A stretch of DNA of 64,000 nt from Acidobacteriia bacterium AH_259_A11_L15 (GTDB lineage: Bacteria > Acidobacteriota > Terriglobia > Acidiferrales > 2-02-FULL-67-57). Within the stretch, counting starts at the first letter, position 1. Every line of letters begins with the position of its first letter. The position numbers and the translations under genes are program-made. The notes under the pieces were generated by a model that was given only the letters and a program-made list of their open reading frames with translations, was not told the DNA's origin and did not search any database. The stretch lies in assembly GCA_027717655.1 (NCBI GenBank), contig JALLOH010000002.1, positions 3,474 to 67,473 of the forward strand, in the 5' to 3' direction. This document shows positions 1 to 64,000 of this stretch, one piece after another.

Positions 1-402
1 TGGGCCACGCAAGGACAGCCCCTGATGAGCATCCCCACCATCGGGGCCTCGGGGGCTATCTACGGGATTCTGCTGGCCTTCGGGCTGCTCTACCCGAACG
101 TGCCCATCTACATCTTGTTCCTGTTCCCCATTCCGGCGCGCATCTTCGTGCTGATCTTCGGGGTCATGGCCTTCATGTCGGCGCTGCAAGGGCCGGGCAG
201 CGGCGTCAGCCACGTGGCCCATCTGGGCGGGATGCTCTTGGGGCTGTTCTACTTGTACGGCGGAGTGCGCGGCCTCTACAAGGCCGCGCTGCGTCGCTAC
301 GCAGATTGGCGGCTGCGGCAGGCGCGGAGCAAGTTCGACGTCTATATGCGGGAGCAGGACGAGGAAGACATCCCGCCCCGCCACGACCGCTGGATCCACT
401 AA
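1..402 (+). CDS. rhomboid family intramembrane serine protease, C-terminal part (5' end lies outside window)
   Basis: Frame 1 is open from nt 1. Contains GASGAIYG (GxSG catalytic Ser) and HVAHLGGMLLG (catalytic His) in hydrophobic segments, as in rhomboids. Confidence 0.75.
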   Translation, partial: WATQGQPLMSIPTIGASGAIYGILLAFGLLYPNVPIYILFLFPIPARIFVLIFGVMAFMSALQGPGSGVSHVAHLGGMLLGLFYLYGGVRGLYKAALRRYADWRLRQARSKFDVYMREQDEEDIPPRHDRWIH

Positions 403-618
403 GTGGAGCCTCTGAGGACTTCAGGGGCTAAAACCCAAAAAATTGTCGCTGGCTGAAACGGACGGGCTGAAGCCCGTCCCTACCGGGCTAACTTTTCCGG
501 CGGGACACTACGGCCCGTAGTTTGATGCGTGGCATTCGGCACGGCTCCCTTCAACTCTGCTCAGGGTCTGCGCTGCGAAAAGCCGTGCCCGGCCGAAGGG
601 CCGCAATCGGGCCGGGGC

Positions 619-2037
619 CTAGCGGCGGCCGATGGTGTGGAACTTGAGCAGGTTGGTGGTGCCCTTGACCTGCAAGGGCGTGCCGGCGACGATCCCCACG
701 ATGTCGCCCCTCTCCACTAGCTTCTCCCGCCGCAGGCGCCGCTCCGCCTCCCGGGTCAAGGAGTCGACGTCCCTCACCCGCTTGATCCGCCGGGGCAGCA
801 CCCCCCAGAGCAGCGCCAGCCGCCGCCGCACCTCCTGGCTGGGCGAGAAGGCCACGATGGGCGGCCCCGGGCGCGCCTTCGAGACCAGCCGGGCGCTGTA
901 GCCGCTCTCGGTGAAGACGGCAATGGTGCGCAGCTTGAGCTGCTCGGCCGCCTGGGCGATGGTTTCGGCCACGGTCTCAGCCACGTTGGGCGTCTTCTCC
1001 AAGCGCCGGCGGGGCATCCGGGGGGCCTGCTTTTCGGCCTCGCGGATGATCCTGACCATCATCTCCACCGCTTCGCGCGGGTAGCGCCCGGCGGCGGTCT
1101 CGGCGGAAAGCATCACCGCGTCGGTGCCGTCGAAGATGGCGTTGGCGACGTCGCTGGCCTCGGCGCGAGTGGGCCGGGGGTTGTGGATCATCGACTCCAG
1201 CATTTGCGTGGCGGTGATGACCGGGAGCCGCCGCTGGTTGGCCAGAGCGATAATGCGCTTCTGCGCCAGCGGCACCTTCTCCGGCGGCATCTCCACCCCC
1301 AGGTCGCCCCGGGCCACCATCACCCCGTCGGCCACTTCCAGGATTTCCTCCAGGTGGGCGAGCGCTTCCGGCTTTTCGATCTTGGCGAACACGGGAGTGT
1401 CGTAGCCGGCGCGCTTCACCAGGCGCTTCAGTTGCCGCACGTCGTCGGCCGAGCGGACGAAGGACTGGGCGATGTAATTCACCCCTTGCTGGAGGGCAAA
1501 GCGCAAATGTTTTTTGTCGCGGGGGGTGATAGAGGAGACAGTCAAGTTCACTCCCGGCAGGTTGACCCCTTTGCGCTCGCCGAGCTCGCCGCCCGAGAGC
1601 ACCTTGCAGACTACTTCCGGGTGGCGCCGGCTCACGACCCGCAACTCGATCAAGCCGTCGGCCAAGAGAATCCGGTCGCCCGGCTCCACCTCCCGCGCCA
1701 GCCGCCGGTAGTTGACGCTGATCCGCCGGCTGTTCCCCACCAGGTTCCGCCCGGTAAGGATGAGCTCCTTCCCGCTACGCAGTCGCACCGGCTGGCCGCC
1801 TTCCAGGCGCCCGGTGCGGATCTTGGGACCGGGCAAGTCGGCCAGGATGGCGAGGGGACGCCGGCGCAAGCGGGTGAGCCGCCGCAGGTCGCGAACCACC
1901 TGGGCGTGCTCGCGGTGCTCGCCATGAGAGAAGTTCAGGCGGGCCACGTCCATCCCCGCCTCGAGCAGCGAGAGCAGCGCCAGCGGCTCCCGCGAAGCCG
2001 GGCCGATGGTGGCGACGATCTTGGCCTTGCGCGTCAT
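619..2037 (-). CDS. pyk: pyruvate kinase
   Basis: Full-length PK-like ORF (KIVATIGPAS..., MVARGDLGVE, C-terminal regulatory domain). The ATG at 2037 forms an ATGA overlap with the stop of the upstream small ORF. A GTG at 2049 is an alternative start. Confidence 0.95.
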   Translation of the reverse strand: MTRKAKIVATIGPASREPLALLSLLEAGMDVARLNFSHGEHREHAQVVRDLRRLTRLRRRPLAILADLPGPKIRTGRLEGGQPVRLRSGKELILTGRNLVGNSRRISVNYRRLAREVEPGDRILLADGLIELRVVSRRHPEVVCKVLSGGELGERKGVNLPGVNLTVSSITPRDKKHLRFALQQGVNYIAQSFVRSADDVRQLKRLVKRAGYDTPVFAKIEKPEALAHLEEILEVADGVMVARGDLGVEMPPEKVPLAQKRIIALANQRRLPVITATQMLESMIHNPRPTRAEASDVANAIFDGTDAVMLSAETAAGRYPREAVEMMVRIIREAEKQAPRMPRRRLEKTPNVAETVAETIAQAAEQLKLRTIAVFTESGYSARLVSKARPGPPIVAFSPSQEVRRRLALLWGVLPRRIKRVRDVDSLTREAERRLRREKLVERGDIVGIVAGTPLQVKGTTNLLKFHTIGRR

Positions 2038-2255
2038 GCCGGGTAACACTCAGGGCGCGCCCGCGAACTCTGCCACGACGCGATAGAGAAACTCGGTCCA
2101 CCGTTGACGGTGTGGAAGCGAATCAAGGCTTGGAGAGGCTCGAGCGTCTCCCGGGTGACGGCCTCCCGGTCCGGGGCGGGAGCCGCGGGCACCGCCAGGG
2201 TCGCAGCCAGCATCCAATAGAGTGCCAGGAAAAAATAGCCGGCCGGTTGCAGCAT
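2034..2255 (-). CDS. small hypothetical membrane/secreted protein (about 73 aa)
   Basis: High GC3 codon pattern and a hydrophobic N-terminus (YFFLALYWMLAATLAV). Its stop overlaps the pyk ATG (ATGA coupling). No recognisable family. Confidence 0.35.
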   Translation of the reverse strand: MLQPAGYFFLALYWMLAATLAVPAAPAPDREAVTRETLEPLQALIRFHTVNGGPSFSIASWQSSRARPECYPA

Positions 2256-2366
2256 CGTAGTAGTGAGAACTCCCGCCCTGCCGGGCAAAAGGGGATTCAT
2301 CTTAGCACAAATGATTGACCCGCCTGGCAAGCGCGTGGCACACTGCTGGCAGGGAAGGAGAAGGAA

Positions 2367-3437
2367 ATGAAGGCGTCGCGGAAACCATGGGGCGCACTGG
2401 CCCTGGGCTTGCTGCTGGCGAGCAGCGGCTGGCTTCTGGCCGCCGCCCAACAGCCGCCCCCCAGCGAGCAGCGACAGGGCCCCATCGAGCCCCAGGCGAA
2501 AGAGGAAAAGACCCCGTATGCCCTACGGGTGGAAGTCCCGCTGGTGGACGTCGAGGTGACCGTGGTGGACAAGAACGGCAACTTCATCCACGGCTTGCAG
2601 CGGGAGCACTTCCGGGTTTACCTGGACGGCGAAGAGCAGGAGGTGGTGGCCTTCGCCCCCACGGAGGCGCCGCTGACCACTGTGCTGTTGGTCGAAGCCA
2701 CCCCGCTCGTTGGTTACCTCCTCTATCAGAACGTCGACACCGCCTATCTCTTCCTACAGCAACTGAGGAAAGAAGACTGGGTGGCGCTGATCGGCTACGA
2801 TTTGAAGCCGCGCATCGAAGTGGATTTCACTCGCAACCCCAACGATATCCTGCAGGCGTTGCGCCACATGCAATACGGTTTCGGGCGGTTCAGTGAGGCC
2901 AACCTGTACGACGCGCTCATCGACACCCTGGACCGGCTGAAGGATGTGGAAGGCAAGAAGTCCATCATCCTCATCGGCAGCGGGTTCGACACCTTCAGCC
3001 AGCACACCTGGGACGACGCCCGCCGCATCGCCCGCGAGCAACGCACCACCATCTTCACCATCGGGATGACCTGGCTGATCGAGCTGGGCCTGGATCGGGC
3101 CGAGGCGCGCGGCTCCCGCACCAGCACCCAGCGCATGGACGTCTACATCGCCCAAAGCCAGTTGCGCGACCTGGCCGAGCAGACCGGGGGCCGGGCCTAC
3201 TTCCCCCGCTTCATCACCCAAATGCCCAGCATCTACCAGGAAATCGGCGCCATGCTGCGCAACCAGTACAGCCTGGCGTTCCGGCCCAAGGACTTCCAGC
3301 GCGACGGCAAGTTCCACAAAATCGAAGTCAAGCTGGTGGGGCCGAACGGCGAGCCCCTAAAGGTCGTTGACCAGAACGGCAAGAAGGTCAAATACGAGGT
3401 CTACGCCCGCAAGGGTTTTTACGCCCCCGAAGCCTAG
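2367..3437 (+). CDS. VWA domain-containing secreted protein (VWFA-related acidobacterial type)
   Basis: Signal peptide, N-terminal beta motif (YALRVEVPLVDVEVTVVDKNGNFIHGLQREHFRVYLDGEEQ), VWA core and C-terminal YEVYARKGFYAP. GGAAGGAG RBS 8 nt upstream of the ATG. Confidence 0.85.
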   Translation: MKASRKPWGALALGLLLASSGWLLAAAQQPPPSEQRQGPIEPQAKEEKTPYALRVEVPLVDVEVTVVDKNGNFIHGLQREHFRVYLDGEEQEVVAFAPTEAPLTTVLLVEATPLVGYLLYQNVDTAYLFLQQLRKEDWVALIGYDLKPRIEVDFTRNPNDILQALRHMQYGFGRFSEANLYDALIDTLDRLKDVEGKKSIILIGSGFDTFSQHTWDDARRIAREQRTTIFTIGMTWLIELGLDRAEARGSRTSTQRMDVYIAQSQLRDLAEQTGGRAYFPRFITQMPSIYQEIGAMLRNQYSLAFRPKDFQRDGKFHKIEVKLVGPNGEPLKVVDQNGKKVKYEVYARKGFYAPEA

Positions 3438-3453
3438 CCGGACTGCGGGCCGC

Positions 3454-4467
3454 TTGCGCCGGGGCAGCCTCCTGCTGGTGGCTGCCCTGCTGGGCGGGGG
3501 CGCGCCCGGGGCTGGCGCCCAGCAGCCGCCACCCGAGAGTTACGCCCTGCGGGTGGACGTGCAACTTGTGACCGTGGACGTGGCCGTCACCGACGAGGAA
3601 GGCCACTTCCTCCCCGGCCTCAGGGGAGAGAATTTCCGCATCCTGGAAAACGGCGCCCCCCAGCCGGTCGCCCACTTCCTGCCCACGCGCGCCCCGGTGC
3701 GTATCGCCTTGCTGGTGGAGGCCAGCCCGGCCGTCTACCTGATCCGCGGCGAACAACTAACTGCGGCCTATCACCTGTTGGCGGGACTGCGGGCGGAAGA
3801 CGAGGTCGCCCTGCTCACCTACGCCCGCGAGGCCGGATTGGAAGTCCCCTTCACCCGCGACAAGCAGCGGGTCGGGCAGCGCCTGCGCTCCCTGGGGCAG
3901 TTCGGGCTGGGGATGGCGGAGATGAATCTGCTGGATGCCGTGGCGCAGACGCTCGCCTGGATGAGTCCGCCGCCGCAGCGCACGGCTGTGGTGGTCATCG
4001 GCACCGGGTTGGATACGGGGAGCCGCATGCCCTGGGAGTTGCTCCAGCGGCAGGTGGGCGCGGGGCAAATCACTTTCTTCGCTGTCGCCACCGGTCATCT
4101 GCTGCGGGCACCGGAGGAAGGGAACCGCCCCCGCACCGAGACGGACAATGACTTGTATTTCCGCTCCGCCTTCGCCCAGGCCGACGCCCGCCTGCGCGCC
4201 CTGGCGACCGCCAGCGCCGGCCAAGCCTACTTCCCCGAGTCCGCCGAGGAGCTGGAGGACATCTACCGGGAAATCGCCGCGCGGCTGCGCAACCTCTACA
4301 GCCTGGGCTACTACCCCAGCAACCAGGCCCGGGACGGCCGGTACCGAGAAATCACCGTGGAGCTGGTGGATGAGAAGGGCGAGCCGCTGGTCCTGCGCGA
4401 CGCCAGCGGGGACCCCATAAACTACCGCCTCTTCGCCCGCCCGGGGTACTTCACCTCCCGCGAGTAG
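3454..4467 (+). CDS. VWA domain-containing secreted protein (paralog of the preceding gene)
   Basis: Same architecture (YALRVDVQLVTVDVAVTDEEGHFLPGLRGENFRILENG...YRLFARPGYF). I place the start at TTG 3454, giving signal peptide MRRGSLLLVAALLGG. The ORF-track start at 3367 overlaps the previous gene. Confidence 0.8.
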   Translation: MRRGSLLLVAALLGGGAPGAGAQQPPPESYALRVDVQLVTVDVAVTDEEGHFLPGLRGENFRILENGAPQPVAHFLPTRAPVRIALLVEASPAVYLIRGEQLTAAYHLLAGLRAEDEVALLTYAREAGLEVPFTRDKQRVGQRLRSLGQFGLGMAEMNLLDAVAQTLAWMSPPPQRTAVVVIGTGLDTGSRMPWELLQRQVGAGQITFFAVATGHLLRAPEEGNRPRTETDNDLYFRSAFAQADARLRALATASAGQAYFPESAEELEDIYREIAARLRNLYSLGYYPSNQARDGRYREITVELVDEKGEPLVLRDASGDPINYRLFARPGYFTSRE

Positions 4468-4477
4468 CGATACTCTT

Positions 4478-4535
4478 GTCATGCTGAACGAAGTGAAGCA
4501 TCTCAGCGGAGATTCTTCGCTTCGCTCAGAATGAC
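4478..4535. repeat. family-A palindromic repeat (hairpin) between convergent genes
   Basis: GTCATGCTGAACGAAGTGAAGCATCTCAGCGGAGATTCTTCGCTTCGCTCAGAATGAC, an inverted repeat. Related copies occur at 6 other sites in the window. Confidence 0.8.
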
Positions 4536-4549
4536 AGACCAGACCTGCC

Positions 4550-5572
4550 CTATGGCAGCAGCAAAACTTTGCCGAGGTTCCGGCGGTCGTGGATGTAGTG
4601 GTGGGCCCGGGCGGCCTCGCCCAGAGGGAAGGTCTTGCCGATGTGCGGCTTGATTTGCCCGGCGGCGTAGAGCCGGAACAGCTCCTCCATCCAGCTTCGC
4701 ACTAGTTCCTGGTTCGCCCGCCCCAGCTCGCCCAGGTGGACGCCCATCACCGCCCGGTTCTTGCGAATCATATCCGCCAGGGGGTTGAAGCTGGGGGTGT
4801 TCCACCAGGCGAGCAGCGCTTTCAGGGAGCGGCCCTTGCCGGTGACCGCCGCCGACATTCCGTAGCAGACCAGCCGGCCGCCGTGGCGCAGCAGGCGGTA
4901 GCTCTTGCGGTAGGAGTGGCCGCCCACCGCGTCCAGCACGATGTCCACTCCTTCCCCGCCCGTGAGCCGCCGCACTTCCTCTTCAAAGTCCCCGGTGTGA
5001 TAGTCGATGGGGTGATGGAGGCCCTGCTGGCGGAGGAAGTCGTGCTTGGAGGCGGAGGCGGTGCCGAAAATTTCGGCGTTCGACAGCCGCGCCAGTTGGA
5101 TGGCCGCCAGGCCCACGCCCCCCGCGGCCGCGTGAATCAACACCCGCTCGCCCGTCCGCAGATGCGCCATGTAGTGCAGCGCCTGGTAGGCGGTGAGGTA
5201 GTTGACCGGCAGGGCGGCCGCCTCTTCCAAGGTCATCTGCGGCGGCACCGGCAGCAAGCGCTCGGCCGCCATGGCCACTTTTTCGGCGTAGCCGCCGCCG
5301 GGGAAGGTAAAGCCCACCACGCGGTCGCCCGACTGCAGCCCGGTGACGTCGGTGGCCGCTGATTCCACCGTACCGGCCACTTCGAACCCCGGTACGTAGG
5401 GCGGCTTGGGCCCGCCGGGATAAAACCCCAGCCGCATCAGGATGTCGGCGAAGTTGATGCCGGCGGCCGTCACGCGCACCACCGCCTGGCCGGGCCCGGG
5501 CGCGGGGTCGGGCTGCTCGACCAGGGTCATCACTTCCGGCTCGCCGTGTTTCCTCACCTGAATCGCTTTCAT
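4550..5572 (-). CDS. zinc-binding alcohol dehydrogenase / NADPH:quinone oxidoreductase family protein
   Basis: MKAIQVRKHGEPEVM... start and a GGVG nucleotide-binding stretch (IHAAAGGVGLAAIQLA), typical MDR-superfamily length. The ATG at 5572 is chosen over the upstream ORF extension. Confidence 0.85.
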   Translation of the reverse strand: MKAIQVRKHGEPEVMTLVEQPDPAPGPGQAVVRVTAAGINFADILMRLGFYPGGPKPPYVPGFEVAGTVESAATDVTGLQSGDRVVGFTFPGGGYAEKVAMAAERLLPVPPQMTLEEAAALPVNYLTAYQALHYMAHLRTGERVLIHAAAGGVGLAAIQLARLSNAEIFGTASASKHDFLRQQGLHHPIDYHTGDFEEEVRRLTGGEGVDIVLDAVGGHSYRKSYRLLRHGGRLVCYGMSAAVTGKGRSLKALLAWWNTPSFNPLADMIRKNRAVMGVHLGELGRANQELVRSWMEELFRLYAAGQIKPHIGKTFPLGEAARAHHYIHDRRNLGKVLLLP

Positions 5573-5580
5573 CGCTCCCC

Positions 5581-6582
5581 CTAATAGCCGCGTTTCTTGT
5601 CCACTACGTTCAGCAACTCCCGCCCGGAAAAATAGCGGTCGAGGTTTTCGAAGAGCAGCTCCGCATGCCGGTGCCAGAGCCGCTCGCTGACCGCCGACAG
5701 GTGCGGGGTGATGAACAGGTTCGGCGCCTTCCACAAGGGACTGGAAGGCTCCAGCGGCTCGACCTCGGCGACGTCGATCGCGGCCCCAGCAATTGTCTTG
5801 TTGTGCAGCGCCGCGACCAGCGCCTCCGCGTCCACCACCGCCCCGCGACTGACGTTGAGGAAGAAGGCGCTCTTTTTCATGGCGGCGAACTCCTCCCGGC
5901 CGAAGAAGTGGTTGGTCTCTTCCGTCAAGGGCAGGGTCAACACCACGAAGTCAGCCTGGGCGAGCGCGGCGAGGAGTTGGTCGGTTCCCACCACCCGGTC
6001 GGCGTGCTCCCGGCCGCGAGCGGGGTCGCGCTTCACTCCGACCACCTTCATGCCGCAAGCCTGCGCCCGCCGGGCAATCTCCCGCCCGATGGCGCCATAG
6101 CCGACGATGACCAGGGTGCGCCCGTTGATCTCCATCGGGCGGGGAAACTCCTCCCAGATTTCCTGCTGCGCCCAGTGGTGCTCCAACTGATGGCCGACCG
6201 CGCTCAAAAAGCGCCGCGCCAGCGCCAGAATCAGCCCCAGGGTGTGCTCGGCCATGGGGACGGCATGCACGCGGCGGGAGTTGGTGATGACGACGTCGGA
6301 GCGGCGGATGTCCTCCCGCATCAGTTGGTTCACCCCCGCCGCCAGCACGTGAATCCACTTCAGGCGGCAGGCGGCGGCGAACTGCTCCGGCTTGAGCGAG
6401 AAGCCGAAGAGGATATCGGCGTCGCGGATTTCCTCGCCCAAGCGGCGGTAGTCCGGCAGATGCACCACCCGCATCGGCGGGTAACGCTTGCGGATGTCCT
6501 CCGCCAGCCAGGCGGGAAAGCGCCACTCGGTGAACGGGCTCCAGATGCAGAGCACCAGCTTGGTGTCGCCGGGAGCAGGCAT
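5581..6582 (-). CDS. D-isomer-specific 2-hydroxyacid dehydrogenase family protein
   Basis: NAD-binding GxGxxG (VIVGYGAIGREIARRA), catalytic-domain motifs (NVSRGAVVD, ITPHLS). Confidence 0.9.
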   Translation of the reverse strand: MPAPGDTKLVLCIWSPFTEWRFPAWLAEDIRKRYPPMRVVHLPDYRRLGEEIRDADILFGFSLKPEQFAAACRLKWIHVLAAGVNQLMREDIRRSDVVITNSRRVHAVPMAEHTLGLILALARRFLSAVGHQLEHHWAQQEIWEEFPRPMEINGRTLVIVGYGAIGREIARRAQACGMKVVGVKRDPARGREHADRVVGTDQLLAALAQADFVVLTLPLTEETNHFFGREEFAAMKKSAFFLNVSRGAVVDAEALVAALHNKTIAGAAIDVAEVEPLEPSSPLWKAPNLFITPHLSAVSERLWHRHAELLFENLDRYFSGRELLNVVDKKRGY

Positions 6583-6600
6583 CTTTTGGATCGAGGCCGC

Positions 6601-6900
6601 TCAGCGGGCCACGGTCAGCGCCCGTTCCGCGCGGCCGAAGTTCGCGTTCCTCGGCTCCATCGCCAGCACTTCCAGCGTGTAGGAACCGGAGAACGGCATC
6701 CGCAATTCTCCGCTGTAAGTGCTCTCGACGCCCGCGTAGCCAAGCGGGACTTCCTGGATGACCTCCGCGTTTTGCCGCAGCCGGGCCACCACCGTAATCT
6801 TGCCGGCGTCCCAGAGCCCCCCGGGCTCCGTCGGGCACCCTCAAGCCATGCGCACCCGGGCTTGCACCAGCAGCGGCTGGCCCGCGCGGGCTTCTAGGAA
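6601..6900 (-). pseudogene. remnant or recoded beta-sandwich-like ORF interrupted by an in-frame TGA (6841-6843)
   Basis: The same frame reads ...RYDERFLEARAGQPLLVQARVRMA-TGA-GCPTEPGGLWDAGKITVVARLRQNAEV...RALTVAR*. No canonical start with an RBS lies upstream of the TGA. The ORF track only lists the 63-aa GTG-initiated tail (6601..6792). Confidence 0.3.
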
Positions 6901-6941
6901 CCTCTCATCATACCGGAGGACAAAGGAAAAGCCGAACGCCC

Positions 6942-8495
6942 TCAGCGGCCGCCGAGCGCGCGCAGGTCGCGCCCTTTCATCTCCTTCGGTTGGGGGAGGC
7001 CGAGCAGGCCGAGGACGGTGGGCGCGATGTCTTGCAGGGCACCGTCCTCGCGCAGGCGCAGGTTCGAGTCGTCAGAGACCAGGAGGAACGGCACCGGATT
7101 GGTGGTGTGGTAGGTGTGGGGGCTGCCGTCGAGATTGCGCATGGTTTCGGCGTTGCCGTGGTCGGCGGTAATCAACCAAGCGCCGCCCTTGTCTTTGAGC
7201 GCGTTGTACATCTGCCCCAGGCAGGCGTCCACCGCCTCGACGGCCGCGCGGGTGGCCTCCAGCTTGCCCGAGTGGCCCACCATGTCGGCGTTGGCGAAAT
7301 TGATGACCATGACGACGAACGCGTCCTTCCGGAGGGCGTTCACCACCGCTTCGGCAATGCCCGCGGCGTTCATCTCCGGCTTCCGGTCATAGGTGGGGAC
7401 TTTGGGCGAGGGGACGAGAATTCTCTCCTCGCCCGGATAGGGCTTCTCCACCCCGCCGTTGAAAAAGTAGGTCACGTGGGCGTACTTCTCGGTCTCGGCC
7501 ACCCGCAGGTTCCGTAGACCTTCGCGGGCAAAGACGTTCGCCAGGATGTTCTCCGGCTGCTGCGCCCCGAAGACGTACGGCACCCAGTCGAAGGTCTTGT
7601 CGTAGCGGGTCAGAGAGACGAAGAACAGCTTCCGGGGGCGCTGCGCGTCCTGGAACTTGTCGAACTTCGGCTCGGTGAGCGCCCGGGTGAGTTGCCGGGC
7701 GCGGTCGGCGCGGAAGTTGAAGAAGATCACCGCGTCGCCCTCCTGGATGCGCGTCCGCGGCTGGCCGTCCCGATCCTTCAGCACCACCGGCTCGACGAAC
7801 TCGTCGGTCACCTCCCGCTGGTAGGATTCCCGCAGGGCCTGGACGGGGTCGGTGTGGGTGTGGTCGGCTTCGCCGTGAACGATGGCCCGGTAGGCCCGCT
7901 CGGTGCGCGGCCAGCGGTTGTCGCGATCCATCGCGTAGTAGCGCCCGCAGATCGAGGCGAGCTGGCCCCCGCCCAGTTGGTCGAGCTTCTTCTGCACCTG
8001 CTCCAGGTAGCTCGCGCCGGATTCGGGCGGGGTGTCGCGGCCATCGGTGAGCGCGTGCACGAAGACGCGGCGGACGCCGTTCTTCTTGGCCATCTCCAGC
8101 AGGGCGAACAGGTGGTTGAGGTGCGAGTGCACCCCGCCGTCGCTCACCAGCCCGATCAGGTGGAGCTGGTTCTGCCGGCTGCGCTCCATCGCCTTCCGCA
8201 GCAGCTCGTTCTGGAAGAGCTCCCCCGACTCGATGGCCAGAGCGATGCGCGTGATGTCCATATAGATGACGCGCCCGCTGCCGATGTTCAGGTGGCCGAC
8301 CTCGCTGTTGCCCATCTGGCCTTCGGGCAGGCCCACGTAGCGCCCGGAGGTGTGCACCAGCGTGTTGGGGAATTTCTTCACCAGCTCGTCGAAGCTGGGC
8401 GTGCGCGCCTGGGCGATGGCGTTGTCCTCCCGCTCGGCGCGAAAACCCCACCCATCCAAGATGGTCAGCACGACGGGTCTGGAGCGGTTGGCCAT
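6942..8495 (-). CDS. gpmI: 2,3-bisphosphoglycerate-independent phosphoglycerate mutase
   Basis: 517 aa, N-terminal [22 protein letters not shown]-terminal ADHGNAE motifs of iPGM. Confidence 0.95.
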
Positions 8496-8604
8496 GGGGT
8501 GCCTAGTGTACTACAAGGGCTTTGTGCGACTTCTCCCAGCACTCCGGGCGGCAGGTGCCGCCCGGCTCGGCGCACAAGAAAAGTTTGCCGCGCCTGCCCC
8601 CAAC

Positions 8605-8635
8605 GCTGAGCCCGGTGGCACCCGCCACCGGGAGC
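8605..8635 (+). repeat. REP hairpin (family E, GGTGGC-ACCC-GCCACC) just downstream of the RAYT gene
   Basis: GCTGAGCCCGGTGGCACCCGCCACCGGGAG. This is the inverted orientation of the three copies at 9179-9331. Confidence 0.75.
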
Positions 8636-8645
8636 GACCAGAGAG

Positions 8646-9341
8646 TCAGTCCAATGGGTTTATTGTGATGCATCCCTGGCCGAGCTCGTAGTTTCGGAGA
8701 CTCGAATACAGATAATTGATTGCCCGTTTCACAAGACGGTCACGAACTGGATTGGCATGAATGTAGTCGAGCTTCTGGTCAAACATCGAGCGCGATGTGA
8801 CAGCGCGGACGTAGCTCCGTGGCTGCAAGACACAGTACAGAGCATCTCGTCTTCGCTCGGGCTGGGTGGGCAAACGCAGGCGGCTAAGGAGACGCGGGTT
8901 GTTCTGTTTCGCCTCGTCAACGACCATGCGGCCGACAGCGCTCTTAAGGTCACGCAGGAAGCCGGCGAAGCTCTTTTCGGGCGGAAAGCCTAAGAGTAAA
9001 TGAAAGTGGTCCGGCATCAGGACATAGGCATAAAGGGAGAATGCGTACTTCGAGCGGTAAAAAGCGAGTTCGCGGAAGAAGATGTCACGGTTGGCAGACT
9101 CACGGAAGAGAGGGACTCTTTTGTAGGTGTTGGCGGTGAGAAAGATAATTCCTGCCCGGACTTTCTTGCCGGGGTAAGTCTTTTTCCCGGTGGCGGGTGC
9201 CACCGGGCTCGGCGCGGGGAGGCGGGAAGCCCTTTTCCCGGTGGCGGGTGCCCCCGGGCTCAGCGCGGGGAGGCGGGAAGTCTTTTTCCCGGTGGCGGGC
9301 GCCACTGGGCTCAGCGCGATGGGTGTCAGGGACTTGGCCAT
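8646..9341 (-). CDS. REP-associated tyrosine transposase (IS200/IS605 TnpA-like, RAYT)
   Basis: Core IIFLTANTYKRVPLF...YAYVLMPDHFHLLL (HUH motif)...DYIHANPVRDRLV...YSS (catalytic Tyr region). The N-terminal about 55 aa are encoded by the REP tandem array. Confidence 0.85.
   Translation of the reverse strand: MAKSLTPIALSPVAPATGKKTSRLPALSPGAPATGKRASRLPAPSPVAPATGKKTYPGKKVRAGIIFLTANTYKRVPLFRESANRDIFFRELAFYRSKYAFSLYAYVLMPDHFHLLLGFPPEKSFAGFLRDLKSAVGRMVVDEAKQNNPRLLSRLRLPTQPERRRDALYCVLQPRSYVRAVTSRSMFDQKLDYIHANPVRDRLVKRAINYLYSSLRNYELGQGCITINPLD
9179..9331 (-). repeat. 3 x 51-bp tandem repeat, each unit carrying a REP hairpin, inside the RAYT 5' coding region
   Basis: Units start at 9179, 9230 and 9281 (TCTTTTTCCCGGTGGCGGGTGCCACCGGGCTCGGCGCGGGGAGGCGGGAAG and variants). 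They are translated as SPVAPATGKKTSRLPAL / SPGAPATGKRASRLPAP / SPVAPATGKKTY. Confidence 0.85.
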
Positions 9342-9347
9342 GGGCGG

Positions 9348-10646
<1,299 letters not shown>

Positions 10647-10925
10647 CTAGGTCCATCGCAGGGTAACGTCATACTTGGCCGCCAGCTCTTGGGCGTCGGC
10701 GGCCAGGCGCTTGAAGTTGATGGAGGCGATGTTCATGTTGGCCAGAGCCACCTTCCAGCCTTTGCCCTCTCCCCTCCAATTCCACTCGTAAAGCTTTAGC
10801 TCCTGGCCGAACTTGCTCTTCAGGGCGCAGAGGGCCACCCAGCGCTTGGGGGTGCGAACGTAGGTGCGGGCCTCGAGGAGCTCGTAGTAGTCGCTCAGGG
10901 GGAGTTTTTCTGAATCGTCGCTCAC
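10647..10925 (-). CDS. hypothetical protein (about 92 aa)
   Basis: GTG start at 10925 preceded by GGAAGGAGAG, high GC3, ends 16 nt upstream of eno. No family recognised. The longer 182-aa ORF-track version has an implausible N-terminus. Confidence 0.5.
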   Translation of the reverse strand: MSDDSEKLPLSDYYELLEARTYVRTPKRWVALCALKSKFGQELKLYEWNWRGEGKGWKVALANMNIASINFKRLAADAQELAAKYDVTLRWT

Positions 10926-11202
10926 AGGGGCTCTCCTTCCGGCAGGAATTCTGGCCGTGGAGTCGGCCGCGAGGAAGAAGCGGGCGACCGGACGCCCATT
11001 ATAGCAAGCGACAGCGCGCGCCCGCGAAAAAATCGCCCCGGCCAGCCTCCCGGGGCCACTCCCGAGGGTGAAAAATTGCCCGTCCGGGGAAAAAAGACTC
11101 GCGGGGGCACAAAGGGGAGCGCCGGAGAAATCCCTTGACTGGCCACAGGCTTTTCGGTAAGTCTTACCAATCCTTGCTTGCTTACAAGAGACCAAAGGGG
11201 GT

Positions 11203-11409
11203 GTGGATCAGTTGGCCGAAGTTCGGATACAAGAGTCTGAATCCTTGGAAAGTGCTCTTCGGCGGTTCAAGCGGAAGGTGCAGCAAGAGGACATCATCAA
11301 GGACATCAAGAAACACTCCTACTACTTGAAGCCCGGGCAGCGACGCAGGATCAAGCAAGCTCTGGCACGCAAGCGAGCACGAAAAAAACAACGGCGTGAG
11401 CGCGGCTAG
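11203..11409 (+). CDS. rpsU: 30S ribosomal protein S21
   Basis: ESLESALRRFKRKVQQEDIIKDIKKHSYYLKPGQRRR... is the canonical S21 pattern. Confidence 0.9.
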   Translation: MDQLAEVRIQESESLESALRRFKRKVQQEDIIKDIKKHSYYLKPGQRRRIKQALARKRARKKQRRERG

Positions 11410-11480
11410 CCGCCCGGCAGGTACCCCGGGGAGTCGGGGGGGCGGTCTTGGCCGAGGTCGCACGCGTGGGGAGTCGGGGA

Positions 11481-11783
11481 ATGGAGTTCCAAGACAAGGT
11501 ACTGAGCTGTGTGGATTGCGGGTCCGAGTTCATCTTCACCGCCGGCGAGCAGATGTTTTTCGCCGACAAGGGCTTCAAGCACGAGCCCAAGCGCTGTAAG
11601 CCCTGCAAGGCCAAACGCAACCAGGTGAGCGAGAGCGGTCACTCCCACCGGGTAGAGACGGTCACCGTCTGCTCGCAGTGCGGCAAGGAGACCACGGTGC
11701 CCTTCAAGCCCACCCAGGGACGCCCGGTTTATTGCCGCGAGTGCTACCAGCAGAGGCGGACGGCCGGCGCCGCCGCCCTCTAG
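11481..11783 (+). CDS. zinc-ribbon (double CxxC) domain protein
   Basis: MEFQDKVLSCVDCGSEFIFTAGEQMFFADKGF..PKRCKPC and a second CSQCGKETTVPFKPTQGRPVYCRECY module. ATG at 11481. Confidence 0.7.
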   Translation: MEFQDKVLSCVDCGSEFIFTAGEQMFFADKGFKHEPKRCKPCKAKRNQVSESGHSHRVETVTVCSQCGKETTVPFKPTQGRPVYCRECYQQRRTAGAAAL

Positions 11784-12285
11784 GTTCCCGGGCACCACAA
11801 CTTGTCCTCCCCCGCGGGCAGGGGTGAGGTCCTTCCTGACGTTGCTCCCTGGCTGCGCCCGCGGAGAAGCCGAGCCCGCCAATCCCTAGAAATCGTGGAG
11901 AATACGGAATTCGAGAAGAAGGCAGGCTGGGGCGCGGCCAAAATTCGAAGACGGGCCGGTAACGGGAGCACCAACCCGGCCCGCCTTCGCTGCCGATAGT
12001 TGCGTTGCGCCGCTTTCCCGAATGTTTCGGGATGCCCGCAGCTTTAGCGGACGAACACAACTACCGTCTTGTCCAAACCCATCCCGCCGTTTTCTCTCCC
12101 CGGGCGCGCATCGGGCCGCGGCCCCTGGGCCCGGGAACCCCTAACGCTACGTTAGACGGCGATTGCCGGGCCCACGGTAGCAACCGCCGGTGAAATATTG
12201 TTCTCGCCCCCACCTCAGCAACCGGACTGGGTCCACCTTCAGCTTTCAAGAATGAACTACGTGGGGAGCGGCGGGCGGGTTCCCG

Positions 12286-12663
12286 CTATTTTTCGAAGAT
12301 GACCTGGGCGAAGACGAATTGCTCCGCGTGGGATAAGGATACGAAAATCTCTCGCACGCCCTGGCGGCGGGCGAATTCCCTGGCCTGGCCGAACAGCGCC
12401 AAGGTGGGGCGGCCCCCGGGTTGGTTGGTCACTTCCACGTCCAGCCAGCGCACGCCGCGCTTCCAACCGGTGCCCAGGGCCTTGAAGGCGGCCTCCTTGG
12501 CGGCGAAGCGGGCGGCATAGCGCTCCCATTTGTTTCGCTTGCGCTCGCAGTAGGCGATTTCCTTGGGGGTGAAGACCCGCTCCAAGAAGCGCCGCCCGTA
12601 GCGCTGGGCCGCCTCGCGGATGCGAGCGGGTTCGGCGATGTCGATTCCCAGGCCGACGATCAT
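12286..12663 (-). CDS. acpS: holo-[acyl-carrier-protein] synthase
   Basis: MIVGLGIDIAE...FAAKEAAFKALG...SLSH, typical AcpS of 125 aa. Confidence 0.9.
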   Translation of the reverse strand: MIVGLGIDIAEPARIREAAQRYGRRFLERVFTPKEIAYCERKRNKWERYAARFAAKEAAFKALGTGWKRGVRWLDVEVTNQPGGRPTLALFGQAREFARRQGVREIFVSLSHAEQFVFAQVIFEK

Positions 12664-12760
12664 TTTCCCGTGCCCGGTGGGCAGTGCCCGGCGACCAAGT
12701 AGAGGCGTTGCGCTGCTAGTGTATCATCAACCTGAGGACCGCTCACGGAGGGCGCCAGGT

Positions 12761-13558
12761 TTGGCCAAGCAGGGAGAAAAAAGGGGCGAAAACTGGCTGA
12801 AGTTTTTGGGCACGGCAGGGGCGCGCTTTGTGGTGACCAAGCAGTTGCGAGCCTCGGGCGGGCTGTGGGCGTGCCTGGAAGGAGTGAACGTCCTGGTGGA
12901 CCCCGGGCCGGGCTGCCTGGTGCGCTGCCTGAACTCGAAGCCCAGGCTTGACCCCACCAGGCTCGATGCCCTCCTGCTCTCGCACCGCCACCTCGACCAC
13001 TCGAACGACATCAACCTGATGATGGAGGCGATGAGCGAGGGTGGGTTCAAGCGCCGCGGGCGCGTGTTCGTGCCCGGCGAGGCGCTGGAAGAGGATCCGG
13101 TGGTGCTGCGCTACGTCCGCGGCTACGTGGAAGAGATCGTCCCGCTGAAGGCAGGCGGGCGGTACCAACTCGGGCCGCGGGTGGGGTTCCACACCCCCAT
13201 CACCCACCAGCACGGGACGGAGACCTACGGGTTCGTCTTCGAAACCCCGAAGCACACCCTCAGCTACATCACCTGCACACTTTTTTTCCCGGAGCTGGCG
13301 AAGGCTTACGCGGGCTGCGACACGCTGCTGATCAACACCGTCCGGCTGAAGGGGGACGAGAGGAAAGACATCAAGCACCTGACCCTCGACGATGCTCGCA
13401 CTCTAATCCGGGCCATCAAGCCGCGAACCGCCCTTCTGACCCACTTTGGGATGACCATGATCCGTGCCAAGCCATGGGAGCTGGCCAAGAAGCTGAGCGA
13501 GGAGACCGGGGTCGAGGTCATCGCCGCCCGCGACGGCATGCGGCACGAGCTGAAGTGA
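12761..13558 (+). CDS. MBL-fold metallo-hydrolase
   Basis: LKFLGTAG...LVDPGPG...LLLSHRHLDHSND (HxHxDH). I prefer the TTG at 12761 (GGAGGG 8 nt upstream) because the ORF-track start at 12620 overlaps acpS. Confidence 0.75.
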   Translation: MAKQGEKRGENWLKFLGTAGARFVVTKQLRASGGLWACLEGVNVLVDPGPGCLVRCLNSKPRLDPTRLDALLLSHRHLDHSNDINLMMEAMSEGGFKRRGRVFVPGEALEEDPVVLRYVRGYVEEIVPLKAGGRYQLGPRVGFHTPITHQHGTETYGFVFETPKHTLSYITCTLFFPELAKAYAGCDTLLINTVRLKGDERKDIKHLTLDDARTLIRAIKPRTALLTHFGMTMIRAKPWELAKKLSEETGVEVIAARDGMRHELK

Positions 13559-14484
13559 AGCGAAAACGTCGAAGCCAGAAACCAAAAATCAAGCTGCTGC
13601 AAGCCCCGCGGCTGGCCCGGCTGAAATGGCTCCGGCACGCCTTCACCACGCGCTTGCCGGGCGGCTTCAACCTGAACTACTCCGCAGCGGATCGGCCCGC
13701 AAAAGTAGAAAAGAACCGACGGGCGCTTCTGCGAGCGCTGGGGGCGAAGACGCCCGGGCCGGGCTGGCAGCTCATCACTCTGCGGCAGCGCCACACCGAC
13801 ATCATTCGGGCGATCGCGAGCACGCCACCGGAGCAACTTTCTGGTTCGCAGCGGGAGCGCGCTGGCGGCGTCAAGCTGGTCGGCGATGCCGCAGTTAGCG
13901 ACCAGCCGGGGTACCTCTTGGCCGTGCAGGTGGCCGACTGCCTGCCCATCCTGCTGGTTGATGTCGAGCAGCGCGTGGTGGCCGCCGTGCACGCCGGCTG
14001 GCGGGGCACATTGTCGAGCCTCGCCGCCAAGGCAGTGGGGCGGATGCGGCAGGACTTCGGCTGCAAACCGAAGAGAATCCTGGCGGCCATCGGGCCCGGC
14101 ATCCACGAGTGCTGCTACGAAGTAGGTCGGGCAGTGGTCGAGGCGTACGAGGGTCGCTTCCCGTACGGGGAGAAGCTCTTTCGGCGCACCCAGCCTTCGC
14201 CCAGCGAAGTCCACTGGCAGCAGCCGCGGCTCGAACCCTCCCCAAGCTTCGGAACCCGGGAGCGGCGGCCCCGGCCGGCGGCCACCTCACCGCGGGCGGA
14301 AAGGTTTCATCTCGACCTGGTCGAAGCCAACCAGCGCCAGCTCCTCGCCGCCGGGCTGCAGCCACGAAATATCTGGGCGTCGCCGTTCTGCACCGCCTGC
14401 CGGACGGATTTGTTCTTCTCCCACCGCGCGGAACAGGGCCGCACAGGAAGGATGATGGCAGTTATCGGCTTGGTCGAGCGCTGA
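13555..14484 (+). CDS. pgeF: peptidoglycan editing factor PgeF (YfiH / laccase-domain, DUF152 family)
   Basis: LRHAFTTR, HTDII, ADCLPILL, AAVHAGWRGT, CCYEVG, FSHR motifs. The GTG start at 13555 overlaps the upstream stop (GTGA). Carries an about 40-aa Pro/Arg-rich insertion (SPSEVHWQQPRLEPSPSFGTRERRPRPAATSP). Confidence 0.85.
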   Translation: MKRKRRSQKPKIKLLQAPRLARLKWLRHAFTTRLPGGFNLNYSAADRPAKVEKNRRALLRALGAKTPGPGWQLITLRQRHTDIIRAIASTPPEQLSGSQRERAGGVKLVGDAAVSDQPGYLLAVQVADCLPILLVDVEQRVVAAVHAGWRGTLSSLAAKAVGRMRQDFGCKPKRILAAIGPGIHECCYEVGRAVVEAYEGRFPYGEKLFRRTQPSPSEVHWQQPRLEPSPSFGTRERRPRPAATSPRAERFHLDLVEANQRQLLAAGLQPRNIWASPFCTACRTDLFFSHRAEQGRTGRMMAVIGLVER

Positions 14485-14550
14485 GATTCTTCGCCTGTCT
14501 GCCGCCCGCCTGCGGTAGGCAGGACAGGCAGGGCTCCGCTCAGAATGACA
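14484..14550. repeat. family-A repeat variant between convergent pgeF and radical-SAM genes
   Basis: GAGATTCTTCGCC...GGTAGGCAGGACAGGCAGGGCTCCGCTCAGAATGACAA. Confidence 0.6.
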
Positions 14551-14605
14551 AAAAAGGAAGGCGGAACGAGGGCGGAAGCAGAGCGCTGAGGGGCTTGACC
14601 GCTGG

Positions 14606-16093
14606 CTAGTCGGCGCCCACGGGCTCGGGATGGGACTCCGGGGGTTCGGCGACCGGGGGCCGGCCGGCGAAGACCTCCCAGAGGGCCCGGCGGTAGCTCC
14701 AGGTAGCCCTGAGCCAGGCGCGCACGGTCATCTGGCGGAAGTAGACCCCGCGGAAGGCCATGGTGGCGAACATATAGATCATTTTGTGCACCCACCGGCG
14801 GCCGCGCAGACGCCGCATGCGCTCCAGCACGCTCCCGGCGCTGTAGGCGAGGCGCCAGGCGGTGCGGATTTCCGTTTCCAGTTCCGCCGGAGTCATCTGC
14901 TTGGGCTGGAAGGCGGCGCCGTAGGGACGGTAATGGAGCCAATGGCGCTGCTCCAAGCGGTTCTGCTGGCGAAGCATCTTGAACAGGGGCGTGCCCGGGA
15001 GCGGAGTGAGCTGGCTGAAGATGGGGAAGAAACTCGGCGTCCAGCCGCGCAACACCTCCCAGGTGCGCGCGGCCACGCCGGGGCGGTCGGCGTCGATGCC
15101 GAAGATGAACCCGGTGACCGAGTATATCTTGCGGCGGTGCAGCTCCGCGATGATGTGGGCGTACTCCTCGGGCTTGTTGAAGCTCTTGCTCACCTGGGCC
15201 AGGCTCTCGGGGAGCACCGACTCCAGCCCGATGAAGACCCCGATGCAGCCGGAGCGCTTCATCAGGTCGAGCAGCTCCGGGTCGCGCAGCAGGTTCATGG
15301 AGATCTGCCCGGCCCAGGGCATGCGGATCCCGGCCTCAATCATGTCGCGCAGCAGCGACTTGGTGCGCGGCGGGTTGATGGCAAAGTTGTCGTCCACGAA
15401 GAAGACAAAGGTTCGGCCCAGACGCTTGAGCAACCGCAGTTCTTCGATGACGTTCTCGTTGGTGCGGAAGCGGACCTTTTCACCGAAGAAGGGGCTGACA
15501 GTGCAGAAGTCGCAGCGGTAGGGGCACCCGCGGCCGGTCTCCACCGGGGTGATGTTGATGTCGTAGCGCTCGTAGCCCGTGGCGCGCAGCAGGCGATAGA
15601 GCCAGCGGGGCAGGAGGGTGAACTGCTTGAAGTCCATCTTCTCCCAGCCCAGGATGGGGTAATTTTCCAGGCTGGGCTTATCGTCGGCGCGGTAAATCGG
15701 CTGTAACTTGGCGGCTTCGAAGTCAGCCAGCATTTGCGGCCAGAGGGCGTCGGCTTCCCCGCAGGCGACCGCATCGGCGTGCTGCAGGGCTTCTTCCGGC
15801 TCCTCCGTGACATGCGGGCCCCCCATTATCACCGGCACGCCCAGGGCACGCACGCTGTCGGCCACCGCGTAGGAGCGGTGGATGGTGCGGGTCATCCCGC
15901 CAATGCCGACCAGGTCCACTTTTTCGCGGCGGATGTAGTCGGCCAGTTGCTCGGGGTTGAGGCGGATGACATTGCCGTCCACGGTGATCACCTGGTGAGC
16001 GGGCGGGGTAAGCGCTTTCAGCAGGTGCGGCCACAGCGTGGGCATATAGCTGTGGGTGATGGCATTGTCGGGGACGTAGAAGAGAATGCGCAA
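14606..16093 (-). CDS. B12-binding domain-containing radical SAM protein (DUF4070-type C-terminus)
   Basis: N-terminal cobalamin-binding-like Rossmann part (VDLVGIGGMT...VIMGGPHVT) and radical SAM cluster motif GRGCPYRCDFCTV. TTG at 16093 (MRILFYVPDN) is the likely start. The ORF-track start is 16171. Confidence 0.85.
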   Translation of the reverse strand: MRILFYVPDNAITHSYMPTLWPHLLKALTPPAHQVITVDGNVIRLNPEQLADYIRREKVDLVGIGGMTRTIHRSYAVADSVRALGVPVIMGGPHVTEEPEEALQHADAVACGEADALWPQMLADFEAAKLQPIYRADDKPSLENYPILGWEKMDFKQFTLLPRWLYRLLRATGYERYDINITPVETGRGCPYRCDFCTVSPFFGEKVRFRTNENVIEELRLLKRLGRTFVFFVDDNFAINPPRTKSLLRDMIEAGIRMPWAGQISMNLLRDPELLDLMKRSGCIGVFIGLESVLPESLAQVSKSFNKPEEYAHIIAELHRRKIYSVTGFIFGIDADRPGVAARTWEVLRGWTPSFFPIFSQLTPLPGTPLFKMLRQQNRLEQRHWLHYRPYGAAFQPKQMTPAELETEIRTAWRLAYSAGSVLERMRRLRGRRWVHKMIYMFATMAFRGVYFRQMTVRAWLRATWSYRRALWEVFAGRPPVAEPPESHPEPVGAD

Positions 16094-16288
16094 AGAGTGC
16101 CTCGCAGCAAAAAGTATCGCGCCCGACCTCGGAAACCGCTGCAGTCTATGCCCAGCCGGGGATAGTGTCAATGGCTTTCTGCGGTGGCGGGGAGAGGAGG
16201 GAGGACGGACGGGGAATGACCGGGGCGAGCTGGTCTTCGGTGCTAGGGAAGTGGGAGAGATTCGCCGGCCGGCTGCGACAGGAGTGAC

Positions 16289-17452
16289 TCAGGTAGCTTC
16301 CTGCAGCCAAAGCAGGATACTGGCGATTTCGGTGAGGACGGAGTCGACTTCGTCTTCCGTGTTGTAGAAGTGGGGGGAGAGGCGGATGCCGGCGCCGGGG
16401 CGGTAGTCAACCAGAATGTCCCGCCGCAGCAGCTCTCGCAGCACCTCCGGCCCCCGGGGGATGTCAAGCGTCACAGTGCCGCCACGCTGGTGATCGGCCT
16501 CGGGGGTATGGACGCGCCAGCCGCGCTGGCGAGCCCCCTCAATCAAGCGGCGCGTCAGTTGCCGCGAGTGCTCGCGAATGCGACTGACGCCCACCTGCTG
16601 GATGATGTCCAGCCCGGGCCGGGCAGCATAAAACGCGGGGATGTGCGGGGTGCCGTTGAGGAAGCGGAAGGCGTCGTCGCGGTAGGCCCCGGGGCCGACC
16701 TGGAAGTTGAACGGCTGTGGGTGAGCGAGCCAGCCGGTAATCATGGGCTCGAGCTTGGCGTGCAGGTCGGGCCGAACGTATAAGTAGGCCACGCCCGGGC
16801 CGCCGCAGAGCCACTTCAGCGTCCCGCCCACCAGGAAGTCCACATTCCATTTCTTGGCTTCGACGGGCAGGACGCCGGCTGACTGGTAGGCATCCAGCAA
16901 AACGTGGGCGCCGACGCGATGGGCCTTCTCGACGATGGCGGGGACGTCCTGGATGTAGGCGCTGCGGAAAAGGACGTGGGAGATGGGCACCAGCAGGGTG
17001 CGCTCGTCGATCGCCTTCAGCAATTTTTCGGTGGGGACGCACAGCGGGTCTTCTTCGGTGCGGACCAGCTCGATTTCGGCTCCACGAGCGCGCTGGGCGT
17101 GCCAGAAGTAGAGGATGGACGGGAACTGCTTGTCGGTCAGCACCACCTTGCGGCGGGGGCCCTCGAAGTTGAAACAGGAGGCCACGACCGCCTGGGTGAG
17201 GGTGACGTTGGTGTGAAGCGAAATCGTGCCCGGGTCGGCGCCCACGAGGGGGGCAATCTTGTCGCCGAGGGCGACGGCCATCTCCCACCAGCCTTCTTCC
17301 CAGGCCCGCACCCCGCGGGTGGCCCAGGCGCGGGCGTAGTCGGCCAGCGCGCGCTCGACCGCGCGCGGCATGGCCCCCAAGGAGTTGCTGATCATGTAGG
17401 TGGTGGTTTCGAGAATCGGGAACTCCTTGCGCCAGGCCAACAGGTCGGTCAT
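16289..17452 (-). CDS. kynureninase-family PLP-dependent hydrolase (class V aminotransferase fold)
   Basis: YMISNSLGAMP, GVRAWEEGWW, DFLVGGTLKWLCGGPGVAYLYV (PLP-Lys region resembling kynureninase tyKYLNGGPG). Confidence 0.7.
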   Translation of the reverse strand: MTDLLAWRKEFPILETTTYMISNSLGAMPRAVERALADYARAWATRGVRAWEEGWWEMAVALGDKIAPLVGADPGTISLHTNVTLTQAVVASCFNFEGPRRKVVLTDKQFPSILYFWHAQRARGAEIELVRTEEDPLCVPTEKLLKAIDERTLLVPISHVLFRSAYIQDVPAIVEKAHRVGAHVLLDAYQSAGVLPVEAKKWNVDFLVGGTLKWLCGGPGVAYLYVRPDLHAKLEPMITGWLAHPQPFNFQVGPGAYRDDAFRFLNGTPHIPAFYAARPGLDIIQQVGVSRIREHSRQLTRRLIEGARQRGWRVHTPEADHQRGGTVTLDIPRGPEVLRELLRRDILVDYRPGAGIRLSPHFYNTEDEVDSVLTEIASILLWLQEAT

Positions 17453-18888
17453 CGCTCACCCCCCGAGGAAGTTTGTCGGCGGCGCCAGCGCCACAGCAGA
17501 TAAGCTAGAGAAAGCAGCCCCAGCCAGGGCAGGCCCACCGGCAGGGTAACATTGAGCCCTTCGACGAACCACGTCCCCATCAAGACTACGGCCAAACCGG
17601 CCAGGCCCAGCCAGGTCACCACCGGGAAGCCCGGCATAAAGGTGCGGAGGTTGGCTTGGCCGCGGCGGGCGCGGCGGAAGGCCAGGTGGGTCACCAGAAT
17701 CATGATCCAAACAAAGATCCCTCCGAAGAAGGCCACTCCAATCATATAGAGATAGGCTTGCTGGGGAAAAAACTTCTTCATCAGCACGGCGGCTACCATG
17801 CCGACGCTGGAGAGGAGCAGCGCCGCCAAAGGGACGCCGCGGCGGGTGAGCCGGCCCAGCGCCGCCGGGGCGTAGCCGCCGCGGGAGAGCGAAAACAGCA
17901 TCCGGGAGGTGAGGTAGAGGTTGGTGTTGGCGCTGGAGAGGGCGGCGGTCAGGACGACGAAGTTCATGACGCCGGAAGCCGCGGGGAGGCCTACAGCCTC
18001 GAAGGCGCGCACGAAGGGGCTGACGTCGAGGCCCACGCGCCCCCAGGGCACCAGTCCCACCAGCAGGGCCATCCCCCCCACGTAGAACAGACCCAGGCGC
18101 CAGAAGACCGAGCGGAGCGCCCGCGGCACGGTGCGCTTCGGGTCCTGCGCTTCCCCGGCAGTGACCGCCACCACCTCGACGCCGAGGTAGCTGAAGACGG
18201 CCATGCTCAGGGCCAGCACCACGCCGCCCCAGCCGTGCGGCAGGAAGCCGCCGTGGGCGGTGTAGTTCTCGAAACCCACGCGCTCCAGCGGGCCGACGCC
18301 GAAGAGCAAGCTGACGCCCACGACGAGGAAGAGGACGATGGCGACCACCTTGATGAGGGCGAACCAGTACTCGAAGGTACCGAAGCTGGCCACGCTCCAG
18401 GCGTTGGCCGCGACCAAGCCGACAGAGAAAGCGATTACCCAGACCCAGCCCGGGACGTGGGGAAACCAAAAGTTGCAGTAGATGGCGGCGGCGACGACTT
18501 CGCTGCCGATGGCGATCACCTGGGCAAACCAGTAGGAGTAGCGCATGGTGAAGCCGGCCCAGGGGTGGAGGTAGATTTCCGCATACACGCCGAAGGAGCC
18601 GGCCACCGGGTGGGCCACGGCCATCTCCGCCAAAGCCCAGGCGATGACCAGGGCGATGAAGGCAGCCACCAGGTAAGAAAGAACAACCCCGGGGCCGGCC
18701 AGGGGAATCGCAATGCCCGAGCCCAGGAACAGCCCGGTGCCGATGGCCCCACCCAGGGCGATCATGCTGAGCTGGCGGGGAGTGAGCCGGCGAGCGAGGA
18801 CGTCCTCGCCCGAATCGGGCGAGCCCGAATCGGGCAAGCGGGCGGCGCCCGTAGCGGCGCGGGGCGGCTGGGGCGGCGCGGGGGACAA
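17449..18888 (-). CDS. amino acid permease (APC superfamily)
   Basis: LTPRQLSMIALGGAIGTGLFLGSG signature, about 12 TM segments. Its stop overlaps the start of the downstream kynureninase-like gene. Confidence 0.9.
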   Translation of the reverse strand: MSPAPPQPPRAATGAARLPDSGSPDSGEDVLARRLTPRQLSMIALGGAIGTGLFLGSGIAIPLAGPGVVLSYLVAAFIALVIAWALAEMAVAHPVAGSFGVYAEIYLHPWAGFTMRYSYWFAQVIAIGSEVVAAAIYCNFWFPHVPGWVWVIAFSVGLVAANAWSVASFGTFEYWFALIKVVAIVLFLVVGVSLLFGVGPLERVGFENYTAHGGFLPHGWGGVVLALSMAVFSYLGVEVVAVTAGEAQDPKRTVPRALRSVFWRLGLFYVGGMALLVGLVPWGRVGLDVSPFVRAFEAVGLPAASGVMNFVVLTAALSSANTNLYLTSRMLFSLSRGGYAPAALGRLTRRGVPLAALLLSSVGMVAAVLMKKFFPQQAYLYMIGVAFFGGIFVWIMILVTHLAFRRARRGQANLRTFMPGFPVVTWLGLAGLAVVLMGTWFVEGLNVTLPVGLPWLGLLSLAYLLWRWRRRQTSSGGER

Positions 18889-19000
18889 AGCGCCCCATCC
18901 TAGTCAAGCCGGGGCGAAGGGTCAATGCGCAGCTAAAGAGTAAAGTTCCGGAGAGTACCCGGCGTGGCGAGAATTTTTGCCCGGTGCCCCGAGAAGGAGC

Positions 19001-19080
19001 GGGAGGGGCTAAACCCCTCCCCTACAGGCGCCGCGAATACAGAGAGCAGGTGTAGGGCGGGGGTTTAGCCCCCGCCCCGA
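19001..19080. repeat. two inverted family-D repeat copies
   Basis: GGGAGGGGCTAAACCCCTCCCCTAC and GTAGGGCGGGGGTTTAGCCCCCGCCCC. Confidence 0.7.
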
Positions 19081-19099
19081 ACCGGCCAGGGCGAAGACT

Positions 19100-19357
19100 T
19101 CAGGCCCCGGCGAAGCGGTTGTAGATCAAGGCGAAGACGCCGCCGCCAATCAGTCCGTCCAGCAGGCCGTAGAGCGTCCCTATAATGACCTGCCCGAAGC
19201 TCTGGGTGGCGTGGTAGCCAGGATAAACTGAGGCCATGGCCTGGAGGAATTCCTGGCCGTAGCCGGTCCAGAGATTGAACAGGCCGCTCAGGAACATGGC
19301 GCCGATGCCCCAGAACAGGGCCAGGGTAATGGCCAGACCTTTGACACTGAGTTTCAT
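19100..19357 (-). CDS. small hypothetical membrane protein (85 aa)
   Basis: ATG at 19357 preceded by GGAGGTG, with two or three hydrophobic helices (LAITLALFWGIGAMFLSGLF; GGGVFALIYNRF). The 446-aa ORF-track version is a GC-shadow extension. Confidence 0.55.
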   Translation of the reverse strand: MKLSVKGLAITLALFWGIGAMFLSGLFNLWTGYGQEFLQAMASVYPGYHATQSFGQVIIGTLYGLLDGLIGGGVFALIYNRFAGA

Positions 19358-19431
19358 AGGTGCACCTCCGCGGTAGGTGGGGCCGACCGGCTCCATTCTA
19401 CCTCCAAAAAAGCCCCTTCGGCCCACCGGGG

Positions 19432-20496
19432 CTAGCCGGCCGAGGCCGGGCTGGGTTGGGGAGAGGGAGTGGTGAGGGAAGCCAGTTGGCCGCAGGCGGC
19501 CGAAACGTCCTGGCCGCGGGAGCAGCGCAGGAAGGCCAAGAGACCGGCGCGGCGGAGAATTTTCTGGAAGGGCTCGAGGGCAGCGTCCGCCGGGGCGCGG
19601 TAGGGCAAGCCGGGGACGGGGTTCCAGGGGATTAGATTCACTTTGCAGCGCAGCCCGCGGGTGAGGCGGGCCAAGCGGCGAGCGTCTTCTGGGGTATCGT
19701 TGAAGCCGCCCAGCAGGACGTACTCGAAAGTCAACCGCTCCCGCGGCCGCAGGGGGTAGGCGCGGCAGGCGGCGAAGAGCTCTCCCAGCGGGTACTTGCG
19801 GTTGAGGGGCATGATGGCGGTGCGCTGCTCGTCGGTGGTGGCGTTCAGCGAGACGCCCAGCTTGGGGCGGCGGTCTTCCCGGGCCAGGCGGCGGATGCCG
19901 GGGATGATGCCCGAAGTGGAAAGCGTGATGCGCAGCAGGGGGATGTTCATCCCTTGGGGGTCGGCCAGCAGCCGCACGGCTTTCAAGGTGGGTTCGTAGT
20001 TCAGCAGCGGCTCCCCCTGGCCCATGAGCACCACGTTGGTGCGCGGCCGGCGCCGCTGGCGGTTGTCGGCCAAGACCGCCAGCACCTGGCCAACGATCTC
20101 TCCGGCCGACAGGTTCCGAACCAGCCCGAGCCGGGCGGTGGCGCAGAAGCGGCAGTCGACGGCGCAGCCAGCCTGGGTGGAGAGGCAGAGCGTTTGGCGG
20201 TTTTTCTCCGGCATCCAGACGGTCTCGATGGTCTTGCCGTCGCCAAGCTGCAGCAGGTAGCGGATGCTGCCGTCGGCCGAGGGGTAGCGGCGGGCGAGTT
20301 GCGGCCAAGTAGCGGCAGCGTCGCGCTCCAGGCGGGCCCGGAGGGCGCGGCTGAGGCTGGTCATACGACTGAACTCCCGGCGGCCCTCGGCGTAGAGGGC
20401 GTGGTAGAGCTGGCTGCCGCGGTAGGCCGGCTCGCCCCACTGCTGGGCCAGGCGGCGGAACTCTTCCAGCTCAAATCCCAACAGCTCGATGGGCAT
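19432..20496 (-). CDS. rlmN: 23S rRNA/tRNA (adenine-C2)-methyltransferase RlmN (radical SAM)
   Basis: YRGSQLYHALY, CLSTQAGCAVDCRFCATA, LMGQGEPL, and C-terminal CGQL typical of RlmN. ATG at 20496. Confidence 0.92.
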   Translation of the reverse strand: MPIELLGFELEEFRRLAQQWGEPAYRGSQLYHALYAEGRREFSRMTSLSRALRARLERDAAATWPQLARRYPSADGSIRYLLQLGDGKTIETVWMPEKNRQTLCLSTQAGCAVDCRFCATARLGLVRNLSAGEIVGQVLAVLADNRQRRRPRTNVVLMGQGEPLLNYEPTLKAVRLLADPQGMNIPLLRITLSTSGIIPGIRRLAREDRRPKLGVSLNATTDEQRTAIMPLNRKYPLGELFAACRAYPLRPRERLTFEYVLLGGFNDTPEDARRLARLTRGLRCKVNLIPWNPVPGLPYRAPADAALEPFQKILRRAGLLAFLRCSRGQDVSAACGQLASLTTPSPQPSPASAG

Positions 20497-20722
20497 GGCA
20501 GGCACGAGGCCGACCTCAGACGTCTTGATTCTATGCCACACGTGGGGGTTCGAGATAGGCCGGGGTGGCGTCATGTTGAAACTTGCTTTGGCGGTGATCC
20601 AGCAAGAGGCTAACGCTTGACCTCACCTGCCGCTATGCAGCGGAATAGCGGTCAGGTGCGGCGACTTGTAAGGCAGCCCTTTGGCACGTAGCCAGTACCG
20701 GTGTGAATTCGTCATGGACGAA

Positions 20723-21061
20723 TCAACCACGGAAAATACTCACGATGCTGAGTCCGATCAAGACGACCCCTGCCAGATCGAGGACAACGCCTACTAGATC
20801 GGCCTTGCGAACTGTAGCACTCATAAGGGCGGGGCCGCCGGTGTAAACATTGGGCGGCTTGATCCACGATACCTCCTTATGATTCTTCCACTCCCCCAGG
20901 CCAACAAGGAACACACCACCCGACAGGAGTTGCAGCTGATCGTTCGTCAATCCCTTGGCCTCCGCAAAAAACGATATGACCAATACTACGCCACCAAGGT
21001 ACATGACGGCCTTATACCAAGTGTCAATTGCAAAGCTCTTTAGGAAGTCCCCAACGTCCAT
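20723..21061 (-). CDS. hypothetical 3-TM membrane protein (112 aa), islet 1
   Basis: GGAGA RBS 8 nt upstream. Three hydrophobic helices. AT-richer than the backbone. No family recognised. Confidence 0.6.
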   Translation of the reverse strand: MDVGDFLKSFAIDTWYKAVMYLGGVVLVISFFAEAKGLTNDQLQLLSGGVFLVGLGEWKNHKEVSWIKPPNVYTGGPALMSATVRKADLVGVVLDLAGVVLIGLSIVSIFRG

Positions 21062-21163
21062 CGACCCATCTCCGAAAGCTGCCTAACGTTGCCTGCACCG
21101 GTCGGCCGTTTTTGGGCGGTCCGGTGCAAGGCGTTGGTCCGTGGGCTCGGCGCTCACGCTTGG

Positions 21164-21916
21164 CTATCGCGTACGCACGAGTGCCTTTTCAATTCGTTTC
21201 GCGATGCGTCGAGAAGCAGCCCGCTGCAGGTCGAGCCGGTATAGGGCGAAGTAATTATTAGCATGTTGAGCTGCTTCAGCCGACCTTTCGAGCTTGATGA
21301 GACACATCGTAAGCCGGTCAAGCGCTTCGATCTCGCCATTTCTTCCAAGTTCGTCAGCCTCCTCACCGAGTAGCTGGCCGACTAGCCCCTTTTCGTAGTT
21401 GATGAATGCGTATCCCGGAATTGCTTCAATGGCCTGGACATACATCTTTACCGCCTGCACCAGGTTGCGCTTTTCGATGGCCTTAGCTTGCTGGATCAGA
21501 GCGCGATTTGCATTCTGTAGCCTGTGGTAGTGCTCGAGCGCCTGAAAGTCGGTCGCCCGGCCCATGTTGACCCAGTTTACGAGGTCGTCCGAGCATTGAG
21601 CGATCCACGCTGCCTCAACCTCCTCCGCTTTCCCTGTCGATAGGTTGTCTTGGAGGATACGGACCTGATACTTGCCCCCCAGATGTTTCTCGACGAACCG
21701 ACGCCAAAGCGGGTGGCGATCCGCGGACCATGCCCGCCTTCTTTCTCCTTTCCCGACGTAGAAGATCTTCCCGGCGCTATCCATATGCGCATACACATAA
21801 CTCCTGCGCGGATTCTCCTGATTCGCATGCGCGGCGGGCTTGAGGGGCTTCGGGCCGTCGCCACCGTGCAGGGATAGTTCGACCCCTAGATTTGTCCCCC
21901 TAGCCGTGAACTTCAT
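21164..21916 (-). CDS. GIY-YIG nuclease-domain protein with C-terminal helical (TPR-like) repeats, islet 1
   Basis: YVYAHMDSAGKIFYVGKGERRRAW...AEEVEAAWI matches the GIY-x9-YIG..R..E layout. The C-terminal half is alpha-helical repeats (LVQAVKMYVQAIEAIPGYAFINYEKG...). Confidence 0.7.
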   Translation of the reverse strand: MKFTARGTNLGVELSLHGGDGPKPLKPAAHANQENPRRSYVYAHMDSAGKIFYVGKGERRRAWSADRHPLWRRFVEKHLGGKYQVRILQDNLSTGKAEEVEAAWIAQCSDDLVNWVNMGRATDFQALEHYHRLQNANRALIQQAKAIEKRNLVQAVKMYVQAIEAIPGYAFINYEKGLVGQLLGEEADELGRNGEIEALDRLTMCLIKLERSAEAAQHANNYFALYRLDLQRAASRRIAKRIEKALVRTR

Positions 21917-22269
21917 CTCTTATCTTCTGGTCTTGCATTTTGATCGAGTCGGTCGACAATCTTCTCAGCGAGCAAGTCAACGCCGACCTTGTTGACCCGG
22001 ACTGTGACCGTGCGCGTTGATGAGCGGAGAACGATCTGGACCGAAGAGAAGGCATTGCTGTCGTGATTAACCGTCGCCGATTCGAATGTGAGCTCCGTCA
22101 GTTCGCCTGTGGACCGGAAGTAGCTCTGATTTTTTCGGGCGCGATCGCTGCAGTGATAGTTGGGTTGCCAGTCGCCGCTGAGGATTTGTGCAGCAGCGGC
22201 GGCCGAGGCACCGAATTTGTCAAGGAACTCTTCCTCTTTGCTGTAAAGCCTCTTGAAGTACTCAGTCAT
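21913..22269 (-). CDS. hypothetical protein (118 aa), islet 1
   Basis: ATGA overlap with the GIY-YIG gene start, coding-like composition. No family recognised. Confidence 0.55.
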   Translation of the reverse strand: MTEYFKRLYSKEEEFLDKFGASAAAAAQILSGDWQPNYHCSDRARKNQSYFRSTGELTELTFESATVNHDSNAFSSVQIVLRSSTRTVTVRVNKVGVDLLAEKIVDRLDQNARPEDKR

Positions 22270-22301
22270 GTGATCGGGTCTCGACGCCGCCTAACTGCTG
22301 T

Positions 22302-22556
22302 TTAGGCTGACCTGGATAAAAGGGCTTCGTGTTGGCCGAAGACGAAACCGCCAACGCCTGGATTTCGGCTCCCCCAGGCAGGTGCCCTTCGACTAGGCTC
22401 CCTTCGGCTGCGCTCCCCTCGGCCATGCTCGGGGTCTTCGACAGGGCAGGCAGGACAAGCCTGGGGGCTCGGCGCATGGAAGTTATCTCGCCGAGCCTGG
22501 TGGCACCTGCCACCAGGCGGCTCAACCGGCAAGTTCTCGTCAAGCAGAATGCGCAC
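22302..22556 (-). pseudogene. truncated DUF5615 (PIN-like) toxin gene; only MRILLDENLPV is retained, then repeat-derived sequence
   Basis: The N-terminal 11 aa match the DUF5615 start (MRxLLDENLP). The sequence then runs into the REP hairpin (22491-22517) and a family-B repeat (22383-22462). Confidence 0.6.
22491..22517 (+). repeat. REP hairpin (family E) inside the decayed toxin gene
   Basis: CCGAGCCTGGTGGCACCTGCCACCAGG. Confidence 0.7.
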
Positions 22557-22761
22557 GGCTGAGAACGGAGTCGCGCGCCATTTCCAGAGCGGCTAAAGCC
22601 TGTTGGCGGTTGACCGAGGGAAACTGGCGGAGAAATTCGTCCAACGTCTCTCCCCCTTCGAGATAGTCGAAGAGTGACTGGACCGGAACGCGGGTGCCGA
22701 CAAAGACGGGTGTGCCCCCCAGAACCTGAGGATCGCTGTGAACAACGCCCTTGGGAATCAT
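22540..22761 (-). CDS. DUF433 domain protein (putative antitoxin)
   Basis: DPQVLGGTPVFVGTRVPVQSLFDYLEGGETLDEFLRQFPSV is the DUF433 signature. It overlaps the start of the DUF5615 remnant by 17 nt, as in intact pairs. Confidence 0.8.
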   Translation of the reverse strand: MIPKGVVHSDPQVLGGTPVFVGTRVPVQSLFDYLEGGETLDEFLRQFPSVNRQQALAALEMARDSVLSRAHSA

Positions 22762-22947
22762 AGCGTCTGCTCCCGCCCTCTCCCAGAACTATACACCCAA
22801 GCCCGGGTGTGTTCCCAAGACTTCTTCCATGACAACGCGGAATCAGAAGGGCCCGCATCGCGGGCCAGACAGGCAGGAATGCCTGTCCTACTAACTAATT
22901 TCCCGCTGGCGGGCGCGTGATAGACCCGGGGGTCGGGTGGCTTGGTC

Positions 22948-22976
22948 TTGACAAGGAAGTTTACTTCGCCTAATAT
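22948..22976 (+). promoter_or_regulatory. near-consensus sigma70-type promoter (TTGACA-17-TAATAT)
   Basis: TTGACA at 22948-22953, 17-nt spacer, TAATAT at 22971-22976. The nearest + strand gene start is 23420. Confidence 0.4.
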
Positions 22977-23419
22977 TCGCCCAGGGAAGGCAGGCTGAGC
23001 GACAAAGAAATTAGAGGCTGTTGCATCACCTCATGCCAGACCCCCCTCAGGGGCTAAAGCCCCTTGATTTTCTGGCGCTTTATGTCAGGCCTTCCCGCCA
23101 AAGACGCGGGATCTCCGCTTCGCTCCGAGAAGGCCTGACCCGCCTTGCGGAGGTTATGCAATAGAAACTAGTAATAAACTAGTTTCTTCGAATAAGTACC
23201 GTGCCTGCAATGAGTTAGGTCACGGGTTGGATGCATACCCCCCCTCCCCCCTAGGCTCGGCGGGGAAGATAAAATAAGATATTTATTTTCTGTAGGTTAG
23301 CAAAGAACATGGAAATTATGGGTTGCTTATGCTAAGAATTGATTGGGCCCGCGCGGGGACAGTTCGGAGCATCCCTCTCGAGGACGATTTTCCAGGTGAT
23401 GACAGGGGAAGCCAATAGC

Positions 23420-24676
23420 ATGCGCCGGGAGAGGTTGTCGAACGGGCTCACGGTGATCACCGAGCGGATGCCGCACGTGCGCTCGGTGGCCGTAGGCATT
23501 TGGGTGAAGAGCGGCTCGCGCATCGAGCCGCCCGGGCTGACCGGCATCTCCCACTTCATCGAGCACATGGTCTTCAAGGGCACCGAGCGGCGCACCGCGG
23601 AGCAGATCGCCCGCGAGGCCGACTCGGTGGGGGGGCAACTGGACGCCTTCACCGCCAAGGAGATGGTCTGCTTCAACGCCCGGGTGATCGACGAACACCT
23701 TCCCCGCATCTTCGACGTGCTCTCGGACCTGGTGCTGGCGCCCGTCTTCCGCACGCCCGACATCGAAAAAGAGCGCGCCGTCGTCCTGGAAGAAATCAAC
23801 ATGGAGGAGGACAACGCCGACTACCTGGTGCACGAAATCTTCTCGGAAAACTTCTGGTACGACCACCCCATCGGGCGGCCCATCCTGGGGACGAAGCAGA
23901 CCCTGGCCGGGTTCCACCGCGAGTTGCTGTTCGACTTCTTCCGCCGCTGGTACGTCCCCAACCAGATGCTCATCACCGCCGCCGGGCAGCTCGAACACGA
24001 GCGTTTCATCACCCTGCTGAGCGACCGTTTTCGAGGCTTGCCCGCGCACCAGGAGGGGATCCTCGACCCCGTACCCCAACCCCATGCCCGCATCAGCACT
24101 CGCAGCAAGCGCGACCTGGAGCAGATGCACCTCTGCGTCGGCGTGCCCTGCCATCCGCTGCCCCACCAGAAGCGCTACGCGGTCGTCCTGCTGAACAACA
24201 TCCTGGGCGGGGGAATGTCCTCGCGGCTCTTCCAGACCGTCCGCGAGCGCGAAGGCCTGGCCTACGCCGTCTTTTCCGACGTCAACGCCTACCGGGACAC
24301 CGGCTGCCTGTCAGTCTACGCCGGCACCGCCCGCGAGACCCTGCACCAAGCCCTCCGGCTCATCCTGGCCCAGTTCACGCGCCTGAAGCAGGAGCCGGTT
24401 CCCGCCGATGAGCTGCGCGCCGCCAAGGAGAACCTGAAAGGCAGCCTGATGCTCTCGCTGGAATCCACCGCAGCGCGGATGTCGCGGCTGGCTCGAGAGG
24501 AGATTTATTTTGGGCGGTCGTTTTCGCTGGATGAAATCCTGGCCGCCATCGAGGGCGTCACCCCGGAAGACCTGCTGGCGATAGCCCGGGAGTTCTTCCA
24601 GCCCCACTTGATGGGCGCCACGCTCCTGGGACCGCTGGACGGCTTTCAGCTCAGCCGCGACGACTTGGCCTGCTAG
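23420..24676 (+). CDS. M16 family zinc peptidase (pitrilysin/insulinase-like)
   Basis: GISHFIEHMVFKGT (HxxEH inverted zincin motif), two-domain M16 length. ATG at 23420. Confidence 0.9.
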   Translation: MRRERLSNGLTVITERMPHVRSVAVGIWVKSGSRIEPPGLTGISHFIEHMVFKGTERRTAEQIAREADSVGGQLDAFTAKEMVCFNARVIDEHLPRIFDVLSDLVLAPVFRTPDIEKERAVVLEEINMEEDNADYLVHEIFSENFWYDHPIGRPILGTKQTLAGFHRELLFDFFRRWYVPNQMLITAAGQLEHERFITLLSDRFRGLPAHQEGILDPVPQPHARISTRSKRDLEQMHLCVGVPCHPLPHQKRYAVVLLNNILGGGMSSRLFQTVREREGLAYAVFSDVNAYRDTGCLSVYAGTARETLHQALRLILAQFTRLKQEPVPADELRAAKENLKGSLMLSLESTAARMSRLAREEIYFGRSFSLDEILAAIEGVTPEDLLAIAREFFQPHLMGATLLGPLDGFQLSRDDLAC

Positions 24677-24678
24677 GA

Positions 24679-25020
24679 ATGAACCTGAATCGCAACCTGA
24701 GCTTCGCTGAGTTCTGGCCATACTACCTGGCCCAGCACAGCCGCCCGGCCACCCGTTGGGTGCACTTGGCCGCCACGCTGGCCTGGCTGGCGCTGCTGGC
24801 GGCCGCCCTGGGCACCCGCACCTGGTGGCTGCTGGCGGCCATCCCCGTGGTCGCCTATGGCCTGGCGTGGTTTTCCCACTTCTTCCTCGAGCGCAACCGC
24901 CCCGCCACCTTCCGCTACCCGCTCCTCTCCTTGCTGGCCGACCACAAGATGGCCTTCCTGATGCTGACCGGAGGTATGGCGCGGGAGTTGGAGCAACTGC
25001 AGATTCAACCCCGCCGCTAA
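24679..25020 (+). CDS. DUF962 (Mpo1-like) membrane protein
   Basis: FAEFWPYYLAQHSRPATRWVH...VVAYGLAWFSHFFLERNRPATF pattern. Confidence 0.75.
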   Translation: MNLNRNLSFAEFWPYYLAQHSRPATRWVHLAATLAWLALLAAALGTRTWWLLAAIPVVAYGLAWFSHFFLERNRPATFRYPLLSLLADHKMAFLMLTGGMARELEQLQIQPRR

Positions 25021-25040
25021 CACGTTGCCGCCACGAAGCT

Positions 25041-25113
25041 GTCATCCTGAGCGAAGCGAAGGATCTCAGTTGAGATTCTTCGCTCCGCCCTTCGGGCTTC
25101 GCTCAGAATGACA
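25041..25113. repeat. family-A palindromic repeat (complete inverted pair)
   Basis: GTCATCCTGAGCGAAGCGAAGGATCTCAGTTGAGATTCTTCGCTCCGCCCTTCGGGCTTCGCTCAGAATGAC. Confidence 0.8.
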
Positions 25114-25237
25114 ATTCTTGAAAGAAGAGCAGATGGACAGAGGGTGCAACGCCGACAAGCCATTCCTCTGCGCTGAAAAGCGGATTCCTCTCCCGCAGGG
25201 CGGGATCGGAATGACAAAAAAGAACTACGCTGCCGGG

Positions 25238-25642
25238 CTAGAGCTTAGCCGCGTGGCCGCCGGAGGAGAGCAGCACCCCCACGGCGTTGAGCAGCTGGTC
25301 GGGATTGAAGGGCTTGGTGACGTAGAGGATGCTGCCCAACTCATGGGCCTGCCGGTAGGAGTCAATGTCCTTCTGGGCGGTGAAGAACCCGATGGGAATC
25401 TCGGCCGTGCTCCCGGTGGCCTTCAGCTTCGAGCAAACCTCAAAGCCGTTCATCTTGGGCATGCGGATGTCCAGCAGAATGGCGTCCGGCTTTTCCATCA
25501 CCGCTTTTTGAAAGGCCTCTTCCCCGTCCGCGGCCTTGATCACCGTCAACCCGTGACGGCTCAACAGCATCTCCACTAGGCGAAGAATCGAGGGGTCGTC
25601 GTCGGCTACCAGGATCTTTTTCGCGGCGGCGGCTTGCCCCAT
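25238..25642 (-). CDS. stand-alone response regulator receiver protein
   Basis: KKILVADDDPSILRLV...DAILLDIRMPKMNGFEV...TKPF. ATG at 25642 with AAGGAG RBS. Confidence 0.9.
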   Translation of the reverse strand: MGQAAAAKKILVADDDPSILRLVEMLLSRHGLTVIKAADGEEAFQKAVMEKPDAILLDIRMPKMNGFEVCSKLKATGSTAEIPIGFFTAQKDIDSYRQAHELGSILYVTKPFNPDQLLNAVGVLLSSGGHAAKL

Positions 25643-25817
25643 CGCGGCTCCTTGTTCGCCTCTGCCGGCGGCCCGAGACGACCCCGGCGGCGTACCGTCC
25701 CTGCTGGCAGGCAATTGTTGAAAGGCAATGCGGGGATCGTTGCCGGCGATTTCAGCCCAGGCATCCTACGCCGCCCGCCCCCCGCGGTCAAGGGTACGGA
25801 CCAAAGAAGGGGGACCT

Positions 25818-28436
25818 CTAGCGGGCCCGGGCGACCACCAGAGTCACGTCATCTTCCTGCTCGCGGCCGCTGAACTCCTGCACAGTGCTGACCAGAGTGT
25901 GGAGCAAAGAATCCACGGGCAAGTGGCCGTGGGCGCGCAGGGCCTTGACGAATCGGGCGTCGCCGAACTCCTCCCCTTCGTCGCTCATCGCCTCCGTGAC
26001 CCCATCGGAAAAGATCACCAGCGTGTCGCCCGGAGCCAGCGACACTTCAGCGACGGAACACTCCCACTTCTCGAACATCCCCAGGACCGTAGCGGTGGCT
26101 GTCAGTCGTTCTACCGTTCCGTCGCCGCGCAGGAGCAGCGGCGGGTTGTGCCCGCAATTGGCGTAGCGTAGGCGGCGCGTGGCGTCGTCGTAGCTCCCGA
26201 AGAAAAGGGTGGCGTAGTGACCGGCTCCGGTGGACTCACATAACAGGCGGTTCACCGATGCGAGCAGCCGCGGCAGGTCGTCCGGAGCCACCGCGGACTG
26301 GCCGCGCAGATGGGCCTGCAAGTTGGCCATCAACAAGGCGGCGGAGATGCCTTTCCCCACAATGTCGGCCAGCACCAGCCCCACCTGGCCGCGCCCCAGG
26401 TCGAGAAAGTCGTAGTAGTCGCCACCCACCGCGCGGGTCTGGATGCAGTCGCCGACGTATTCCAGCGTCTCCAGCAACGGCGTGTGCCGGGGAAAGAGAT
26501 TGGCCTGCACCTCTTTGGCGATTTCCATCTCGCGGGCCGCGCGCCGTTCGGCCTCCAGCCGCTCGGCCATCTGCTCGGCTAGGCCGATGCTCTCGAGCGC
26601 GGTGCCAGCCTGGCTGGCAACGGAAGCCAGCAAGCGCTTGTCCTCACCCGCGTAGGGTTCTTCGGAGCGTCGCCGGCCCAGGACCAAGAGGCCTGTCAGC
26701 CGGGCGTCGCGCCCCAGGATCGGCACCAAGCACTCGGGCTCGAGCGGGCCTAGTAGCGAAAGTGCTTCGGCACCGCCGGCCTCCGGCGGTGGCACGTCCC
26801 AGGGTTGGCCGCGCGCTACCTCGGCCAGCACCGGCAGCGAGGTGGGAATGGTTTCCAGTCCAGGCGGCACCGCGCCGCCCTCAGCGGCGAGGCGGTCGTC
26901 GCTGCTCTCAAGATAAATAGTCAGGGTGGTTGGACGGAGAGCTTCAGTGATGTGGTGTTCCAGTAACGCGGCCAGCTGCTGCCGGTTGGTCGCCGTGCGG
27001 GTTTTCTCCGCCAGCTCTTCGAAAATCTGGCGGGCGTCGTAGGCGCTGCGGAAGAAGGCCCGGTCAATGCGTTCGCTGACCCGCCTTTGGACTTGTGCGC
27101 CGGCCCAGGCCAACAGCAAGCCGAAGGCCACCCCCGTACCCACGCCGGCGGGCACGACGAATTCCACCCGCGGCTGGACAAAACGCGCGAAGAGACCCAT
27201 GAAGAGAAGGGTCGCGGCCACGCTCGAGACAACTGTAAGAAGCGCAAAGCCGCGCTGCACCAGCAGGTAGCGGGCGCTCCTCTTCAGAAGCAGCGAGACT
27301 CCCAGTACGCGATGCTTCACCACCGCGTAGGCAAACGACAGCGGCAACAAGAAGAGGGCCAAGACGCAGGGGGCCCACACCCAAAAAGGAAATTCGTAAG
27401 GATTTTTCTTGGCGTAGGCTGCCGCCGCCTGTAGCAGCAAGGCCGGCGTGAAGCCGACTACAGTGCCCCAGACAATGACTCGGATCTTCCTCCGTGCCTC
27501 GGCGGTGGGGGCGCGGAGCCCGTTCCACACTAGCGACACCAGGCCCAGCACAAATGCGCCAAAGAAATAGGGTGACACGCACAAAAACGTTACTGTCTGA
27601 CCCAGCCGATCAGCAAACCCCAGTAGCGGCTGGGAACTGCCCGCCAGCAGCCCCCACAGCCCCAAGGGCACCACCACGGCGGCTGCGGCCACGAGCAAAA
27701 CCGACTTCAACCAGGGCAGGCGGCGATCTACCGGAGAGGCAACGGGAAAAACAGCAAAGAAGTAGTAGAAGAACGCCGCGTATAATCCCATGAACGTCAC
27801 CTTGTAAGCCAGCGCGAACCCGCGCAAGGCGGGATGGATGGCTCTTTCCATCTGCAGTAGCGGCGCGCCCGCAATGAAGCTGGCAAACAGCAGCGCCAGC
27901 AGCCAAGCGTTGCGGTCTTCCAGCCGCAGGAACAACACCCCTAAGCCCACCACCAGGAACAAGACGGGGTAGGAACGAAGAAGCTCGACGGCCACGGTCT
28001 GCGCCGGCGTCAGCTCCTCCTCCTCCTGTGCCGGCCGGGGTTGCAATACCGTCTGCAGGACTATCGGCGCTGCCGCCCCCGGTCGCTCTACAGTCAACTC
28101 AACCACATCCCCGGGCTGGCCTTGATACACCGCATCAGAGTAGGGATTGGGGGTGTCGAGCCGGCGACCGTTGATGGCCACAATCCTGTCCTCAGGCCGC
28201 AACCCCGCGCGCTCAGCCGCGCTGCCTTCCGGGACGCGGGTGACGCGCATCGAGCGCGTAAGCATCGAGAATGGGGCCTCGGTGCTGATGCCGATTTGGG
28301 CCTTGGACTCCCAACGAATGTAGTACATCCAGATAGCGCTGTAGAGGATGGTGGCGACGGCGAAGAGCGTCGCCAGCCCCAGCAACAACGGTCGCGGCAG
28401 TGAGGTGAAGCCTCGCATCGCGGTCGTAGGGCCCAT
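25818..28436 (-). CDS. membrane PDZ - polytopic TM - GAF-like - PP2C (SpoIIE-type) protein phosphatase
   Basis: N-terminal TM, PDZ (GSAAERAGLRPEDRIVAINGRRL), about 8 TM helices, GAF-like region, C-terminal PP2C (GGDYYDF...VLADIVGKGISAALLMA...IFSDGVTE...DDVTLVVAR). Confidence 0.85.
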   Translation of the reverse strand: MGPTTAMRGFTSLPRPLLLGLATLFAVATILYSAIWMYYIRWESKAQIGISTEAPFSMLTRSMRVTRVPEGSAAERAGLRPEDRIVAINGRRLDTPNPYSDAVYQGQPGDVVELTVERPGAAAPIVLQTVLQPRPAQEEEELTPAQTVAVELLRSYPVLFLVVGLGVLFLRLEDRNAWLLALLFASFIAGAPLLQMERAIHPALRGFALAYKVTFMGLYAAFFYYFFAVFPVASPVDRRLPWLKSVLLVAAAAVVVPLGLWGLLAGSSQPLLGFADRLGQTVTFLCVSPYFFGAFVLGLVSLVWNGLRAPTAEARRKIRVIVWGTVVGFTPALLLQAAAAYAKKNPYEFPFWVWAPCVLALFLLPLSFAYAVVKHRVLGVSLLLKRSARYLLVQRGFALLTVVSSVAATLLFMGLFARFVQPRVEFVVPAGVGTGVAFGLLLAWAGAQVQRRVSERIDRAFFRSAYDARQIFEELAEKTRTATNRQQLAALLEHHITEALRPTTLTIYLESSDDRLAAEGGAVPPGLETIPTSLPVLAEVARGQPWDVPPPEAGGAEALSLLGPLEPECLVPILGRDARLTGLLVLGRRRSEEPYAGEDKRLLASVASQAGTALESIGLAEQMAERLEAERRAAREMEIAKEVQANLFPRHTPLLETLEYVGDCIQTRAVGGDYYDFLDLGRGQVGLVLADIVGKGISAALLMANLQAHLRGQSAVAPDDLPRLLASVNRLLCESTGAGHYATLFFGSYDDATRRLRYANCGHNPPLLLRGDGTVERLTATATVLGMFEKWECSVAEVSLAPGDTLVIFSDGVTEAMSDEGEEFGDARFVKALRAHGHLPVDSLLHTLVSTVQEFSGREQEDDVTLVVARAR

Positions 28437-28457
28437 TATACGCGCCCTGATGGGCGC

Positions 28458-28991
28458 CTACTCTCCCAGGTCGGGTTCAACTTGCAGGGCGTCGTTGAAG
28501 CGGTTGGTGAGGTTGGCCACGGCGACCACTAGAGTCAATTCGACGATTTGGTCCTCGCTGTAGTGCTTTTTCAACTCTTCGAGCGAACCTTCGCGGAGGG
28601 CGGCCGCCCCGCGGGTCATGCGCTCGGCAAAGAGCAGGGTGGCTTTCTCCTTGGCGTCGAACTGCTCGCTACGGCGGTAGAAATCAATCGCCCGGAGTTG
28701 ATCCTCGGTCAGGCCGGCCCGCTTCGCCGAAGCGGTGTGGGCGCGAGTTCAATACTCGCAGCCGTTCAGCCGGGCGGTCTTCAGGTAGGCCAGCTCCTTG
28801 TACTTTTGTTCGATGGTGCCGTCGGCCATCACCGCAGCGTAGAAGGGCAGGAAGTTCTTGAGCGCGCTGGGCCGGTGGGCCATCACCGCGAAGATGTTGG
28901 GCATGCGGCCGAACTTTTGGCTCAACTGGTCATAGATGGCCTGCAGCTCCGAGGCTGCTTGGTCCTTGGGAATTGGCTTGACGACCGGCAT
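28458..28991 (-). CDS. AhpD-like / carboxymuconolactone decarboxylase family protein, predicted selenoprotein (in-frame UGA at 28749-28751)
   Basis: ...YLKTARLNGCEY-UGA-TRAHTASAKRAGLTEDQL... Here UGA replaces the second Cys of the family CxxC..H motif. The same frame stays open for 96 more codons to TAG 28458-28460. AAGGAGG RBS lies before ATG 28991 (alternative ATG at 28997). Confidence 0.75.
28719..28735 (-). promoter_or_regulatory. SECIS-like hairpin downstream of the UGA
   Basis: mRNA CCGCUUC-GGC-GAAGCGG: 7-bp stem starting 13 nt after the UGA, with a G-rich apical loop about 21 nt from the UGA. Confidence 0.5.
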
Positions 28992-29203
28992 AAACATTCC
29001 CTCCTTTGCCAGTAACGTGGGGAAATCCCAGTCTAGCGGGTCTGCTGGGCCGGCGCAACCCCGCCCGTTCCGAAGTGACAGCAAGTTTGTTCTTGCCCGC
29101 GCGGCAATCAACCCGGAGTTTGAGCGGAATTCCAAGAACGGGCGGGGTTGACGCGCCCGCGGTTTCCTGTTACATCTCTTCAAACCGAAGCCCGACTGCG
29201 GGC

Positions 29204-29221
29204 GCGCCCGAATTCGGGCGC
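29204..29221. promoter_or_regulatory. perfect 18-bp palindrome GCGCCCGAATTCGGGCGC in the divergent AhpD-like/MBL intergenic region
   Basis: Perfect dyad symmetry read directly from the sequence. It lies downstream of a TTGACG-17-TACATC promoter-like element (29148-29176), so it is a candidate operator or leader hairpin. Confidence 0.3.
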
Positions 29222-29236
29222 AGAAGGGGCAGGGCC

Positions 29237-30034
29237 ACGGGGGTTGAACTCACCATCCTGGGCAGCGGTTCGGCGGGCAACCTGGCGTTTCTCTCCACCG
29301 AGCGCACCCGCCTGCTGATCGACGCCGGCCTCTCCAAGCGGGAAACCCTGAAGCGGATGGAAACCGCCGGACTGCGCCCCAACGGGCTGGCCGGCATCGT
29401 CGTCTCCCACGAGCACAACGACCACGCGGCTCACCTGGGGGCGCTGGCCGAGGAGTTCAACGCCCCGGTCTACTTGGCCGAGGGCACCCGCGAGGCCCTG
29501 CCGGAGGCGCGAGTGCTGCCGCGGGTGGAACGCTTCCGGCCCGGGCACCGCTTCGTGGTGGGCGACATCGAGATGGTTCCCTTCGCCGTCCCCCACGACG
29601 CCAACGAGCCCGTGGCCTTCCGCGTCGAAACCCAGGGCGTCAAACTCGTCCTGGCGGTCGACCTGGGCTTCCTGACCGGCCTGGTCAAGCAGCAGTTGCG
29701 CGGCTGCGACTGCTTGATCCTGGAGGCCAACCACGACACCGAGATGCTCCGCCGCGGCCCCTATCCCTGGTTCATCAAGCAGCGCGTAATGAGCCGCCTG
29801 GGACACCTCTCGAACGAAGCCGTGGCCGACTTCCTGGAGTGCGACTTCGACGGCTCGGCTGCCTATCTGGTGCTCGCCCACCTGAGCCAGAACAACAACT
29901 CGCCCGAGATTGCCCGCCTGGCCGCCGAGCAGGCCCTCGAGCGTCGCCGGGCGCGCTTCCCGCTCTCGCTGGTGCGCGACCCCGAGATTCGCGTGGCCCC
30001 TCGCCGCGCCCCTCTGGCTCCGCTGCGCTTCTAA
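29237..30034 (+). CDS. MBL-fold metallo-hydrolase (YycJ/WalJ-like)
   Basis: ELTILGSGSAGN...LLIDAGLS...VVSHEHNDHAAHLG...EANHD...GHLSN. The start is unresolved: there is no ATG/GTG/TTG near the conserved N-terminus. ACG 29237 lies 7 nt after GAAGGGG. The ORF-track start 29006 and TTG 29120 lie upstream of the promoter-like element. Confidence 0.75.
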   Translation, partial: TGVELTILGSGSAGNLAFLSTERTRLLIDAGLSKRETLKRMETAGLRPNGLAGIVVSHEHNDHAAHLGALAEEFNAPVYLAEGTREALPEARVLPRVERFRPGHRFVVGDIEMVPFAVPHDANEPVAFRVETQGVKLVLAVDLGFLTGLVKQQLRGCDCLILEANHDTEMLRRGPYPWFIKQRVMSRLGHLSNEAVADFLECDFDGSAAYLVLAHLSQNNNSPEIARLAAEQALERRRARFPLSLVRDPEIRVAPRRAPLAPLRF

Positions 30035-30051
30035 GGAACAAACTTGTGGTC

Positions 30052-31434
30052 ATGCGTAAGCGGCATTCGTACTTGTTCCTCCCGCCGCTAGCGGTATTTT
30101 GTCTTTTTTCGTTCGTGGCGGCGGAGGAACCGTGGCAGCAGTGGGACTGGGGTGCCGCGAGTTCCGTCCAAACCCTCTATCATCCAGCCTGGCGAATCGA
30201 GGTCCAAGAAAACAAAGTCCGCTTCTTGGCTCACCAGTTCACTTACACGTACGAATCCCGAACTGACCATTGGGTTGTGACCGCTGAAGAGAACGAATGG
30301 GAACAACGTAGGACGTGGGAACAGGAACCGGGCAAGCCAGTAAGGTACATTCAGCGCATGCTAACCACAAGAGGTTCTTTGGAAGCTGAAACTCAAGGGT
30401 CGGACCGGGAACAAGGGCAACTGGAGTTGCGCTGGAGCGGCTCTTCGCAGCCATTTGCCCGGCTGCGCCTGTGGACACGCGAACAGCTGGGTCAAATTTG
30501 GTTCGAACGTGAGCAAAGGCAGCACCCGCCGCCCGCATCCCCCGAGACCCTAGCGGAAAAGATCTGTATGTCTTGGGCCGAAGTGGCCGACTGGGATGAA
30601 GATGAACAAAAGATCTGGCTTGCGATCCGTTTCTATGAAGGAGAAGGTTGCGCTGGGATAGGAACCATTCTGGAGATCGACAAGGACTCCAACGACGTGC
30701 GCGTGCATCAACCTGCGCCTTTGAATTTGGTCTCGATTGCCCACATCCTCGCCATAGAATCAGAGTTATGGTTGGCCACAGAGCGATTCGGCGAAGGTGG
30801 GACAGGCCCCGGAATCGGGCTCGTACGATACAACCCAAGAACAGGCAACCTCCAATCAGTACCCAAGATGACTTCTCAGATTATGGATATGGCGCATGGT
30901 GACGGACTCCTTTGGGTTGCCACCGAAGAAGGCGTCGCCGCTTGCGACCTCGAGAATGAGACGTGGCGCAAGTGGCGATTCATTCCTCGTGTGGCTGTTG
31001 CCGAGCTGGTGCCGGTTGCGAATCGCCCGGGCAGCGAACCGAGAGGGCAGCTTCCCGCTGGGGACTATGAAGTCCGGTGGGTGGGGGAAGGTTTCCTAGA
31101 GCTTCTGACGCCGGACTGCGCCGAGGGCTACGTAGACTCATCCAGTCTCGAACGCCTCGCAAAGCGTGGTTTTTGCACCAGTCCGAGTCTGTTGGCTTCG
31201 AGCCCAAAATGGGGCAACCCGCCAAGCCTCTTGGTTTTCTCATCTCCGCGGACGGACCCCAAAGAGCAAAAACCCTCAGCCTGGTTCTTGAGAGTGCCGG
31301 CCGTCCCGAAGGGAAAGGAAAATGGCAGTTGGCAGGCCGTGGAAGTGTGCGCGGGCTGGGTGGAACTCCAGCCTGACCGAGTCTACATAAGTATCGAGGA
31401 GGAAGCGACCGGGGAGGGCAGTAATCATACCTAG
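30052..31434 (+). CDS. hypothetical secreted protein (460 aa), AT-richer gene
   Basis: ATG 30052, signal peptide LFLPPLAVFCLFSFVAAEE. Middle region has beta-propeller-like LWxAT repeats (ELWLATERFG, GLLWVATEEGVAACD). Confidence 0.7.
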   Translation: MRKRHSYLFLPPLAVFCLFSFVAAEEPWQQWDWGAASSVQTLYHPAWRIEVQENKVRFLAHQFTYTYESRTDHWVVTAEENEWEQRRTWEQEPGKPVRYIQRMLTTRGSLEAETQGSDREQGQLELRWSGSSQPFARLRLWTREQLGQIWFEREQRQHPPPASPETLAEKICMSWAEVADWDEDEQKIWLAIRFYEGEGCAGIGTILEIDKDSNDVRVHQPAPLNLVSIAHILAIESELWLATERFGEGGTGPGIGLVRYNPRTGNLQSVPKMTSQIMDMAHGDGLLWVATEEGVAACDLENETWRKWRFIPRVAVAELVPVANRPGSEPRGQLPAGDYEVRWVGEGFLELLTPDCAEGYVDSSSLERLAKRGFCTSPSLLASSPKWGNPPSLLVFSSPRTDPKEQKPSAWFLRVPAVPKGKENGSWQAVEVCAGWVELQPDRVYISIEEEATGEGSNHT

Positions 31435-31469
31435 CTTGCATCGGGACGCTCAAAAGAGTAAAAAACCCC

Positions 31470-32732
31470 GTGTCCTCCCGCTGTTTACATACGCTGGGAG
31501 TGGTAGCGCTGCTGGCGGCGGGCCTGCTTTCCCCCGCCACGGCAGCGCGGCCCGCGGGCCCGCAAGCCATGCTGCGGGCGGTGACGGCGCCGGCGATTTC
31601 CGCCGAAAGCGAAGAAAAACTCCACGCGGCGTTCGAGCACCTCTACAACCTGGAGTTCACCCAGGCCCGCACCCTGTTCGAACAAATCGCCCAGGCCGAG
31701 CCGGCCAGCGCCACCGTGCGGGCCTTCTGGGCCTCGGCCATCCTCTACGAAATGCTCGCCCAACAGGGCAGTCTGCAGGCGCAACTCTTCGTCAGCAAAG
31801 ATTTCCTGAAACACGAGCGCCTGCCGCCCGACCCGAAACTCGACCGCGAGTTCCATCGCCTCACCGAGGAAGCCGTACGCCTCGCCCGCCGGCGGCTGGA
31901 GGCCGATGAGCAGGACGTGGATGGCCTGTTCGCGCTCGGACTTGCCTACGGCAACCAGGCCAACTACCTGGTCGGAGTCAATGAGGAGTACTTCCGCGGG
32001 CTGCGCCTGGGGGAAAAGGCAGCCGACTACCACGAGAAACTCCGGAAGGTCCGTCCGGAGATCAACGACAGCAGCGTGGTCCTCGGCATCCACGACTACA
32101 TCCTGGGCAACCTGCGCCTCACCCAGCGCTTGCTGCTCTTCTTCCTCGGCGCCCACGGCGACCGCGAGCGCGGCCTCGAGTACCTGCGGGAAGCCGCCGC
32201 CCACGGGGAGTTCCTGCGCCCGTACGCCCGCACGCTGCTGGTGGTGACGAACATGCGGGAAGGAAACCTGGAGCGCGCCGCCAACTTGGCCGCCGGGCTG
32301 CGGGCCAAGTATCCGCGCAACCCCATCTTTGCCCTGGAATTGGCCAGGCTCTACCGTCGGCTCGAACAGCACGCCGAAGCCACCCGGGTTTGCCAGTCCC
32401 TGCTGGCGGAGCTCATCGCCCACCCGCACAATCCGCGGATCGTCGGGCTGGAAGACGCCCTGCTGGAGCTGGGCCTAATCGAGGCCGCTCAGGGACAATG
32501 GGAGCGGGCCTTGCAATCCCTGGCGCAGATAGGCAACCTCCCCGAGGTGGATAGACACACTTGGGCTCGGGCCCTGCTGGAGCGCGGCAAGATCTACGAC
32601 CTGTTGGGCGAACGGCAAAAAGCTCTGGCTGAATACGACAAGGTGATCGACCTGGCCGTCGACATCCAGTTCACGCGCCCGGCGCTCAACTACCGCGAGC
32701 GCTCCTACCAGGTCGAAAAAGAGAAAGAGTAA
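31470..32732 (+). CDS. tetratricopeptide-repeat secreted protein
   Basis: Signal peptide followed by repeated TPR-like helical pairs through the C-terminus (ALLERGKIYDLLGERQKALAEYDKVI). Confidence 0.8.
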   Translation: MSSRCLHTLGVVALLAAGLLSPATAARPAGPQAMLRAVTAPAISAESEEKLHAAFEHLYNLEFTQARTLFEQIAQAEPASATVRAFWASAILYEMLAQQGSLQAQLFVSKDFLKHERLPPDPKLDREFHRLTEEAVRLARRRLEADEQDVDGLFALGLAYGNQANYLVGVNEEYFRGLRLGEKAADYHEKLRKVRPEINDSSVVLGIHDYILGNLRLTQRLLLFFLGAHGDRERGLEYLREAAAHGEFLRPYARTLLVVTNMREGNLERAANLAAGLRAKYPRNPIFALELARLYRRLEQHAEATRVCQSLLAELIAHPHNPRIVGLEDALLELGLIEAAQGQWERALQSLAQIGNLPEVDRHTWARALLERGKIYDLLGERQKALAEYDKVIDLAVDIQFTRPALNYRERSYQVEKEKE

Positions 32733-32885
32733 CCAGGCTTTAGACCTGAGGCAGTCCGCTTCATCATCACCTGGCAGAACTCCCTCCGGAAAGGCTTTCC
32801 TTCGATCTCCCGGACGTCGTACCGCTCTTGCGGTACGCACCCAGCTCGAGGTACCGCCCCAGGGTCCTCAACACTCTAGCGGGAC

Positions 32886-33926
32886 CTACCGGGCGTTGGT
32901 CAGCCAATCGGGACTCGCCGCGGCATGCTCTTCAAGCTCGCGGAGCTGGCGAAGAAGGAGCCCGGCCCGCTGGTAGACGTGCGCCGGCAGCTTCAGGCCG
33001 GCCTCATACGACGCAGCCGGCGCTTGGCTGTCCGCGATCCGGGCGTGGAGATACGCCAGTTCGGAAACAATGAGGATGGCCATGTCGTAGACATCGCTTG
33101 GCTTGATCTGCGCAGCGCCGCCAACGGTCGCCTCCAAATCGACCATCTCAAGTTTCAGCGCTTGAACCCCGGAACGCTCGGCCAGCGCCTGAATTCGTGC
33201 GTAGCACTCGACGAGACGATTGTAGACATCCACCGGTCGCTTTCCACGTTCGAAGGCGGGGGCGGCCGGCATTGGGGTGGCGTCTGGAAATTGTTTAAGC
33301 AGGCGGGCCGCAAAATAGGTAGCCACGGTGACTTGGTGGAACACGTCGCCGCTCGAAGGCGGCAGCTTGAGCAACAAAGTAAGCTGCCGGTTGGCTTCGA
33401 GGATGGCGTGGAACACGTCAGTAGGCGTTGTGGAAGCGTCCTGCAGCTTTTCTTCGATGGGCTCAGTGATCCCTAGTTGTTCCTTCAGCGCCAGAAGGTG
33501 CTGGTAGGCACCATCCACCACCAGCCACACGTGGTACGGTCGGATCTCCTCCGGTGGTCTTGGTAGCCGTATTACTAGTTGGGGCCCCGGGTCCCCTGTC
33601 ATTTCGAAACCCAACTGGTTCATTTTCCGAAAGAGCGTAATTGCCTGGAAGATGACCTCGCGCGGGGAGGCGTCGCTCACAGCCATCTCGATCGGTTGCA
33701 CTTTCGGCTGGCCCATCTCGAACCGGATCAGCTCGAGGTCGTTCCGAAGCAGCTCAACCCGGGCCAGGACATCCGCCGGAATGATTCCCTCCGCCGAGAG
33801 GGGTCGCCCACTCACCGGAGCCAGCGGGCCGCTACCAGCCTGCGCGTAGCTTGTGGAAGGAAGTGTGATCAACATGCCCACCAGTAGCAGAAGAGACCCG
33901 CCGATCTTTTCTGAGCCCTGCATCAC
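32886..33926 (-). CDS. hypothetical secreted protein with about 7 internal helical repeats
   Basis: Signal peptide, then a recurrent xPxDV(Y/F/L)-x12-20-L motif (IPADVLARVELL, TPTDVFHAILEA, SSGDVFHQVTVA, RPVDVYNRLVEC, KPSDVYDMAILI, LPAHVYQRAGLL). Confidence 0.7.
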   Translation of the reverse strand: MMQGSEKIGGSLLLLVGMLITLPSTSYAQAGSGPLAPVSGRPLSAEGIIPADVLARVELLRNDLELIRFEMGQPKVQPIEMAVSDASPREVIFQAITLFRKMNQLGFEMTGDPGPQLVIRLPRPPEEIRPYHVWLVVDGAYQHLLALKEQLGITEPIEEKLQDASTTPTDVFHAILEANRQLTLLLKLPPSSGDVFHQVTVATYFAARLLKQFPDATPMPAAPAFERGKRPVDVYNRLVECYARIQALAERSGVQALKLEMVDLEATVGGAAQIKPSDVYDMAILIVSELAYLHARIADSQAPAASYEAGLKLPAHVYQRAGLLLRQLRELEEHAAASPDWLTNAR

Positions 33927-34120
33927 ACACCTCCTGCGGTAGCTAGCCGCTCGCCAATGAGGACATTTTCAAGCTATAGAATGCATGCCTGCAAGTCAAT
34001 TCCTGATTCATAAAACCTCCTGCTCAGGCCGAAGAGTTTGCCGTGCGGGGTTTTGTCCGGGGAGGCGAAATCAAGTATGATGGCGCCGGTCGGCCCGACT
34101 ATGCGAAGGACGCTCCCGCG

Positions 34121-35428
34121 ATGATTGCCCGCTACACCCGCCCGGCCATGGACCGCCTGTGGACGGAGGAGAACAAGCTCGCGAAGTGGCTGGAAGTCGA
34201 ACTGGCCGCCTGCGAGGCCCTGGCCGAGTGCGGCCAGCTTCCCGCCGAGGCCGCCCGGCGGTTGCGCGCGCACGCCCGTCCGCCCCGCCCCGAGCGCGTC
34301 GCCGAAATCGAGCAAGAAGTCCGCCACGACGTCATCGCCTTCACCCTGGCCGTGGTCGAGCAACTCCCCGCGGAAGCCCGCGACGCCGGGCGCTACTTCC
34401 ACTACGGGCTCACCAGCTACGACGTCGTCGACTCCGCTCTAGCTCTGCTCCTGCGCGAAGCCAACGCTCTGTTGCGCCAAGACCTCGAGCGCCTGGCCGG
34501 TGTCCTCAAAAAGCGCGCCTACGAGTTCAAGCACACCCCCATGGTGGGCCGCACCCACGGCGTCCACGCCGAGCCCACTACCTTCGGCCTGAAGCTTGCT
34601 AATTGGTACAGCGAAACTCAGCGCCATGCCGAGCGTTTGGCGCGCGCCGCCGAGGAAGTCCGCGTGGGCCGCCTCGCCGGCGCCGTGGGCACCTACGCGC
34701 ACGGCTCCCCCGACATCGAGCGGCGCATCTGCCAGCGCCTCGACCTCCAGCCCGCCGCCGTCAGCTCCCAGGTCATCCAGCGCGACCGCCACGCCTACTA
34801 CCTCTCCACCCTGGCGGTCCTCGCCGCCTCCCTGGAAAAAATCGCCCTCGAGATCCGCCACCTGCAGCGCACCGAAGTCCGCGAAGTCGAGGAACACTTC
34901 GGCGCCGGCCAACGCGGCAGCTCTTCGATGCCCCATAAGCGCAACCCCATCCTGGCCGAGCAGCTCTGCGGGCTGGCCCGCCTGGTGCGCGCCCATGCCC
35001 AGGCGGCGCTCGAAAACGTGCCGCTCTGGCACGAGCGCGACATCTCCCACAGCTCGGTCGAGCGCGTCATCCTCCCCGATTCCACCACCCTCGTCGACTA
35101 CATGCTCGACAAAACCGCCACGCTCATCGAGCAGCTCCGCGTCTTCCCCCAGCGGATGAAGAAAAATCTGGAGCTCACTCGCGGGCTGGTCTTTTCCGAA
35201 GCGCTGTTGCTCGAGCTGGTCAAGAAGGGTGCGCCCCGCGAGGAGGCCTACGCCTGGGTGCAGGCCGCCGCAGCGAAAGCGTGGGAAGCCGACCGGGACT
35301 TCCAGCAGGCGGTGCGGGCCGACAAGCGCATCACGGGAAAATTATCACGGGGCGAGATTGAGGGCGTCTTCGACCTCCGCCACGCCCTTCGCCACGTCGA
35401 CGCCATCTTCCACCGCGTCTTCGGCTAA
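34121..35428 (+). CDS. purB: adenylosuccinate lyase
   Basis: MIARYTRPAM..LW, GRTHGVHAEPTTFG, SSSMPHKRNP signature. ATG at 34121. Confidence 0.95.
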   Translation: MIARYTRPAMDRLWTEENKLAKWLEVELAACEALAECGQLPAEAARRLRAHARPPRPERVAEIEQEVRHDVIAFTLAVVEQLPAEARDAGRYFHYGLTSYDVVDSALALLLREANALLRQDLERLAGVLKKRAYEFKHTPMVGRTHGVHAEPTTFGLKLANWYSETQRHAERLARAAEEVRVGRLAGAVGTYAHGSPDIERRICQRLDLQPAAVSSQVIQRDRHAYYLSTLAVLAASLEKIALEIRHLQRTEVREVEEHFGAGQRGSSSMPHKRNPILAEQLCGLARLVRAHAQAALENVPLWHERDISHSSVERVILPDSTTLVDYMLDKTATLIEQLRVFPQRMKKNLELTRGLVFSEALLLELVKKGAPREEAYAWVQAAAAKAWEADRDFQQAVRADKRITGKLSRGEIEGVFDLRHALRHVDAIFHRVFG

Positions 35429-35437
35429 TTCCCAGCC

Positions 35438-35475
35438 TGTCATTCTGAGCCCCGAATTATTCGGGGCGAAGAATC
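35438..35475. repeat. family-A repeat variant (hairpin) between convergent purB and ferredoxin genes
   Basis: TGTCATTCTGAGCCCCGAATTATTCGGGGCGAAGAATCTG. Confidence 0.7.
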
Positions 35476-35483
35476 TGCTTTTC

Positions 35484-35801
35484 CTACTGCGGCTTCACCT
35501 GCATCTCGGGGTTGATCAGCCGCTCCACCGGCTGCCCGCCCACGATGTGCTTTTCGATGATTTCCGCGACGTCTTGCGGCTTCACCGTCCGGTACCAGAG
35601 CCCGTCGGGGTGGACGATCACCGTCGGGCCGGTGGGGTGCTGCCCCGTACAGCCCACCTTGGTCACGAGGATGTCCGACAGGCCGCGCGCCTTCACTTCC
35701 TCGCGGAACTTCCGCAGGACTTCCAGCCCGCCCTTGGGCGCGCACCGGCCCTCCCCCTCCGTGGTGCAAACGAACACCTGCTTGCGAAACACTTTGCCCA
35801 T
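35484..35801 (-). CDS. thioredoxin-like [2Fe-2S] ferredoxin domain protein
   Basis: VFVCTTEGEGRCAPKGG...VTKVGCTGQHPTGPTVIVHPDGLWY pattern. Confidence 0.8.
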   Translation of the reverse strand: MGKVFRKQVFVCTTEGEGRCAPKGGLEVLRKFREEVKARGLSDILVTKVGCTGQHPTGPTVIVHPDGLWYRTVKPQDVAEIIEKHIVGGQPVERLINPEMQVKPQ

Positions 35802-35899
35802 GACTTGGTCGTTTCCTCCTCTTGTTTCTTCCTATCTATGCTAGCGAAAAGCTTGTTGCCCCGGCCAAGTGCCCGGCGACCCGCGACGAGTAAAGACCT

Positions 35900-35960
35900 C
35901 AGGGGCTAAAGCCCCCTGAAAGGGTTGCCGCGATCGGCAGGGCTGAAGCCCTGCCCTACC
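35900..35960. repeat. family-D repeats
   Basis: GGGGCTAAAGCCCCC ... GGCAGGGCTGAAGCCCTGCCCTACC. Confidence 0.7.
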
Positions 35961-36046
35961 GACAATAAATCTGTGTGTATCTGTGCCTGCCCTGCTTGCT
36001 CCGAGCATCGCCGAGGAGAGCGAAGCCGAAGGGTGCATCTGTGGTT

Positions 36047-36793
36047 TCACAAGCGGTTGATGACACTGGCCAGGCAGCCGGCCCCAAATCCATTATCGAT
36101 GTTCACCACCGCCACGTTCGACGCGCAGGAGTTCAGCATCCCCAGCAGTGCGGTCAAGCCGGAAAAACTCGTGCCATAGCCGACGCTGGTGGGCACGGCG
36201 ATCACCGGCACCGGCACCAGCCCGCCCACCACGCTGGGCAGCGCCCCTTCCATCCCAGCCACGCAAATGATGACCCGGGCTTCCGCCAATTTCCGCTGGT
36301 GGCGCATCAGCCGGTGCAACCCGGCCACGCCCACGTCGTAGATGGCTTCGACGCGGTTGCCCAGCATCTCGCCGGTCACCAGGGCTTCCTCGGCCACCGG
36401 GATGTCCGAGGTGCCCGCCGAGATAACCAGGATCAATCCCTTGCCCAGAATTTTGCTGCTCTTCTTGATGCTGATCACGCCCGAGAGCTCGTGGAAGCGG
36501 GCCCGGCGGGCTACGCGCTTGACCCGCTGGTAGAGCTTGCGGTCGGCCCGGGTGATTAGAATGTTGTGCTGGTTGCGGTTCATCCGCCGGACGATCTGCG
36601 CCACCTGCTCGGGGCGCTTGCCCGGAGCGTAGATGACTTCGGCGTAGCCCTGGCGGAGGGAGCGGTGGTGGTCAATCTTGGCGTACCCCAGGTCCTCGAA
36701 CGGCAACCGGCGCAGGCGTTCGACCGCCGCCAGCGGCTTCAACTTCCCCCGCCGCACCGCCTCCAGCAATTTCCGAATCTCGCTCTCAGTCAT
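36047..36793 (-). CDS. larB: nickel-pincer cofactor biosynthesis protein LarB (AIR carboxylase-like)
   Basis: LLEAVRRGKLKP..AVERLRRLPFEDLGYAKIDHHRSLRQGYAEVIYAPGK plus a PurE-like C-terminal domain. Confidence 0.85.
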   Translation of the reverse strand: MTESEIRKLLEAVRRGKLKPLAAVERLRRLPFEDLGYAKIDHHRSLRQGYAEVIYAPGKRPEQVAQIVRRMNRNQHNILITRADRKLYQRVKRVARRARFHELSGVISIKKSSKILGKGLILVISAGTSDIPVAEEALVTGEMLGNRVEAIYDVGVAGLHRLMRHQRKLAEARVIICVAGMEGALPSVVGGLVPVPVIAVPTSVGYGTSFSGLTALLGMLNSCASNVAVVNIDNGFGAGCLASVINRL

Positions 36794-36878
36794 TGCACCC
36801 GTCTTGGTGGGAAACCCTCATTCTACACCAATGGCCGGCGATTCCTTGACTTGGCCGGAAGCCGCGCCCTAGACTCGG

Positions 36879-37496
36879 TTGTTTCCCATGCCGGGCAAGA
36901 CCATCGTTGTGGGCATCAGCGGCGCCTCGGGGGCCGTGTATGCCAGGCGGCTGCTCCAGTTGCTGGCCGCTGACAAGCGGGTCGCGCACGTTCCCGTCGT
37001 GGTTTCCAGCGGCGGGATGCGCTTGCTCAAGGAAGAACTGAACATCGCGCCTAAAAAACTGGCGCAGTTGCCGGCGGCGCTGGTGGGCAAGGCGGCGGCC
37101 AAGAAGTTCGATTACCTGCACAACGCCGACATCGGAGCGTCGCTCGCCAGCGGCAGCTACCCCACCGACGGCATGGTCATCCTCCCCTGCTCGATGGCGA
37201 CCCTAGGGGCCATCGCCAGCGGGGTCACCGACAACCTGATGCGCCGGGCCGCCGACGTCCACCTGAAGGAAGGCCGGATGCTCGTGCTCTGCTGGCGGGA
37301 CTCGCCGCTGAACACGATTCACCTGGAAAACATGCTCCGAGTGGCGCGCGCCGGGGCGGTCAACTTCCCCATTTCGCCGGGGTATTACTTCGGAGCGCAG
37401 AAGCTGGACGAGCTGGTCACGCAGTTCTGCTGCCGGCTGCTGGCCCGCCTGGGCCTGCCCCAGGAAAAGCAGTTCCAGTGGAAAGGCCGGAAGTGA
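36879..37496 (+). CDS. ubiX: UbiX-family flavin prenyltransferase
   Basis: IVVGISGASGAVYARRLLQ...MVILPCSMATLGAIASGVTDNLMRRAADVHLKE. Confidence 0.9.
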   Translation: MFPMPGKTIVVGISGASGAVYARRLLQLLAADKRVAHVPVVVSSGGMRLLKEELNIAPKKLAQLPAALVGKAAAKKFDYLHNADIGASLASGSYPTDGMVILPCSMATLGAIASGVTDNLMRRAADVHLKEGRMLVLCWRDSPLNTIHLENMLRVARAGAVNFPISPGYYFGAQKLDELVTQFCCRLLARLGLPQEKQFQWKGRK

Positions 37497-37509
37497 TGAA
37501 TACACCAGC

Positions 37510-37573
37510 GAAAATAGAAAATGGAAAACAGAAAACAGGCTCCGCTCCCTCCTCTTTTCCATTTTCTATTTTC
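37510..37573. repeat. perfect 19-bp AT-rich inverted repeat with 26-nt loop between ubiX and the prenyltransferase gene
   Basis: GAAAATAGAAAATGGAAAA (37510-37528) and TTTTCCATTTTCTATTTTC (37555-37573), followed by a T-rich tract. Confidence 0.8.
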
Positions 37574-37603
37574 CCTTTTCGCCCTTTGCTTTTAGCGTTG
37601 CGG

Positions 37604-38425
37604 ATGATCAAGTTCGAGCACTCGGTGTTTGCTTTGCCGTTCGCTTTTCTGGGGGCGCTGCTGGCAGCGGAGGGCTGGCCCACCGGCCGCCAAATTTTCT
37701 GGATCATCGTGGCCATGGTGGGAGGGCGCAGCGCCGCCATGGCCTTCAATCGTATCGCCGACCTGCGCTACGACCGCCAGAACCCCCGCACGGCGAACCG
37801 CGAGCTACCCACCGGCAAGCTCTCGCTCCCTTTTGCTTGGACGTTTTCGATTGTTTCCGCCGCGGTGCTGGTCTTTGCCGCCTGGCAGTTGAACCCGTTG
37901 GCCCTGAAGCTCTCGCCCGCGGTGCTGGCGATTCTCTTCCTCTACTCCTACACCAAGCGCTTCACCACACTGACCCACTGGGTGCTGGGGTTGTGCCTGG
38001 GGATGGCGCCGGCAGGCGCCTGGGTGGCGGTGCGCGGCACGCTCGATTGGGAAATCGTGCCGCTCACGCTGGCGGTACTATTCTGGGTGGCGGGCTTCGA
38101 CATCATCTACGCCTGCCAAGACGTCGAGTTCGACCGGAAGGCGGGCCTCTACTCGCTCCCCAAGCGCATCGGCATAGCGAGGGCACTCTGGGTGTCGCGT
38201 ACGTTGCACGTGCTGATGCTGGCGCTGCTCTTCTGGCTGGGGCGCGACACCGGATTAGGCGCGCTGGGGTTCACCGGCCTGGCGGTGGTGGCCGGCCTGT
38301 TGGCTTACGAGCACTCGCTGGTCAAGCCGAATGACCTGAGCAAAGTGAATGCTGCATTCTTCACCGTGAACGGCTATATTAGTGTTTTGCTGCTGCTTTT
38401 CTGGGGCGCGGATATCCTGACGTGA
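37604..38425 (+). CDS. UbiA-family aromatic prenyltransferase (4-hydroxybenzoate polyprenyltransferase-like; MqnP-type candidate)
   Basis: MIKFEHSVFALPFAF...GRSAAMAFNRIADLRYDRQNPRTANRELP... (NxxxD..D motif), about 8 TM helices. ATG at 37604 is preferred over 37478, which would translate the inverted repeat. Confidence 0.85.
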   Translation: MIKFEHSVFALPFAFLGALLAAEGWPTGRQIFWIIVAMVGGRSAAMAFNRIADLRYDRQNPRTANRELPTGKLSLPFAWTFSIVSAAVLVFAAWQLNPLALKLSPAVLAILFLYSYTKRFTTLTHWVLGLCLGMAPAGAWVAVRGTLDWEIVPLTLAVLFWVAGFDIIYACQDVEFDRKAGLYSLPKRIGIARALWVSRTLHVLMLALLFWLGRDTGLGALGFTGLAVVAGLLAYEHSLVKPNDLSKVNAAFFTVNGYISVLLLLFWGADILT

Positions 38426-39570
38426 ATTGCAGCCAATTCATCGCCGAGGACAAGCAACTGGAGCCGATTGCCGAGAAGGTGACGGCGGGCGCGCGGCTGT
38501 CGTTTGAGGAGGGGGTGGCGCTCTACCGCTCGAACGACTTGCTGGCGATCGGCTGGCTGGCCAACCAGGTCCGCGAGCAGAAACACGGCAACGTCTGCTA
38601 CTACAACATCAACCGGCATATCAACCCGACGAACACCTGCGTGGCGCATTGTCGCTTGTGCGCTTTCGGGCGCGATGCCGAGGCTCCCGGCGCTTACACC
38701 ATGGCGCTGGAGGAGGTCTTTGGCACGGCGGCGAGCGGTTACAGCGAAGCGGTTACTGAGTTCCACATCGTGGGCGGGCTGCACCCCGACCTGCCCTTCC
38801 AGTACTACCTCGATCTGCTCCGCGGCCTGAAGGAGCGCTTCCCCCAGGTCCACCTGAAAGCCTTCACCATGGTCGAGATCGGCTACTTCGCCCGCATTAC
38901 CAAGATGTCGACCCGTGATGTGTTGCTGAAGCTAAGGGAAGCCGGGCTGGGCTCGCTGCCGGGCGGCGGAGCGGAGATTTTTCATCCCCGGGTGCGCAAG
39001 ATCATCTGCGACCACAAGATCTCCGGGATGATGTGGCTGCAAACGGCGCGCACGGCGCACGAGCTGGGCCTGCGCTCGAACGCCACCATGCTCTACGGCC
39101 ACATCGAGACAGAGGAAGAACGGGTCGACCACCTGTTGAAGCTGCGCTCGCTGCAGGACGAGACCCGCGGGTTCGTCTGCTTCATCCCCCTGGCCTTCCA
39201 CCCGGAGAACACCGCCCTGAGCCACCTGCCCAAGACCACGGGCTTCCTCGACCTCAAAAACATCGCCATCAGCCGCCTGCTGCTCGACAACTTCCCCCAC
39301 GTCAAGGCTTACTGGATCATGCTCACCCCGGCCATCGCCCAGGTGGCGCTGCGCTTCGGCGCTGACGACCTCGACGGCACCGTGGTCGAGGAGAAGATCT
39401 ACCACGACGCCGGGGCGAAGACCGCGCAGGCGATGCGCCGCTCGGAGTTGATCCGCCTGATTCGCGAGGCCGGGCGCGACCCCCTCGAGCGCGACACCCT
39501 CTACCGCCCCGTGCAGCGCACGCCCACGGGCGAGCCCCGCCTCGACACCACCCTCAGCGTCAACGTCTAG
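38422..39570 (+). CDS. menaquinone (futalosine pathway) radical SAM enzyme, MqnC/MqnE family
   Basis: NINRHINPTNTCVAHCRLCAF (CxxxCxxC-type cluster), FHIVGGLHPDLPFQYY, CofH/MqnC/MqnE-like length. I cannot separate MqnC from MqnE by eye. Confidence 0.85.
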   Translation: MNCSQFIAEDKQLEPIAEKVTAGARLSFEEGVALYRSNDLLAIGWLANQVREQKHGNVCYYNINRHINPTNTCVAHCRLCAFGRDAEAPGAYTMALEEVFGTAASGYSEAVTEFHIVGGLHPDLPFQYYLDLLRGLKERFPQVHLKAFTMVEIGYFARITKMSTRDVLLKLREAGLGSLPGGGAEIFHPRVRKIICDHKISGMMWLQTARTAHELGLRSNATMLYGHIETEEERVDHLLKLRSLQDETRGFVCFIPLAFHPENTALSHLPKTTGFLDLKNIAISRLLLDNFPHVKAYWIMLTPAIAQVALRFGADDLDGTVVEEKIYHDAGAKTAQAMRRSELIRLIREAGRDPLERDTLYRPVQRTPTGEPRLDTTLSVNV

Positions 39571-39632
39571 CCCGCCGCTCAGCCAGCGGCCGGTTGCCCG
39601 CGGGGTTATACTAGGGACAAGCCTGGCGTGAT

Positions 39633-41522
39633 ATGAAGGGCCGATTCGCACCGCTCTCTCTGCTTTTGCTGGCGGGGGTCGTGGGGCTCTCGCACGCGGC
39701 CAAGCCCGCCCAGTGGGTGGAAGTGCGCTCGAAGCACTTCCACGTGGTCAGCGACGCCAAGCCCAAGAAGGTACGGCAGTTCACGGAAAAACTGGAAAGG
39801 TACCGCCATCTGCTGACGTTGATGTTTCCCGGCCTACGCTATGATTCGCCGGCCCCCACTCGGGTGTTCCTATTCAAAAACGACGAGAGCTACAAACCGT
39901 ACGAGCCGCTCACGCCGGACGGCAAGCCGATGGACATGGCGGGATTCATGCAACCCGGGCCGGAGCGGATGTACGTGGTGGTAAACCTGAGCGAATACGA
40001 ATCGGAGTACGTGCTTTTCCATGAGTACGTTCACGTGGTGATGCGGCGGACGTTCCAGGACGTGCCCGTCTGGCTGAACGAAGGGCTGGCGGAGTTCTTT
40101 GAGCAGACGACCCTGAAACGTGACGGCCGATTCGTGCTCGGCCAGTGGCAGCGGCAGTACTGGAACCTGCTCAAGCGCTACGACTTGATTCCTCTGGACG
40201 TACTGCTGGCAGTGCACCGGCAATCGGAGCACTACCTCCCCGGTCAGAAGCGGAAGCTTTTTTACGCGCAGTCCTGGCTGCTGGTGCACTACTTGATGGT
40301 GGCCGATGAAGGGAAGCGCCAGGGGCAACTGAACCGGTTCGTGCAGTTGCTGCTACAGGGCATCCCCCAAGAGACCTCCTTTCGCCAAGCCTTCGGCACC
40401 GATTACCCGGGGATGCACCGGCAGTTGCGCGACTACTTGATGCGCCGTAGCCTGACCCGGTACGAAGGTAAGGTGACCAACCCGCTGGCACTGGAACTGG
40501 TGGAACCGACACCGATTCCGGAGCGGGTGGCGCGGGCCTACGCAACCGACCTATGGCTGAACACCCAACGGGTCGAAGAGGCCGAGCAAGCGCTGCAGCA
40601 ACTGGCGGCCTCGGAGCCGGCACCCCCCGAGGTGCTTTTCCGGCTGGGACGGCTGGCCCTGCTCCGCGGCCAGATGGAAGAAGCCGAGAAGCATTTCCTG
40701 GGGGCGCTCGAAAGCGATCCGGATGACCTCAGCCTGCGATACTACGCGGCGCAAGCCGTGAGCCGCGGCCGGCTGGTCTGGGCCTCCGGCGAAGAGAAAA
40801 ATCGAGCCGCCGCTCAGATTCTCGAGCTGCTCTCGCCCATCCTGAAAGAACCAGAAAAATTCCCTGACGCCTACCGTTTGGTCGTGGAAACGCGCCTAGC
40901 TCGCAACGACCCGCCGGCAGAAATGATTGCCGTGCTGGAGCAAGCCCGGCGCATCCCGTCCCTGCGCGGCGTGTTCAACCTGTTGCTGGCCGATTACTAC
41001 ATCCGCGAGAAGCGCTGGGGCGAAGCAGAGGCGCTCCTCCGAGAGGTTGCCAGGGAATCGGACCACGCATACGAGCGGGAGCAGGCGGAAGAATGGTTGC
41101 GGGAAGTCCGGGCGGCCCGCGAAGGCCGTCCGCTTCCAGCCGGTGGTGCTTCCGGCGGCGATGAAACATTGCCCGAGCCTGTCGCCCGGGTGCATCGCCC
41201 GGTGGAGCCGCAACCGACGCCCCAGCCGGGCTCGCCGCCCAAGGTCGGTTACGCCCGGGGGACGTTGGTGAACGTCGCCTGTGCTTCCGACGACTCCGCC
41301 GTGGCGACAGTGACGACAGAGACGGAAGAGGGGGCCCAGCCGGAGACCATCCACCTAGCCGTGCGTTCACTCTCGCGAGTTCTCCTGCTGGACCCAACCG
41401 AGAGTGGGGAGAAGCTGGAGTGCGGACCATCCGGCCTACCGGTAGGCATCAACTATCGGGTCGAGCCGCAGGGCCCGAACGTAGCCGGGGTGGTGATGAC
41501 GATTGAGCTCTACCCGCCGTAG
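39633..41522 (+). CDS. secreted putative zinc metallopeptidase (HExxH) with C-terminal TPR repeats
   Basis: Signal peptide, LFHEYVHVVM...WLNEGLAEFF (HExxH plus a downstream E, MA-clan/DUF1570-like), then TPR-like repeats. Confidence 0.7.
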   Translation: MKGRFAPLSLLLLAGVVGLSHAAKPAQWVEVRSKHFHVVSDAKPKKVRQFTEKLERYRHLLTLMFPGLRYDSPAPTRVFLFKNDESYKPYEPLTPDGKPMDMAGFMQPGPERMYVVVNLSEYESEYVLFHEYVHVVMRRTFQDVPVWLNEGLAEFFEQTTLKRDGRFVLGQWQRQYWNLLKRYDLIPLDVLLAVHRQSEHYLPGQKRKLFYAQSWLLVHYLMVADEGKRQGQLNRFVQLLLQGIPQETSFRQAFGTDYPGMHRQLRDYLMRRSLTRYEGKVTNPLALELVEPTPIPERVARAYATDLWLNTQRVEEAEQALQQLAASEPAPPEVLFRLGRLALLRGQMEEAEKHFLGALESDPDDLSLRYYAAQAVSRGRLVWASGEEKNRAAAQILELLSPILKEPEKFPDAYRLVVETRLARNDPPAEMIAVLEQARRIPSLRGVFNLLLADYYIREKRWGEAEALLREVARESDHAYEREQAEEWLREVRAAREGRPLPAGGASGGDETLPEPVARVHRPVEPQPTPQPGSPPKVGYARGTLVNVACASDDSAVATVTTETEEGAQPETIHLAVRSLSRVLLLDPTESGEKLECGPSGLPVGINYRVEPQGPNVAGVVMTIELYPP

Positions 41523-42807
41523 CCCTAGCCCGTTTCCAGCCGCCCCACACCAGCAGCGCGTACACCGGGAAGTATTCCAGCCAGACAAGCCAGGGCTGGT
41601 ATTCCCACCGGCCGCCAGCCGTATAGCCGATCAGGGCGTGGTAGCTGAGCAGCACGGTGGCGGTGAAGAGCAGGAAGCCGGGATTGGGGAAGAAGCAGAG
41701 AAAAGGCACCAGCCAGGTGACGTACCAGGGAAAGACGCTGGGCGAGAGCAGCAGCACCGCCCCCACGAGTAGATACGAAGCCCGCAGCGGCTCCATCCGC
41801 TTCACCGCGCAGTAGACGGCCAACCCGGCCACCACCCCCAACCCGACGCCCGCCGCGATGGTTTCTTGTTTGGTGGCGGCCAAGAGGAGGGCATAGAGGC
41901 TCTCGTTGTTGCGCCATTTTTCCGCATAAGCGAAAAAACCGCTCCCGAGCCCCCAGCCGGCTTCCCGGTACGGCAGCAGAAGTGCTCCCGCGGCCGCCAG
42001 GAAGGCCGGAAGGCCCCACCACCGGCCCCGCCACCAAAACACGGGGGCCGCCACCGCCGCGAACCACTTGCTGAGGGCCGCGGCCGCCAGGGCCAGATTT
42101 GACATCACCGGCCGCTCTCGTATAATCAGGGCATTCGCTAGTAGGAAAAAGAAGAGCGCGATCGAGTCGTTGTGCCCGCTGGCAGCGAATTCGACGACGA
42201 CCAGCGGGCACCAGCCATAAAGGAGGGCGCGAGCCGGCGGTTCCCGCCGCACCGACAAGAGTCCCACGACCAGGAGGAGCGTCGCCAAGTCGAAGGCGAC
42301 GCTCAAGAGTTTGAACCCGGCCAGGCCATCCAGCCGGGCAGTGAGTCGAAAGAGCAACTCGGTCAGGGGCCCGTAGGCGGTGGGAAACGCCGCCCCGGGG
42401 AGGTCCTGGGGCTCGGGGCGGTCAGGCAACTCCGGCAAATCGCCGGCCAGGCTGTCGGGAGTGACGAGATAGGGGTTCTGGCCGGCCAGTTGGATTTCGC
42501 CCTCCCAGACGTACCGGTAAAAGTCGTCCGAAAGAGTCGGGGGAAGAGGGAACAAGGTGGCGCGAAAAACCACGGCGGCCAGCAGCACCACCACCAGGGA
42601 GGCGGGTGTGGTTTTCCGCCAGGAACACACCAGCCAGGCGGCCACGAAATAGACCACGCTGGCCGCCAGCGCGATCACCAGAGCGCCGATGAGGTTTTCA
42701 TCCAGCGGATTCAGCCGGCGCAGCAGGAGAAAGGCAGCTTGCAGTAACCCGGCCAGCACCGCCAAGGCCAGGGGTTGGGGGAGCCGGTCGAGGAACGGAA
42801 CTTTCAT
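41449..42807 (-). CDS. polytopic membrane glycosyltransferase (GT87/DUF2029- or PIG-M-like mannosyltransferase family)
   Basis: About 11 TM helices with an N-terminal loop motif LSDDFYRYVWEGEIQLAGQNPY, typical of polyprenol-phosphate-sugar-dependent GT-C enzymes. Confidence 0.65.
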   Translation of the reverse strand: MKVPFLDRLPQPLALAVLAGLLQAAFLLLRRLNPLDENLIGALVIALAASVVYFVAAWLVCSWRKTTPASLVVVLLAAVVFRATLFPLPPTLSDDFYRYVWEGEIQLAGQNPYLVTPDSLAGDLPELPDRPEPQDLPGAAFPTAYGPLTELLFRLTARLDGLAGFKLLSVAFDLATLLLVVGLLSVRREPPARALLYGWCPLVVVEFAASGHNDSIALFFFLLANALIIRERPVMSNLALAAAALSKWFAAVAAPVFWWRGRWWGLPAFLAAAGALLLPYREAGWGLGSGFFAYAEKWRNNESLYALLLAATKQETIAAGVGLGVVAGLAVYCAVKRMEPLRASYLLVGAVLLLSPSVFPWYVTWLVPFLCFFPNPGFLLFTATVLLSYHALIGYTAGGRWEYQPWLVWLEYFPVYALLVWGGWKRARATAGRAQSSSPPRLRSGPAARPDS

Positions 42808-42837
42808 GGTCGCAAGAAGGATCTAGGTCGCTAGACG

Positions 42838-44451
42838 ATGCCGACGCTGATCGCGGCAGGGGTTCTGAACCCGGTGGAGCGCTACCTGCGCTTCCTGGTG
42901 GCCGACGATCCTTTCCGCGGGCTGTACAACCTGAACGCTTTCGACCTGCTGTTGCTGGTGCCCTATTTCGCGGTCCTGATCACTCTCAGCTTCTACGGCC
43001 TGCACCGCTATCGTCTCATCTACCTCTACAAGAAGCACCGGCGGCGGCGGCCGCCGCCAGAGCCCGCGGCGCCCTTCGTCTCCGCTCCGGGCAAGCCGGC
43101 GGAGTGGCCGCAGGTTACCATACAGCTACCGATCTACAACGAGAAGTACGTGGTCGAGCGCCTGATCGACACGGTGGCTCAGATTGACTACCCGCGCGAG
43201 CGGCTGGAAATCCAGGTGCTCGACGATTCGACCGACGACACCGTCCAGGTCGCCCGCGCCTCGGTGGAGCGCCACGCCGCTCGGGGCCTGCCCATCCGCC
43301 ACCTCCGTCGCACTCACCGGACCGGCTACAAGGCGGGTGCGCTGGCCGAGGGCTTGCAGCAGGCCCGCGGCCAGTTCGTCGCCATCTTCGACGCCGACTT
43401 CCTGCCCCCGGCCGACTTCCTGCGGCGCACCGTGCCGCACTTCACCGATCCCACCCTGGCGATGGTGCAGACGCGCTGGACCTACGTGAACCGCCATTAC
43501 TCGCTGCTCACCGAGGTCCAGGCCATCCTGCTCGACGCCCACTTCGTGCTCGAGCACGGCGGCCGCTGGCGCGCCGGGTTATTCTTCAACTTCAACGGCA
43601 CCGCCGGCATCTGGCGGCGCCAAGCCATCGAAGACGCCGGCGGCTGGCAGCACGACACCCTGACCGAGGACACCGACCTCAGTTACCGGGCGCAACTGAA
43701 GGGCTGGAAGTTCCTCTACCTGCCCGACGTCGAGTGCCCCTCGGAACTGCCGGTTGACATCAACGCCTTCAAAACCCAGCAGGCGCGCTGGGCCAAGGGC
43801 CTGATGCAGACGGCGAAAAAGATCCTGCCCCGCGTCTTGCGGGCGCGCTTGCCCTGGCGGATCAAGCTCGAAGCCGTCTACCACCTGACCGGCTGCGTCT
43901 GCTATCCCCTGATGGTGGCGCTGTCCGTGCTGCTGCTGCCGGCGATGATCGTGCGCCTTTACGGCGGCTGGTGGCAGGTGCTCTGGATCGACCTGCCGCT
44001 GTTCCTGGCCGCCACCTGTTCGGTTTCGAGCTTCTACCTGGTGGCCCAGAAGGAGCTCGACCCGCGCGGCTGGAAGCGGGCCTTCCTTTTCCTGCCCATC
44101 CTAATGGCCGTCGGCATCGGGTTGGCGTTGCGCAACGCCCGCGCCGTGCTGGAAGCCATCTGGGGGGTGGAGTCGGCCTTCGTGCGCACGCCCAAGTACC
44201 GCATCGAGACCGCCCGCCAGCCCTGGTATTCGAAGGTCTACCGCTCGGCCGAGCGCAACTGGCTGCCCTGGGTGGAGCTGAGCCTGGGCGCCTACTTCGT
44301 CTGGGCCACTCTCTATGCTTTCGGAAACGAGAACTACGCCACCGTGCCCTTCCTTTGTCTGTTCCTCTACGGCTACCTCTACACCGGCTTTCTCTCGCTG
44401 ACCCAACCCTTCTGGGACCGGCTGGCCTCGCTGGCCGGCTTGCGGTCATAA
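42838..44451 (+). CDS. processive family-2 glycosyltransferase (CslA/BcsA-like)
   Basis: [38 protein letters not shown] (D,D,D,QxxRW), flanking TM helices. Confidence 0.9.
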
Positions 44452-44585
44452 GGCCGCTCAGTGTAGTTTTCTTCCTGTCTCTGAGCGCTCTGCGTTCTCT
44501 GCAGCAGGAAAGCTAACCGCAGAGGCTCCCTTCGGCTGCGCTCAGGACAGGCAGAGGACGCAGAGAAAAACTTTGAGGACAACCT

Positions 44586-46310
44586 GTGACGAGAAAACAA
44601 CCGGGGGCAGTGCTGCTGGGTTTTCTGCTTGCGATCCTGCTGCCGGGAGCGGCGCGCGAAAAGGAGCCGGTGGATGAATATGCCGGCCGGCGGGACCGCT
44701 TGCTCGAACGAGTGAACGCTCCGGTGGTCCTCTTCGGCCATGGCGGCCGGGAGAACACCGCGCCCGACGCCACCTTCTGGCAGGAGCCGAACTTCTACTA
44801 TCTGACCGGCCACGACGAGCCCGGGGCGGCGTTGCTGCTCGTCCCCCAGACCGAGGAAGCAAAAGCCGCCGGGCTGCCCGGAGAAATCCTCTTTTTGCCG
44901 CCGCGGGACAAGGCCCGCGAGCGCTGGGCAGGCGTCAAGCTCGGCCCCGCTGACCCTGCCGCGCCCGCGCAGACGGGTTTCGCGGTCGTCAAGCCCGCGG
45001 GCGCGCTGCGGGGCGAGTTGGAGCAGGTGCTAGAGATTTTCCCCGCCGTCTATACGCTGTTTCCCTTGCCCACGCCCGAGAACGGCCCGGCGGGGGAGCT
45101 CAGCCACGCCGGGCGCTGGTACGACTGGCTGCGGGCGGTGGCTCCGCTGACCGAGTTCCGCGACGTCCGCAGCGTTCTGGGCGGGATGCGCCAGGTGAAG
45201 TCCGAGAGCGAGCTCACCCTGCTGCGCTTCTCCATCGAGCAGTCCATGGAGGCGCACCGGGCGGCAATGGGGGCGCTGCGTCCGGGAATGTATGAGTATG
45301 AACTCGCCGCCCTGATGGAGCGCAGCTTCGCGGGAGCGGGCTGCGAGCGCCCCGGCTACCCGCCCATTGTGGGCTCCGGATTCAACTCCACCGTGCTCCA
45401 CTATGACGCCAACCGTCGGAAAATGCCGGCCGGCGACCTGGTGGTGATCGACGTGGCCGGCGAGTGCAACGGCTACACGGCCGACATCACCCGCACGCTG
45501 CCGGTGAGTGGGAAGTTCACCGAGCGCCAGCGGGAAATCTACCAGATTGTGCTGGCGGCGCAGAACGCCGCCCTCGAAGCCGTGCGGCCCGGCATGACCC
45601 TTGCCCGCACCGGCGAGAACTCGCTCTACCGCATCGCCTACGACTACATCAACTCCCACGGCACCGACCAGGACGGCGAGCCCCTGGGGCCGTACTTCAT
45701 CCACGGGCTCGGCCACCACATCGGCCTGGAGGTGCACGACGCCGGGCCGCGCGGCCGGCCGCTGAAGCCGGGGATGATCTTCACCATCGAGCCCGGCATC
45801 TACCTCCCGGAGGAAAGCCTGGGGGTGCGCATCGAGGACATCGTGCTGGTGACCGAGGACGGCTACGAGCTGCTGACGGCCGCCTTACCGCGGACGGTGG
45901 AGAAAATCGAAGAGCTGATGAGCTGCAACCAGCCAAATCTCGCCAACCCTGTCATCGAGATCACACGCGCGGAGCAGGAAATAGTTCTCGGCCAGGAGAT
46001 CGTCCGCTATTGGTTAACCGTTTCTAACTGGTCCGAGTTTCCGGACGAGCTCTTTGAGCCTTCCCCCGACCTTCCTCCCTGCGGGGGGAACAACAATGCC
46101 GCCCGAACCTGGGTAGACATCTACGCGGAAGATGGAAAGCGTGTCTATCGATTTTGTGCCCTTGACTCCGCCGCAGGCCTGACACGCCTTTGGTTTGCTG
46201 TGCAGAAGGACGAGCTTCCCCCGGAACGCGTATACATAACCTTGAGGGATCGCCGCTGCCAGAAGACCTATAAGTCGAACCTGGCGAGCACAGCAGTCGA
46301 TATCGAATAA
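44586..46310 (+). CDS. Xaa-Pro aminopeptidase (M24B) with signal peptide and an extra about 130-aa C-terminal domain
   Basis: Creatinase-N-like and M24 core (VIDVAGECNGYTADITRT, HGLGHHIGLEVHD, FTIEPGIY, RIEDIV). The core normally ends near ...EKIEELM, but here 130 more codons follow. Confidence 0.85.
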   Translation: MTRKQPGAVLLGFLLAILLPGAAREKEPVDEYAGRRDRLLERVNAPVVLFGHGGRENTAPDATFWQEPNFYYLTGHDEPGAALLLVPQTEEAKAAGLPGEILFLPPRDKARERWAGVKLGPADPAAPAQTGFAVVKPAGALRGELEQVLEIFPAVYTLFPLPTPENGPAGELSHAGRWYDWLRAVAPLTEFRDVRSVLGGMRQVKSESELTLLRFSIEQSMEAHRAAMGALRPGMYEYELAALMERSFAGAGCERPGYPPIVGSGFNSTVLHYDANRRKMPAGDLVVIDVAGECNGYTADITRTLPVSGKFTERQREIYQIVLAAQNAALEAVRPGMTLARTGENSLYRIAYDYINSHGTDQDGEPLGPYFIHGLGHHIGLEVHDAGPRGRPLKPGMIFTIEPGIYLPEESLGVRIEDIVLVTEDGYELLTAALPRTVEKIEELMSCNQPNLANPVIEITRAEQEIVLGQEIVRYWLTVSNWSEFPDELFEPSPDLPPCGGNNNAARTWVDIYAEDGKRVYRFCALDSAAGLTRLWFAVQKDELPPERVYITLRDRRCQKTYKSNLASTAVDIE

Positions 46311-46607
46311 ACCCGGTTCTTCCGTCACGTTTGCGGGGTAGCCTTTGACCGCAATCAAACGTTGGCTCCCAGCGGCGTCCTTCGGCTTCACTTCCCTCGA
46401 CGCGGCTCGGGACAGGCAGGACGAGGGGGCCGCAGGGTTGAACAGAGAAGAAAGAAACCGCACGGGGCGCCTGTTCGACAGCTACCATCCCAGCCAGCAA
46501 GACACCCAGACGGGCCGGCTCACCCCGGCGATGATCAAGCGGGTCCTGCGGGACGTGGGAAAATACCTGGACGATTAGGAAACCTGTGTCGGGGAAAAAA
46601 GCAGTGG

Positions 46608-47522
46608 TCAGCCCATCCGCTTGAGAATCAGGAGAACCAGGTAAGCATCCTCGCCCCCCTGCGAACTGCGCAGCTCCAACGCAATCACGAACCGGTCCGT
46701 AGCCGAAGGCGTAAACACGACAATCGGATAGGAATCCGGCTCCACGTCTTCGCACTTCGCGCAGGCCAGGCCCCCGGAAGGGGTCCGCACGAACAGGTTG
46801 CTGTCCAGAACGTCTTTGTCGCCCCCGGCCAGGAAAACATAACTGATGTCGCCCGACAGCGAAATTTCCTGGCTCATGGTATCGCCCTGTTCATACAGCC
46901 CCCCGTACACGGCGAAGCCGTTGCGAGTGAAATCCAGCTCTTCGATCTCGGCACTGATCAAACGCATATTTTTGAGCGCGTCTTCCAGCGCCTGATCCAT
47001 CCAATCGGCGGGCGAGGCCTGGGCGACGGCGCCCGTCGCCGGAATCCGTTTGAGGATCAACAAGACCAGGTAGGAATCCCGCCCTTCCTGGGACTGGAAG
47101 AGCTGTAGGTCAATCACGAAGCGGCCAGTCTCCTGAGGGCTGAAGAAAATAATCGGAGTCGAGTCCTCCTGCGTATCCTTGCACTTCGGACAGGCCAGGT
47201 CTCCAGCCAGAGTTCGCACAAAGATGTCGGTGTCGATGACGCTGGGATCGCCCCCGCCCAAGAACAGGTAGTCCACCCCGCCGGACAGGGTGACTTCCTG
47301 GGTCATGTTGTCGCCCTGTTCAAACACTCCCCCGTACAGGGCGAAGCCGTTCCGGGAGAAATCCACCCTCTCCTCCGGAGCCACGGTCTCGTAGACCTGC
47401 ATTTTCTTGAGTGCGTTCTCCAGCGCCGCGTCCATCCAATCCGCGGGCGTGCCTTGGGCATGAGCAGCGGGCGGGGACAGAATAAGGACGCCCAGGCCAA
47501 ACCAAAGAACCATTTTTTTCAT
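46608..47522 (-). CDS. hypothetical secreted protein made of two tandem about 145-aa homologous domains
   Basis: ATG 47522, signal peptide MKKMVLWFGLGVLILSPPAAHA. Both halves align (PADWMD.ALE.ALK.M...DF.RNGFA.YGG..EQGD.M.QE..LSG...Y.FL.GGD......FVRT..G.LAC.KC.D......PI..F.P....RFVI.L.L..SQ.G.D.YLVLLILKR). Confidence 0.7.
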   Translation of the reverse strand: MKKMVLWFGLGVLILSPPAAHAQGTPADWMDAALENALKKMQVYETVAPEERVDFSRNGFALYGGVFEQGDNMTQEVTLSGGVDYLFLGGGDPSVIDTDIFVRTLAGDLACPKCKDTQEDSTPIIFFSPQETGRFVIDLQLFQSQEGRDSYLVLLILKRIPATGAVAQASPADWMDQALEDALKNMRLISAEIEELDFTRNGFAVYGGLYEQGDTMSQEISLSGDISYVFLAGGDKDVLDSNLFVRTPSGGLACAKCEDVEPDSYPIVVFTPSATDRFVIALELRSSQGGEDAYLVLLILKRMG

Positions 47523-47650
47523 GTCGCTACTCCTCGCCCGGCGGTGCGAAGCCGTGGCCGTCGGCCGCTTCGGGGGCATGCGAGCGGCCTTGCCTCGGCC
47601 GCCAAAACACTATCAGCCCCATGAATAATAACCCACCGCCGATTGTTGTG

Positions 47651-47679
47651 ATGCTAATTCCCAAGATACGGGTTGTCAA
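47651..47679 (-). promoter_or_regulatory. sigma70-type promoter (TTGACA-17-TAGCAT) for the 46608..47522 gene
   Basis: On the minus strand, TTGACA is at 47679-47674, then a 17-nt spacer, then TAGCAT at 47656-47651. Confidence 0.4.
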
Positions 47680-47917
47680 GGGAAAGGTCAGGCCGGTACG
47701 GCCTTGCCGGGTAAGCCCGCTCCCGGCGCTGGGTAGTGGGTCAGTTTGGTTGTAGCGGCGGTCTATGACCGCCGAAGCTGCGTTTTTAACGGGCACCGGC
47801 GCTCCCAGAGCGCCGCTACAGCAACCCGTCCCACTACCGAATGGCTTTCAATGGGAATCTAATTCAATCTGACCCACTACCCGGCGCTGGCCGCACCCCA
47901 GAAGTGTGGGGCCGGTG

Positions 47918-47926
47918 TGCTATACT
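47918..47926 (+). promoter_or_regulatory. extended -10 element TGCTATACT upstream of efp
   Basis: TGnTATACT lies 37 nt upstream of the efp ATG. The same 9-mer recurs upstream of infC (57678) and a 1-mismatch variant occurs at 63967. Confidence 0.3.
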
Positions 47927-47962
47927 GGGTTGTCAAGAACACTTCATCGAGGCTGGCAAGCG

Positions 47963-48529
47963 ATGGCCACAGTCCAAGCCACCAAGCTCCGTCCCAGGAT
48001 GGTGATTCAATTGGACGGGGACCTCTACTCCATTTTCAGCCTCAACCACCGCACGCCCGGCAACAAGCGCGGGTTTGTGCGGGCGAAGCTGCGCGACCTG
48101 AACAGCGGAGCCATGATCGAGCACCGGTTCAGCTCGGAAGATTTCGTCGAGCGCGCCTACCTGGACGAAAAAGAGGTAGAATTCCTGTACCGGGAAGGCG
48201 ACGTTTTCACCTTTATGGATACCAGCACCTACGAGCAGTACCCCTTGAACCGGGAGGCTCTGGGGAGCACCGTCGGCTACCTCACCCCCAACGGCCGGTT
48301 GCAGGTGACGTTCTTCCAGGGCAAGCCGCTGGGCATCGAGCTGCCCGCTTCGGTGGAGTTGAAGGTGGTGGAGACCGAGCCGGGCATCAAGGGCGCCTCG
48401 GCCACCAACGTCACCAAGCCGGCCAAGCTCGAGACCGGCCTCACCGTGCAGGTTCCGCCCTTCGTGAATGAGGGCGAAGTGATCCGTGTGGATACGGCCG
48501 AAGGCACTTACCTGGAACGGGTGCGCTAA
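47963..48529 (+). CDS. efp: elongation factor P
   Basis: Three-domain EF-P pattern (LRPRMVIQLDGDLY..., GFVRAKLRDL, TEPGIKGASATNVTKPAKLETG). ATG at 47963. Confidence 0.93.
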   Translation: MATVQATKLRPRMVIQLDGDLYSIFSLNHRTPGNKRGFVRAKLRDLNSGAMIEHRFSSEDFVERAYLDEKEVEFLYREGDVFTFMDTSTYEQYPLNREALGSTVGYLTPNGRLQVTFFQGKPLGIELPASVELKVVETEPGIKGASATNVTKPAKLETGLTVQVPPFVNEGEVIRVDTAEGTYLERVR

Positions 48530-48607
48530 AGCTTTCCCGGCGAAAAGGCGGCGCGGGCGGATGGGAGCGGCTGCGCCGGAGAAACCCTGCTTCCCCCGGA
48601 GGTTCCC

Positions 48608-48948
48608 TTGACCCCAACCTCGGAACGGCGTGAGCACTCGCGAATCACGGTGAACGAGCGCCTGGAATTTCTCAGTGGAGAAATCCGCGGGCATGGCCGG
48701 CTGACCGATCTCAGCCTGGGCGGGCTAGCGCTGGAGTCGCCCGACCCCCCGCTGGGAAGGGGAACGCGAGCCCGGGTCAGCTTCATGATCGGCGGTCAAA
48801 AGGTGGAGACGGAGGCCGTCGTCACTCGCGATGATCCCGGCGGGAAGATGGGGATGCAATTCGTGCAGATGGCACCCCACGAGCGCTTCGGGCTGGACGA
48901 GTACCTGCGCTACCGCCGGGGAGAAGGGGGAGCGGACAAAGGAGCGCT

Positions 48949-48952
<4 letters not shown>
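48608..48952 (+). CDS. PilZ domain protein
   Basis: RREHSR (RxxxR) and DLSLGG (D/NxSxxG) c-di-GMP-binding motifs. TTG start. Confidence 0.75.
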
Positions 48953-50415
<1,463 letters not shown>

Positions 50416-50585
50416 GAGAACCGCGTGGTATTGCACCACAGCGACTGCGCAGGGTCAACTTGGCGCCGGCCCGGTCTGCCCTGCCTTCCACAGGCAGGCG
50501 ACAGGCAGGGGCAGGCAGGGTTGACGCCCGCCAGCCGTGCGACTAGAGTAAGGTTCGCCGCCACCGACGCCCTCGGGAGAGACCT

Positions 50586-51185
50586 GTGGCCGCCACCACC
50601 GAAGACCAGCTCAGCCAACTCGAGAAAGACATCCGCCAGCTGCAAATCGAATACGACAGCTACTTTGCCGGCGGCCGCAAACGACCCCCCAGCGACACCG
50701 AGTGGCGGGTAAAGACCACTATCAGCAAGTTTTCGGAGCAGATCGGGCGGCTCAAGTATGCCCAGAGCTTCCGCTTCAACAACCTGGCGGCGCGCTACGC
50801 CAAGTTCAGCGAAATGTGGCGGAAGCGGCTCAAGAAGACGGAGGCGGGCCACAGCGCCTACGCCTACAGCAAGGTGGCGCGGGAGCTGGACCAGAAGCGC
50901 CTGGAAGAGGCCAGCCGGCAGCACGAAGCCCACCTGCATCACCAGACCACCCAGGTGGCCTTCAGCGACCCGCGGCGCGAATCCGAGAAAGTGCAGTCGC
51001 TCTACCGCAGCATGCTGGAAGCCAAGAAGGCCGCCGGCCAAGAGGCAGGCATCAACTTCGAGCAGTTCCACAAGTTTGTGCGGCAGAAAACCCAGCAGTT
51101 GAAGAAGCAGCTCGGTTGCCAGCAGGTGCAGTACTCGGTCTCGGTCGAACGCGGCCAGGTGAAGTTGAAGGCGAAGGGGGCGTAG
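50586..51185 (+). CDS. conserved hypothetical coiled-coil protein
   Basis: GTG start, coding-like composition (QLEKDIRQLQIEYDSYFAGGRKRPP...). Family not confidently recognised. Confidence 0.6.
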   Translation: MAATTEDQLSQLEKDIRQLQIEYDSYFAGGRKRPPSDTEWRVKTTISKFSEQIGRLKYAQSFRFNNLAARYAKFSEMWRKRLKKTEAGHSAYAYSKVARELDQKRLEEASRQHEAHLHHQTTQVAFSDPRRESEKVQSLYRSMLEAKKAAGQEAGINFEQFHKFVRQKTQQLKKQLGCQQVQYSVSVERGQVKLKAKGA

Positions 51186-51378
51186 GCGAGGCGGAAAACC
51201 TGGATCCGGCGCCCCTGGTGGTTGATTGAAGCCACCCCGACAGACCGGAATGTCTGCCCCACCAGCGAAACAGCCTGATTTCTGAGGGCGGGGATCCTTC
51301 GGCAAGCTCCCTTCGGCGCTGCTCAGGGCAAGCAGGACAAGTAACCGCCGCCCCCAGGTTACAGCGGGAGGAGAATCC

Positions 51379-53088
51379 ATGAAGGGTGTGGAACGGGCAC
51401 TGGTGAGCGTGTATGACAAGCGCGGCGTGGTGGAACTGGCGCGGGCGCTGGCGGCGCTGGAGATCGAAATTCTTTCCACCGGCGGCACCGCGCGCCGGCT
51501 GCGCGAGAACGGCGTGCGGTTGCGCGAAGTGAGCGAAGTCACCGGCTTCCCCGAAATGCTGGGCGGGCGGGTCAAGACGCTGCACCCGGCCATCCACGCC
51601 GGCATCCTGGCCCGGCGGGATGACCCGCAGCAGTTGGAGCAACTAAGACAGCAGGGCTTGGGGCCGATTGACCTGGTAGTGGTCAATCTCTATCCGTTCG
51701 CGCAGACGGCGGCGCGTCCCGAAGGTTCGGGAGGAGCCACGCCCGCCGAGCTGGTCGAAGAAATCGACATCGGCGGGCCGACGATGGTCCGGGCGGCGGC
51801 CAAGAACTTTCAGGGGGTGGGCGTAGTGGTCTCGCCCGATGACTACGAACGGGTGATCGAAGAGCTGAAAGCACAGGGCGGCCTGTCGCTGGGCACGCGT
51901 TTGGAACTGGCGCGCAAGGCCTTCGCCACCACCGCCGCGTATGACGCGACGATTGCCAGCACCCTCGAAGAACTGCGCGTGGAGGGCAGCACGCTTACTC
52001 GCCAGCCGCCGACCGGCTTTCCCGCCTTCCTTCGGCTCACAGGAAAGAAAGTGACGGACCTGCGCTATGGGGAGAATCCGCATCAGCGAGCGGTCTTGTA
52101 CCGGCTCGCTGATGCGCCCGCCGGAGTCCCGCGTGGCGGGACGGAGGCGGGTGGCTTCGGCATCGCTGGCGCCCGCCAGCTTCAGGGCAAGGAACTCAGC
52201 TACAACAACCTGCTCGACCTGGACGCCGCCTGGGACTTGGCCTCGGAGTTCCAAGAACCCTTCGGGGCGAGCCCTCAGGGTGAACCGGTGGTTGCCATCA
52301 TCAAGCACACCAACCCCTGCGGGGTGGCCGTGGGCCGTCCCGAAGCTTCGGGACAGGCCGAAGCCTACGAGAAGGCGCTGGCGTGCGACCCGGTTTCCGC
52401 CTTCGGCTCGGTCATGGGGCTGAACCAGCCGCTCACCGCCGCGACGGCCGAGGCGATGAGCAAGCTATTCGTCGAGGCCATCGCCGCGCCGGGCTACGAA
52501 CCCAAGGCGCGGGAGATTCTGGCCAAGAAGAAGAACCTCCGGTTGATGGAAGTGACCCCGCAAAGCGGGGTCATCCTGAGCGAGCCCGAAGGGCGAGTCG
52601 AAGGGTCTGCTTTTTTTCGCTATCGCCTCCGCTCCATTTCCGGCGGGCTGCTGGTGCAGGAAAAAGACTGCGGGCAATTGAACCCGAAGGAATTGCGCAC
52701 GGTCAGCAAACGCGCGCCCACGACCGAGGAGCTTCAGTCGCTGCTCTTCGCCTGGGTGGTGGCCAAGCACGTGAAGTCGAACGCCATCGTCTACGCCCGC
52801 GACGGGCAGACGGTCGGTATCGGCGCCGGGCAGATGAGCCGGGTGGATTCCGTCAAGCTCGGTGCTATGAAAGCCCGCGAGCTGGGCCACGCCGGGCGGC
52901 TGAAAGGCTCGGTGCTGGCCTCCGACGCTTTCTTCCCTTTCCCCGACGGCGTCGAAGAGGCGGCCAAGGCGGGCGTCACGGCGGTGATTCAACCCGGCGG
53001 CTCCAAGCGCGACCCGGAAGTCATCGCCGCCGCCGACCGCCTCGGCCTGACGATGGTGTTTACCGGCATCCGCCATTTCAGACATTGA
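51379..53088 (+). CDS. purH: bifunctional AICAR transformylase / IMP cyclohydrolase
   Basis: [68 protein letters not shown]. Contains an in-frame repeat-derived insertion at 52568-52612. Confidence 0.95.
52568..52612 (+). repeat. family-A repeat copy inserted in frame inside purH
   Basis: GGTCATCCTGAGCGAGCCCGAAGGGCGAGTCGAAGGGTCTGC, translated as [15 protein letters not shown]. Confidence 0.7.
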
Positions 53089-53450
53089 TGGGAACCACGG
53101 ATGTAGGAGTTACTGCCAAAATTAGTTATCATGATGGAGTAAACCAGTCAGTAGTCTCGGTGAATGGCATGCTGATCAACCTGTACTTGATCCTGGCAAT
53201 CGGAAGTTGGTTTTTCATGTTGTTCTTCGGAGAGAAGCTAGAAGGTCAAAAGGGAAAGAAGACGCAAGGCGTAGCCGGAATTTATCTCTTTTGGGGATAT
53301 ATTGCTTTCGTTTTCTGGTCGGCGGTCGTGCTCGGCATCTGGGAGCGAGAGTTGCTCATTGTGGCTGCTATCGGCAGCATCCCTGGACTCTTGGGTACCT
53401 ATCTGCTCCTCGGCACTGTGGTCGACGCTCTAAGAGGGAACAGAAATTAA
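53088..53450 (+). CDS. hypothetical 3-TM membrane protein (120 aa), islet 2
   Basis: The ATG overlaps the purH stop (TGATG). Three hydrophobic helices. AT-richer than the backbone. An internal ATG near 53169 is an alternative start. Confidence 0.55.
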   Translation: MGTTDVGVTAKISYHDGVNQSVVSVNGMLINLYLILAIGSWFFMLFFGEKLEGQKGKKTQGVAGIYLFWGYIAFVFWSAVVLGIWERELLIVAAIGSIPGLLGTYLLLGTVVDALRGNRN

Positions 53451-53483
53451 CTGCGCAACAATCGTAATGGGACACCAGCAAGC

Positions 53484-54266
53484 GTGGTTTCGCTTGCAGT
53501 CGCAATGACCAGCAGAACGATAGGGCGAGACGCACTCAAGCAAGCGATGATCCAAGCCCTGGAGTCATATCCTCTGTGCAAGTTTTTCTTGTCGCAGTAT
53601 GTCCAGAAAATGACCGATATAGATATGCAGCGAGACGAGGCATTCCATGTATCTGTCAAGCGGATTCTGTTGATCGACACCCACCTGATACGTGAGTTTG
53701 AAGCACTTATTTCTTCTTCCCTGCAAGCCTTGGGTTTGTCGAAGGAAGAGCTTAAGAAATCTTCGGAGTTCAACTTTGAGTGCTATAACCCTACAAACCT
53801 GGAAAGTTTCTTCGGTGTACTGCGCGCCGCGATCTTCCTACACGAAAAGGGGTATACGGATTTGAAGCTCCTCAAGCGGGCGTCCTGCGCTGACATTCTT
53901 TGTCGCTTCCATGGAAGATGGGTATGTCTTGAGGTGAAAACACTGACTTACGACCGTAGAGGGGGTAGAGGTTTATGGCTAGGGGATCAGGTAGGCGACA
54001 AACTGAAAGACATTCTCCCTTCCGCTCGAAGGCAGCTTTCAAAAGCAAGGGTGGACTATGCTTGCCCGGAAACCATCCTTGCCGTTGTAGTCAACTGGCT
54101 TGAACAATCGGCCGTACTCCAACAAGAAGACTATCAGGAGATTGTGGATAAACTGGAATCGGGTACGCCGAATCTCAACCAGCTAGAAGGACTAGATCAC
54201 ATTGTTTTTATCACTTACTTCGGTCAAGCTTACCCCTTCTCTCGGACTCAACTGGCTTCCTCATAA
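53484..54266 (+). CDS. hypothetical protein with PD-(D/E)xK nuclease-like core, islet 2
   Basis: ...RASCADILCRFHGRWVCLEVKTL... fits D-x13-E-x-K. A sampled 60-nt line is about 43% G+C. ATG at 53505 is an alternative start. Confidence 0.6.
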   Translation: MVSLAVAMTSRTIGRDALKQAMIQALESYPLCKFFLSQYVQKMTDIDMQRDEAFHVSVKRILLIDTHLIREFEALISSSLQALGLSKEELKKSSEFNFECYNPTNLESFFGVLRAAIFLHEKGYTDLKLLKRASCADILCRFHGRWVCLEVKTLTYDRRGGRGLWLGDQVGDKLKDILPSARRQLSKARVDYACPETILAVVVNWLEQSAVLQQEDYQEIVDKLESGTPNLNQLEGLDHIVFITYFGQAYPFSRTQLASS

Positions 54267-54273
54267 CGATCTC

Positions 54274-54360
54274 TTAGAACCGCATCAGGTCGCGGCCGAC
54301 AACGATTTTCCCTCTGAAGTGCTGGCGGGCGCCCTTCGACCCTTCGAGCAAGCTCAGGGC
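54274..54360 (-). pseudogene. ghost 3' end of a diverged MBL-hydrolase homolog
   Basis: The minus strand reads ...LLEGSKGARQHFRGKIVVGRDLMRF* (stop 54274-54276), versus the intact neighbour's C-terminus ...ILERAQRHFKGRIIVGKDLMRF* (stop 54401-54403). DNA identity is only about half. Confidence 0.55.
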
Positions 54361-54400
54361 AGGCTTCGCTCAGGGTGCGCCTCACTGGTGTCGAAGCAGT

Positions 54401-55405
54401 TCAAAACCGCATGAGATCTTTTCCCACGATTATCCTGCCCTTGAAATGCCTCTGCGCACGTTCGAGGATGGTTTGCTCGGCCTCGGGGTCGCCGGGGACG
54501 ACGTGGGTGAGCACCAGGAGCTTCACGCCCGCGGCTTGGGCCACCTGGCCGACTTCGGTGGCGCTGGTGTGGTAGGCCTTCAGGCGGGCGGCGACTTCGG
54601 GGCTGTCCACGCGGTCGAAGTGCTCGGGGAGGTAAACCTCGTGGATGAGGATGTCAGCGCCGCGGGCGTGCCGGATGAGGTTCTGGCTGGGGGCGGTGTC
54701 GCCGGAGATGACCACTGACCTAATGGGAAAAGCCGACGACGAAGCTGCCGCTTCGTCGCCGCTACCTGACCCCAGCAAATCAAAGCGGTAGCCGAAGGCC
54801 GGCTCCACCGGGCGGTGGTCGACAGCAAAGGCGGTGACGCGGACGTCCTCGTCTTCATACACCACGCCCTCTTCGACCGTGTGCACGTTGATGGTGGCGC
54901 CCGCCCCGGGGTGCCCTTCGGTGAGGTCGCGCCGGATGCGGATGTCCTCGGCGAAGTATTGCTCCAGCGCCGCGGCCATCTCCTCCGTGCCTACCGGCCC
55001 GTAGAGCTCCAGCGGCAGGTAGCGCCCGAAAATCCACGAGGTAGCGAACAGGTCAGGGAGGCCCGAAGTGTGGTCGGAGTGCAGGTGAGTGAGGAAGACG
55101 GCGCGCAGGCAGCGGCTGCCGGCGACGCCGCATGACTGCGGGAGGTCGAAGGCGGCCAGGCGCATCACCAGGCCGCGCCCCGCGTCCACGAGGAACACCT
55201 TCTCGCCCACCACGATGGCGGTTGACGCTCCCGCTCTTGCGGGATCGGGCCGCGGGTAGCCCGTCCCCAGCAGGATCACCTGCATCTCCTCCGCCAGTGC
55301 TTGCAACGATCCTCCTAGAAGCGGACCGAGGGCAAAGAGCAAACTAACCAGGAAGATTAGACTGCGCATGGTCGCGAGTTTGACATTGCGGACGGCGGGG
55401 GACAA
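54401..55405 (-). CDS. secreted MBL-fold metallo-hydrolase
   Basis: Signal peptide, LLGTGYPRPDP...FLVDAGRG...FLTHLHSDHTSGLPDL (HxHxDH). Confidence 0.85.
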   Translation of the reverse strand: MSPAVRNVKLATMRSLIFLVSLLFALGPLLGGSLQALAEEMQVILLGTGYPRPDPARAGASTAIVVGEKVFLVDAGRGLVMRLAAFDLPQSCGVAGSRCLRAVFLTHLHSDHTSGLPDLFATSWIFGRYLPLELYGPVGTEEMAAALEQYFAEDIRIRRDLTEGHPGAGATINVHTVEEGVVYEDEDVRVTAFAVDHRPVEPAFGYRFDLLGSGSGDEAAASSSAFPIRSVVISGDTAPSQNLIRHARGADILIHEVYLPEHFDRVDSPEVAARLKAYHTSATEVGQVAQAAGVKLLVLTHVVPGDPEAEQTILERAQRHFKGRIIVGKDLMRF

Positions 55406-55660
55406 GCCCTTGCCTACCCAAGAACCCAGAGGCCACTGGCGGGCGAGCGTCCCTGGAGGGGATGGGAAATGCGTCGAGAACGCGTTCTTGACGCATTTCG
55501 GGGCTAGGGGCGATCCAGAGGCCCTGTCTCATGCGTCCGGATGCATCCGGGACGCAGAACGCATGCGGGGGGCGCCTACCCCCCGGGGCCGCCGGCCAGC
55601 CGCGAAATTGACGCTCCCTGCAGGCCTCTGCTAGGTTAGACTTTCGCTGCGAGATTCGGG

Positions 55661-55704
55661 GCAGGCAGGAATGTCTGTTTGACAGACAGGAATGTCTGTC
55701 CTAC
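55661..55704. repeat. two tandem family-C hairpin repeats upstream of thrS
   Basis: GCAGGCAGGAATGTCTGTTTGACAGACAGGAATGTCTGTCCTAC. Confidence 0.75.
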
Positions 55705-55714
55705 TGAATAAGAG

Positions 55715-57655
55715 ATGGCGGAGACAATCAAAGTCACGCTGCCGGAGGGGCAGGTTGAAGAGGTGCCCAAGGGCACCACCCCGCTCGAGCTGCTGAAGAA
55801 GCTCAACCAGCGCCTGGCCGAGCAGGCCATCGTGGCCCAGAGCGACGCCGAGCTGATCGACCTCGACCGCCCGCTCACCCAGGACACTGCGCTCCGCTTC
55901 CTCACCCCGGACGACGCGGAGGGGATGTTCGTCTTCCGGCACAGCTCGGCGCACCTGCTGGCCGCCGCCGTGCTCGAGCTCTACCCGGAGGTCAAGCTGG
56001 GCGTGGGCCCGCCCACCGACAACGGTTTCTTCTACGAGTTCTTCCGCGAGCAGCCCTTTACTCCCGAAGACCTGGAGAAGATCGAAACAAAAATGCGGGA
56101 GCTGCGCGACCAAGACCTCCGCTACGCGCGCCGGATGATGAAGCACGACGAGGGCCTGAACTTCTACCAGCAGCAGCACCAGGACTTCAAGTGCGAGCTG
56201 GTGCAGGAGAAGGCCGAAGGGGCTGAGTTCAGCGTTTACGTCACCGGCAAGTTCGTCGACTTCTGCCGCGGGCCCCACATCCCCTCCACCGGGCGCATCC
56301 GGGCCTTCAAGCTGCTCAACGTCAGCGGCGCCTACTGGAAAGGCCAGGAAGGCAACCCGCAGATGCAGCGCATCTATGGCACCGCCTTCCCTTCCCAGGC
56401 CGAGCTCGACGACTTCCTCCACCGGCTGGAGGAAGCCAAGCGGCGCGACCACCGCAAGCTCGGACCCGAGCTCGACCTCTTCAGCTTCCAGGAAGAAGGC
56501 GGCGCCGGCCTGGTCTTCTGGCATCCCAAGGGGGGCACCGTGCGCACCCTCATGGAAGACTGGGTGCGCTCCGAATATCAGCGCCGCGGCTACCAAATGG
56601 TCTACACCCCGCACGTAATGCGGCTCGACCTCTGGAAGACCAGCGGCCACCTGAACTATTACCGCGAGAGCATGTTCCCGGCCATGGAGACGGAGAACGT
56701 TGCCTACCAGCTCAAGCCGATGAATTGTCCGGGACACATCCTCATCTACAAGAACCGCCGGCGCAGCTACCGCGAGCTGCCCCTGCGCTTGGCCGAGCTG
56801 GGCACCGTCTACCGCTACGAGCGCGGCGGCGTGCTTCACGGCCTCTTGCGCGTGCGCGGGTTCACCGTGGACGACGCCCACATCTTTTGCAGGCCCGAGC
56901 AGGTGGAAGAGGAAATCTTGGGCTGCGTCGACTTCGCCGTAGACGCCCTGAAGACCTTCGGCTTCGAAAACTACCAGGTCGAACTCTCCGTTCACGACCC
57001 CGCCCATCGCGAGCACTACGCCGGCAAGCCCGAGGACTGGAACCACGCCGAGGCCGCGCTGCTCGGCGCGCTCAACCGGCGGGGCATCCCCTCGAAGCGG
57101 ATGGAAGGCGAAGCGGTCTTCTACGGGCCCAAGATCGACCTCAAGCTGATTGACGCCATCGGGCGCCCCTGGCAGCTCTCCACCGTGCAGTTTGACTTCA
57201 ATCTGCCCGAACGCTTCGACCTCAGCTACACCGGCGCCGACGGCGCAGCCCACCGGCCGGTGATGATCCACCGGGCGCTCTGGGGTTCGGTGGAGCGTTT
57301 CTTCGGCGTGCTCCTGGAGCACTACGCCGGCGCTTTCCCGGTGTGGCTGGCGCCGGTGCAAGCCATCGTGCTGCCCATCAGCGAGAAGCACCTGGACTAC
57401 GCCCGGGAAGTCACCGACAAGCTGCGCGCCGCCGGCTTCCGGGTCGAGCTCGACGCCCGCAATGAAAAGCTCCAGGCCAAGATCCGCGACGCCCAACTGC
57501 AGAAGATTCCCTACATGCTGGTGTGCGGCCGGAAAGAGCAGGAAGCCGGCACCGTCAGCGTCCGCTCGCGCAGCCGGGGCGACCTGGGGCCGCAGCCGCT
57601 GCCCGACTTCCAACGGGAACTCGCCCGCCGGGTCGATACCCGGGCAGTTGACTAA
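55715..57655 (+). CDS. thrS: threonine--tRNA ligase
   Basis: TGS domain, HSSAHLLA editing-domain motif, class II core (FRHE-like, MNCPGH, RVRGFTVDDAHIF), anticodon-binding domain. Confidence 0.97.
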   Translation: MAETIKVTLPEGQVEEVPKGTTPLELLKKLNQRLAEQAIVAQSDAELIDLDRPLTQDTALRFLTPDDAEGMFVFRHSSAHLLAAAVLELYPEVKLGVGPPTDNGFFYEFFREQPFTPEDLEKIETKMRELRDQDLRYARRMMKHDEGLNFYQQQHQDFKCELVQEKAEGAEFSVYVTGKFVDFCRGPHIPSTGRIRAFKLLNVSGAYWKGQEGNPQMQRIYGTAFPSQAELDDFLHRLEEAKRRDHRKLGPELDLFSFQEEGGAGLVFWHPKGGTVRTLMEDWVRSEYQRRGYQMVYTPHVMRLDLWKTSGHLNYYRESMFPAMETENVAYQLKPMNCPGHILIYKNRRRSYRELPLRLAELGTVYRYERGGVLHGLLRVRGFTVDDAHIFCRPEQVEEEILGCVDFAVDALKTFGFENYQVELSVHDPAHREHYAGKPEDWNHAEAALLGALNRRGIPSKRMEGEAVFYGPKIDLKLIDAIGRPWQLSTVQFDFNLPERFDLSYTGADGAAHRPVMIHRALWGSVERFFGVLLEHYAGAFPVWLAPVQAIVLPISEKHLDYAREVTDKLRAAGFRVELDARNEKLQAKIRDAQLQKIPYMLVCGRKEQEAGTVSVRSRSRGDLGPQPLPDFQRELARRVDTRAVD

Positions 57656-57910
57656 ACTCTTGCCTTCCGCCCGGGTCTGCTATACTCTTTTTCGAGCCGC
57701 GCGGCGCGAGGGAGTCCCGAAGCCTCGGGAGGCCGCCCGGCGCGTGGAATCCATGACACCCAAGCCGCCCGCGTCGTGAGTGTTGTCTCTGGACAAGCCG
57801 CGACCCGGCGGGCGCGGGTTCGCCCCGTCGAAGTCCCGCAGAGCGGGATGGAAGGCGGGGTAGATTTTTCTTAGGAGGCGGTTACGAGCGTATCGAATCG
57901 AACTCTCCGG

Positions 57911-58459
57911 GTGAACCAGCGAATCCGCGTCCGCGAGATTCGCTTGATCGACGAAACCGGCCAGCAAGTCGGCATTATGCCCCCCCTGGAAGCCCTGCGG
58001 CGAGCCCGCGACAATGGCCTCGACTTGGTGGAAATTTCCCCCACCGCCCAGCCGCCCGTCTGCAAGATCATGGACTACGGGAAGTACTTGTATGAACTCA
58101 ACAAGAAGATGCACGAGCAGCGCCGCCACCAGAAGAGCACCCGCCTCAAGGAAGTCAAGCTCCGCCCCCGCACCGACCAGCACGACTACGAATTCAAGAA
58201 GAACCACGTGCTGCGCTTCCTCCAGGAGGGCGACAAGGTGAAGCTGGTGATGATTTTCCGCGGCCGCGAAATGGCTCACCAGGACCTGGGCCGCAAGAAG
58301 CTGGAGAAGCTGATCGGGGAAGTCGCCCACCTGGGCGCGCCCGAGAGTCGGCCCGCCATGGAAGGCCGGGCGATGATTACCGTGCTGGCCCCCAAGCCGC
58401 AGACCAAGCGCCCCAGCAAGGCTGGCTCGGAGCGCTCCGGGGACGCCGCCAATGCCTAA
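57911..58459 (+). CDS. infC: translation initiation factor IF-3
   Basis: NQRIRVREIRLIDETGQQVGIM...LVEISPTAQPPVCKIMDYGKY... The listed GTG 57911 has no RBS. A strong AGGAGG lies at 57873-57878, so the true start is probably a non-canonical codon upstream (see findings). Confidence 0.9.
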   Translation: MNQRIRVREIRLIDETGQQVGIMPPLEALRRARDNGLDLVEISPTAQPPVCKIMDYGKYLYELNKKMHEQRRHQKSTRLKEVKLRPRTDQHDYEFKKNHVLRFLQEGDKVKLVMIFRGREMAHQDLGRKKLEKLIGEVAHLGAPESRPAMEGRAMITVLAPKPQTKRPSKAGSERSGDAANA

Positions 58460-58658
58460 GCTGAAGACCCACAGGGGAGCGATGAAGCGCTTCAAGAAGA
58501 CCGCCCGGGGAAAGTTTCTCCGCCGGCGGGCCCTGATGCGGCACCTGCTGAGCGGCAAACGAAAAAAGCGCAAGCGCCAGCTCCGCCGCACTGCCACGGT
58601 CAGCGCCGCGGACGCCGTCCGTATTAGGCAGCTCCTGCCCTACCGGCACAAAATGTAA
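58452..58658 (+). CDS. rpmI: 50S ribosomal protein L35
   Basis: MPKLKTHRGAMKRFKKTARGKF... Confidence 0.9.
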   Translation: MPKLKTHRGAMKRFKKTARGKFLRRRALMRHLLSGKRKKRKRQLRRTATVSAADAVRIRQLLPYRHKM

Positions 58659-58691
58659 GCTGAATCTCTCTAGAAAGGAACCGCCGCTCTC

Positions 58692-59054
58692 ATGCCACGA
58701 GTCAAACGAGGACCGAAACGCGCCCGCCGCCGGAAGAAGATCCTCCGCCAGGCCCGAGGCTACTACCTGACCCGGTCGAAGCTCCATCGCCAGGCCCGCC
58801 TGGCCGTGCACCGGGCGCTGCAGTTCAGCTTCCGCCACCGGCGCACCCGGAAGCGGGAGTTCCGCCGGCTGTGGATCGTGCGCCTGAACGCCGCCGCCGC
58901 CCGGCACGAGCTGAGCTACAGCCGGTTGATGGACGGCCTGCACAAGGCGGGCATCGAGCTCGACCGCAAAGTCCTGGCCGACATCGCCGTGCGCGACCCC
59001 CAAGGCTTCGCCGCCCTGGCCACCACCGCTAAACAGGCCGCCGCTGCCGCCTGA
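58692..59054 (+). CDS. rplT: 50S ribosomal protein L20
   Basis: MPRVKRGPKRARRRKKILRQARGYY...FRRLWIVRLNAAAR. Confidence 0.95.
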   Translation: MPRVKRGPKRARRRKKILRQARGYYLTRSKLHRQARLAVHRALQFSFRHRRTRKREFRRLWIVRLNAAAARHELSYSRLMDGLHKAGIELDRKVLADIAVRDPQGFAALATTAKQAAAAA

Positions 59055-59469
59055 CGGGCCCCCTCACCTTCGCCGCCGAGGCCGGCTTGCCCTGAGCTCA
59101 TCGAAGGGTGGCACCTGCCACCGGCTTTTCACCTGGATGCGTCAAGGGTCTCTTTTCGCTGCTTGCCCTGTCGTGTAAACTGCGGCACGAACTCCCCGTG
59201 GCAGGTGCCACGGGGCTCAGCGCAGTAGGTGAGTGTTTTGATAGGGCAGGGCTTCAGCCCTGCCGTTCGCGGCTGTTAAAGATTGGGCTTTAGCCCCTGA
59301 GGACACCCGGCTTTTCCGCAACGCGGCTCTCGTGTAAACTGCCTGCCTTGAACGAGAAGCTTGGGTAGGACAAGGCTTTATGCCTTGCCGCTCAACCGGC
59401 AGGGGATGAACCCCTGCCCTACCCAGCCCGATTGTCATCCTGAGCGAAGCGAAGGATCTCAACGCAGCC
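59055..59469. repeat. 415-bp rplT-pheS spacer made almost entirely of dispersed repeats (families E, D, A)
   Basis: REP pair at 59106-59124 and 59194-59223 (inverted), TCGTGTAAACTGC at 59171 and 59330, family D at 59241-59300 and 59364-59424, family A at 59432-59460. Confidence 0.75.
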
Positions 59470-60615
59470 ATGACCGACATCCTGCAAAAGCTTCCGTTCA
59501 AGATTACGCAGCTGGGGATTCAATCACCTGAAGAGGTTGAGAATATTTTTGCAGAACTGCGGGCTGCGTTCGATCGGGAACTTGGGGAGAAACATGACAT
59601 AGAAGGGCTTGAAGGAATTCGAATCCGTTGGCGGGGTCGGAAAGGTCTTGACCGGCTTCTTCGTGATAACTGGCTCAAGCCCGAGTCAAAGTTCAAACCC
59701 GCAGTGGGCAAGGCGTACAACGATTTCAAGGACTATGTGGAATCCTCTCTCGCGCTGCGTTTGCAACACCTAAGAGCTCAAGAAGAAAGTCGCGAGATGG
59801 CCGCAGAAGGAGTAGATCTCACTCTCCCCGGGCTGGCGGCTCGCCGCGGCGCCCGCCACTTGGTCACCCAGACCCTGGAAGAAATTTGCGACATCTTCGC
59901 CCGCATCGGCTTTTCGGTGGTGGAAGGCCCGGAGGTGGAAACCGATTACTACAACTTCGAGGCCCTCAACATCCCTCAGCACCATCCCGCCCGCGACACC
60001 ATGGACACGCTCTATCTGGATCTGCCCGCCCGCGCCCTGCCCGAGGAAATCCGCGGCCCGCGCTCCGACCCCAATCAGTTCCTCCTGCTGCGCACCCATA
60101 CCTCGCCCGTGCAAATCCGCACCATGGAGAAGCAGAAGCCGCCGGTGCGCGTGGTGGTGCCGGGCAAGGTGTACCGCCGCGACAATCCCGACGCCACCCA
60201 CTCCTTTATGTTCCACCAGGTCGAAGGCCTGGCTGTCGACCGCGACCTCACCTTCTGCGAGTTTAAGGGCGCGATGGAGTATTTCCTGCGGGAGTTCTTC
60301 GGGCCGGAGACCAAGACCCGCTTCGCGGCCAGCTATTTCCCTTTCACCGAGCCCTCGGCCGACCTGGCGGCTACCTGCGGCGTCTGCCAGGGGTCCGGCT
60401 GCTCGGTCTGCAAGCACACCGGCTGGATCGAACTCTTCGGCGCCGGCATGGTGGACCCGGCGGTCTACGGATTCGTGGACTACGAGCCGGGGGAGCTGTC
60501 GGGGTTCGCCTTCGGGATGGGGGTGGAGCGGTTCGCCATGATCAAGTACGGCGTGGACGACCTCCAGCTCTTCTTCCAGAACGATGTGAGGTTCTTACAG
60601 CAATTCCGCCGCTAG
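59470..60615 (+). CDS. pheS: phenylalanine--tRNA ligase alpha subunit
   Basis: Class II motifs (HPARDTMDT, LLRTHTSPVQIR, YRRD, FHQVEG, GAGMVDP...GFAFGMGVERF). Confidence 0.95.
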   Translation: MTDILQKLPFKITQLGIQSPEEVENIFAELRAAFDRELGEKHDIEGLEGIRIRWRGRKGLDRLLRDNWLKPESKFKPAVGKAYNDFKDYVESSLALRLQHLRAQEESREMAAEGVDLTLPGLAARRGARHLVTQTLEEICDIFARIGFSVVEGPEVETDYYNFEALNIPQHHPARDTMDTLYLDLPARALPEEIRGPRSDPNQFLLLRTHTSPVQIRTMEKQKPPVRVVVPGKVYRRDNPDATHSFMFHQVEGLAVDRDLTFCEFKGAMEYFLREFFGPETKTRFAASYFPFTEPSADLAATCGVCQGSGCSVCKHTGWIELFGAGMVDPAVYGFVDYEPGELSGFAFGMGVERFAMIKYGVDDLQLFFQNDVRFLQQFRR

Positions 60616-60656
60616 CGAGAGGGCCAGCGAATCGAGAAACGCTTACAATGAAAAGC

Positions 60657-60730
60657 TTGTCATCCTGAGCGCAGCGAAGGATCTCAGCCGAGATTCTTCG
60701 CCCCGAATATTCGGGGCTCAGAATGACAAG
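60657..60730. repeat. family-A palindromic repeat (complete pair)
   Basis: CTTGTCATCCTGAGCGCAGCGAAGGATCTCAGCCGAGATTCTTCGCCCCGAATATTCGGGGCTCAGAATGACAAG. Confidence 0.8.
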
Positions 60731-60745
60731 CAACACACAAAGGCG

Positions 60746-61003
60746 ATGAACAAGAGACAACTCATCGTGCTCTGGCTGCTGGCGGCGTGGCTGGCGTTCT
60801 CGTTTCTCTACGCCGCCCGCCACATGGAAGAGCCCGGGCTGTGGCAGCGCACGCGAGCGCGGGTCTCACGAGAAGGCCCACCCGAGCCCGGAGTCCGCTA
60901 TGATTTTGTCTGGGAGCGCGACGCCGGCACGTTCCTTATGCTGGCCGTCCCCGGCCTGATCCTCGGGATCCCGCTCATCTTGACGCTCGGCCGCAAGAGA
61001 TGA
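60746..61003 (+). CDS. small hypothetical 2-TM membrane protein between pheS and pheT
   Basis: Hydrophobic helices at both ends (LIVLWLLAAWLAFSFLY; FLMLAVPGLILGIPLILTL). High GC3. Confidence 0.5.
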   Translation: MNKRQLIVLWLLAAWLAFSFLYAARHMEEPGLWQRTRARVSREGPPEPGVRYDFVWERDAGTFLMLAVPGLILGIPLILTLGRKR

Positions 61004-61007
61004 CGCG

Positions 61008-63053
61008 ATGAAGATCCTGCTCCAGTGGCTGAAAGAATACGTCGACTCCGGCGTGGCGCCGGAGAAGCTTGCCGCCGACCTGACCCTGGCGGGGATGGCG
61101 ATGGAGGGGCTGAGCGAGACGGAGGCCGGGCCCCTGCTCGAGTTGGAAATCACCACCAACCGCCCCGACTTGATGAGCCACTACGGCGTGGCCCGCGAGG
61201 TCAGCGCGCTCTACGCCAAACCGCTCAAGCCCATTGAGCCCCAGCCGGTGGAAGTGGCCGACCTGGCCGCCGGCGCCGCCAAGGTGGAGATCGAGGCACC
61301 CGATCTGTGCCACCGCTACGCGGCGCTGGTGCTGTGCAACCTCAAGGTGCAGCCCTCGCCCGAGTGGCTGCGGAAGCGCCTGGAAGCCTGCGGGATTGCT
61401 TCCATCAACAACATCGTGGACGTCACCAACTACGTCCTGCTCGAGCTCGGCCACCCCACCCACGCCTTCGACCTCGACACCCTGGCCGAGAAGCGCATCG
61501 TGGTGCGGGCCGCCAAGGCCGGCGAGAAAATCACCACCCTCGACGGCGTCGCGCGCACCCTGAAGCCGCATCATCTCGTCATCGCCGACGCCAAGCGCCC
61601 GGTGGCGCTGGCCGGCATCCTGGGCGGGGCGGCGATGGAGATCAGCCTGCGCACCAAGAACGTCTTGCTCGAGTCGGCCTGGTTCGAACCGGTGACTACT
61701 CGCCGGGCGGCGAAAGACCTGGGCTTGCGCACGGAAGCCAGCGCCCGCTTCGAGCGCGGCCTGGACGTGGAGGCCCCGGTGCGTGCGGCGCGTCGCTGCG
61801 CGGAACTCTTCCTGGAGCTGGCCGGCGGCGAACTGCTCTCCGGTGTCATTGACGTCTACCCCCGCCGCTGGGACGTGCCCGAAATCACGCTTCGCCAGGG
61901 GGAAATCCTGCGCACTTTGGGCGAGGCGCTGCCCGCGGCTCTGGTCGAGCGCCTCCTGGCCGCGCTGGGCTTTGTGGCCGCCCGCGCCGACCAGGATTCC
62001 TGGCGGGTAGCCACGCCCTCCTGGCGGCGGGACGTCAGCCGCGAGATTGACCTGATCGAAGAATTGGCTCGTCACTACGGCTATGACAAGTTCCCCGCTC
62101 GCTTGCCGCCCGCGCGCCAGCCGGTGGTGCTCCGGCCCCACGCCCAGGCGGAAGCCGCGCTGCGGCGGGCGCTGGAGGCGCAGGGCTTCGACGAAGCGGT
62201 CTGCTTTACGCCCGTCCACCCCAAGGACGCAGAAAAATTCCTGGCGCCCGGCGAAGAGCTGGCGCGCCTGCGCAACCCCATCTCGGAAGAAACCTCCGTG
62301 TTGCGCCCCTCGGGCTTGCTGAGCCTGGTGGAGACGCTGGCCTGGAACGTGAACCGGGGCCAGCGCCACCTGCGCTTGTATGAAATCGGCAAAGCCTACG
62401 CGGTACGCGAAGGCCGCTTCCAGGAGCGCCGAGTACTGACCCTGGCGCTGACCGGCTTGCTGCGGGAGAAGAGCGTGCACGAGGACGAGCAGCCGGCCGA
62501 CTTCTTCGCCCTGAAAGGTGCGGTGGAGGCAGCGCTCCAGCCCTTCGCGCTTCCGCCTTTCGGCTTCCGCCCCTGCGACCTTGCCTGCTTCCAGTCGGGC
62601 GAGCGCGCCACGGTCGAGGCTGGCAGCCAGCGCCTGGGCGTGCTGGGCCGGCTGAGTTCGACGCTGGCGACCGACTTCAAGCTGCGCCAGGCGGCGTTTC
62701 TGGCCGAGCTCGACCTGGAGGGGCTCTATGCCGCCAGGCTGCTCGCTCCGGAGTATCGGCCGGTTCCGCGCTTCCCGGGGGTGACGCGCGACTTTTCGCT
62801 CCTGCTCGACTTGCCGGTCAGCTTCGGCTCGGTCCGGCGGACGATTGAGAGTCTGGGCCTGCCCGAGCTGGTGGCGGTGGCGGCCGTGGACCGCTTTCGG
62901 GGCGGCGCCCTCCCCGCCGACAAATACAGCTTGCTGGTGCGCGTCACCTTCCAGAGCCACGAGCGCACTCTGACCGACGAGGAGATCCGGTCGGCTTCGG
63001 GGCGAATCGTTAGAGCGCTGGAAAAGGAGTTGGGCGCCAAGCTGCGCGCGTAG
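61008..63053 (+). CDS. pheT: phenylalanine--tRNA ligase beta subunit (short form lacking the N-terminal OB-fold tRNA-binding domain)
   Basis: B1 start MKILLQWLKEYV, then directly ...LELEITTNRPDLMSHYGVAREV (B3/4), B5, FDX-ACB C-terminus. 681 aa versus about 790-800 aa in OB-containing forms. Confidence 0.93.
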   Translation: MKILLQWLKEYVDSGVAPEKLAADLTLAGMAMEGLSETEAGPLLELEITTNRPDLMSHYGVAREVSALYAKPLKPIEPQPVEVADLAAGAAKVEIEAPDLCHRYAALVLCNLKVQPSPEWLRKRLEACGIASINNIVDVTNYVLLELGHPTHAFDLDTLAEKRIVVRAAKAGEKITTLDGVARTLKPHHLVIADAKRPVALAGILGGAAMEISLRTKNVLLESAWFEPVTTRRAAKDLGLRTEASARFERGLDVEAPVRAARRCAELFLELAGGELLSGVIDVYPRRWDVPEITLRQGEILRTLGEALPAALVERLLAALGFVAARADQDSWRVATPSWRRDVSREIDLIEELARHYGYDKFPARLPPARQPVVLRPHAQAEAALRRALEAQGFDEAVCFTPVHPKDAEKFLAPGEELARLRNPISEETSVLRPSGLLSLVETLAWNVNRGQRHLRLYEIGKAYAVREGRFQERRVLTLALTGLLREKSVHEDEQPADFFALKGAVEAALQPFALPPFGFRPCDLACFQSGERATVEAGSQRLGVLGRLSSTLATDFKLRQAAFLAELDLEGLYAARLLAPEYRPVPRFPGVTRDFSLLLDLPVSFGSVRRTIESLGLPELVAVAAVDRFRGGALPADKYSLLVRVTFQSHERTLTDEEIRSASGRIVRALEKELGAKLRA

Positions 63054-63059
63054 GCGAAC

Positions 63060-63332
63060 ATGGACGACGCGACCCGCAACGGCTTCCGGAAGCTGGAGGA
63101 GCTGGAGAAGAAGATTTCGAGGGCAGTCGAAAACTTGAAGACGTTGCGCGCGGAGCGCGACGCCGCCCGGGCGGAAGCCGAAAAACTCCGGGCCGGCTTG
63201 AAAGAGCGCGGCGAGACCCTGCGGCAGCTCGAAGGCCAACTGGCCGAGTTCCGGGCCGAGCGCGAGCAGGTGCGCAGCCGCATCGAGCAGCTTGTGGCCC
63301 AAATTGATTCCCTCACCGAGGAACAGCTATGA
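63060..63332 (+). CDS. coiled-coil protein (ZapB-like cell-division factor candidate)
   Basis: 90-aa continuous heptad-rich sequence. Its stop overlaps the zapA start (ATGA). Confidence 0.5.
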   Translation: MDDATRNGFRKLEELEKKISRAVENLKTLRAERDAARAEAEKLRAGLKERGETLRQLEGQLAEFRAEREQVRSRIEQLVAQIDSLTEEQL

Positions 63333-63637
63333 AGAAGGAACTTCGTGTGCAGATTTACGGGCAGGCGCTCACCCTGAGCGGCGATTTGGAGCCCGGCTAT
63401 GTCGAACGATTGGCCGGCACCGTCGACCGCAAGATGCACGCCCTGGCCGCGCAGACCCAAACCCTCGATACTCGCCGCCTGGCTATCCTGGCGGCGCTGA
63501 ACCTGGCCGATGCGTTGGAGCAATTGCAAGCGAAAGTCGAAAGCCAGCCCGCCGCGCTGCCGCGGGAGTTCGCCTCCCGCTTGGAAGAGTGCAACCGGCA
63601 GCTCGAGTCCGTCTTGAGGGGGGCCGCCCGGCCCTAG
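63329..63637 (+). CDS. zapA: cell division protein ZapA
   Basis: LRVQIYGQALTLSGDLEPGYVERLAGTVDRKMHAL...RLAILAALNLADAL is the ZapA pattern. Confidence 0.8.
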   Translation: MKKELRVQIYGQALTLSGDLEPGYVERLAGTVDRKMHALAAQTQTLDTRRLAILAALNLADALEQLQAKVESQPAALPREFASRLEECNRQLESVLRGAARP

Positions 63638-63699
63638 GGCAATCCGGGTGCCAAACTTCCCTGAATCGCTTCCTCGTTTTTTTCTCGCCTAATTTTCGC

Positions 63700-63730
63700 T
63701 TGACGCCGCCAGCGAAAGCCGCACTAGAAT
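63700..63730 (+). promoter_or_regulatory. promoter-like element for the 6S-like RNA (TTGACG-19-TAGAAT, T-rich UP region)
   Basis: TTGACG at 63700-63705 and TAGAAT at 63725-63730. The spacer is long (18-19 nt). A T-rich tract precedes it. Confidence 0.35.
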
Positions 63731-63736
63731 GGTAGT

Positions 63737-63933
63737 GGACTACGCCTGCGACGTTCGTGAGGGTGCTCGGGATAAACTGAGCCAACAGACGAAGAATGGG
63801 AGTTCGGGTCGCGTGCTGGTGAGCATGTCCCGAATCTTCGGGAAAGCCTAAAGGCGCGCGCAGAACACCCACCTGAACGTACGGTTCAGGCTACCAAGTG
63901 CCCCACGGCGCCGGCGGACGTAGTTCTCTTTTT
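63737..63933 (+). ncRNA. ssrS: candidate 6S RNA
   Basis: An ORF-free stretch of about 197 nt directly downstream of zapA, the conserved ssrS position in E. coli. The 5' end GGACUACG pairs with the 3' end CGUAGUUC, followed by a U-run. A long imperfect rod is possible (for example CGUGAGGGUGCUCGG with CCAAGUGCCCCACG). Confidence 0.45.
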
Positions 63934-64000
63934 GGCCGCGCGCGGCTACCCAGTCGCGGGCGCCTCTGCTACACTCGCCGCTTCCCTATGAAAGTTCTCT

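Follow-up and report, generated by a model that had tools for sequence, protein, structure and literature searches.

Organization of the eno-gpmI Locus

Within the window, the whole 64-kb stretch of DNA that was analyzed, a gene for a REP-associated tyrosine transposase (RAYT) lies on the minus strand together with eno and gpmI, with eno upstream and gpmI downstream of it. The genes are as follows.

6942..8495, minus strand: gpmI, 2,3-bisphosphoglycerate-independent phosphoglycerate mutase (Pfam iPGM_N and Metalloenzyme)
8646..9341, minus strand: RAYT ORF, 231 aa (100% identity to NCBI annotation P0001; Pfam Y1_Tnp; NF047646)
8646..9161, minus strand: catalytic core of RAYT, residues 61-231 (invariant columns in alignment A1, AlphaFold2 model and PDB fold match)
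9348..10631, minus strand: eno, enolase (ORF list; Pfam Enolase_N, E 5e-60, and Enolase_C, E 6e-131)

The RAYT ATG (9339-9341) is separated from the eno stop (9348-9350) by 6 nt, and the gpmI ATG (8493-8495) from the RAYT stop (8646-8648) by 150 nt. These distances were recomputed and all agree with the spacing given in the first-pass annotation of this DNA. Scans of 8300-11400 found no sigma-70-like promoter, and no intrinsic-terminator-like sites at the REPs. With this promoter and terminator scan empty, the idea that the REPs act as terminators partitioning eno, RAYT and gpmI was dropped. Rfam gave no family match in the region, the sole match within the window being 6S RNA, and Pfam gave none for the ORF upstream of eno or for the ORF that holds the REP at 22493.

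RAYT Protein Family and Structure

The RAYT scored above the cut-off of NCBIfam NF047646 (REP_Tyr_transpos; 93.2 bits, cut-off 80) and of Pfam Y1_Tnp (30.4 bits versus 23), and reached only 24.9 bits with the IS200 model NF033573 (cut-off 55). The HUH motif PDHFHLL (H112, H114) and the catalytic tyrosine Y193 (in YIHANP) are invariant across the 27 homologues of alignment A1, and a conserved basic arm, GKKVRAG, marks the N-terminal edge of the core. The best PDB fold match is 4er8_A, a TnpAREP with bound REP (E 1e-8). Family score, invariant residues and fold match together bear out the identification of the gene as a RAYT made in the first-pass annotation. AlphaFold2 gave pLDDT values of mostly 92-98 for residues 61-230, with a dip to 75-84 over about 151-170; residues 1-60 scored 40-53 and are predicted to be disordered.

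The residues described as specific to RAYTs are a conserved Thr close to the N-terminal end and, after the catalytic tyrosine, NP[LV][RK]xG (Nunvar 2010; PMC2817692). Both the Thr (FLTANT) and NPVR occur here, with the final Gly replaced by R (NPVRDR) at a position that is G, H, R or N across the clade. The HUH-to-Tyr spacing is 81 aa, with an insertion between helix C and strand 4, and the pointers to a subclass conflict, as the motifs fit 2.5 and the spacing fits 2.6. On sequence and model, we predict that RAYT is an intact HUH/Y1 single-strand DNA endonuclease.

REP Copies in the Window

REPs flank the RAYT gene on both sides, extend into its reading frame and occur elsewhere in the window.

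8544..8571, minus strand (sense): second 3' REP, a variant, GCCGAGCC-GGGCGGC-ACCT-GCCGCCC-GG
8605..8632, plus strand (antisense to RAYT): 3' REP, GCTGAGCCCGGTGGCACCCGCCACCGGG, perfect stem, starting 16 nt past the RAYT stop
9179..9331, minus strand: tandem array of about 2.7 units of 51 bp (17 codons), each unit a REP followed by about 23 nt of leader
9186..9213, minus strand: REP copy 3, gene-proximal, GCCGAGCC-CGGTGGC-ACCC-GCCACCG-GG, perfect 9-bp stem, encoding PSPVAPATG
9237..9264, minus strand: REP copy 2, one stem mismatch (CGGGGGC versus GCCACCG)
9288..9315, minus strand: REP copy 1, distal, one stem mismatch (CAGTGGC versus GCCACCG), loop GCCC
22490..22517, plus strand: dispersed REP, GCCGAGCC-TGGTGGC-ACCT-GCCACCA-GG, with a degenerate half REP just before it at 22461-22477
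59107..59122, plus strand: dispersed hairpin without the conserved foot, downstream of rplT, partner of the copy at 59194
59194..59221, minus strand: dispersed REP, GCTGAGCC-CCGTGGC-ACCT-GCCACGG-GG

Tandem Repeats Finder reported, over 9182-9318, a period of 51 bp with 2.7 copies, 91% matches, a score of 232 and no indels. This period and the ORF coordinates agree with the earlier claim of a 3 x 51-bp REP array lying in frame inside the ORF, and translation reproduces the array peptides that had been quoted. Only the gene-proximal copy 3 forms a perfect 9-bp hairpin in the array, and its folding energy as RNA is -20.5 kcal/mol (z -4.0); the two mismatched copies reach -17.0 and -14.3 kcal/mol. 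Copy 3, at -196 nt from the HUH codons, is also the orthologous and conserved 5' REP. Folding the whole 5' region as RNA gave no informative structure, as the three like-oriented units pair across one another.

With the sense array on the 5' side and the antisense REP at 8605-8632 on the 3' side, inverted REPs bracket the RAYT gene, in the textbook REPtron arrangement proposed from the outset. The variant REP at 8544-8571 had been overlooked. It forms with the 8605 REP an inverted doublet upstream of gpmI (spacer 33 nt), and the same doublet is present at two related loci, L001 and L155.

When the hairpin pattern GGTGGCNNNNGCCACC was searched with at most one mismatch, the window gave 8 matches where 0.58 were expected, and none of 100 shuffles gave as many. 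The excess on which the first-pass annotation had staked its reading is thus strong in the window, and it is seen in related genomes as well. Three to four of the REP copies in the window lie away from the RAYT gene. Hairpins had been listed at 22491, 59106 and 59194, and all exist (at 22493, 59107 and 59196), the one at 59107 being a copy that lacks the conserved 5' foot. The copies at 59107 and 59194 form a doublet with a spacer of about 70 nt.

REP Class and Dispersal

The cognate REP consists of a YGAG foot, a 9-bp GC stem and a 4-nt loop (NCCN). In alignment A2, G-A-G-C is invariant in the foot, and C, T or A precedes it. The REPs here lack the canonical GT[AG]G foot, although a RAYT paralogue at locus L010, which holds two, does carry CGTAGCC. 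A strict REP pattern matched 63 times across 185,579 species genomes, with 60 of the matches in 8 Acidobacteriota MAGs and a maximum of 20 per MAG. Among close neighbor pairs in the related MAG loci, 19/26 were in '+-' orientation, and 15 of those 19 were separated by 6-22 nt. By these pattern counts, which cover the species genomes and, of the source genome, the 64-kb window, the REP is multi-copy, restricted to a few Acidobacteriota MAGs and often arranged as inverted doublets (REPINs).

Age of the RAYT Position

The locus was compared with 15 related loci on MAG or metagenome contigs. The gene order eno-RAYT-gpmI was found in 14 of them (L001, L003, L005, L007, L008, L010, L101, L112, L120 and L154-L158), and the RAYTs at syntenic loci share 43-78% identity, the lowest values being 43-48%. 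The first-pass annotation had described the RAYT as inserted, splitting a glycolytic gene pair, which implies a recent event; this part of its account does not hold. Since the order is common to loci whose RAYTs are so divergent, the position between eno and gpmI is ancient and vertically inherited.

With a REP finder that allowed at most one stem mismatch, one sense REP was found 193-210 nt 5' of the HUH codons at 16/16 loci (the window and its 15 relatives). An antisense REP lies 4-16 nt past the intact RAYT stop at 15 loci, and at L008 it lies 67 nt past a premature stop. Flanking copies thus accompany every one of the orthologous RAYTs (15/15 related loci), in keeping with the earlier reading of the REPs as companions of the gene. 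A metagenome scan with alignment A1 returned distant RAYTs only (26-40% identity), none of them from the syntenic clade, and these were left out of the comparison.

Conservation of the 5' REP: Hairpin or Peptide

Across the loci, 99.6% of the stem cells of the 5' REP are paired, a figure partly built in by the one-mismatch limit of the finder; that limit does not account for the compensatory changes or the fixed positions. Compensatory changes occur at 4 of the 9 stem pairs (18 cells), and 0/500 shuffles reached the observed covariation score. At the amino-acid level the covariation V..T, A..A and E..S corresponds exactly to the stem pairs T:A, C:G and A:T. Inside the REP, each of the three codon positions has an entropy of 0.11-0.17. 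In the 12 codons past the REP, and in the core, the third codon position varies most, and the leader before the REP is unconstrained (entropy 1.4-1.5).

About 23 homologues have the REP-encoded motif at their N-terminus. It occurs two or three times in frame in four homologous proteins (P0023-P0026) and at the DNA level in L003, L007 and the window, with a REP spacing of 51 nt in L007 also. Among the orthologues, the 5' REP is translated not at all, once, or two or three times. L157 has its REP out of frame, and an ATG lies 11 nt past the REP in L157 and 3 nt past it in L008, so the REP peptide is dispensable. When the REP-encoded leader of 64 residues was searched by itself against proteins, nothing matched at E <= 10. 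The covariation and codon-position patterns indicate that the 5' REP is conserved as a nucleic-acid hairpin and not as a peptide. The lineages, in some of which the hairpin escapes translation while in others it is translated one, two or three times, amount to a natural experiment. It shows the conserved motif PSPVAPATG to be a by-product of selection acting on the structure of the DNA or RNA, and it calls for caution in annotating conserved N-terminal motifs.

Start of Translation

The only ATG ahead of the core is at 9341, as had been noted before; the remaining in-frame starts are GTGs at codons 13 and 47, both within REPs. From the last REP to the core, the window has no ATG, GTG or TTG. 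By the comparative data, translation of the RAYT has to begin within the last REP or ahead of it. No Shine-Dalgarno sequence is recognizable before ATG 9341.

In L001 and L155 the GTG of the REP is replaced by GCG, so the start at these loci must lie upstream of the REP. The start codons, which are predictions throughout, lie at 6 nt from the eno stop in the window, -4 nt in L154, 22 nt in L155, 13 nt in L003, 19 nt in L005 and -4 nt in L007; L112 has the same upstream sequence as L005. The GC-rich array is open in all three frames, and an open frame alone says little. Overall, the comparative data favor the upstream ATG 9341 as the start.

Proposed Explanation and Alternatives

We consider it likely (probability about 0.8) that the locus is a REP/RAYT module (REPtron) of a Terriglobia lineage near Candidatus Acidiferrales, fixed in the eno-gpmI cluster and vertically inherited. 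Such a module would consist of one sense REP at a fixed distance 5' of the core, one antisense REP just past the stop and further dispersed copies. Selection on the nucleic-acid hairpin would keep the 5' REP in place and, because this REP sits at the 5' edge of a functional coding region, it would be read through in frame in most lineages. The Pro/Ala-rich PSPVAPATG would there form part of an N-terminal leader that is disordered and can be dispensed with. In the source genome, the REP with about 23 nt would have been tandemly duplicated twice. The gene would survive only duplications in multiples of three, and the unit here is 51 bp; the two distal copies would already be decaying. Translation probably begins at ATG 9341, coupled to the eno stop, in which case the whole array would be translated. 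Like the TnpAREP enzymes of groups 2 and 3 tested in PMC8266576, RAYT may bind and cleave the REPs as single-stranded DNA with the AG of the foot as guide; as the foot is YGAG and not the canonical GT[AG]G, this recognition and cleavage is an extrapolation. Expression of RAYT from transcripts that read through from eno may, in addition, be held down by the flanking hairpins.

The array could instead be untranslated, with the GTG in the last REP (codon 47) as the start and the distal REPs forming an intergenic BIME-like cluster that is in frame by chance. L157, L008 and the L010 paralogue are RAYTs of this group with an untranslated 5' REP, the leader before the REP is free in both sequence and length, and the stems of copies 1 and 2 are decaying. 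By chance alone, one period in three is divisible by three, and open stretches in all frames are common in GC-rich DNA. However, the codon-47 GTG lies within the 5' arm of the -20.5 kcal/mol hairpin with no upstream Shine-Dalgarno sequence, and the GCG codon of L001 and L155 makes an upstream start obligatory there. The called starts at six loci overlap the eno stop or lie within about 20 nt of it, which fits translational coupling, and indels at the junction of REP and arm are of +1 and +2 codons (P0011, P0012). We therefore regard an untranslated array as doubtful, while giving it real weight. That the REP-encoded peptide (SPVAPATGKK...) is selected as protein, for example as a flexible basic DNA-binding arm whose copy number tunes RAYT activity, strikes us as quite improbable: the REP codon positions are equally invariant, the amino-acid changes are exactly stem-compensatory, and L157, L008 and the L010 paralogue either lack the motif or carry it in another frame. 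The region of the motif is predicted to be disordered, and non-conservative changes such as V to G build up in the distal copies. The N-terminal position of the motif in about 23 homologues and its multiple in-frame copies in P0023-P0026, L003, L007 and the window, at the same 51-nt spacing in L007, would speak for a selected peptide.

An unlikely, broader reading joins two ideas. The 5' REP would be a cis-regulatory site that tunes RAYT, either bound or cleaved by RAYT itself or acting as an mRNA roadblock, so that REP copy number (1, 2 or 3, with the recurrent 51-nt spacing) would set how much RAYT the glycolytic operon yields. In the second idea, which is independent of the first, the eno-gpmI interval would be a fixed 'cradle' in which distinct RAYT lineages with their own REP classes replace one another, the REP of an earlier lineage staying in the leader of the new gene, as L003 and L007 suggest. 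The Y1_Tnp domain and the inverted terminal hairpins are also what a recently inserted IS200/IS605-like mobile element would display, but such an insertion is very hard to reconcile with a position conserved across RAYTs of only 43-78% identity, an IS200 score below cut-off, the motif YIHANP in place of Y...Q, and a 64-kb window with no second RAYT copy. It is just as implausible that the three units are an assembly artefact derived from a single REP. Judging by the name given for P0001, the source is a draft assembly of an uncultured organism; the units, however, are about 9% divergent with no indels and lie within a contig of about 82 kb, and repeats that assemblers collapse or expand are normally identical.

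Relation to Known REP/RAYT Systems

To our knowledge, work on REP/RAYT (REPIN-RAYT) systems has been almost wholly confined to Proteobacteria. The locus offers a clean example from Acidobacteriota, with a non-canonical YGAG foot that retains the AG by which tested enzymes of group 3 choose where to cleave. That the module is kept in a single housekeeping cluster over deep divergence supports seeing RAYTs as genes that have been domesticated and are inherited vertically. The locus is a known REP/RAYT system, in which a single-strand DNA transposase presumably spreads the hairpins that bracket it, and its in-frame, triplicated 5' REP is a curiosity that brings no new mechanism.

We compared the module with the group 3 RAYTs, or TnpAREP subclass 2.5 (REPtron Sm of Stenotrophomonas maltophilia, REPtron Mb of Marinomonas, and Pseudomonas fluorescens). 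As in that group, the REPs are short, with a perfect stem, a 3-4-nt loop and a 4-nt foot (adjoining in Sm, 2 nt off in Mb); they occur in inverted doublets, and the RAYT gene is syntenic and, in the 64-kb window, single. In group 3 cleavage, the last two foot positions (AG) weigh most (PMC8266576). The subclass 2.5 motifs DH[LF]H and YI.ANP (Table 1, PMC6006769) match DHFH and YIHANP here. In contrast to the GTAG foot of group 3, the foot here is YGAG, the host belongs to Acidobacteriota and the 5' REP lies within the ORF. The HUH-Tyr spacing of 81 aa also departs from the figure of about 60 in group 3, and the insertion resembles subclasses 2.2 and 2.6. The E. coli TnpAREP (YafM, group 2; 4ER8) is the best PDB match of the RAYT by sequence and by fold. 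Its REPs likewise bracket the gene, and the HUH/Y1 chemistry, which acts on single-stranded REP hairpins, would be shared. The E. coli REPs differ in being long, imperfect and bulged, with a strict GTAG foot and a BIME arrangement, and in lying outside the ORF.

The first-pass annotation had called a REP array serving as coding sequence unusual, which overstates the case. In-frame REP insertions inside tnpAREP genes were described for subclass 2.4 (group 4 of Bertels) by Quentin et al. (2018), where a flexible region is the presumed reason for tolerance (PMC6006769), and flanking repeats overlapping the 5' or 3' end of tyrosine-transposase ORFs ('5'ov') were reported by Di Nocera et al. (2013) (PMC3733652). 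The present RAYT shares with subclass 2.4 the tolerance of a REP in frame. In subclass 2.4, however, the REP lies between HUH and Tyr, the motifs are NH[IFV]H and YIxNNP and the hosts are mainly Cyanobacteria and Bacteroidetes, whereas here the REP is N-terminal, holds a fixed position clade-wide and is the flanking 5' REP itself.

Acidobacterial TIRYT/TIRtron genes, which are RAYT-like and have inverted-repeat flanks, are known from T. saanensis, K. versatilis, A. capsulatum and G. mallensis, and some of these flanks run into the 5' or 3' end of the ORF (PMC3733652). Compared by description, the TIRtron flanks are long TIRs unrelated to GTAG REPs, while those of the present locus are short foot-plus-hairpin REPs. 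Di Nocera et al. suggested that REP hairpins could down-regulate RAYTs as in IS200. In the present gene, as in IS200 tnpA, the 5' end of the message for the Y1 transposase carries a stable hairpin, but IS200 is a multi-copy autonomous element whose hairpin sequesters the ribosome-binding site, and here the hairpin lies mostly inside the ORF.

An intact RAYT gene between eno and gpmI

The gene between eno and gpmI, on the same strand as both, encodes a REP-associated tyrosine transposase (RAYT). The coordinates of the first-pass annotation were confirmed, with 6 nt between the eno stop and the start of the RAYT ORF and 150 nt between the end of that ORF and the gpmI start.

Genes and REP copies in the window
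9348..10631, minus, eno
8646..9341, minus, RAYT ORF, 231 aa
6942..8495, minus, gpmI
8605-8632, opposite orientation to the RAYT gene, 3′ REP, starting 16 nt past the RAYT stop
8544-8571, minus (sense to RAYT), variant REP with stem GGGCGGC
22490-22517, dispersed REP
59107-59122, hairpin-only copy without the conserved foot, downstream of rplT
59194-59221, dispersed REP, downstream of rplT

The ORF matched Pfam Y1_Tnp and scored 93.2 bits with the NCBIfam model NF047646 'REP-associated tyrosine transposase' (cut-off 80); with the IS200 model it scored 24.9 bits, below the cut-off of 55. E. coli TnpAREP (4ER8) was the top PDB match by sequence, and a structural search with an AlphaFold2 model, built from an alignment of 27 homologues, again returned 4er8_A (E 1e-8). 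The modeled core (residues 61-231) is confident, with pLDDT mostly 92-98 and a drop to 75-84 over about residues 151-170, and pLDDT is 40-53 across residues 1-60. The RAYT is intact, and NCBI has an identical protein from 'Acidobacteriia bacterium AH_259_A11_L15'.

REP copies in the window

Tandem Repeats Finder placed an array at 9182-9318 (51-bp unit, 2.7 copies, 91% identity), every unit of which contains GCYGAGCC-CGGTGGC-ACCC-GCCACCG-GG in sense orientation to the RAYT gene. The 3′ REP is this element in inverted orientation. Inverted REPs on both sides of the RAYT and an in-frame array, as described in the first pass, were confirmed. Within the array, a perfect 9-bp stem is confined to the gene-proximal copy (RNA -20.5 kcal/mol, z -4.0). 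Each of the two distal copies has one stem mismatch, and their folds (-17.0 and -14.3 kcal/mol) were no better than those of shuffled sequence. The 3′ REP and the 8544-8571 variant form an inverted doublet just upstream of gpmI, which is also conserved in two related loci, L001 and L155. The spacer 3′ of rplT (58692..59054) holds two inverted hairpins, about 70 nt apart (59107-59221). All three further copies listed previously (near 22491, 59106 and 59194) exist, the one at 59107 lacking the foot; the 8544-8571 variant had been overlooked. The REP at 22490-22517 and, ahead of it, a degenerate half REP of clade-B type (see below), together spanning 22461-22517, fall within a 198-aa ORF (22262..22858, minus) that had no match in a Pfam search; either the REP is intragenic or the ORF is spurious.

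The position of the RAYT is old

A database search gave 26 close homologues of the window RAYT (45-78% identity), and their alignment showed PSPVAPATGKK directly preceding the conserved core in nearly all, with two copies in some. The DNA comparison covered 15 related loci and the window. The gene order eno-RAYT-gpmI(-2-hydroxyacid dehydrogenase) was found in all 15 except L009. Across the syntenic loci the RAYT core is as little as 43-48% identical to that of the window, with enolase still at about 70-88%. Since the order persists at such divergence, the position is old and inherited, and the RAYT is no recent insertion into eno-gpmI. Judged from these sequences, the RAYT is vertically inherited at this site, which removes the earlier description of it as 'inserted' and splitting a glycolytic pair. 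At L008 (4001-4590) the RAYT, protein P0020, has a premature stop with C-terminal homology continuing beyond it, and is either a pseudogene or the product of a sequencing error.

The RAYTs of this locus form two clades, A and B, with REP stems CGGYGGC in A and CCGAGGC, CCGCGGC or CCCAGGC in B. Both occur in L010, B between rpsU and eno (1602-2150) and A between eno and gpmI; the REPs of this clade-B paralogue have the canonical GTAG foot, and its 5′ REP is untranslated. The eno-gpmI slot of L003 (4001-4633) and L007 (476-1138) is filled by a clade-B gene with two in-frame REPs upstream of it, an A-type followed by a B-type (51 nt apart in L007). Enolase identity to the window is about 84% in these two loci, the same as in clade-A genomes. 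The sequences suggest that one RAYT lineage was replaced by another at a fixed site, with the A-type REP left over.

The 5′ REP is constrained as a hairpin

The distance from the sense REP to the HUH codons 3′ of it is 193-210 nt in 16/16 loci, and each locus has an antisense REP past the RAYT stop, at 4-16 nt in 15 loci and at 67 nt in L008, where the stop is premature. Flanking REPs are thus kept by orthologous RAYTs, as the first-pass reading expected. Across the 31 flanking REPs the nine stem pairs are 99.6% paired (slid controls 33-56%), a value partly built in because the REP finder tolerated at most one stem mismatch. The fixed REP positions and the compensatory changes, seen at 4/9 stem pairs (18 cells), are independent of that limit, and the observed covariation score was matched by 0/500 shuffles. 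The peptide variants SPVAPATG, SPAAPAAG and SPEAPASG correspond exactly to the stem pairs T:A, C:G and A:T.

Nucleotide entropy within the REP is 0.11-0.17, alike at all three codon positions. At codon positions 1/2/3 it is 0.60/0.46/1.00 over the 12 codons past the REP and 0.62/0.34/1.23 in the core, a pattern that reads as coding periodicity; the leader ahead of the REP is unconstrained (1.4-1.5 at each position). On this sequence evidence, the constraint on the 5′ REP acts on hairpin structure. L120 (reverse complement, 2131-2153) and L101 (2075-2179) have extra REPs 5′ of the conserved one, at a distance of 155 or 224 nt and in a different frame, so REP accretion 5′ of the RAYT is recurrent and not always in frame.

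Translation of the REP

In the window, the stretch from the last REP to the core has no ATG, GTG or TTG, and candidate starts are limited to ATG 9341 and GTG codons within REP copies 1 and 3. The REP's GTG reads GCG in L001 and L155, and with no start codon past it the REP has to be translated in full in these two. L157 carries the REP out of frame, with an ATG 11 nt past it, in L008 an ATG lies 3 nt past the REP, and in the L010 paralogue a stop codon separates REP and ATG. By their predicted starts, lineages thus differ in translating the 5′ REP, and the encoded peptide is dispensable; its apparent conservation is a side effect of constraint on DNA or RNA.

As the conserved basic arm past the REP is coding, initiation in the window must lie no further downstream than the last REP. 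The GTG within that REP is part of the 5′ arm of the -20.5 kcal/mol hairpin, and ATG 9341 is 6 nt past the eno stop. In eno-abutting relatives (L154, L155, L003, L005 and L007) the called start, too, overlaps the eno stop or lies no more than about 20 nt from it (-4, 22, 13, 19 and -4 nt); L112 and L005 share their upstream sequence. For these reasons we favor ATG 9341, and translation probably starts there, with termination-reinitiation coupling to eno. The array would then be translated as a disordered Pro/Ala/Lys-rich leader.

Dispersal across genomes

A loose hairpin pattern occurred 8 times in the window (0.58 expected). The strict pattern GAGCCNGGTGGCACCYGCCACCNGG was searched in one genome per species (185,579 species, the source genome being outside that set), for which our own arithmetic gives a chance expectation of about one match at 65% GC in the whole collection. 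It matched 63 stretches. Eight MAGs of Acidobacteriota, with the labels Acidobacteria, Terriglobia or Candidatus Acidiferrales, account for 60 of these, and three of the eight hold 20, 17 and 10 loci. The remaining three matches lie on a short contig from a bin labelled Acidiferrobacterales (one) and in high-GC Actinomycetota (two). Both counts bear out the enrichment of the hairpin, so neither outcome that the first pass named as refuting (no enrichment, or orthologous RAYTs lacking flanking copies) was observed. Close neighbor pairs near strict matches were '+-' in 19/26 cases, 15 of these with 6-22 nt spacing, and by arrangement are REPIN-like doublets.

Proposed mechanism and comparison with known systems

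With an intact RAYT, bracketing and dispersed cognate REPs, vertical inheritance and structural selection on the 5′ REP established, activity may be considered by analogy. Tested TnpAREP enzymes bind folded single-stranded REP DNA and cleave nearby, guided by the 5′ tetranucleotide, and cleavage by group 3 enzymes depends most on the AG that ends this foot (PMC8266576). The foot in this REP family is YGAG with GAG invariant, so the AG of the group 3 foot is retained. The RAYT would likewise bind folded single-stranded REP, guided by the foot, and cut nearby. Co-evolution of the gene and its REP family is probably maintained through the flanking copies. As stable hairpins in an eno read-through transcript, these copies also likely restrict RAYT expression, as Di Nocera et al. 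suggested for REPtrons by analogy with IS200; no intrinsic-terminator look-alike was found among the REPs. Two successive tandem duplications of the REP with its leader are the simplest explanation of the 51-bp triplication. With a unit length divisible by three and a position in a disordered leader, such a gain would be tolerated. Decay of the distal copies is now under way.

A RAYT between inverted REPs is the textbook 'REPtron' (PMC2817692). The window RAYT resembles subclass 2.5 / group 3 in DHFH, YIHANP and short perfect REPs abutting the foot, and subclass 2.6 in HUH-Tyr spacing (81 aa). Di Nocera et al. (2013) described flanking repeats that overlap tyrosine-transposase ORFs at the 5′ or 3′ end, and among RAYT-like genes they recognized a sharply delimited acidobacterial group. 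Quentin et al. (2018) reported in-frame REP insertions within tnpAREP genes of subclass 2.4, and a subclass 2.8 with a Pro-rich N-terminal domain and occasional REP insertions. Such precedents mean that the arrangement is not 'unusual'; the first-pass observation stands and its interpretation was largely right, apart from that word and 'inserted'. The locus differs from known REP/RAYT systems in a few variant details, and three appear undescribed: the YGAG-foot REP family in this Terriglobia lineage, a 5′ REP at a fixed in-frame position throughout a whole clade, and the in-frame triplication of the REP unit in this genome.

Elsewhere in the window, a 6S/SsrS RNA lies at 63740-63924 on the plus strand (Rfam RF00013, 84.8 bits, gathering score 46.4). 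At 37510-37580, GAAAATA x3.7, 20 nt and TTTTCCA x3.7 form an inverted pair of heptamer arrays in an otherwise GC-rich window.

What the first reader, a model, noticed from the sequence alone, without database searches (positions are those of the whole stretch)
28458..28997. Probable unannotated selenoprotein: AhpD/CMD-family gene with C-x-x-U motif read through an in-frame UGA, plus a SECIS-like hairpin
The ORF track ends a 144-aa ORF at TGA 28749-28751. That TGA falls exactly where AhpD-like/carboxymuconolactone-decarboxylase-family proteins carry the second Cys of their redox motif: ...ARLNGCEY[TGA]TRAHTASAK..., against a family pattern of about N-x-C-x-Y-C-x-x-x-H. The same frame continues for 96 more sense codons (...LTLVVAVANLTNRFNDALQVEPDLGE*) to TAG 28458-28460. 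This gives about 177-179 aa, the normal size for the family. Thirteen nt after the UGA the mRNA can form CCGCUUC-GGC-GAAGCGG (28719-28735). Its G-containing apical loop is about 21 nt from the UGA, which is the spacing expected for bacterial SECIS elements. selA lies in the same window (48949..50415), so the organism very likely decodes UGA as Sec. AhpD-like Sec proteins are a known selenoprotein class, but standard ORF calling truncates this one.
Basis: partly seen in the sequence, partly recalled or inferred. Interest (0 to 1): 0.75.

Follow-up and report, generated by a model that had tools for sequence, protein, structure and literature searches.

The report
Unannotated AhpD-like selenoprotein gene
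An in-frame TGA in a small redox-enzyme gene of a soil-type acidobacterium encodes selenocysteine rather than a stop, so GenBank splits the gene in two; this is a real but ordinary new member of a selenoprotein family known since 2005.

Summary
On the minus strand, one frame runs from ATG 28991 through TGA 28751-28749 to TAG 28460-28458 (177 aa). It matches Pfam CMD across the TGA and NCBIfam TIGR01926 above its cutoff. The TGA sits at the second Cys of the AhpD C-x-x-C motif.

- 59 species genomes and 78 of the 80 best metagenome relatives carry TGA at this codon, followed by 95-96 open codons.
- Downstream dN/dS is 0.11-0.22.
- The 7-bp hairpin at 28735-28719 is kept in 99.4% of cells, with compensatory changes at three pairs.
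- Third codon positions inside the hairpin are almost frozen (at most 0.13 bit, against 1.32 elsewhere).
- selA is present in the window, and TGA ends the PurH ORF, so the code is standard.
- selB, selC and selD are not in the window and could not be tested.

The source is Acidobacteriia bacterium AH_259_A11_L15. GenBank splits the gene into an 80-aa and a 53-aa CDS.

The family (AhpD-like, COG2128/TIGR01926, CxxU) has been a described selenoprotein family since 2005, so this is a new member of a known kind and of low interest.

Side notes:
- A syntenic sister clade has Glu at this codon.
- One Cys form still keeps the hairpin.
- Some database entries translate the TGA as Trp.

The parts
28458..28991 (-). 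Complete coding sequence of the AhpD-like selenoprotein: 177 aa, Sec at residue 81, stop TAG 28460-28458.
   Evidence: The frame is read through. It matches Pfam CMD and TIGR01926. Full-length homologues are aligned. Fifty-four loci have at least 90 open codons after the TGA. GenBank annotates only 28752-28991 (80 aa) and 28461-28619 (53 aa).
29000..29005 (-). Shine-Dalgarno-like AGGAGG, 8 nt upstream of ATG 28991.
   Evidence: Read directly from the sequence. That it functions as a ribosome-binding site is inferred.
28749..28751 (-). In-frame TGA, read as the selenocysteine codon Sec81. It aligns with the second Cys of the C-x-x-C motif.
   Evidence: TGA stands at this codon in 125 related loci, against 6 with Cys and 5 with Glu codons. 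Seventy-eight of the 80 unbiased metagenome relatives carry it.
28737..28796 (-). Active-site segment: Glu66 (28796-28794), Cys78 (28760-28758), Tyr80 (28754-28752), Sec81 and His85 (28739-28737).
   Evidence: The alignment to PA0269 (2O4D/2IJC) pairs ELAYLKTARLNGCEYCTRAH with ELVYLRTSQINGCAYCVNMH. The PA0269 proton-relay residues Glu36, Cys48, Tyr50, Cys51 and His55 are given in PMC3141380. E, Y, R and A in this segment are invariant, and C and H nearly invariant, in alignment A1.
28719..28735 (-). SECIS hairpin within the coding sequence: 5' arm 28735-28729, loop GGC 28728-28726, 3' arm 28725-28719.
   Evidence: Single-sequence fold. Across 52 orthologous loci, 99.4% of cells are paired, 3 of 7 pairs show compensatory changes (18 cells), and 0 of 500 shuffles reach this. 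Third-position entropy is at most 0.13 bit in codons +6 to +9, against a mean of 1.32 bit elsewhere.
48949..50415 (-). selA, L-seryl-tRNA(Sec) selenium transferase: the only Sec-machinery gene in the window.
   Evidence: TIGR00474 at 544.8 bits, cutoff 267.9. GenBank gives it the same name (MDA2912473.1).

Best explanation
The gene at 28991-28458 (minus strand) encodes a 177-aa AhpD-like thiol/selenol oxidoreductase of the CMD superfamily (COG2128/TIGR01926 type). Its active-site motif is Cys78-Glu-Tyr-Sec81, followed by His85 and preceded by Glu66.

The UGA at 28751-28749 is recoded to selenocysteine. The 7-bp hairpin that starts 13 nt downstream serves as the bacterial SECIS element. It would recruit SelB carrying Sec-tRNA(Sec) to the ribosome stalled at the UGA. 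That tRNA is charged through SelA, which is encoded 20 kb away in the same window.

Sec takes the place of the second Cys of the AhpD C-x-x-C pair (Cys51 of PA0269, Cys133 of M. tuberculosis AhpD). The protein would then cycle between a selenol/thiol state and a selenenylsulfide state to reduce a peroxiredoxin partner or a peroxide.

Shown here:
- the frame continues through the TGA;
- the product belongs to the family;
- the TGA, the downstream coding sequence and the hairpin are all conserved;
- selA is present.

Inferred:
- Sec is actually inserted;
- SelB binds the hairpin;
- the redox substrate.
For: **Frame and family**
- One frame runs through the TGA.
- Pfam CMD matches at 6.5e-19, with the TGA in the middle of the profile. 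TIGR01926 scores 87.5 bits against a cutoff of 81.8.
- The solved homologue PA0269 matches at 3e-23, with its relay residues E, C, Y, C and H aligned.

**Conservation of the TGA**
- The N-G-C-E-Y-TGA-x-R-A-H pattern matched 63 genome loci, and 54 loci (53 of them plus the window itself) have at least 90 open codons after the TGA.
- Seventy-eight of 80 metagenome relatives carry the TGA. These were picked with peptide patterns away from the site.

**Selection downstream of the TGA**
- dN/dS is 0.11-0.22 against the closest orthologues, as low as upstream of the TGA.

**Hairpin**
- 99.4% of cells are paired.
- Compensatory changes: C-G to U-A at two pairs and U-A to C-G at one pair.
- No shuffle out of 500 reaches the observed values, and slid registers pair only 34-55% of cells.
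- Synonymous sites inside the stem are frozen in 113 distinct genes.
- The specific hairpin is absent from Cys and Glu forms, except for one very recent Sec-to-Cys convert.

**Sec machinery and genetic code**
- selA is present.
- TGA closes the PurH ORF and 22 of 60 long ORFs in the window, so the genetic code is standard.

**Literature**
- The family is a described CxxU selenoprotein family.
Against: - No selB, selD or tRNA-Sec lies in the 64-kb window. The selB and selD queries were E. coli sequences recalled from memory.
- Folding this one sequence is not significant on its own: z = -0.89 in a 64% G+C context.
- No Rfam SECIS family matches the region.
- There is no experimental evidence of Se incorporation.
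- The closest syntenic clade has replaced the residue with Glu, which shows that the lineage can dispense with Sec.
Confidence: 0.95

Rival explanations
1. The gene is a pseudogene. A TGC/TGT-to-TGA nonsense mutation at the Cys codon killed it, and the downstream frame is a relic that has not yet decayed.
For: TGC to TGA is a single substitution. Decayed copies do exist elsewhere: L011 and L043 are remnants and L055 is an internally deleted copy. GenBank annotates two fragments.
Against: The same TGA stands in more than 120 loci from several phyla, each followed by 95-96 open codons. Downstream dN/dS is 0.11-0.22. A hairpin showing covariation follows the TGA. selA is intact.
Confidence: 0.01
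2. UGA is reassigned to a standard amino acid in this organism (Trp or Gly, genetic codes 4 or 25), so no Sec is involved.
For: Seven of the 120 best database homologues show Trp at the site.
Against: The one Trp entry that was checked has TGA in its DNA and does not translate to the database protein under code 11, so the Trp comes from the source pipeline. In this window TGA closes the ORF I read as PurH (its product ends ...RHFRH, which I recall as the usual PurH C-terminus; the ORF was not scanned against any family library) and 22 of 60 long ORFs. Many orthologues themselves end on TGA right after codon 95-96. The genome is 64% G+C.
Confidence: 0.005
3. Translation mostly stops at the UGA and yields an 80-aa product. 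Alternatively, it reads through with a near-cognate tRNA (Trp or Cys) without the Sec pathway, and the hairpin merely slows the ribosome.
For: Termination and near-cognate read-through compete with Sec insertion at every bacterial Sec codon (general knowledge). selB, selC and selD were not seen here.
Against: The 80-aa fragment lacks half of the CMD domain, including His85. The placement at the catalytic Cys column, the hairpin with a G-containing loop at the expected spacing, and selA in the same contig all fit the Sec pathway.
Confidence: 0.03
4. These are two independent small genes, as annotated in GenBank: an 80-aa CMD fragment and a 53-aa hypothetical protein.
For: The GenBank records MDA2912454.1 and MDA2912453.1.
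Against: The 43 codons between the TGA and the ATG of the 53-aa ORF are as conserved as the rest of the gene and match the CMD profile. No full-length homologue is split at this point.
Confidence: 0.005

Closest known systems
AhpD-like protein selenoprotein family (COG2128 / TIGR01926, motif CxxU), first described from the Sargasso Sea metagenome (Zhang et al. 2005, PMC1088965) and listed in a 2026 review (PMC13188914).
   Same: Same domain (TIGR01926 above cutoff). Same CxxU motif, with Sec at the second Cys. A bacterial SECIS-type hairpin with a G in a small apical loop lies just downstream of the UGA.
   Different: No difference in kind. This copy comes from an acidobacterium (Acidobacteriia bacterium AH_259_A11_L15) and is unannotated in GenBank. 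The clade it belongs to, in soil and groundwater Acidobacteriota and Rokubacteria, is almost entirely Sec-containing in the loci sampled here.
PA0269 of Pseudomonas aeruginosa (PDB 2O4D/2IJC), an AhpD-like protein with weak peroxidase activity.
   Same: Best solved relative, at E = 3e-23. The relay residues Glu36, Cys48, Tyr50, Cys51 and His55 align with Glu66, Cys78, Tyr80, Sec81 and His85.
   Different: PA0269 has Cys rather than Sec. It is shorter (145 aa) and lacks the roughly 50-residue N-terminal segment.
Mycobacterium tuberculosis AhpD (Glu118, Cys130, His132, Cys133, His137).
   Same: Same spacing of the catalytic residues, E-12-C-x-x-C-4-H (PMC3141380). The likely chemistry is the same: reduction of an oxidised peroxiredoxin through a mixed disulfide, here a selenenylsulfide.
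   Different: Low overall similarity, and the helical motif sits at a different place in the chain. No ahpC neighbour was found next to the gene: the two flanking genes, the only ones scanned, are not ahpC. The partner is unknown.
NCBIfam NF053654 'GroundWater_YciW, YciW-related (seleno)protein'.
   Same: Top-scoring NCBIfam model by E-value (6.6e-26), covering residues 6-173 of the 179-aa query that starts at ATG 28997.
   Different: It scores 91 bits against a cutoff of 310, so the window protein is not a member of that equivalog.
E. coli fdhF-type bacterial SECIS.
   Same: A hairpin inside the coding sequence, shortly after the UGA, with G then G/U at the start of a small apical loop. The comparison with fdhF and with the published spacing range of 16-37 nt rests on my own recollection.
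   Different: A short perfect 7-bp stem with a 3-nt loop and no bulged U. No Rfam SECIS model matches it.

Membership tests
AhpD-like selenoprotein family (COG2128/TIGR01926, CxxU) | AhpD/CMD core domain; the whole protein scores above the TIGR01926 cutoff. | tested here: met
   PF02627 at 6.5e-19. TIGR01926 at 87.5 bits, cutoff 81.8. TIGR00778 ahpD_dom at 39.7 bits, cutoff 27.8.
AhpD-like selenoprotein family (COG2128/TIGR01926, CxxU) | An in-frame TGA aligned with the second Cys of C-x-x-C in Cys homologues. | tested here: met
   Alignment A1. Ninety-eight of the 120 best database homologues are CxxCxxxH. PA0269 alignment.
AhpD-like selenoprotein family (COG2128/TIGR01926, CxxU) | Proton-relay residues Glu (-15 from Sec) and His (+4 from Sec) are kept. 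| tested here: met
   Glu66 is invariant and His85 nearly invariant in A1 (numbered E68 and H87 there).
AhpD-like selenoprotein family (COG2128/TIGR01926, CxxU) | The coding sequence continues after the TGA and is under purifying selection. | tested here: met
   There are 95-96 open codons after the TGA in 54 loci. dN/dS is 0.11-0.22.
Bacterial selenoprotein gene (SelB/SECIS-dependent recoding) | A conserved stem-loop just 3' of the UGA, with a small G-containing apical loop. | tested here: met
   A 7-bp stem with loop G-G/U-C, the loop beginning 21 nt after the UGA. 99.4% of cells are paired and 3 pairs show compensatory changes. Synonymous sites in the stem are frozen.
Bacterial selenoprotein gene (SelB/SECIS-dependent recoding) | The genome encodes selA. 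| tested here: met
   TIGR00474 at 544.8 bits.
Bacterial selenoprotein gene (SelB/SECIS-dependent recoding) | The genome encodes selB, selD and tRNA-Sec (selC). | not testable with these tools
   None lies in the 64-kb window: ARAGORN found 0 tRNAs and tblastn with recalled E. coli SelB and SelD gave no hit. The other contigs of the assembly could not be fetched; a look-up that might have extended the contig found nothing.
Bacterial selenoprotein gene (SelB/SECIS-dependent recoding) | Selenium is actually incorporated at the UGA. | not testable with these tools
   This needs 75Se labelling or mass spectrometry.
NF053654 YciW-related (seleno)protein (equivalog) | Score at or above the curated cutoff of 310 bits. 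| tested here: not met
   91.1 bits.
Rfam bacterial SECIS families | A covariance-model match. | tested here: not met
   No SECIS family matched at E <= 10 on 28650-28800, nor at gathering score on the whole window.

The most novel reading that the evidence does not exclude
The AhpD-like selenoprotein may be more than a housekeeping antioxidant. It could be the redox-sensing input of the PDZ-SpoIIE (PP2C) phosphatase gene that starts 21 nt downstream. The same neighbour is found in the two closest Sec-form loci, L036 and L038. The syntenic sister clade has swapped Sec for Glu and is losing Cys78 or His85, which would mark a switch of that module to a non-redox role. The gene order and the Glu clade are observed; the functional link is pure inference.
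Probability: 0.08. Interest if true: 0.5.

Novelty: new member of a known kind. Interest (0 to 1): 0.25.

Why it matters
The main value is as an annotation correction. The gene is split into two meaningless CDS in GenBank. The same error, or a TGA-to-Trp mistranslation, affects most members of a clade that is abundant in soil and groundwater Acidobacteriota and Rokubacteria. Protein databases therefore under-represent it, and the homologues that do appear are biased toward the rarer Cys and Glu forms.

It adds one selenoprotein, and evidence of the Sec-decoding trait, to this acidobacterial genome. The strongly conserved SECIS alignment is a clean example of an RNA element constraining synonymous sites. 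It changes nothing about how selenoproteins are thought to work.

Tried and rejected
- **Single-sequence folding.** The hairpin is the minimum-free-energy structure, but z is only -0.89 at 64% G+C, so folding one sequence is not diagnostic. The free energies of Cys and Glu forms overlap those of Sec forms. Only the in-register comparison is informative.
- **Rfam.** No SECIS family matched, either at gathering score or at E <= 10.
- **selB and selD.** tblastn with E. coli sequences recalled from memory gave no hit in the window. ARAGORN found no tRNA-Sec.
- **Reaching the rest of the 81.7-kb contig.** A look-up through the ThrRS gene found no record.
- **Scan for other TGA read-through candidates.** I compared GC3 on both sides of every in-frame TGA in the window. 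Only this gene stood out. The other high-GC3 cases are gene boundaries or antisense frames (judged by eye and not followed up).
- **Explanations rejected.** Pseudogene, code 4/25 and two separate genes were all rejected, for the reasons given under the rival explanations.

Full report
**1. What is in the sequence**

On the minus strand, one reading frame runs from ATG 28997 or 28991 through TGA 28751-28749. It continues for 96 sense codons to TAG 28460-28458.

AGGAGG at 29005-29000 lies 8 nt upstream of ATG 28991 and only 2 nt upstream of 28997. Homologues start M-[A/P]-V-V. The true start is therefore most likely 28991, giving a 177-aa product with the TGA as codon 81.

The hairpin CCGCUUC-GGC-GAAGCGG occupies 28735-28719. 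It starts 13 nt after the UGA, and its loop begins at the 21st nt after the UGA.

**2. Family**

With Cys placed at the TGA, the product matches Pfam CMD (PF02627) at 6.5e-19, over profile positions 1-82 of 84. The piece before the TGA matches profile positions 1-40 and the piece after it matches 43-83, so the TGA sits in the middle of one domain.

NCBIfam TIGR01926 'peroxidase-related enzyme' scores 87.5 bits, above its cutoff of 81.8. The AhpD core domain model TIGR00778 also passes its cutoff. The best-scoring name, NF053654 'YciW-related (seleno)protein', is far below its cutoff (91 against 310 bits), so the protein is not a member of that equivalog.

The best solved relative is P. aeruginosa PA0269 (2IJC/2O4D, E = 3e-23). 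ELAYLKTARLNGCEYCTRAH aligns to ELVYLRTSQINGCAYCVNMH. The PA0269 paper defines a proton relay of Glu36, Cys48, Tyr50, Cys51 and His55, equivalent to Glu118, Cys130, His132, Cys133 and His137 of M. tuberculosis AhpD (PMC3141380). The window protein has Glu66, Cys78, Tyr80, [TGA]81 and His85 at exactly these positions.

**3. Is the TGA conserved?**

I made one scan of 185,579 species-representative genomes for the degenerate DNA pattern N-G-C-E-Y-TGA-x-R-A-H. It returned 63 loci. My own estimate of the chance expectation is about 0.3.

The loci come from:
- Acidobacteriota (Terriglobia, Acidiferrales, Bryobacterales, Pyrinomonadaceae, Blastocatellia);
- Rokubacteria/Methylomirabilota;
- Dormibacterota;
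- Gemmatimonadota;
- Thermodesulfobacteriota;
- Myxococcota.

In 54 loci (53 of the 63, plus the window itself) the frame stays open for at least 90 codons after the TGA, almost always 95-96. Six of the 63 are cut off by the end of the stored locus. L002 is a chance match, L011 and L043 are short remnants, and L055 is an internally deleted copy.

A second, unbiased sample came from a metagenome scan seeded on peptide patterns far from the site ([HYF][YFL][STD][ED][DG]QIVE and G[TS][VIL]E[APQ][KR][YH]KE). Of the 80 best relatives, 78 carry TGA and 2 carry TGT. In the clade this gene belongs to, the Sec form is therefore the rule.

**4. Is the downstream part coding?**

Nei-Gojobori comparison of the window with its closest orthologues gives these values for the 92 codons after the TGA:
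- L006: dN/dS = 0.122/1.109;
- L034: 0.126/0.839;
- L065: 0.126/0.667;
- L036: 0.161/0.724.

That is 0.11-0.22, as low as or lower than for the 76 codons before the TGA. Amino-acid identity is in fact higher after the TGA than before it for most loci.

**5. The hairpin**

In an ungapped alignment of 52 loci (A2), the 7-bp stem forms a standard pair in 99.4% of cells. Three of the seven pairs show compensatory double changes:
- C-G to U-A, 12 times at the outermost pair;
- C-G to U-A, 5 times at the next pair;
- U-A to C-G, once.

No shuffle out of 500 reaches the observed pairing or covariation score. Sliding the 3' arm by 1-3 columns drops pairing to 34-55%. RNAalifold independently predicts exactly this stem and nothing else.

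The loop is G-(G/U)-C. Across 113 distinct Sec-form genes, the third codon positions of codons +6 to +9 (GCU UCG GCG AAG) have entropy of at most 0.13 bit. The mean over the other 162 codons is 1.32 bit, and only one of those is as conserved. This is the signature of an RNA element laid over coding sequence.

The specific hairpin is missing from the Cys forms L125, L140, L149, L150 and L151, and from the Glu forms L144-L148. The exception is L152, which has TGC and is 94-96% identical to TGA forms. It still carries the intact hairpin, so it is evidently a very recent Sec-to-Cys change.

Folding the window sequence alone is not significant (z = -0.89), and no Rfam SECIS model matches. The evidence for the element is comparative.

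[quoted passage not shown] It also rests on my recollection of the 16-37-nt spacing rule, which I did not verify here.

**6. Sec machinery and genetic code**

selA (48949-50415, minus strand) scores 544.8 bits on TIGR00474. No tRNA gene lies in the window. tblastn with E. coli SelB and SelD sequences recalled from memory found nothing. These genes must lie elsewhere in the genome, if they are present, and this could not be tested.

TGA is an ordinary stop here. It closes the ORF I read as PurH, whose product ends ...RHFRH (the usual PurH C-terminus as I recall it; the ORF was not scanned against a family library), and 22 of 60 ORFs of at least 300 codons. Many orthologues of the gene end on TGA themselves. 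A reassigned genetic code is therefore excluded.

**7. Source and annotation**

Exact-sequence look-ups place the window in Acidobacteriia bacterium AH_259_A11_L15, on an 81,727-bp contig. In GenBank the gene appears as two CDS: MDA2912454.1 (80 aa, 'carboxymuconolactone decarboxylase family protein') and MDA2912453.1 (53 aa, hypothetical, MYX77_00575). The same split is seen in Ca. Acidoferrales and Terriglobia MAGs. The claim that standard calling truncates the gene is correct.

**8. Comparison with what is known**

'AhpD-like protein' (COG2128), with the redox motif CxxU, was reported as a new selenoprotein family from the Sargasso Sea in 2005, with 27 sequences (PMC1088965). It was found in complete bacterial genomes in 2006 (PMC1794560). 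A 2026 review lists it as 'AhpD-like protein, TIGR01926, CxxU' (PMC13188914), and it is a browsable family in BSepDB. The window gene meets every feature of that family that could be tested here. It is a new, unannotated member of a known kind.

**9. Mechanism**

Shown:
- recoding-compatible gene anatomy;
- a conserved SECIS-type hairpin;
- selA;
- a complete AhpD relay with Sec at the second-Cys position.

Inferred: SelB carrying Sec-tRNA(Sec) binds the hairpin and inserts Sec at UGA81. The enzyme then cycles between a Cys78-SH/Sec81-SeH state and a selenenylsulfide state to reduce an oxidised peroxiredoxin or a peroxide, as AhpD does.

The partner is unknown. The two flanking genes are a divergently transcribed MBL-fold hydrolase and a PDZ-SpoIIE phosphatase, and neither is ahpC.

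**10. Rivals**

I rate each rival at 3% or less.
- Pseudogene: ruled out by the conservation of the TGA, of the downstream coding sequence and of the hairpin.
- Reassigned code: ruled out by the use of TGA as a stop.
- Two separate genes: ruled out by the conserved 43 codons between the fragments.
- SECIS-independent read-through, or termination as the main outcome: cannot be excluded without experiment, but does not fit the anatomy.

**11. Side observations**

- The six closest full-length proteins in the database (70-73% identity) carry Glu, not Cys, at the site.
- Their loci have GAA or GAG there. They lack the hairpin and share the divergent MBL-fold neighbour with the window.
- In a rough NJ tree, they form the sister group of the window gene. 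The window's closest relatives by identity are Sec forms (L036 and L038). This suggests a Sec-to-Glu replacement.
- One member has also lost Cys78 (to Ser) and another has lost His85 (to Arg).
- Seven of the 120 best database proteins show Trp at the site. The one that was checked has TGA in its DNA.

**Verdict**

The finding is of low novelty.

Noticed in passing
L144-L148 (metagenome loci; gene at L144:3001-3531, L146:3001-3534, L147:2023-2556): The syntenic sister clade of the window gene has GAA or GAG (Glu) at the Sec codon and no hairpin. In some members Cys78 has become Ser (L144) or His85 has become Arg (L147). This looks like loss of Sec followed by decay of the redox motif. These Glu forms are the top hits in protein databases only because the Sec forms are truncated there.
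   Followed up: partly
L152:238-771 (protein P0013): A Cys form (TGC) that still carries the intact SECIS hairpin ACCGCUUCGUCGAAGCGG. It is 94-96% identical to the TGA forms L101 and L105-L107, so it is a very recent Sec-to-Cys conversion.
   Followed up: partly
P0016, P0028, P0036, P0040, P0043, P0047, P0114; DNA checked at L153:380-913: Seven of the 120 best database homologues have Trp at the Sec position. In the one that was checked, the DNA has TGA and the locus does not translate to the database protein under code 11. The source pipeline translated the Sec codon as Trp.
   Followed up: partly
window 25818-28457 (minus strand): An 872-aa PDZ + SpoIIE/PP2C phosphatase gene starts at ATG 28436, only 21 nt after the selenoprotein stop. 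A GCGCCC-AUCA-GGGCGC hairpin (28457-28442) fills that gap. The same downstream neighbour occurs in the closest Sec-form loci L036 and L038, so the two genes may be co-transcribed.
   Followed up: partly
window 29201-30034 (plus strand): A divergently transcribed MBL-fold hydrolase gene. This neighbour is conserved next to the AhpD-like gene in 12 related loci, both Sec and Glu forms (L006, L013, L034, L036, L038, L049, L051, L144-L148).
   Followed up: partly
L032 and L063 (Nannocystaceae genomes): Distant homologues (about 25% identity) also have TGA at the same motif position. Their downstream hairpin is different, GACCUC-CGUGCC-GAGGUC, so the Sec site is shared but the SECIS sequence is not.
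   Followed up: no
L011:176-205 and L043:4293-4322 (Bryobacterales); L055:5612-5641: Decayed copies. L011 and L043 keep only about 36 codons around the TGA, with a mismatch in the stem. L055 is an internally deleted gene.
   Followed up: no
window 63740-63924 (plus strand): 6S RNA (Rfam RF00013, 84.8 bits, full length).
   Followed up: no
window 48949-50415 and its flanks: selA stands alone. No selB lies next to it, as there would be in many bacteria. On one side is an ORF I take to be EF-P from its sequence (47906-48529, plus strand; not scanned against any family library). On the other is an ORF that was not characterised (50586-51185, plus strand).
   Followed up: partly

What the first reader, a model, noticed from the sequence alone, without database searches (positions are those of the whole stretch)
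53088..54266. AT-richer islet 2 after purH: 3-TM protein plus PD-(D/E)xK-like protein, the same logic as islet 1
Immediately after purH (TGATG overlap) come a 120-aa three-TM protein (53088..53450) and a 260-aa protein (53484..54266). The larger protein's core, ...CADILCRFHGRWVCLEVKTL..., fits the D-x(n)-E-x-K restriction-endonuclease-like motif. Hand counts of lines in this segment give about 43-55% G+C, against about 67% in the purH 3' end. So two separate low-GC islets in this window each pair a nuclease-fold protein with a small 3-TM protein of similar size (112 and 120 aa). That parallel is what makes me suspect a recurring two-component nuclease plus membrane-partner design rather than random hypothetical genes.
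Basis: partly seen in the sequence, partly recalled or inferred. Interest (0 to 1): 0.6.

Follow-up and report, generated by a model that had tools for sequence, protein, structure and literature searches.

The report
Transferred low-GC islet with nuclease-fold gene
A 1.2-kb low-GC insert after purH in an acidobacterial genome carries a small membrane-protein gene and a gene from a rare, unnamed family with a restriction-endonuclease-like fold; it reached this spot by recent horizontal transfer, but the proposed nuclease-plus-membrane-partner design does not recur elsewhere.

Summary
Both ORFs, the TGATG overlap with purH and the D-x12-ExK motif are present. The islet has 48.7% G+C against 64.3% for the window, the lowest value in the window (z = -5.5).

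An AlphaFold model (pLDDT 90) shows an N-terminal helical domain followed by an alpha-beta-beta-beta-alpha-beta core. D130 and E143-x-K145 sit on strands 2 and 3. Foldseek E-values are weak, but most hits are PD-(D/E)xK nucleases (CdiA-CT, XisH, Hjc, MGME1, Cas4). No Pfam, NCBIfam, PADLOC or PHROG model matches. The family is rare: 62 representatives among 1.84 billion proteins.

The two-component idea is not supported. The 3-TM gene occurs only here and in one sister MAG. Ten other homologues have no membrane-protein neighbour. They lie beside defence genes, toxin/immunity genes or mobile-element genes. The islet-1 proteins are unrelated, and its larger protein is GIY-YIG-like.

The islet is 96% identical to the sister genome's copy (dS 0.07), while flanking core genes have dS 0.6-1.2. 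Its right end carries a foreign-type fragment of the neighbouring MBL gene's 3' end. A third genome has the site empty. The islet is therefore a recently transferred cassette.

Most likely it encodes a stand-alone conflict or defence nuclease. This is a new member of a known kind and of modest interest.

The parts
51379..53088 (+). purH (AICARFT/IMPCHase), the core gene that bounds the islet on the left
   Evidence: ORF. The L001 orthologue carries Pfam MGS and AICARFT_IMPCHas. It is 75% aa identical to L001 with dS 1.16.
53106..54300 (.). Recently shared low-GC tract, the transferred cassette. It is 89-96% nt identical to the sister genome L001, whereas the flanking genes are 71-83% identical.
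   Evidence: Pairwise alignment, sliding identity, dS 0.07-0.23 against 0.6-1.2 in the flanks, G+C 0.49.
53088..53450 (+). Small membrane protein of 120 aa as the maximal ORF, with three hydrophobic segments. The start is uncertain: ATG 53088, GTG 53160 (NCBI's call) or ATG 53169. Conservation with the sister copy begins at 53106.
   Evidence: It is 84% identical to P0005 in L001. There are 16 synonymous and 21 non-synonymous differences, which is purifying selection at p = 0.0075. No family match in Pfam, NCBIfam or PADLOC; only a weak PHROG match at E 0.064.
53505..54266 (+). 253-aa two-domain protein: an N-terminal helical domain (residues about 8-86) plus a C-terminal PD-(D/E)xK-type core (residues about 96-246). 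The maximal ORF runs from GTG 53484 (260 aa).
   Evidence: AF2 model with pLDDT 90.0 and pTM 0.89; elements H96-114, E118-122, E131-135, E138-147, H159-185, E189-196. Domain model with pLDDT 90.7. Fold hits. The family has 62 representatives.
53892..53939 (+). Predicted catalytic motif: D130 (53892-53894) at the start of strand 2, and E143-V144-K145 (53931-53939) in strand 3. Accessory conserved residues are E100 in helix 1 and Q177 (54033-54035) in the following helix.
   Evidence: Invariant and nearly invariant columns. Secondary-structure positions. The D-to-E spacing is 13 residues.
54274..54340 (-). Pseudo-copy of the 3' end of an MBL-fold hydrolase gene. It encodes ...ARQHFRGKIVVGRDLMRF* and is attached to the right end of the islet.
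   Evidence: Alignment and translation. It is 58% identical to the window's own MBL 3' end, but 83% to L001's and 82% to L017's. It occurs once in the window. L001 holds a shorter, degraded copy at the same junction.
54401..55405 (-). MBL-fold hydrolase, the core gene convergent with purH that bounds the islet on the right
   Evidence: Pfam Lactamase_B_2 at 2e-17. It is 73% aa identical to the L001 orthologue with dS 1.02.

Best explanation
The segment is a small accessory cassette inserted between two convergent core genes, purH and an MBL-fold hydrolase. It reached, or was re-exchanged at, this locus by horizontal transfer long after the two host lineages that carry it diverged.

Shown: it is compositionally foreign. 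It is about 96% identical between two genomes whose flanking genes are saturated at synonymous sites. It is absent from the same junction in a third related genome. It drags along a roughly 60-nt fragment of a donor-type MBL gene 3' end.

Shown at the level of fold and motif: its larger gene encodes a member of a rare, unannotated two-domain family. The family has an N-terminal helical domain and a C-terminal minimal PD-(D/E)xK core, with E100, D130, E143-x-K145 and Q177 in the canonical places.

Inferred: the protein is a Mg2+-dependent endonuclease that works as a single-gene conflict or defence nuclease. The N-terminal domain would provide target recognition or autoinhibition, as in Shedu-like or type IV restriction-like enzymes. 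This inference rests on the family's homologues being scattered singly in variable regions next to defence genes, toxin/immunity genes and mobile-element genes.

The 3-TM protein is a real, selected gene that travels with this particular cassette. It is not a conserved partner of the nuclease family, and its role is unknown. No integrase or transposase lies in the islet. Insertion most likely used the host's recombination machinery on incoming DNA from a relative that already carried the islet beside its MBL gene.
For: Composition: G+C 0.487, z = -5.5; GC3 0.54-0.57 against 0.81-0.90 in the flanks.

Transfer: dS is 0.066 (nuclease gene) and 0.227 (3-TM gene), against 0.59-1.16 for selA, purH, MBL and thrS and 0.77 for the 199-aa ORF. 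An independent Logan assembly, L025, reproduces the L001 junctions. In L017 the site is empty: MBL, then about 530 nt of GC-rich repeats, then purH. The pseudo-MBL fragment is of donor type.

Fold: AF2 pLDDT is 90 for both models. Most of the structural neighbours are PD-(D/E)xK nucleases. These include CdiA-CT 4g6v_A (probability 1.0, TM 0.45/0.53), XisH 2inb (TM 0.46/0.57), Hjc, YaeQ, MGME1, Cas4, the R.BspD6I small subunit, RecU and LmuA. Viral hits are restriction endonucleases, resolvases and CdiA-like proteins. Two of 36 family members touch Pfam Hjc at E = 1e-3.

Conserved residues.

Contexts of homologues: ApeA/HEPN with an integrase; FRG/PDC-S15 at 3e-31; an Avs4-like 1721-aa protein and a 5'-3' exonuclease; directly after an SduA_C (Shedu) gene; between an IS110 transposase and a PIN gene, or after Rap1a; after an RHS-tip-like ORF and beside IS66.
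Against: No sequence model of any nuclease or defence family matches the window protein. Profile searches of PDB sequences are non-significant.

Foldseek E-values are weak (best 2.5e-3) and TM-scores are only 0.45-0.57. The fold class is supported, but no specific family is.

K145 is not conserved in the distant half of the family.

Between the two cassette copies the nuclease gene has 11 synonymous and 22 non-synonymous differences. This cannot be distinguished from neutral drift (p = 0.12).

The defence-island association rests on about ten contexts, several on very short contigs.

Only two genomes carry the cassette, so neither the direction nor the mechanism of transfer can be resolved.

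The duplicated MBL 3' end lies entirely on one side of the islet and is not explained by any simple insertion model.
Confidence: 0.5

Rival explanations
1. The 3-TM protein and the nuclease form an obligate two-component system. The membrane protein would anchor, regulate or act as effector for the nuclease, for example in a defence or abortive-infection module.
For: The two genes are co-oriented and 54 nt apart. They are transferred together and both are retained in the two genomes that hold the cassette. The 3-TM gene is under purifying selection.
Against: None of ten other homologues has a multi-TM neighbour. The 3-TM protein has no relatives outside the cassette among 5.8 billion proteins or in JGI contigs. 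dS differs threefold between the two genes (0.23 against 0.07), which hints at different histories. The islet-1 'parallel' involves unrelated proteins and a different nuclease fold. No PADLOC match.
Confidence: 0.15
2. A selfish, homing-like cassette. The PD-(D/E)xK protein cuts the empty purH-MBL intergenic site in genomes that lack it. Repair from an incoming occupied copy then installs the cassette, together with a piece of the donor's flank.
For: The cassette sits at the same locus in two genomes whose core genes are saturated at synonymous sites, yet it is about 96% identical between them. The site is empty in a third genome. A donor-type fragment of the flanking gene is attached to the cassette. 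Identity peaks in the nuclease gene and falls off to the left. The window's other islet also carries a homing-endonuclease-like gene.
Against: Only two occupied genomes are known. The purH 3' end shows no co-conversion: win-L001 identity equals win-L017 and L001-L017 identity. The left junctions differ between the two genomes. Homologues sit at many unrelated loci rather than at one target. Ordinary recombination of a flexible locus between relatives explains the data equally well.
Confidence: 0.12
3. A polymorphic-toxin-related gene. The protein would be a CdiA-CT/Tox-REase-like nuclease toxin, or alternatively an immunity protein. It would be an orphaned module of an inter-bacterial competition system.
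For: The best solved structural neighbour is the CdiA-CT tRNase toxin of B. pseudomallei. BFVD hits include CdiA C-terminal-domain proteins. Homologue P0008 directly follows, and overlaps, a 106-aa ORF with an RHS-core-end-like motif, DPxGL...NRYxxAYDNP (motif recognised by eye). P0014 lies downstream of a Rap1a immunity gene.
Against: The window protein has no delivery domain, no RHS, CdiA or T6SS genes nearby, and no signal peptide. The family is always a free-standing protein of about 240 aa with its own N-terminal helical domain. The toxin/immunity contexts are two of about ten.
Confidence: 0.1
4. A decaying remnant. The ORFs are leftovers of an old insertion with no current function.
For: dN/dS for the nuclease gene between the two copies is 0.59 and not significantly below 1. 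No promoter-like or terminator-like signals stand out. Gene callers disagree on both starts.
Against: Both ORFs are intact and full-length in both genomes. All motif residues are retained. The 3-TM gene shows purifying selection (p = 0.0075). The family keeps 23-54% identity across its aligned members, with conserved core residues.
Confidence: 0.1

Closest known systems
Minimal PD-(D/E)xK nucleases: archaeal Hjc resolvase (PF01870), XisH (PDB 2inb, 2okf) and the CdiA-CT toxin of B. pseudomallei 1026b (PDB 4g6v_A)
   Same: Same alpha-beta-beta-beta-alpha-beta core. An acidic residue opens strand 2 and ExK lies in strand 3. These are the best structural neighbours. The weak Pfam Hjc matches of two family members and the weak PDB profile matches to Hjc 1gef and XisH 2okf point the same way.
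   Different: There is no significant sequence relationship. This protein has an extra N-terminal helical domain of about 90 aa and extra C-terminal strands and helices. Its substrate (DNA junction, dsDNA or tRNA) is unknown.
[quoted passage not shown]
   Same: Same architecture logic: a variable N-terminal domain plus a C-terminal PD-(D/E)xK core in a single gene. Both occur in defence islands and near transposable elements (for Shedu; here). One homologue lies 32 nt downstream of an SduA_C gene.
   Different: The window protein and the other 35 aligned family members do not match SduA_C (PF14082) in Pfam or any PADLOC Shedu model. hhalign against the neighbouring SduA_C protein is non-significant. 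The protein is much smaller, and no defence phenotype is known.
Restriction gene cassettes as mobile units, including 'insertion with long target duplication' overlapping a flanking gene's 3' end (Furuta, Abe and Kobayashi 2010, PMC2853133)
   Same: A low-GC nuclease-gene insert sits between core genes, with no transposase or integrase. It is associated with a duplicate, longer than 30 bp, of the neighbouring gene's 3' end (paper text).
   Different: There is no methyltransferase. Both copies of the duplicated segment lie on the same side of the islet instead of flanking it. The pseudo-copy is of foreign (donor) type rather than a duplicate of the local sequence.
Free-standing homing endonuclease genes, for example phage Seg/Mob GIY-YIG and HNH genes and the PD-(D/E)xK enzyme I-Ssp6803I (from my own knowledge)
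   Same: A nuclease gene is inserted between conserved genes and is polymorphic for presence. It is far more similar between genomes than its flanks are, and donor flank is carried along.
   Different: It lies in a cellular chromosome, not a phage or intron. There is no evidence of site-specific cleavage and no co-conversion of purH. Homologues are found at many different loci.

Membership tests
PD-(D/E)xK phosphodiesterase superfamily | Core alpha-beta-beta-beta-alpha-beta fold | tested here: met
   AF2 models have pLDDT 90.0 and 90.7 with the expected order of elements. Foldseek neighbours in PDB and BFVD are mostly PD-(D/E)xK nucleases (the main exception is the acetyl-CoA carboxylase central domain), though with weak E-values of 2.5e-3 to 1e-1 and TM-scores of 0.45-0.57.
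PD-(D/E)xK phosphodiesterase superfamily | Acidic residue at the start of strand 2 and (D/E)xK in strand 3, conserved in the family | tested here: met
   D130, E143 and V144 are invariant or at least 90% conserved in the 30-36 aligned sequences. K145 is invariant in the 13-sequence near clade and variable in distant members.
PD-(D/E)xK phosphodiesterase superfamily | Metal-dependent phosphodiester cleavage | not testable with these tools
   Requires biochemistry.
Hjc Holliday-junction resolvase (Pfam PF01870) | Match to the family model above its gathering threshold | tested here: not met
   The window protein has no Pfam match at E <= 1 apart from two weak, unrelated ones (HVSL E 0.11, BrxB E 0.14). 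Two of 36 relatives reach only E = 1e-3. The PDB profile match to Hjc 1gef has E = 0.19.
Shedu (SduA_C, PF14082 / PADLOC Shedu) | Match to the SduA_C nuclease-domain model | tested here: not met
   No Pfam or PADLOC match. hhalign to a neighbouring SduA_C protein gives probability 0.2 and E 0.38.
Any catalogued anti-phage defence system (PADLOC-DB v2) | HMM match of either islet protein | tested here: not met
   The best matches are E 0.026 (Orf5) for the large protein and none for the 3-TM protein.
Restriction-modification / mobile RM cassette | Cognate methyltransferase adjacent to the nuclease | tested here: not met
   The islet holds only the two ORFs. Its neighbours are purH and an MBL hydrolase.
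Polymorphic toxin (CdiA-CT / RHS-CT) module | Nuclease domain fused to, or directly following, a delivery domain, with an adjacent immunity gene | tested here: not met
   The window protein is free-standing, and no CdiA, RHS or T6SS gene is nearby. Only one homologue follows an RHS-tip-like ORF.
Free-standing homing endonuclease | Presence/absence polymorphism at one site, with the element much younger than its flanks | tested here: met
   dS is 0.07-0.23 in the islet against 0.6-1.2 in the flanks. The site is empty in L017.
Free-standing homing endonuclease | Cleavage of the unoccupied target site and co-conversion of the flanks | tested here: inconclusive
   Cleavage is not testable here. 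purH shows no co-conversion. On the right, a donor-type MBL fragment is attached to the islet.
   The partner is present only in the window and in L001/L025, which hold the same cassette. It is absent from the neighbourhoods of ten other homologues. The 3-TM proteins of islets 1 and 2 are unrelated.

The most novel reading that the evidence does not exclude
The cassette is a chromosome-borne, self-propagating, homing-like element of Terriglobia. Its PD-(D/E)xK enzyme cuts the unoccupied purH-MBL spacer and is copied in from incoming DNA, carrying a 3-TM cargo gene and a piece of donor flank. Islet 1 holds a GIY-YIG homing-endonuclease-like gene. Together the two islets would point to free-standing homing nucleases as a general source of small low-GC islets between core genes in these genomes.
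Probability: 0.1. Interest if true: 0.65.

Novelty: new member of a known kind. Interest (0 to 1): 0.33.

Why it matters
The 253-aa protein defines a rare family that no database names. It has 62 representatives at 50% identity among 1.84 billion proteins. It has a confidently predicted restriction-endonuclease-like core and a new N-terminal domain, and it recurs beside Shedu, ApeA, FRG/PDC-S15, Avs-like, PIN and RHS/Rap1a genes. That makes it a reasonable, testable candidate for a new single-gene conflict or defence nuclease.

The locus is also a clean example of a tiny cassette, with no integrase, that was exchanged between diverged Acidobacteria lineages at an orthologous site. Its dS is 0.07 against about 1 in the flanks, and it retains a molecular fossil of the donor's flanking gene. 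This bears on how small accessory islets move in poorly studied soil and subsurface phyla.

It does not reveal a new system architecture, and the proposed nuclease-membrane pairing is not general.

Tried and rejected
- **Family libraries.** Pfam, NCBIfam, PADLOC and PHROGs scans of both islet-2 proteins and the three islet-1 proteins gave nothing significant.
- **PDB sequence profiles.** Searches with A1 and A3 gave only chance-level hits; Hjc at E 0.19 and XisH at E 0.65 were noted as weak leads.
- **Annotated collections.** tblastn of the 253-aa protein against plasmids and phages found no match.
- **Contig collections.** The 253-aa protein had no relatives in GTDB species-representative genomes, JGI metagenome contigs or IMG/VR. 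Neither did homologue P0011 in IMG/VR, nor the 3-TM protein in JGI contigs.
- **Alignment-based locus searches** failed because no stretch was conserved enough.
- **Profile search of the 5.8-billion-protein set** added only unnamed proteins.
- **Transposon or integrative-element model.** I looked for terminal inverted repeats or flanking direct repeats of the islet and found none. The only meaningful repeat is the MBL 3'-end duplicate, and both copies lie to the right of the islet. A simple transposon or att-flanked element model was therefore rejected.
- **Co-conversion of purH.** The higher identity of the purH 3' end is not co-conversion: all three genome pairs show the same identity there.
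- **A third occurrence.** L025 turned out to be the same organism as L001.
- **RNA and signal scans.** Rfam and the promoter/terminator scans of the islet found nothing.
- **Literature.** A search for the genome name found nothing.
Full report
**Source and observation**

Exact protein matches identify the window as Acidobacteriia bacterium AH_259_A11_L15 (class Terriglobia), with locus tags MYX77_00690 and MYX77_00695.

- purH ends with TGA at 53086-53088, and an ATG at 53088 opens a 120-aa ORF that runs to 53450.
- That ORF has three hydrophobic 19-mers.
- A second ORF runs from GTG 53484 to 54266 (260 aa). The sister genome's protein begins at the equivalent of ATG 53505, so 253 aa is the more likely product.
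- The segment 53089-54266 has 48.7% G+C against 64.3% for the window. It is the lowest 1178-nt stretch in the window (next lowest 55.7%, z = -5.5).
- GC3 is 0.54-0.57 in the islet genes against 0.81-0.90 in the neighbours.

**What the large protein is**

No model in Pfam, NCBIfam, PADLOC or PHROGs matches it. An exhaustive phmmer scan of 1.84 billion representatives found only 62 relatives at E <= 1e-3. None carries a name or a Pfam domain.

In the alignments, D130 is invariant among 30 sequences, and E143, V144, Q177 and L178 are at least 90% conserved. K145, E100 and the N197-W198 pair are invariant or nearly so in the near clade of 13 sequences.

AlphaFold2 with this alignment gives a confident model (pLDDT 90.0, pTM 0.89).
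- Residues about 8-86 form a helical domain.
- The core then follows: helix 96-114, strands 118-122, 131-135 and 138-147, a long helix 159-185, and strand 189-196.
- D130 opens strand 2 and E143-x-K145 lies in strand 3, which is the canonical PD-(D/E)xK layout.
- The domain-only model agrees (pLDDT 90.7).

Foldseek E-values are weak (best 2.5e-3) and TM-scores modest. Even so, most neighbours in the PDB are PD-(D/E)xK nucleases. They include CdiA-CT of B. pseudomallei (4g6v_A, probability 1.0, TM 0.45/0.53), XisH (2inb, TM 0.46/0.57; 2okf), Hjc, YaeQ, MGME1, Cas4 SSO0001, the small subunit of R.BspD6I, RecU, LmuA and the R2 restriction-like endonuclease. The main exception is the central domain of acetyl-CoA carboxylase, which I regard as irrelevant. 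BFVD returns restriction endonucleases, resolvases, Cas4 and CdiA-like proteins.

Two of 36 relatives touch Pfam Hjc at E = 1e-3. Profile searches of PDB sequences stay non-significant.

I conclude that the fold class and the catalytic signature are supported. Membership of any named family is not.

**The two-component idea**

The 3-TM protein has one relative among 5.8 billion proteins. This is P0005, 83% identical, in a Terriglobia MAG (GCA_046758105.1, locus L001). There it sits in the same position, between purH and the large protein's 92.5%-identical orthologue. A third contig, L025, is the same organism assembled independently. JGI contigs hold no relative.

I examined the contigs of ten other homologues: P0004, P0007, P0008, P0009, P0010, P0011, P0012, P0014, P0016 and P0027. 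A scan of every stop-to-stop frame within 1.5 kb found no ORF with two or more hydrophobic segments beside any of them. Some contigs are short on one side.

Within the window, the 3-TM proteins of islets 1 and 2 show no similarity, and neither do the two large proteins. Residues 26-119 of the islet-1 250-aa protein match a 'putative homing endonuclease' of Rhizobium phage RHph_Y1_10 (38.5% identity, E 6e-9). By eye the protein carries a GIY-YIG-type motif (YVY...FYVGKG...R...E...N), which belongs to a different nuclease superfamily.

The parallel between the islets is therefore superficial. Each holds some nuclease-like gene and some small hydrophobic protein.

**Where homologues live**

Neighbours of the homologues include:
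- a split ApeA/HEPN gene (PADLOC Cas13-ApeA 6e-25, PDC-S58), with a tyrosine integrase and an HTH_17 gene;
- an FRG-domain protein (PDC-S15, 3e-31) and LigD;
- a 5'-3' exonuclease, an HNH-like 357-aa protein and a 1721-aa protein with an Avs4-like stretch (5e-8);
- an SduA_C (Shedu) gene ending 32 nt upstream;
- an IS110 transposase and a PIN gene with its small upstream partner, or a Rap1a immunity gene;
- an overlapping 106-aa ORF with an RHS-core-end-like motif, plus an IS66 fragment.

This is the variable, conflict-gene-rich part of genomes. The association rests on about ten contexts and is suggestive, not statistical.

**History of the islet**

Comparing the window with L001 gives very different divergence for the flanks and for the islet.

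| Gene | aa identity | dS |
|---|---|---|
| selA, the 199-aa ORF, purH, MBL, thrS (flanks) | 61-83% | 0.59-1.16 |
| 3-TM gene | 84% | 0.227 |
| Nuclease gene | 92.5% | 0.066 |

Nucleotide identity in 100-nt windows is 0.94-0.99 across most of the nuclease gene (from 53579), peaking at 0.98-0.99 in 53779-53978. It falls to 0.87-0.91 across most of the 3-TM gene, and to 0.6-0.85 in the flanks. Strong codon bias in the GC-rich core genes would lower their dS rather than raise it, so the contrast is conservative.

In a third relative, a Candidatus Acidiferrales MAG (L017) whose MBL is 66% identical, the MBL gene and purH are separated only by about 530 nt of GC-rich repeat-laden spacer, with no islet.

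The shared tract runs from about 53106 to about 54300. At its right end, in both genomes, lies a copy of an MBL gene's 3' end.
- In the window, 54274-54340 reads on the minus strand as ...ARQHFRGKIVVGRDLMRF*.
- This copy is 83% identical to L001's real MBL end and 82% to L017's, but only 58% to the window's own, which lies about 125 nt further on.
- In L001 the pseudo-copy is shorter. It is separated from the real end by a roughly 190-nt element with terminal inverted repeats, flanked by 21-nt direct repeats.
- No third copy lies to the left of the islet.
- The purH 3' end is not co-converted, because all three genome pairs show the same identity there.
- The left junctions differ: the islet abuts the purH stop in the window, but is about 270 nt of repeats away from it in L001.

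The simplest reading is as follows. The cassette already lay beside an MBL orthologue in a donor lineage. It entered the window's lineage as a fragment made of the 3-TM gene, the nuclease gene and about 60 nt of donor MBL. No integrase or transposase is involved, so host recombination must have done the joining. The exact mechanism is unresolved.

**Selection**

Between the two copies the 3-TM gene has 16 synonymous and 21 non-synonymous differences, which indicates purifying selection (p = 0.0075). The nuclease gene has 11 and 22, which cannot be told from neutrality over this short time (p = 0.12). None of its 19 amino-acid changes touches E100, D130, E143, K145 or Q177.

**Mechanism I commit to**

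The large protein is a stand-alone Mg2+-dependent PD-(D/E)xK endonuclease. Its N-terminal helical domain recognises a target or restrains the catalytic core. [quoted passage not shown] It could equally work like type IV restriction enzymes (from my own knowledge).

It is not a Shedu family member: SduA_C models do not match, and hhalign to a neighbouring SduA_C protein is non-significant.

The steps stand as follows.
- Shown: fold, motif, rarity, foreign composition and recent transfer.
- Inferred: catalytic activity, the regulatory role of the N-terminal domain and a defence or conflict function.
- Unknown: the role of the 3-TM protein.

**Rivals**

The rivals are an obligate nuclease-membrane pair, a homing-like selfish cassette, a polymorphic-toxin-related module and a decaying remnant. 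Each is set out with its evidence in the Rival explanations section.

Mobile restriction-gene cassettes that insert with a long duplication overlapping a flanking gene's 3' end (PMC2853133) are the closest described parallel for the junction structure. Here, however, there is no methyltransferase and the two repeat copies do not flank the insert.

**Verdict**

The finding is a new, unnamed family within the well-known PD-(D/E)xK superfamily, carried on a recently transferred two-gene islet. Interest is modest. The transfer signature and the defence-island association make the family worth an experiment, but nothing here points to a new kind of system.

Noticed in passing
window 21164..21916 (-), islet 1: Residues 26-119 of the 250-aa protein match a 'putative homing endonuclease' of Rhizobium phage RHph_Y1_10 (38.5% identity, E 6e-9). 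By eye the protein has a GIY-YIG-like motif (YVYAHMD...GKIFYVGKG...R...E...N). No Pfam model matches it. All three islet-1 proteins are singletons at 90% clustering.
   Followed up: partly
L001 6842-7075 (sister genome, between the islet and MBL): A roughly 190-nt element has 27-nt terminal inverted repeats (6883-6909 / 7024-7050) and an internal palindrome. It is flanked by 21-nt direct repeats that duplicate the MBL 3' end (6842-6862 / 7055-7075). It looks like a MITE/REP-type insertion with an unusually long target duplication.
   Followed up: partly
window 22870, 51241, 55662, 55683 (-); also the L001 and L017 spacers: A palindromic GC-rich repeat, GACAGACATTCCTGTCTG, occurs four times in intergenic spots of the window, against 0.03 expected. 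It recurs in the purH-MBL spacers of relatives and is probably a REP-like element family.
   Followed up: partly
window 30001-31500, 46001-48000, 59301-59800, 8701-9000: Further stretches have G+C of 0.55-0.60, below the 0.64 background. They are milder than the two islets and were not examined.
   Followed up: no
L008 564-884 and L009 822-1142: A 106-aa ORF overlaps the start of homologue P0008. It begins with an RHS-core-end-like motif (DPTGL...NRYAHAYDNPLRFIDQSG) followed by a tail of about 70 aa. It looks like an orphan polymorphic-toxin tip, which would put the PD-(D/E)xK homologue in the position usually held by an immunity gene. No Pfam match.
   Followed up: partly
L026 1077-2499 and L027 1073-2495: Homologue P0016 starts 32 nt after a 221-aa protein with a Shedu SduA_C nuclease domain. 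This is a possible tandem of two PD-(D/E)xK genes.
   Followed up: partly
window 54401..55405 (-) and L001 7053-7982: The MBL-fold hydrolase next to the islet has a signal-peptide-like N-terminus. Its L001 orthologue is recorded with Pfam Anti-Pycsar_Apyc1 hits besides Lactamase_B, probably a generic MBL-fold resemblance.
   Followed up: no
window 53088..53450 versus L001 5588-6016: The two copies of the 3-TM gene use different upstream start codons. In the window the ATG overlaps the purH stop. In L001 an ATG lies about 200 nt past purH, inside repeat-derived sequence. Conservation begins only at codon 6-7 (VGVTAKISYHDG), so the true start is unclear; NCBI chose GTG 53160.
   Followed up: partly
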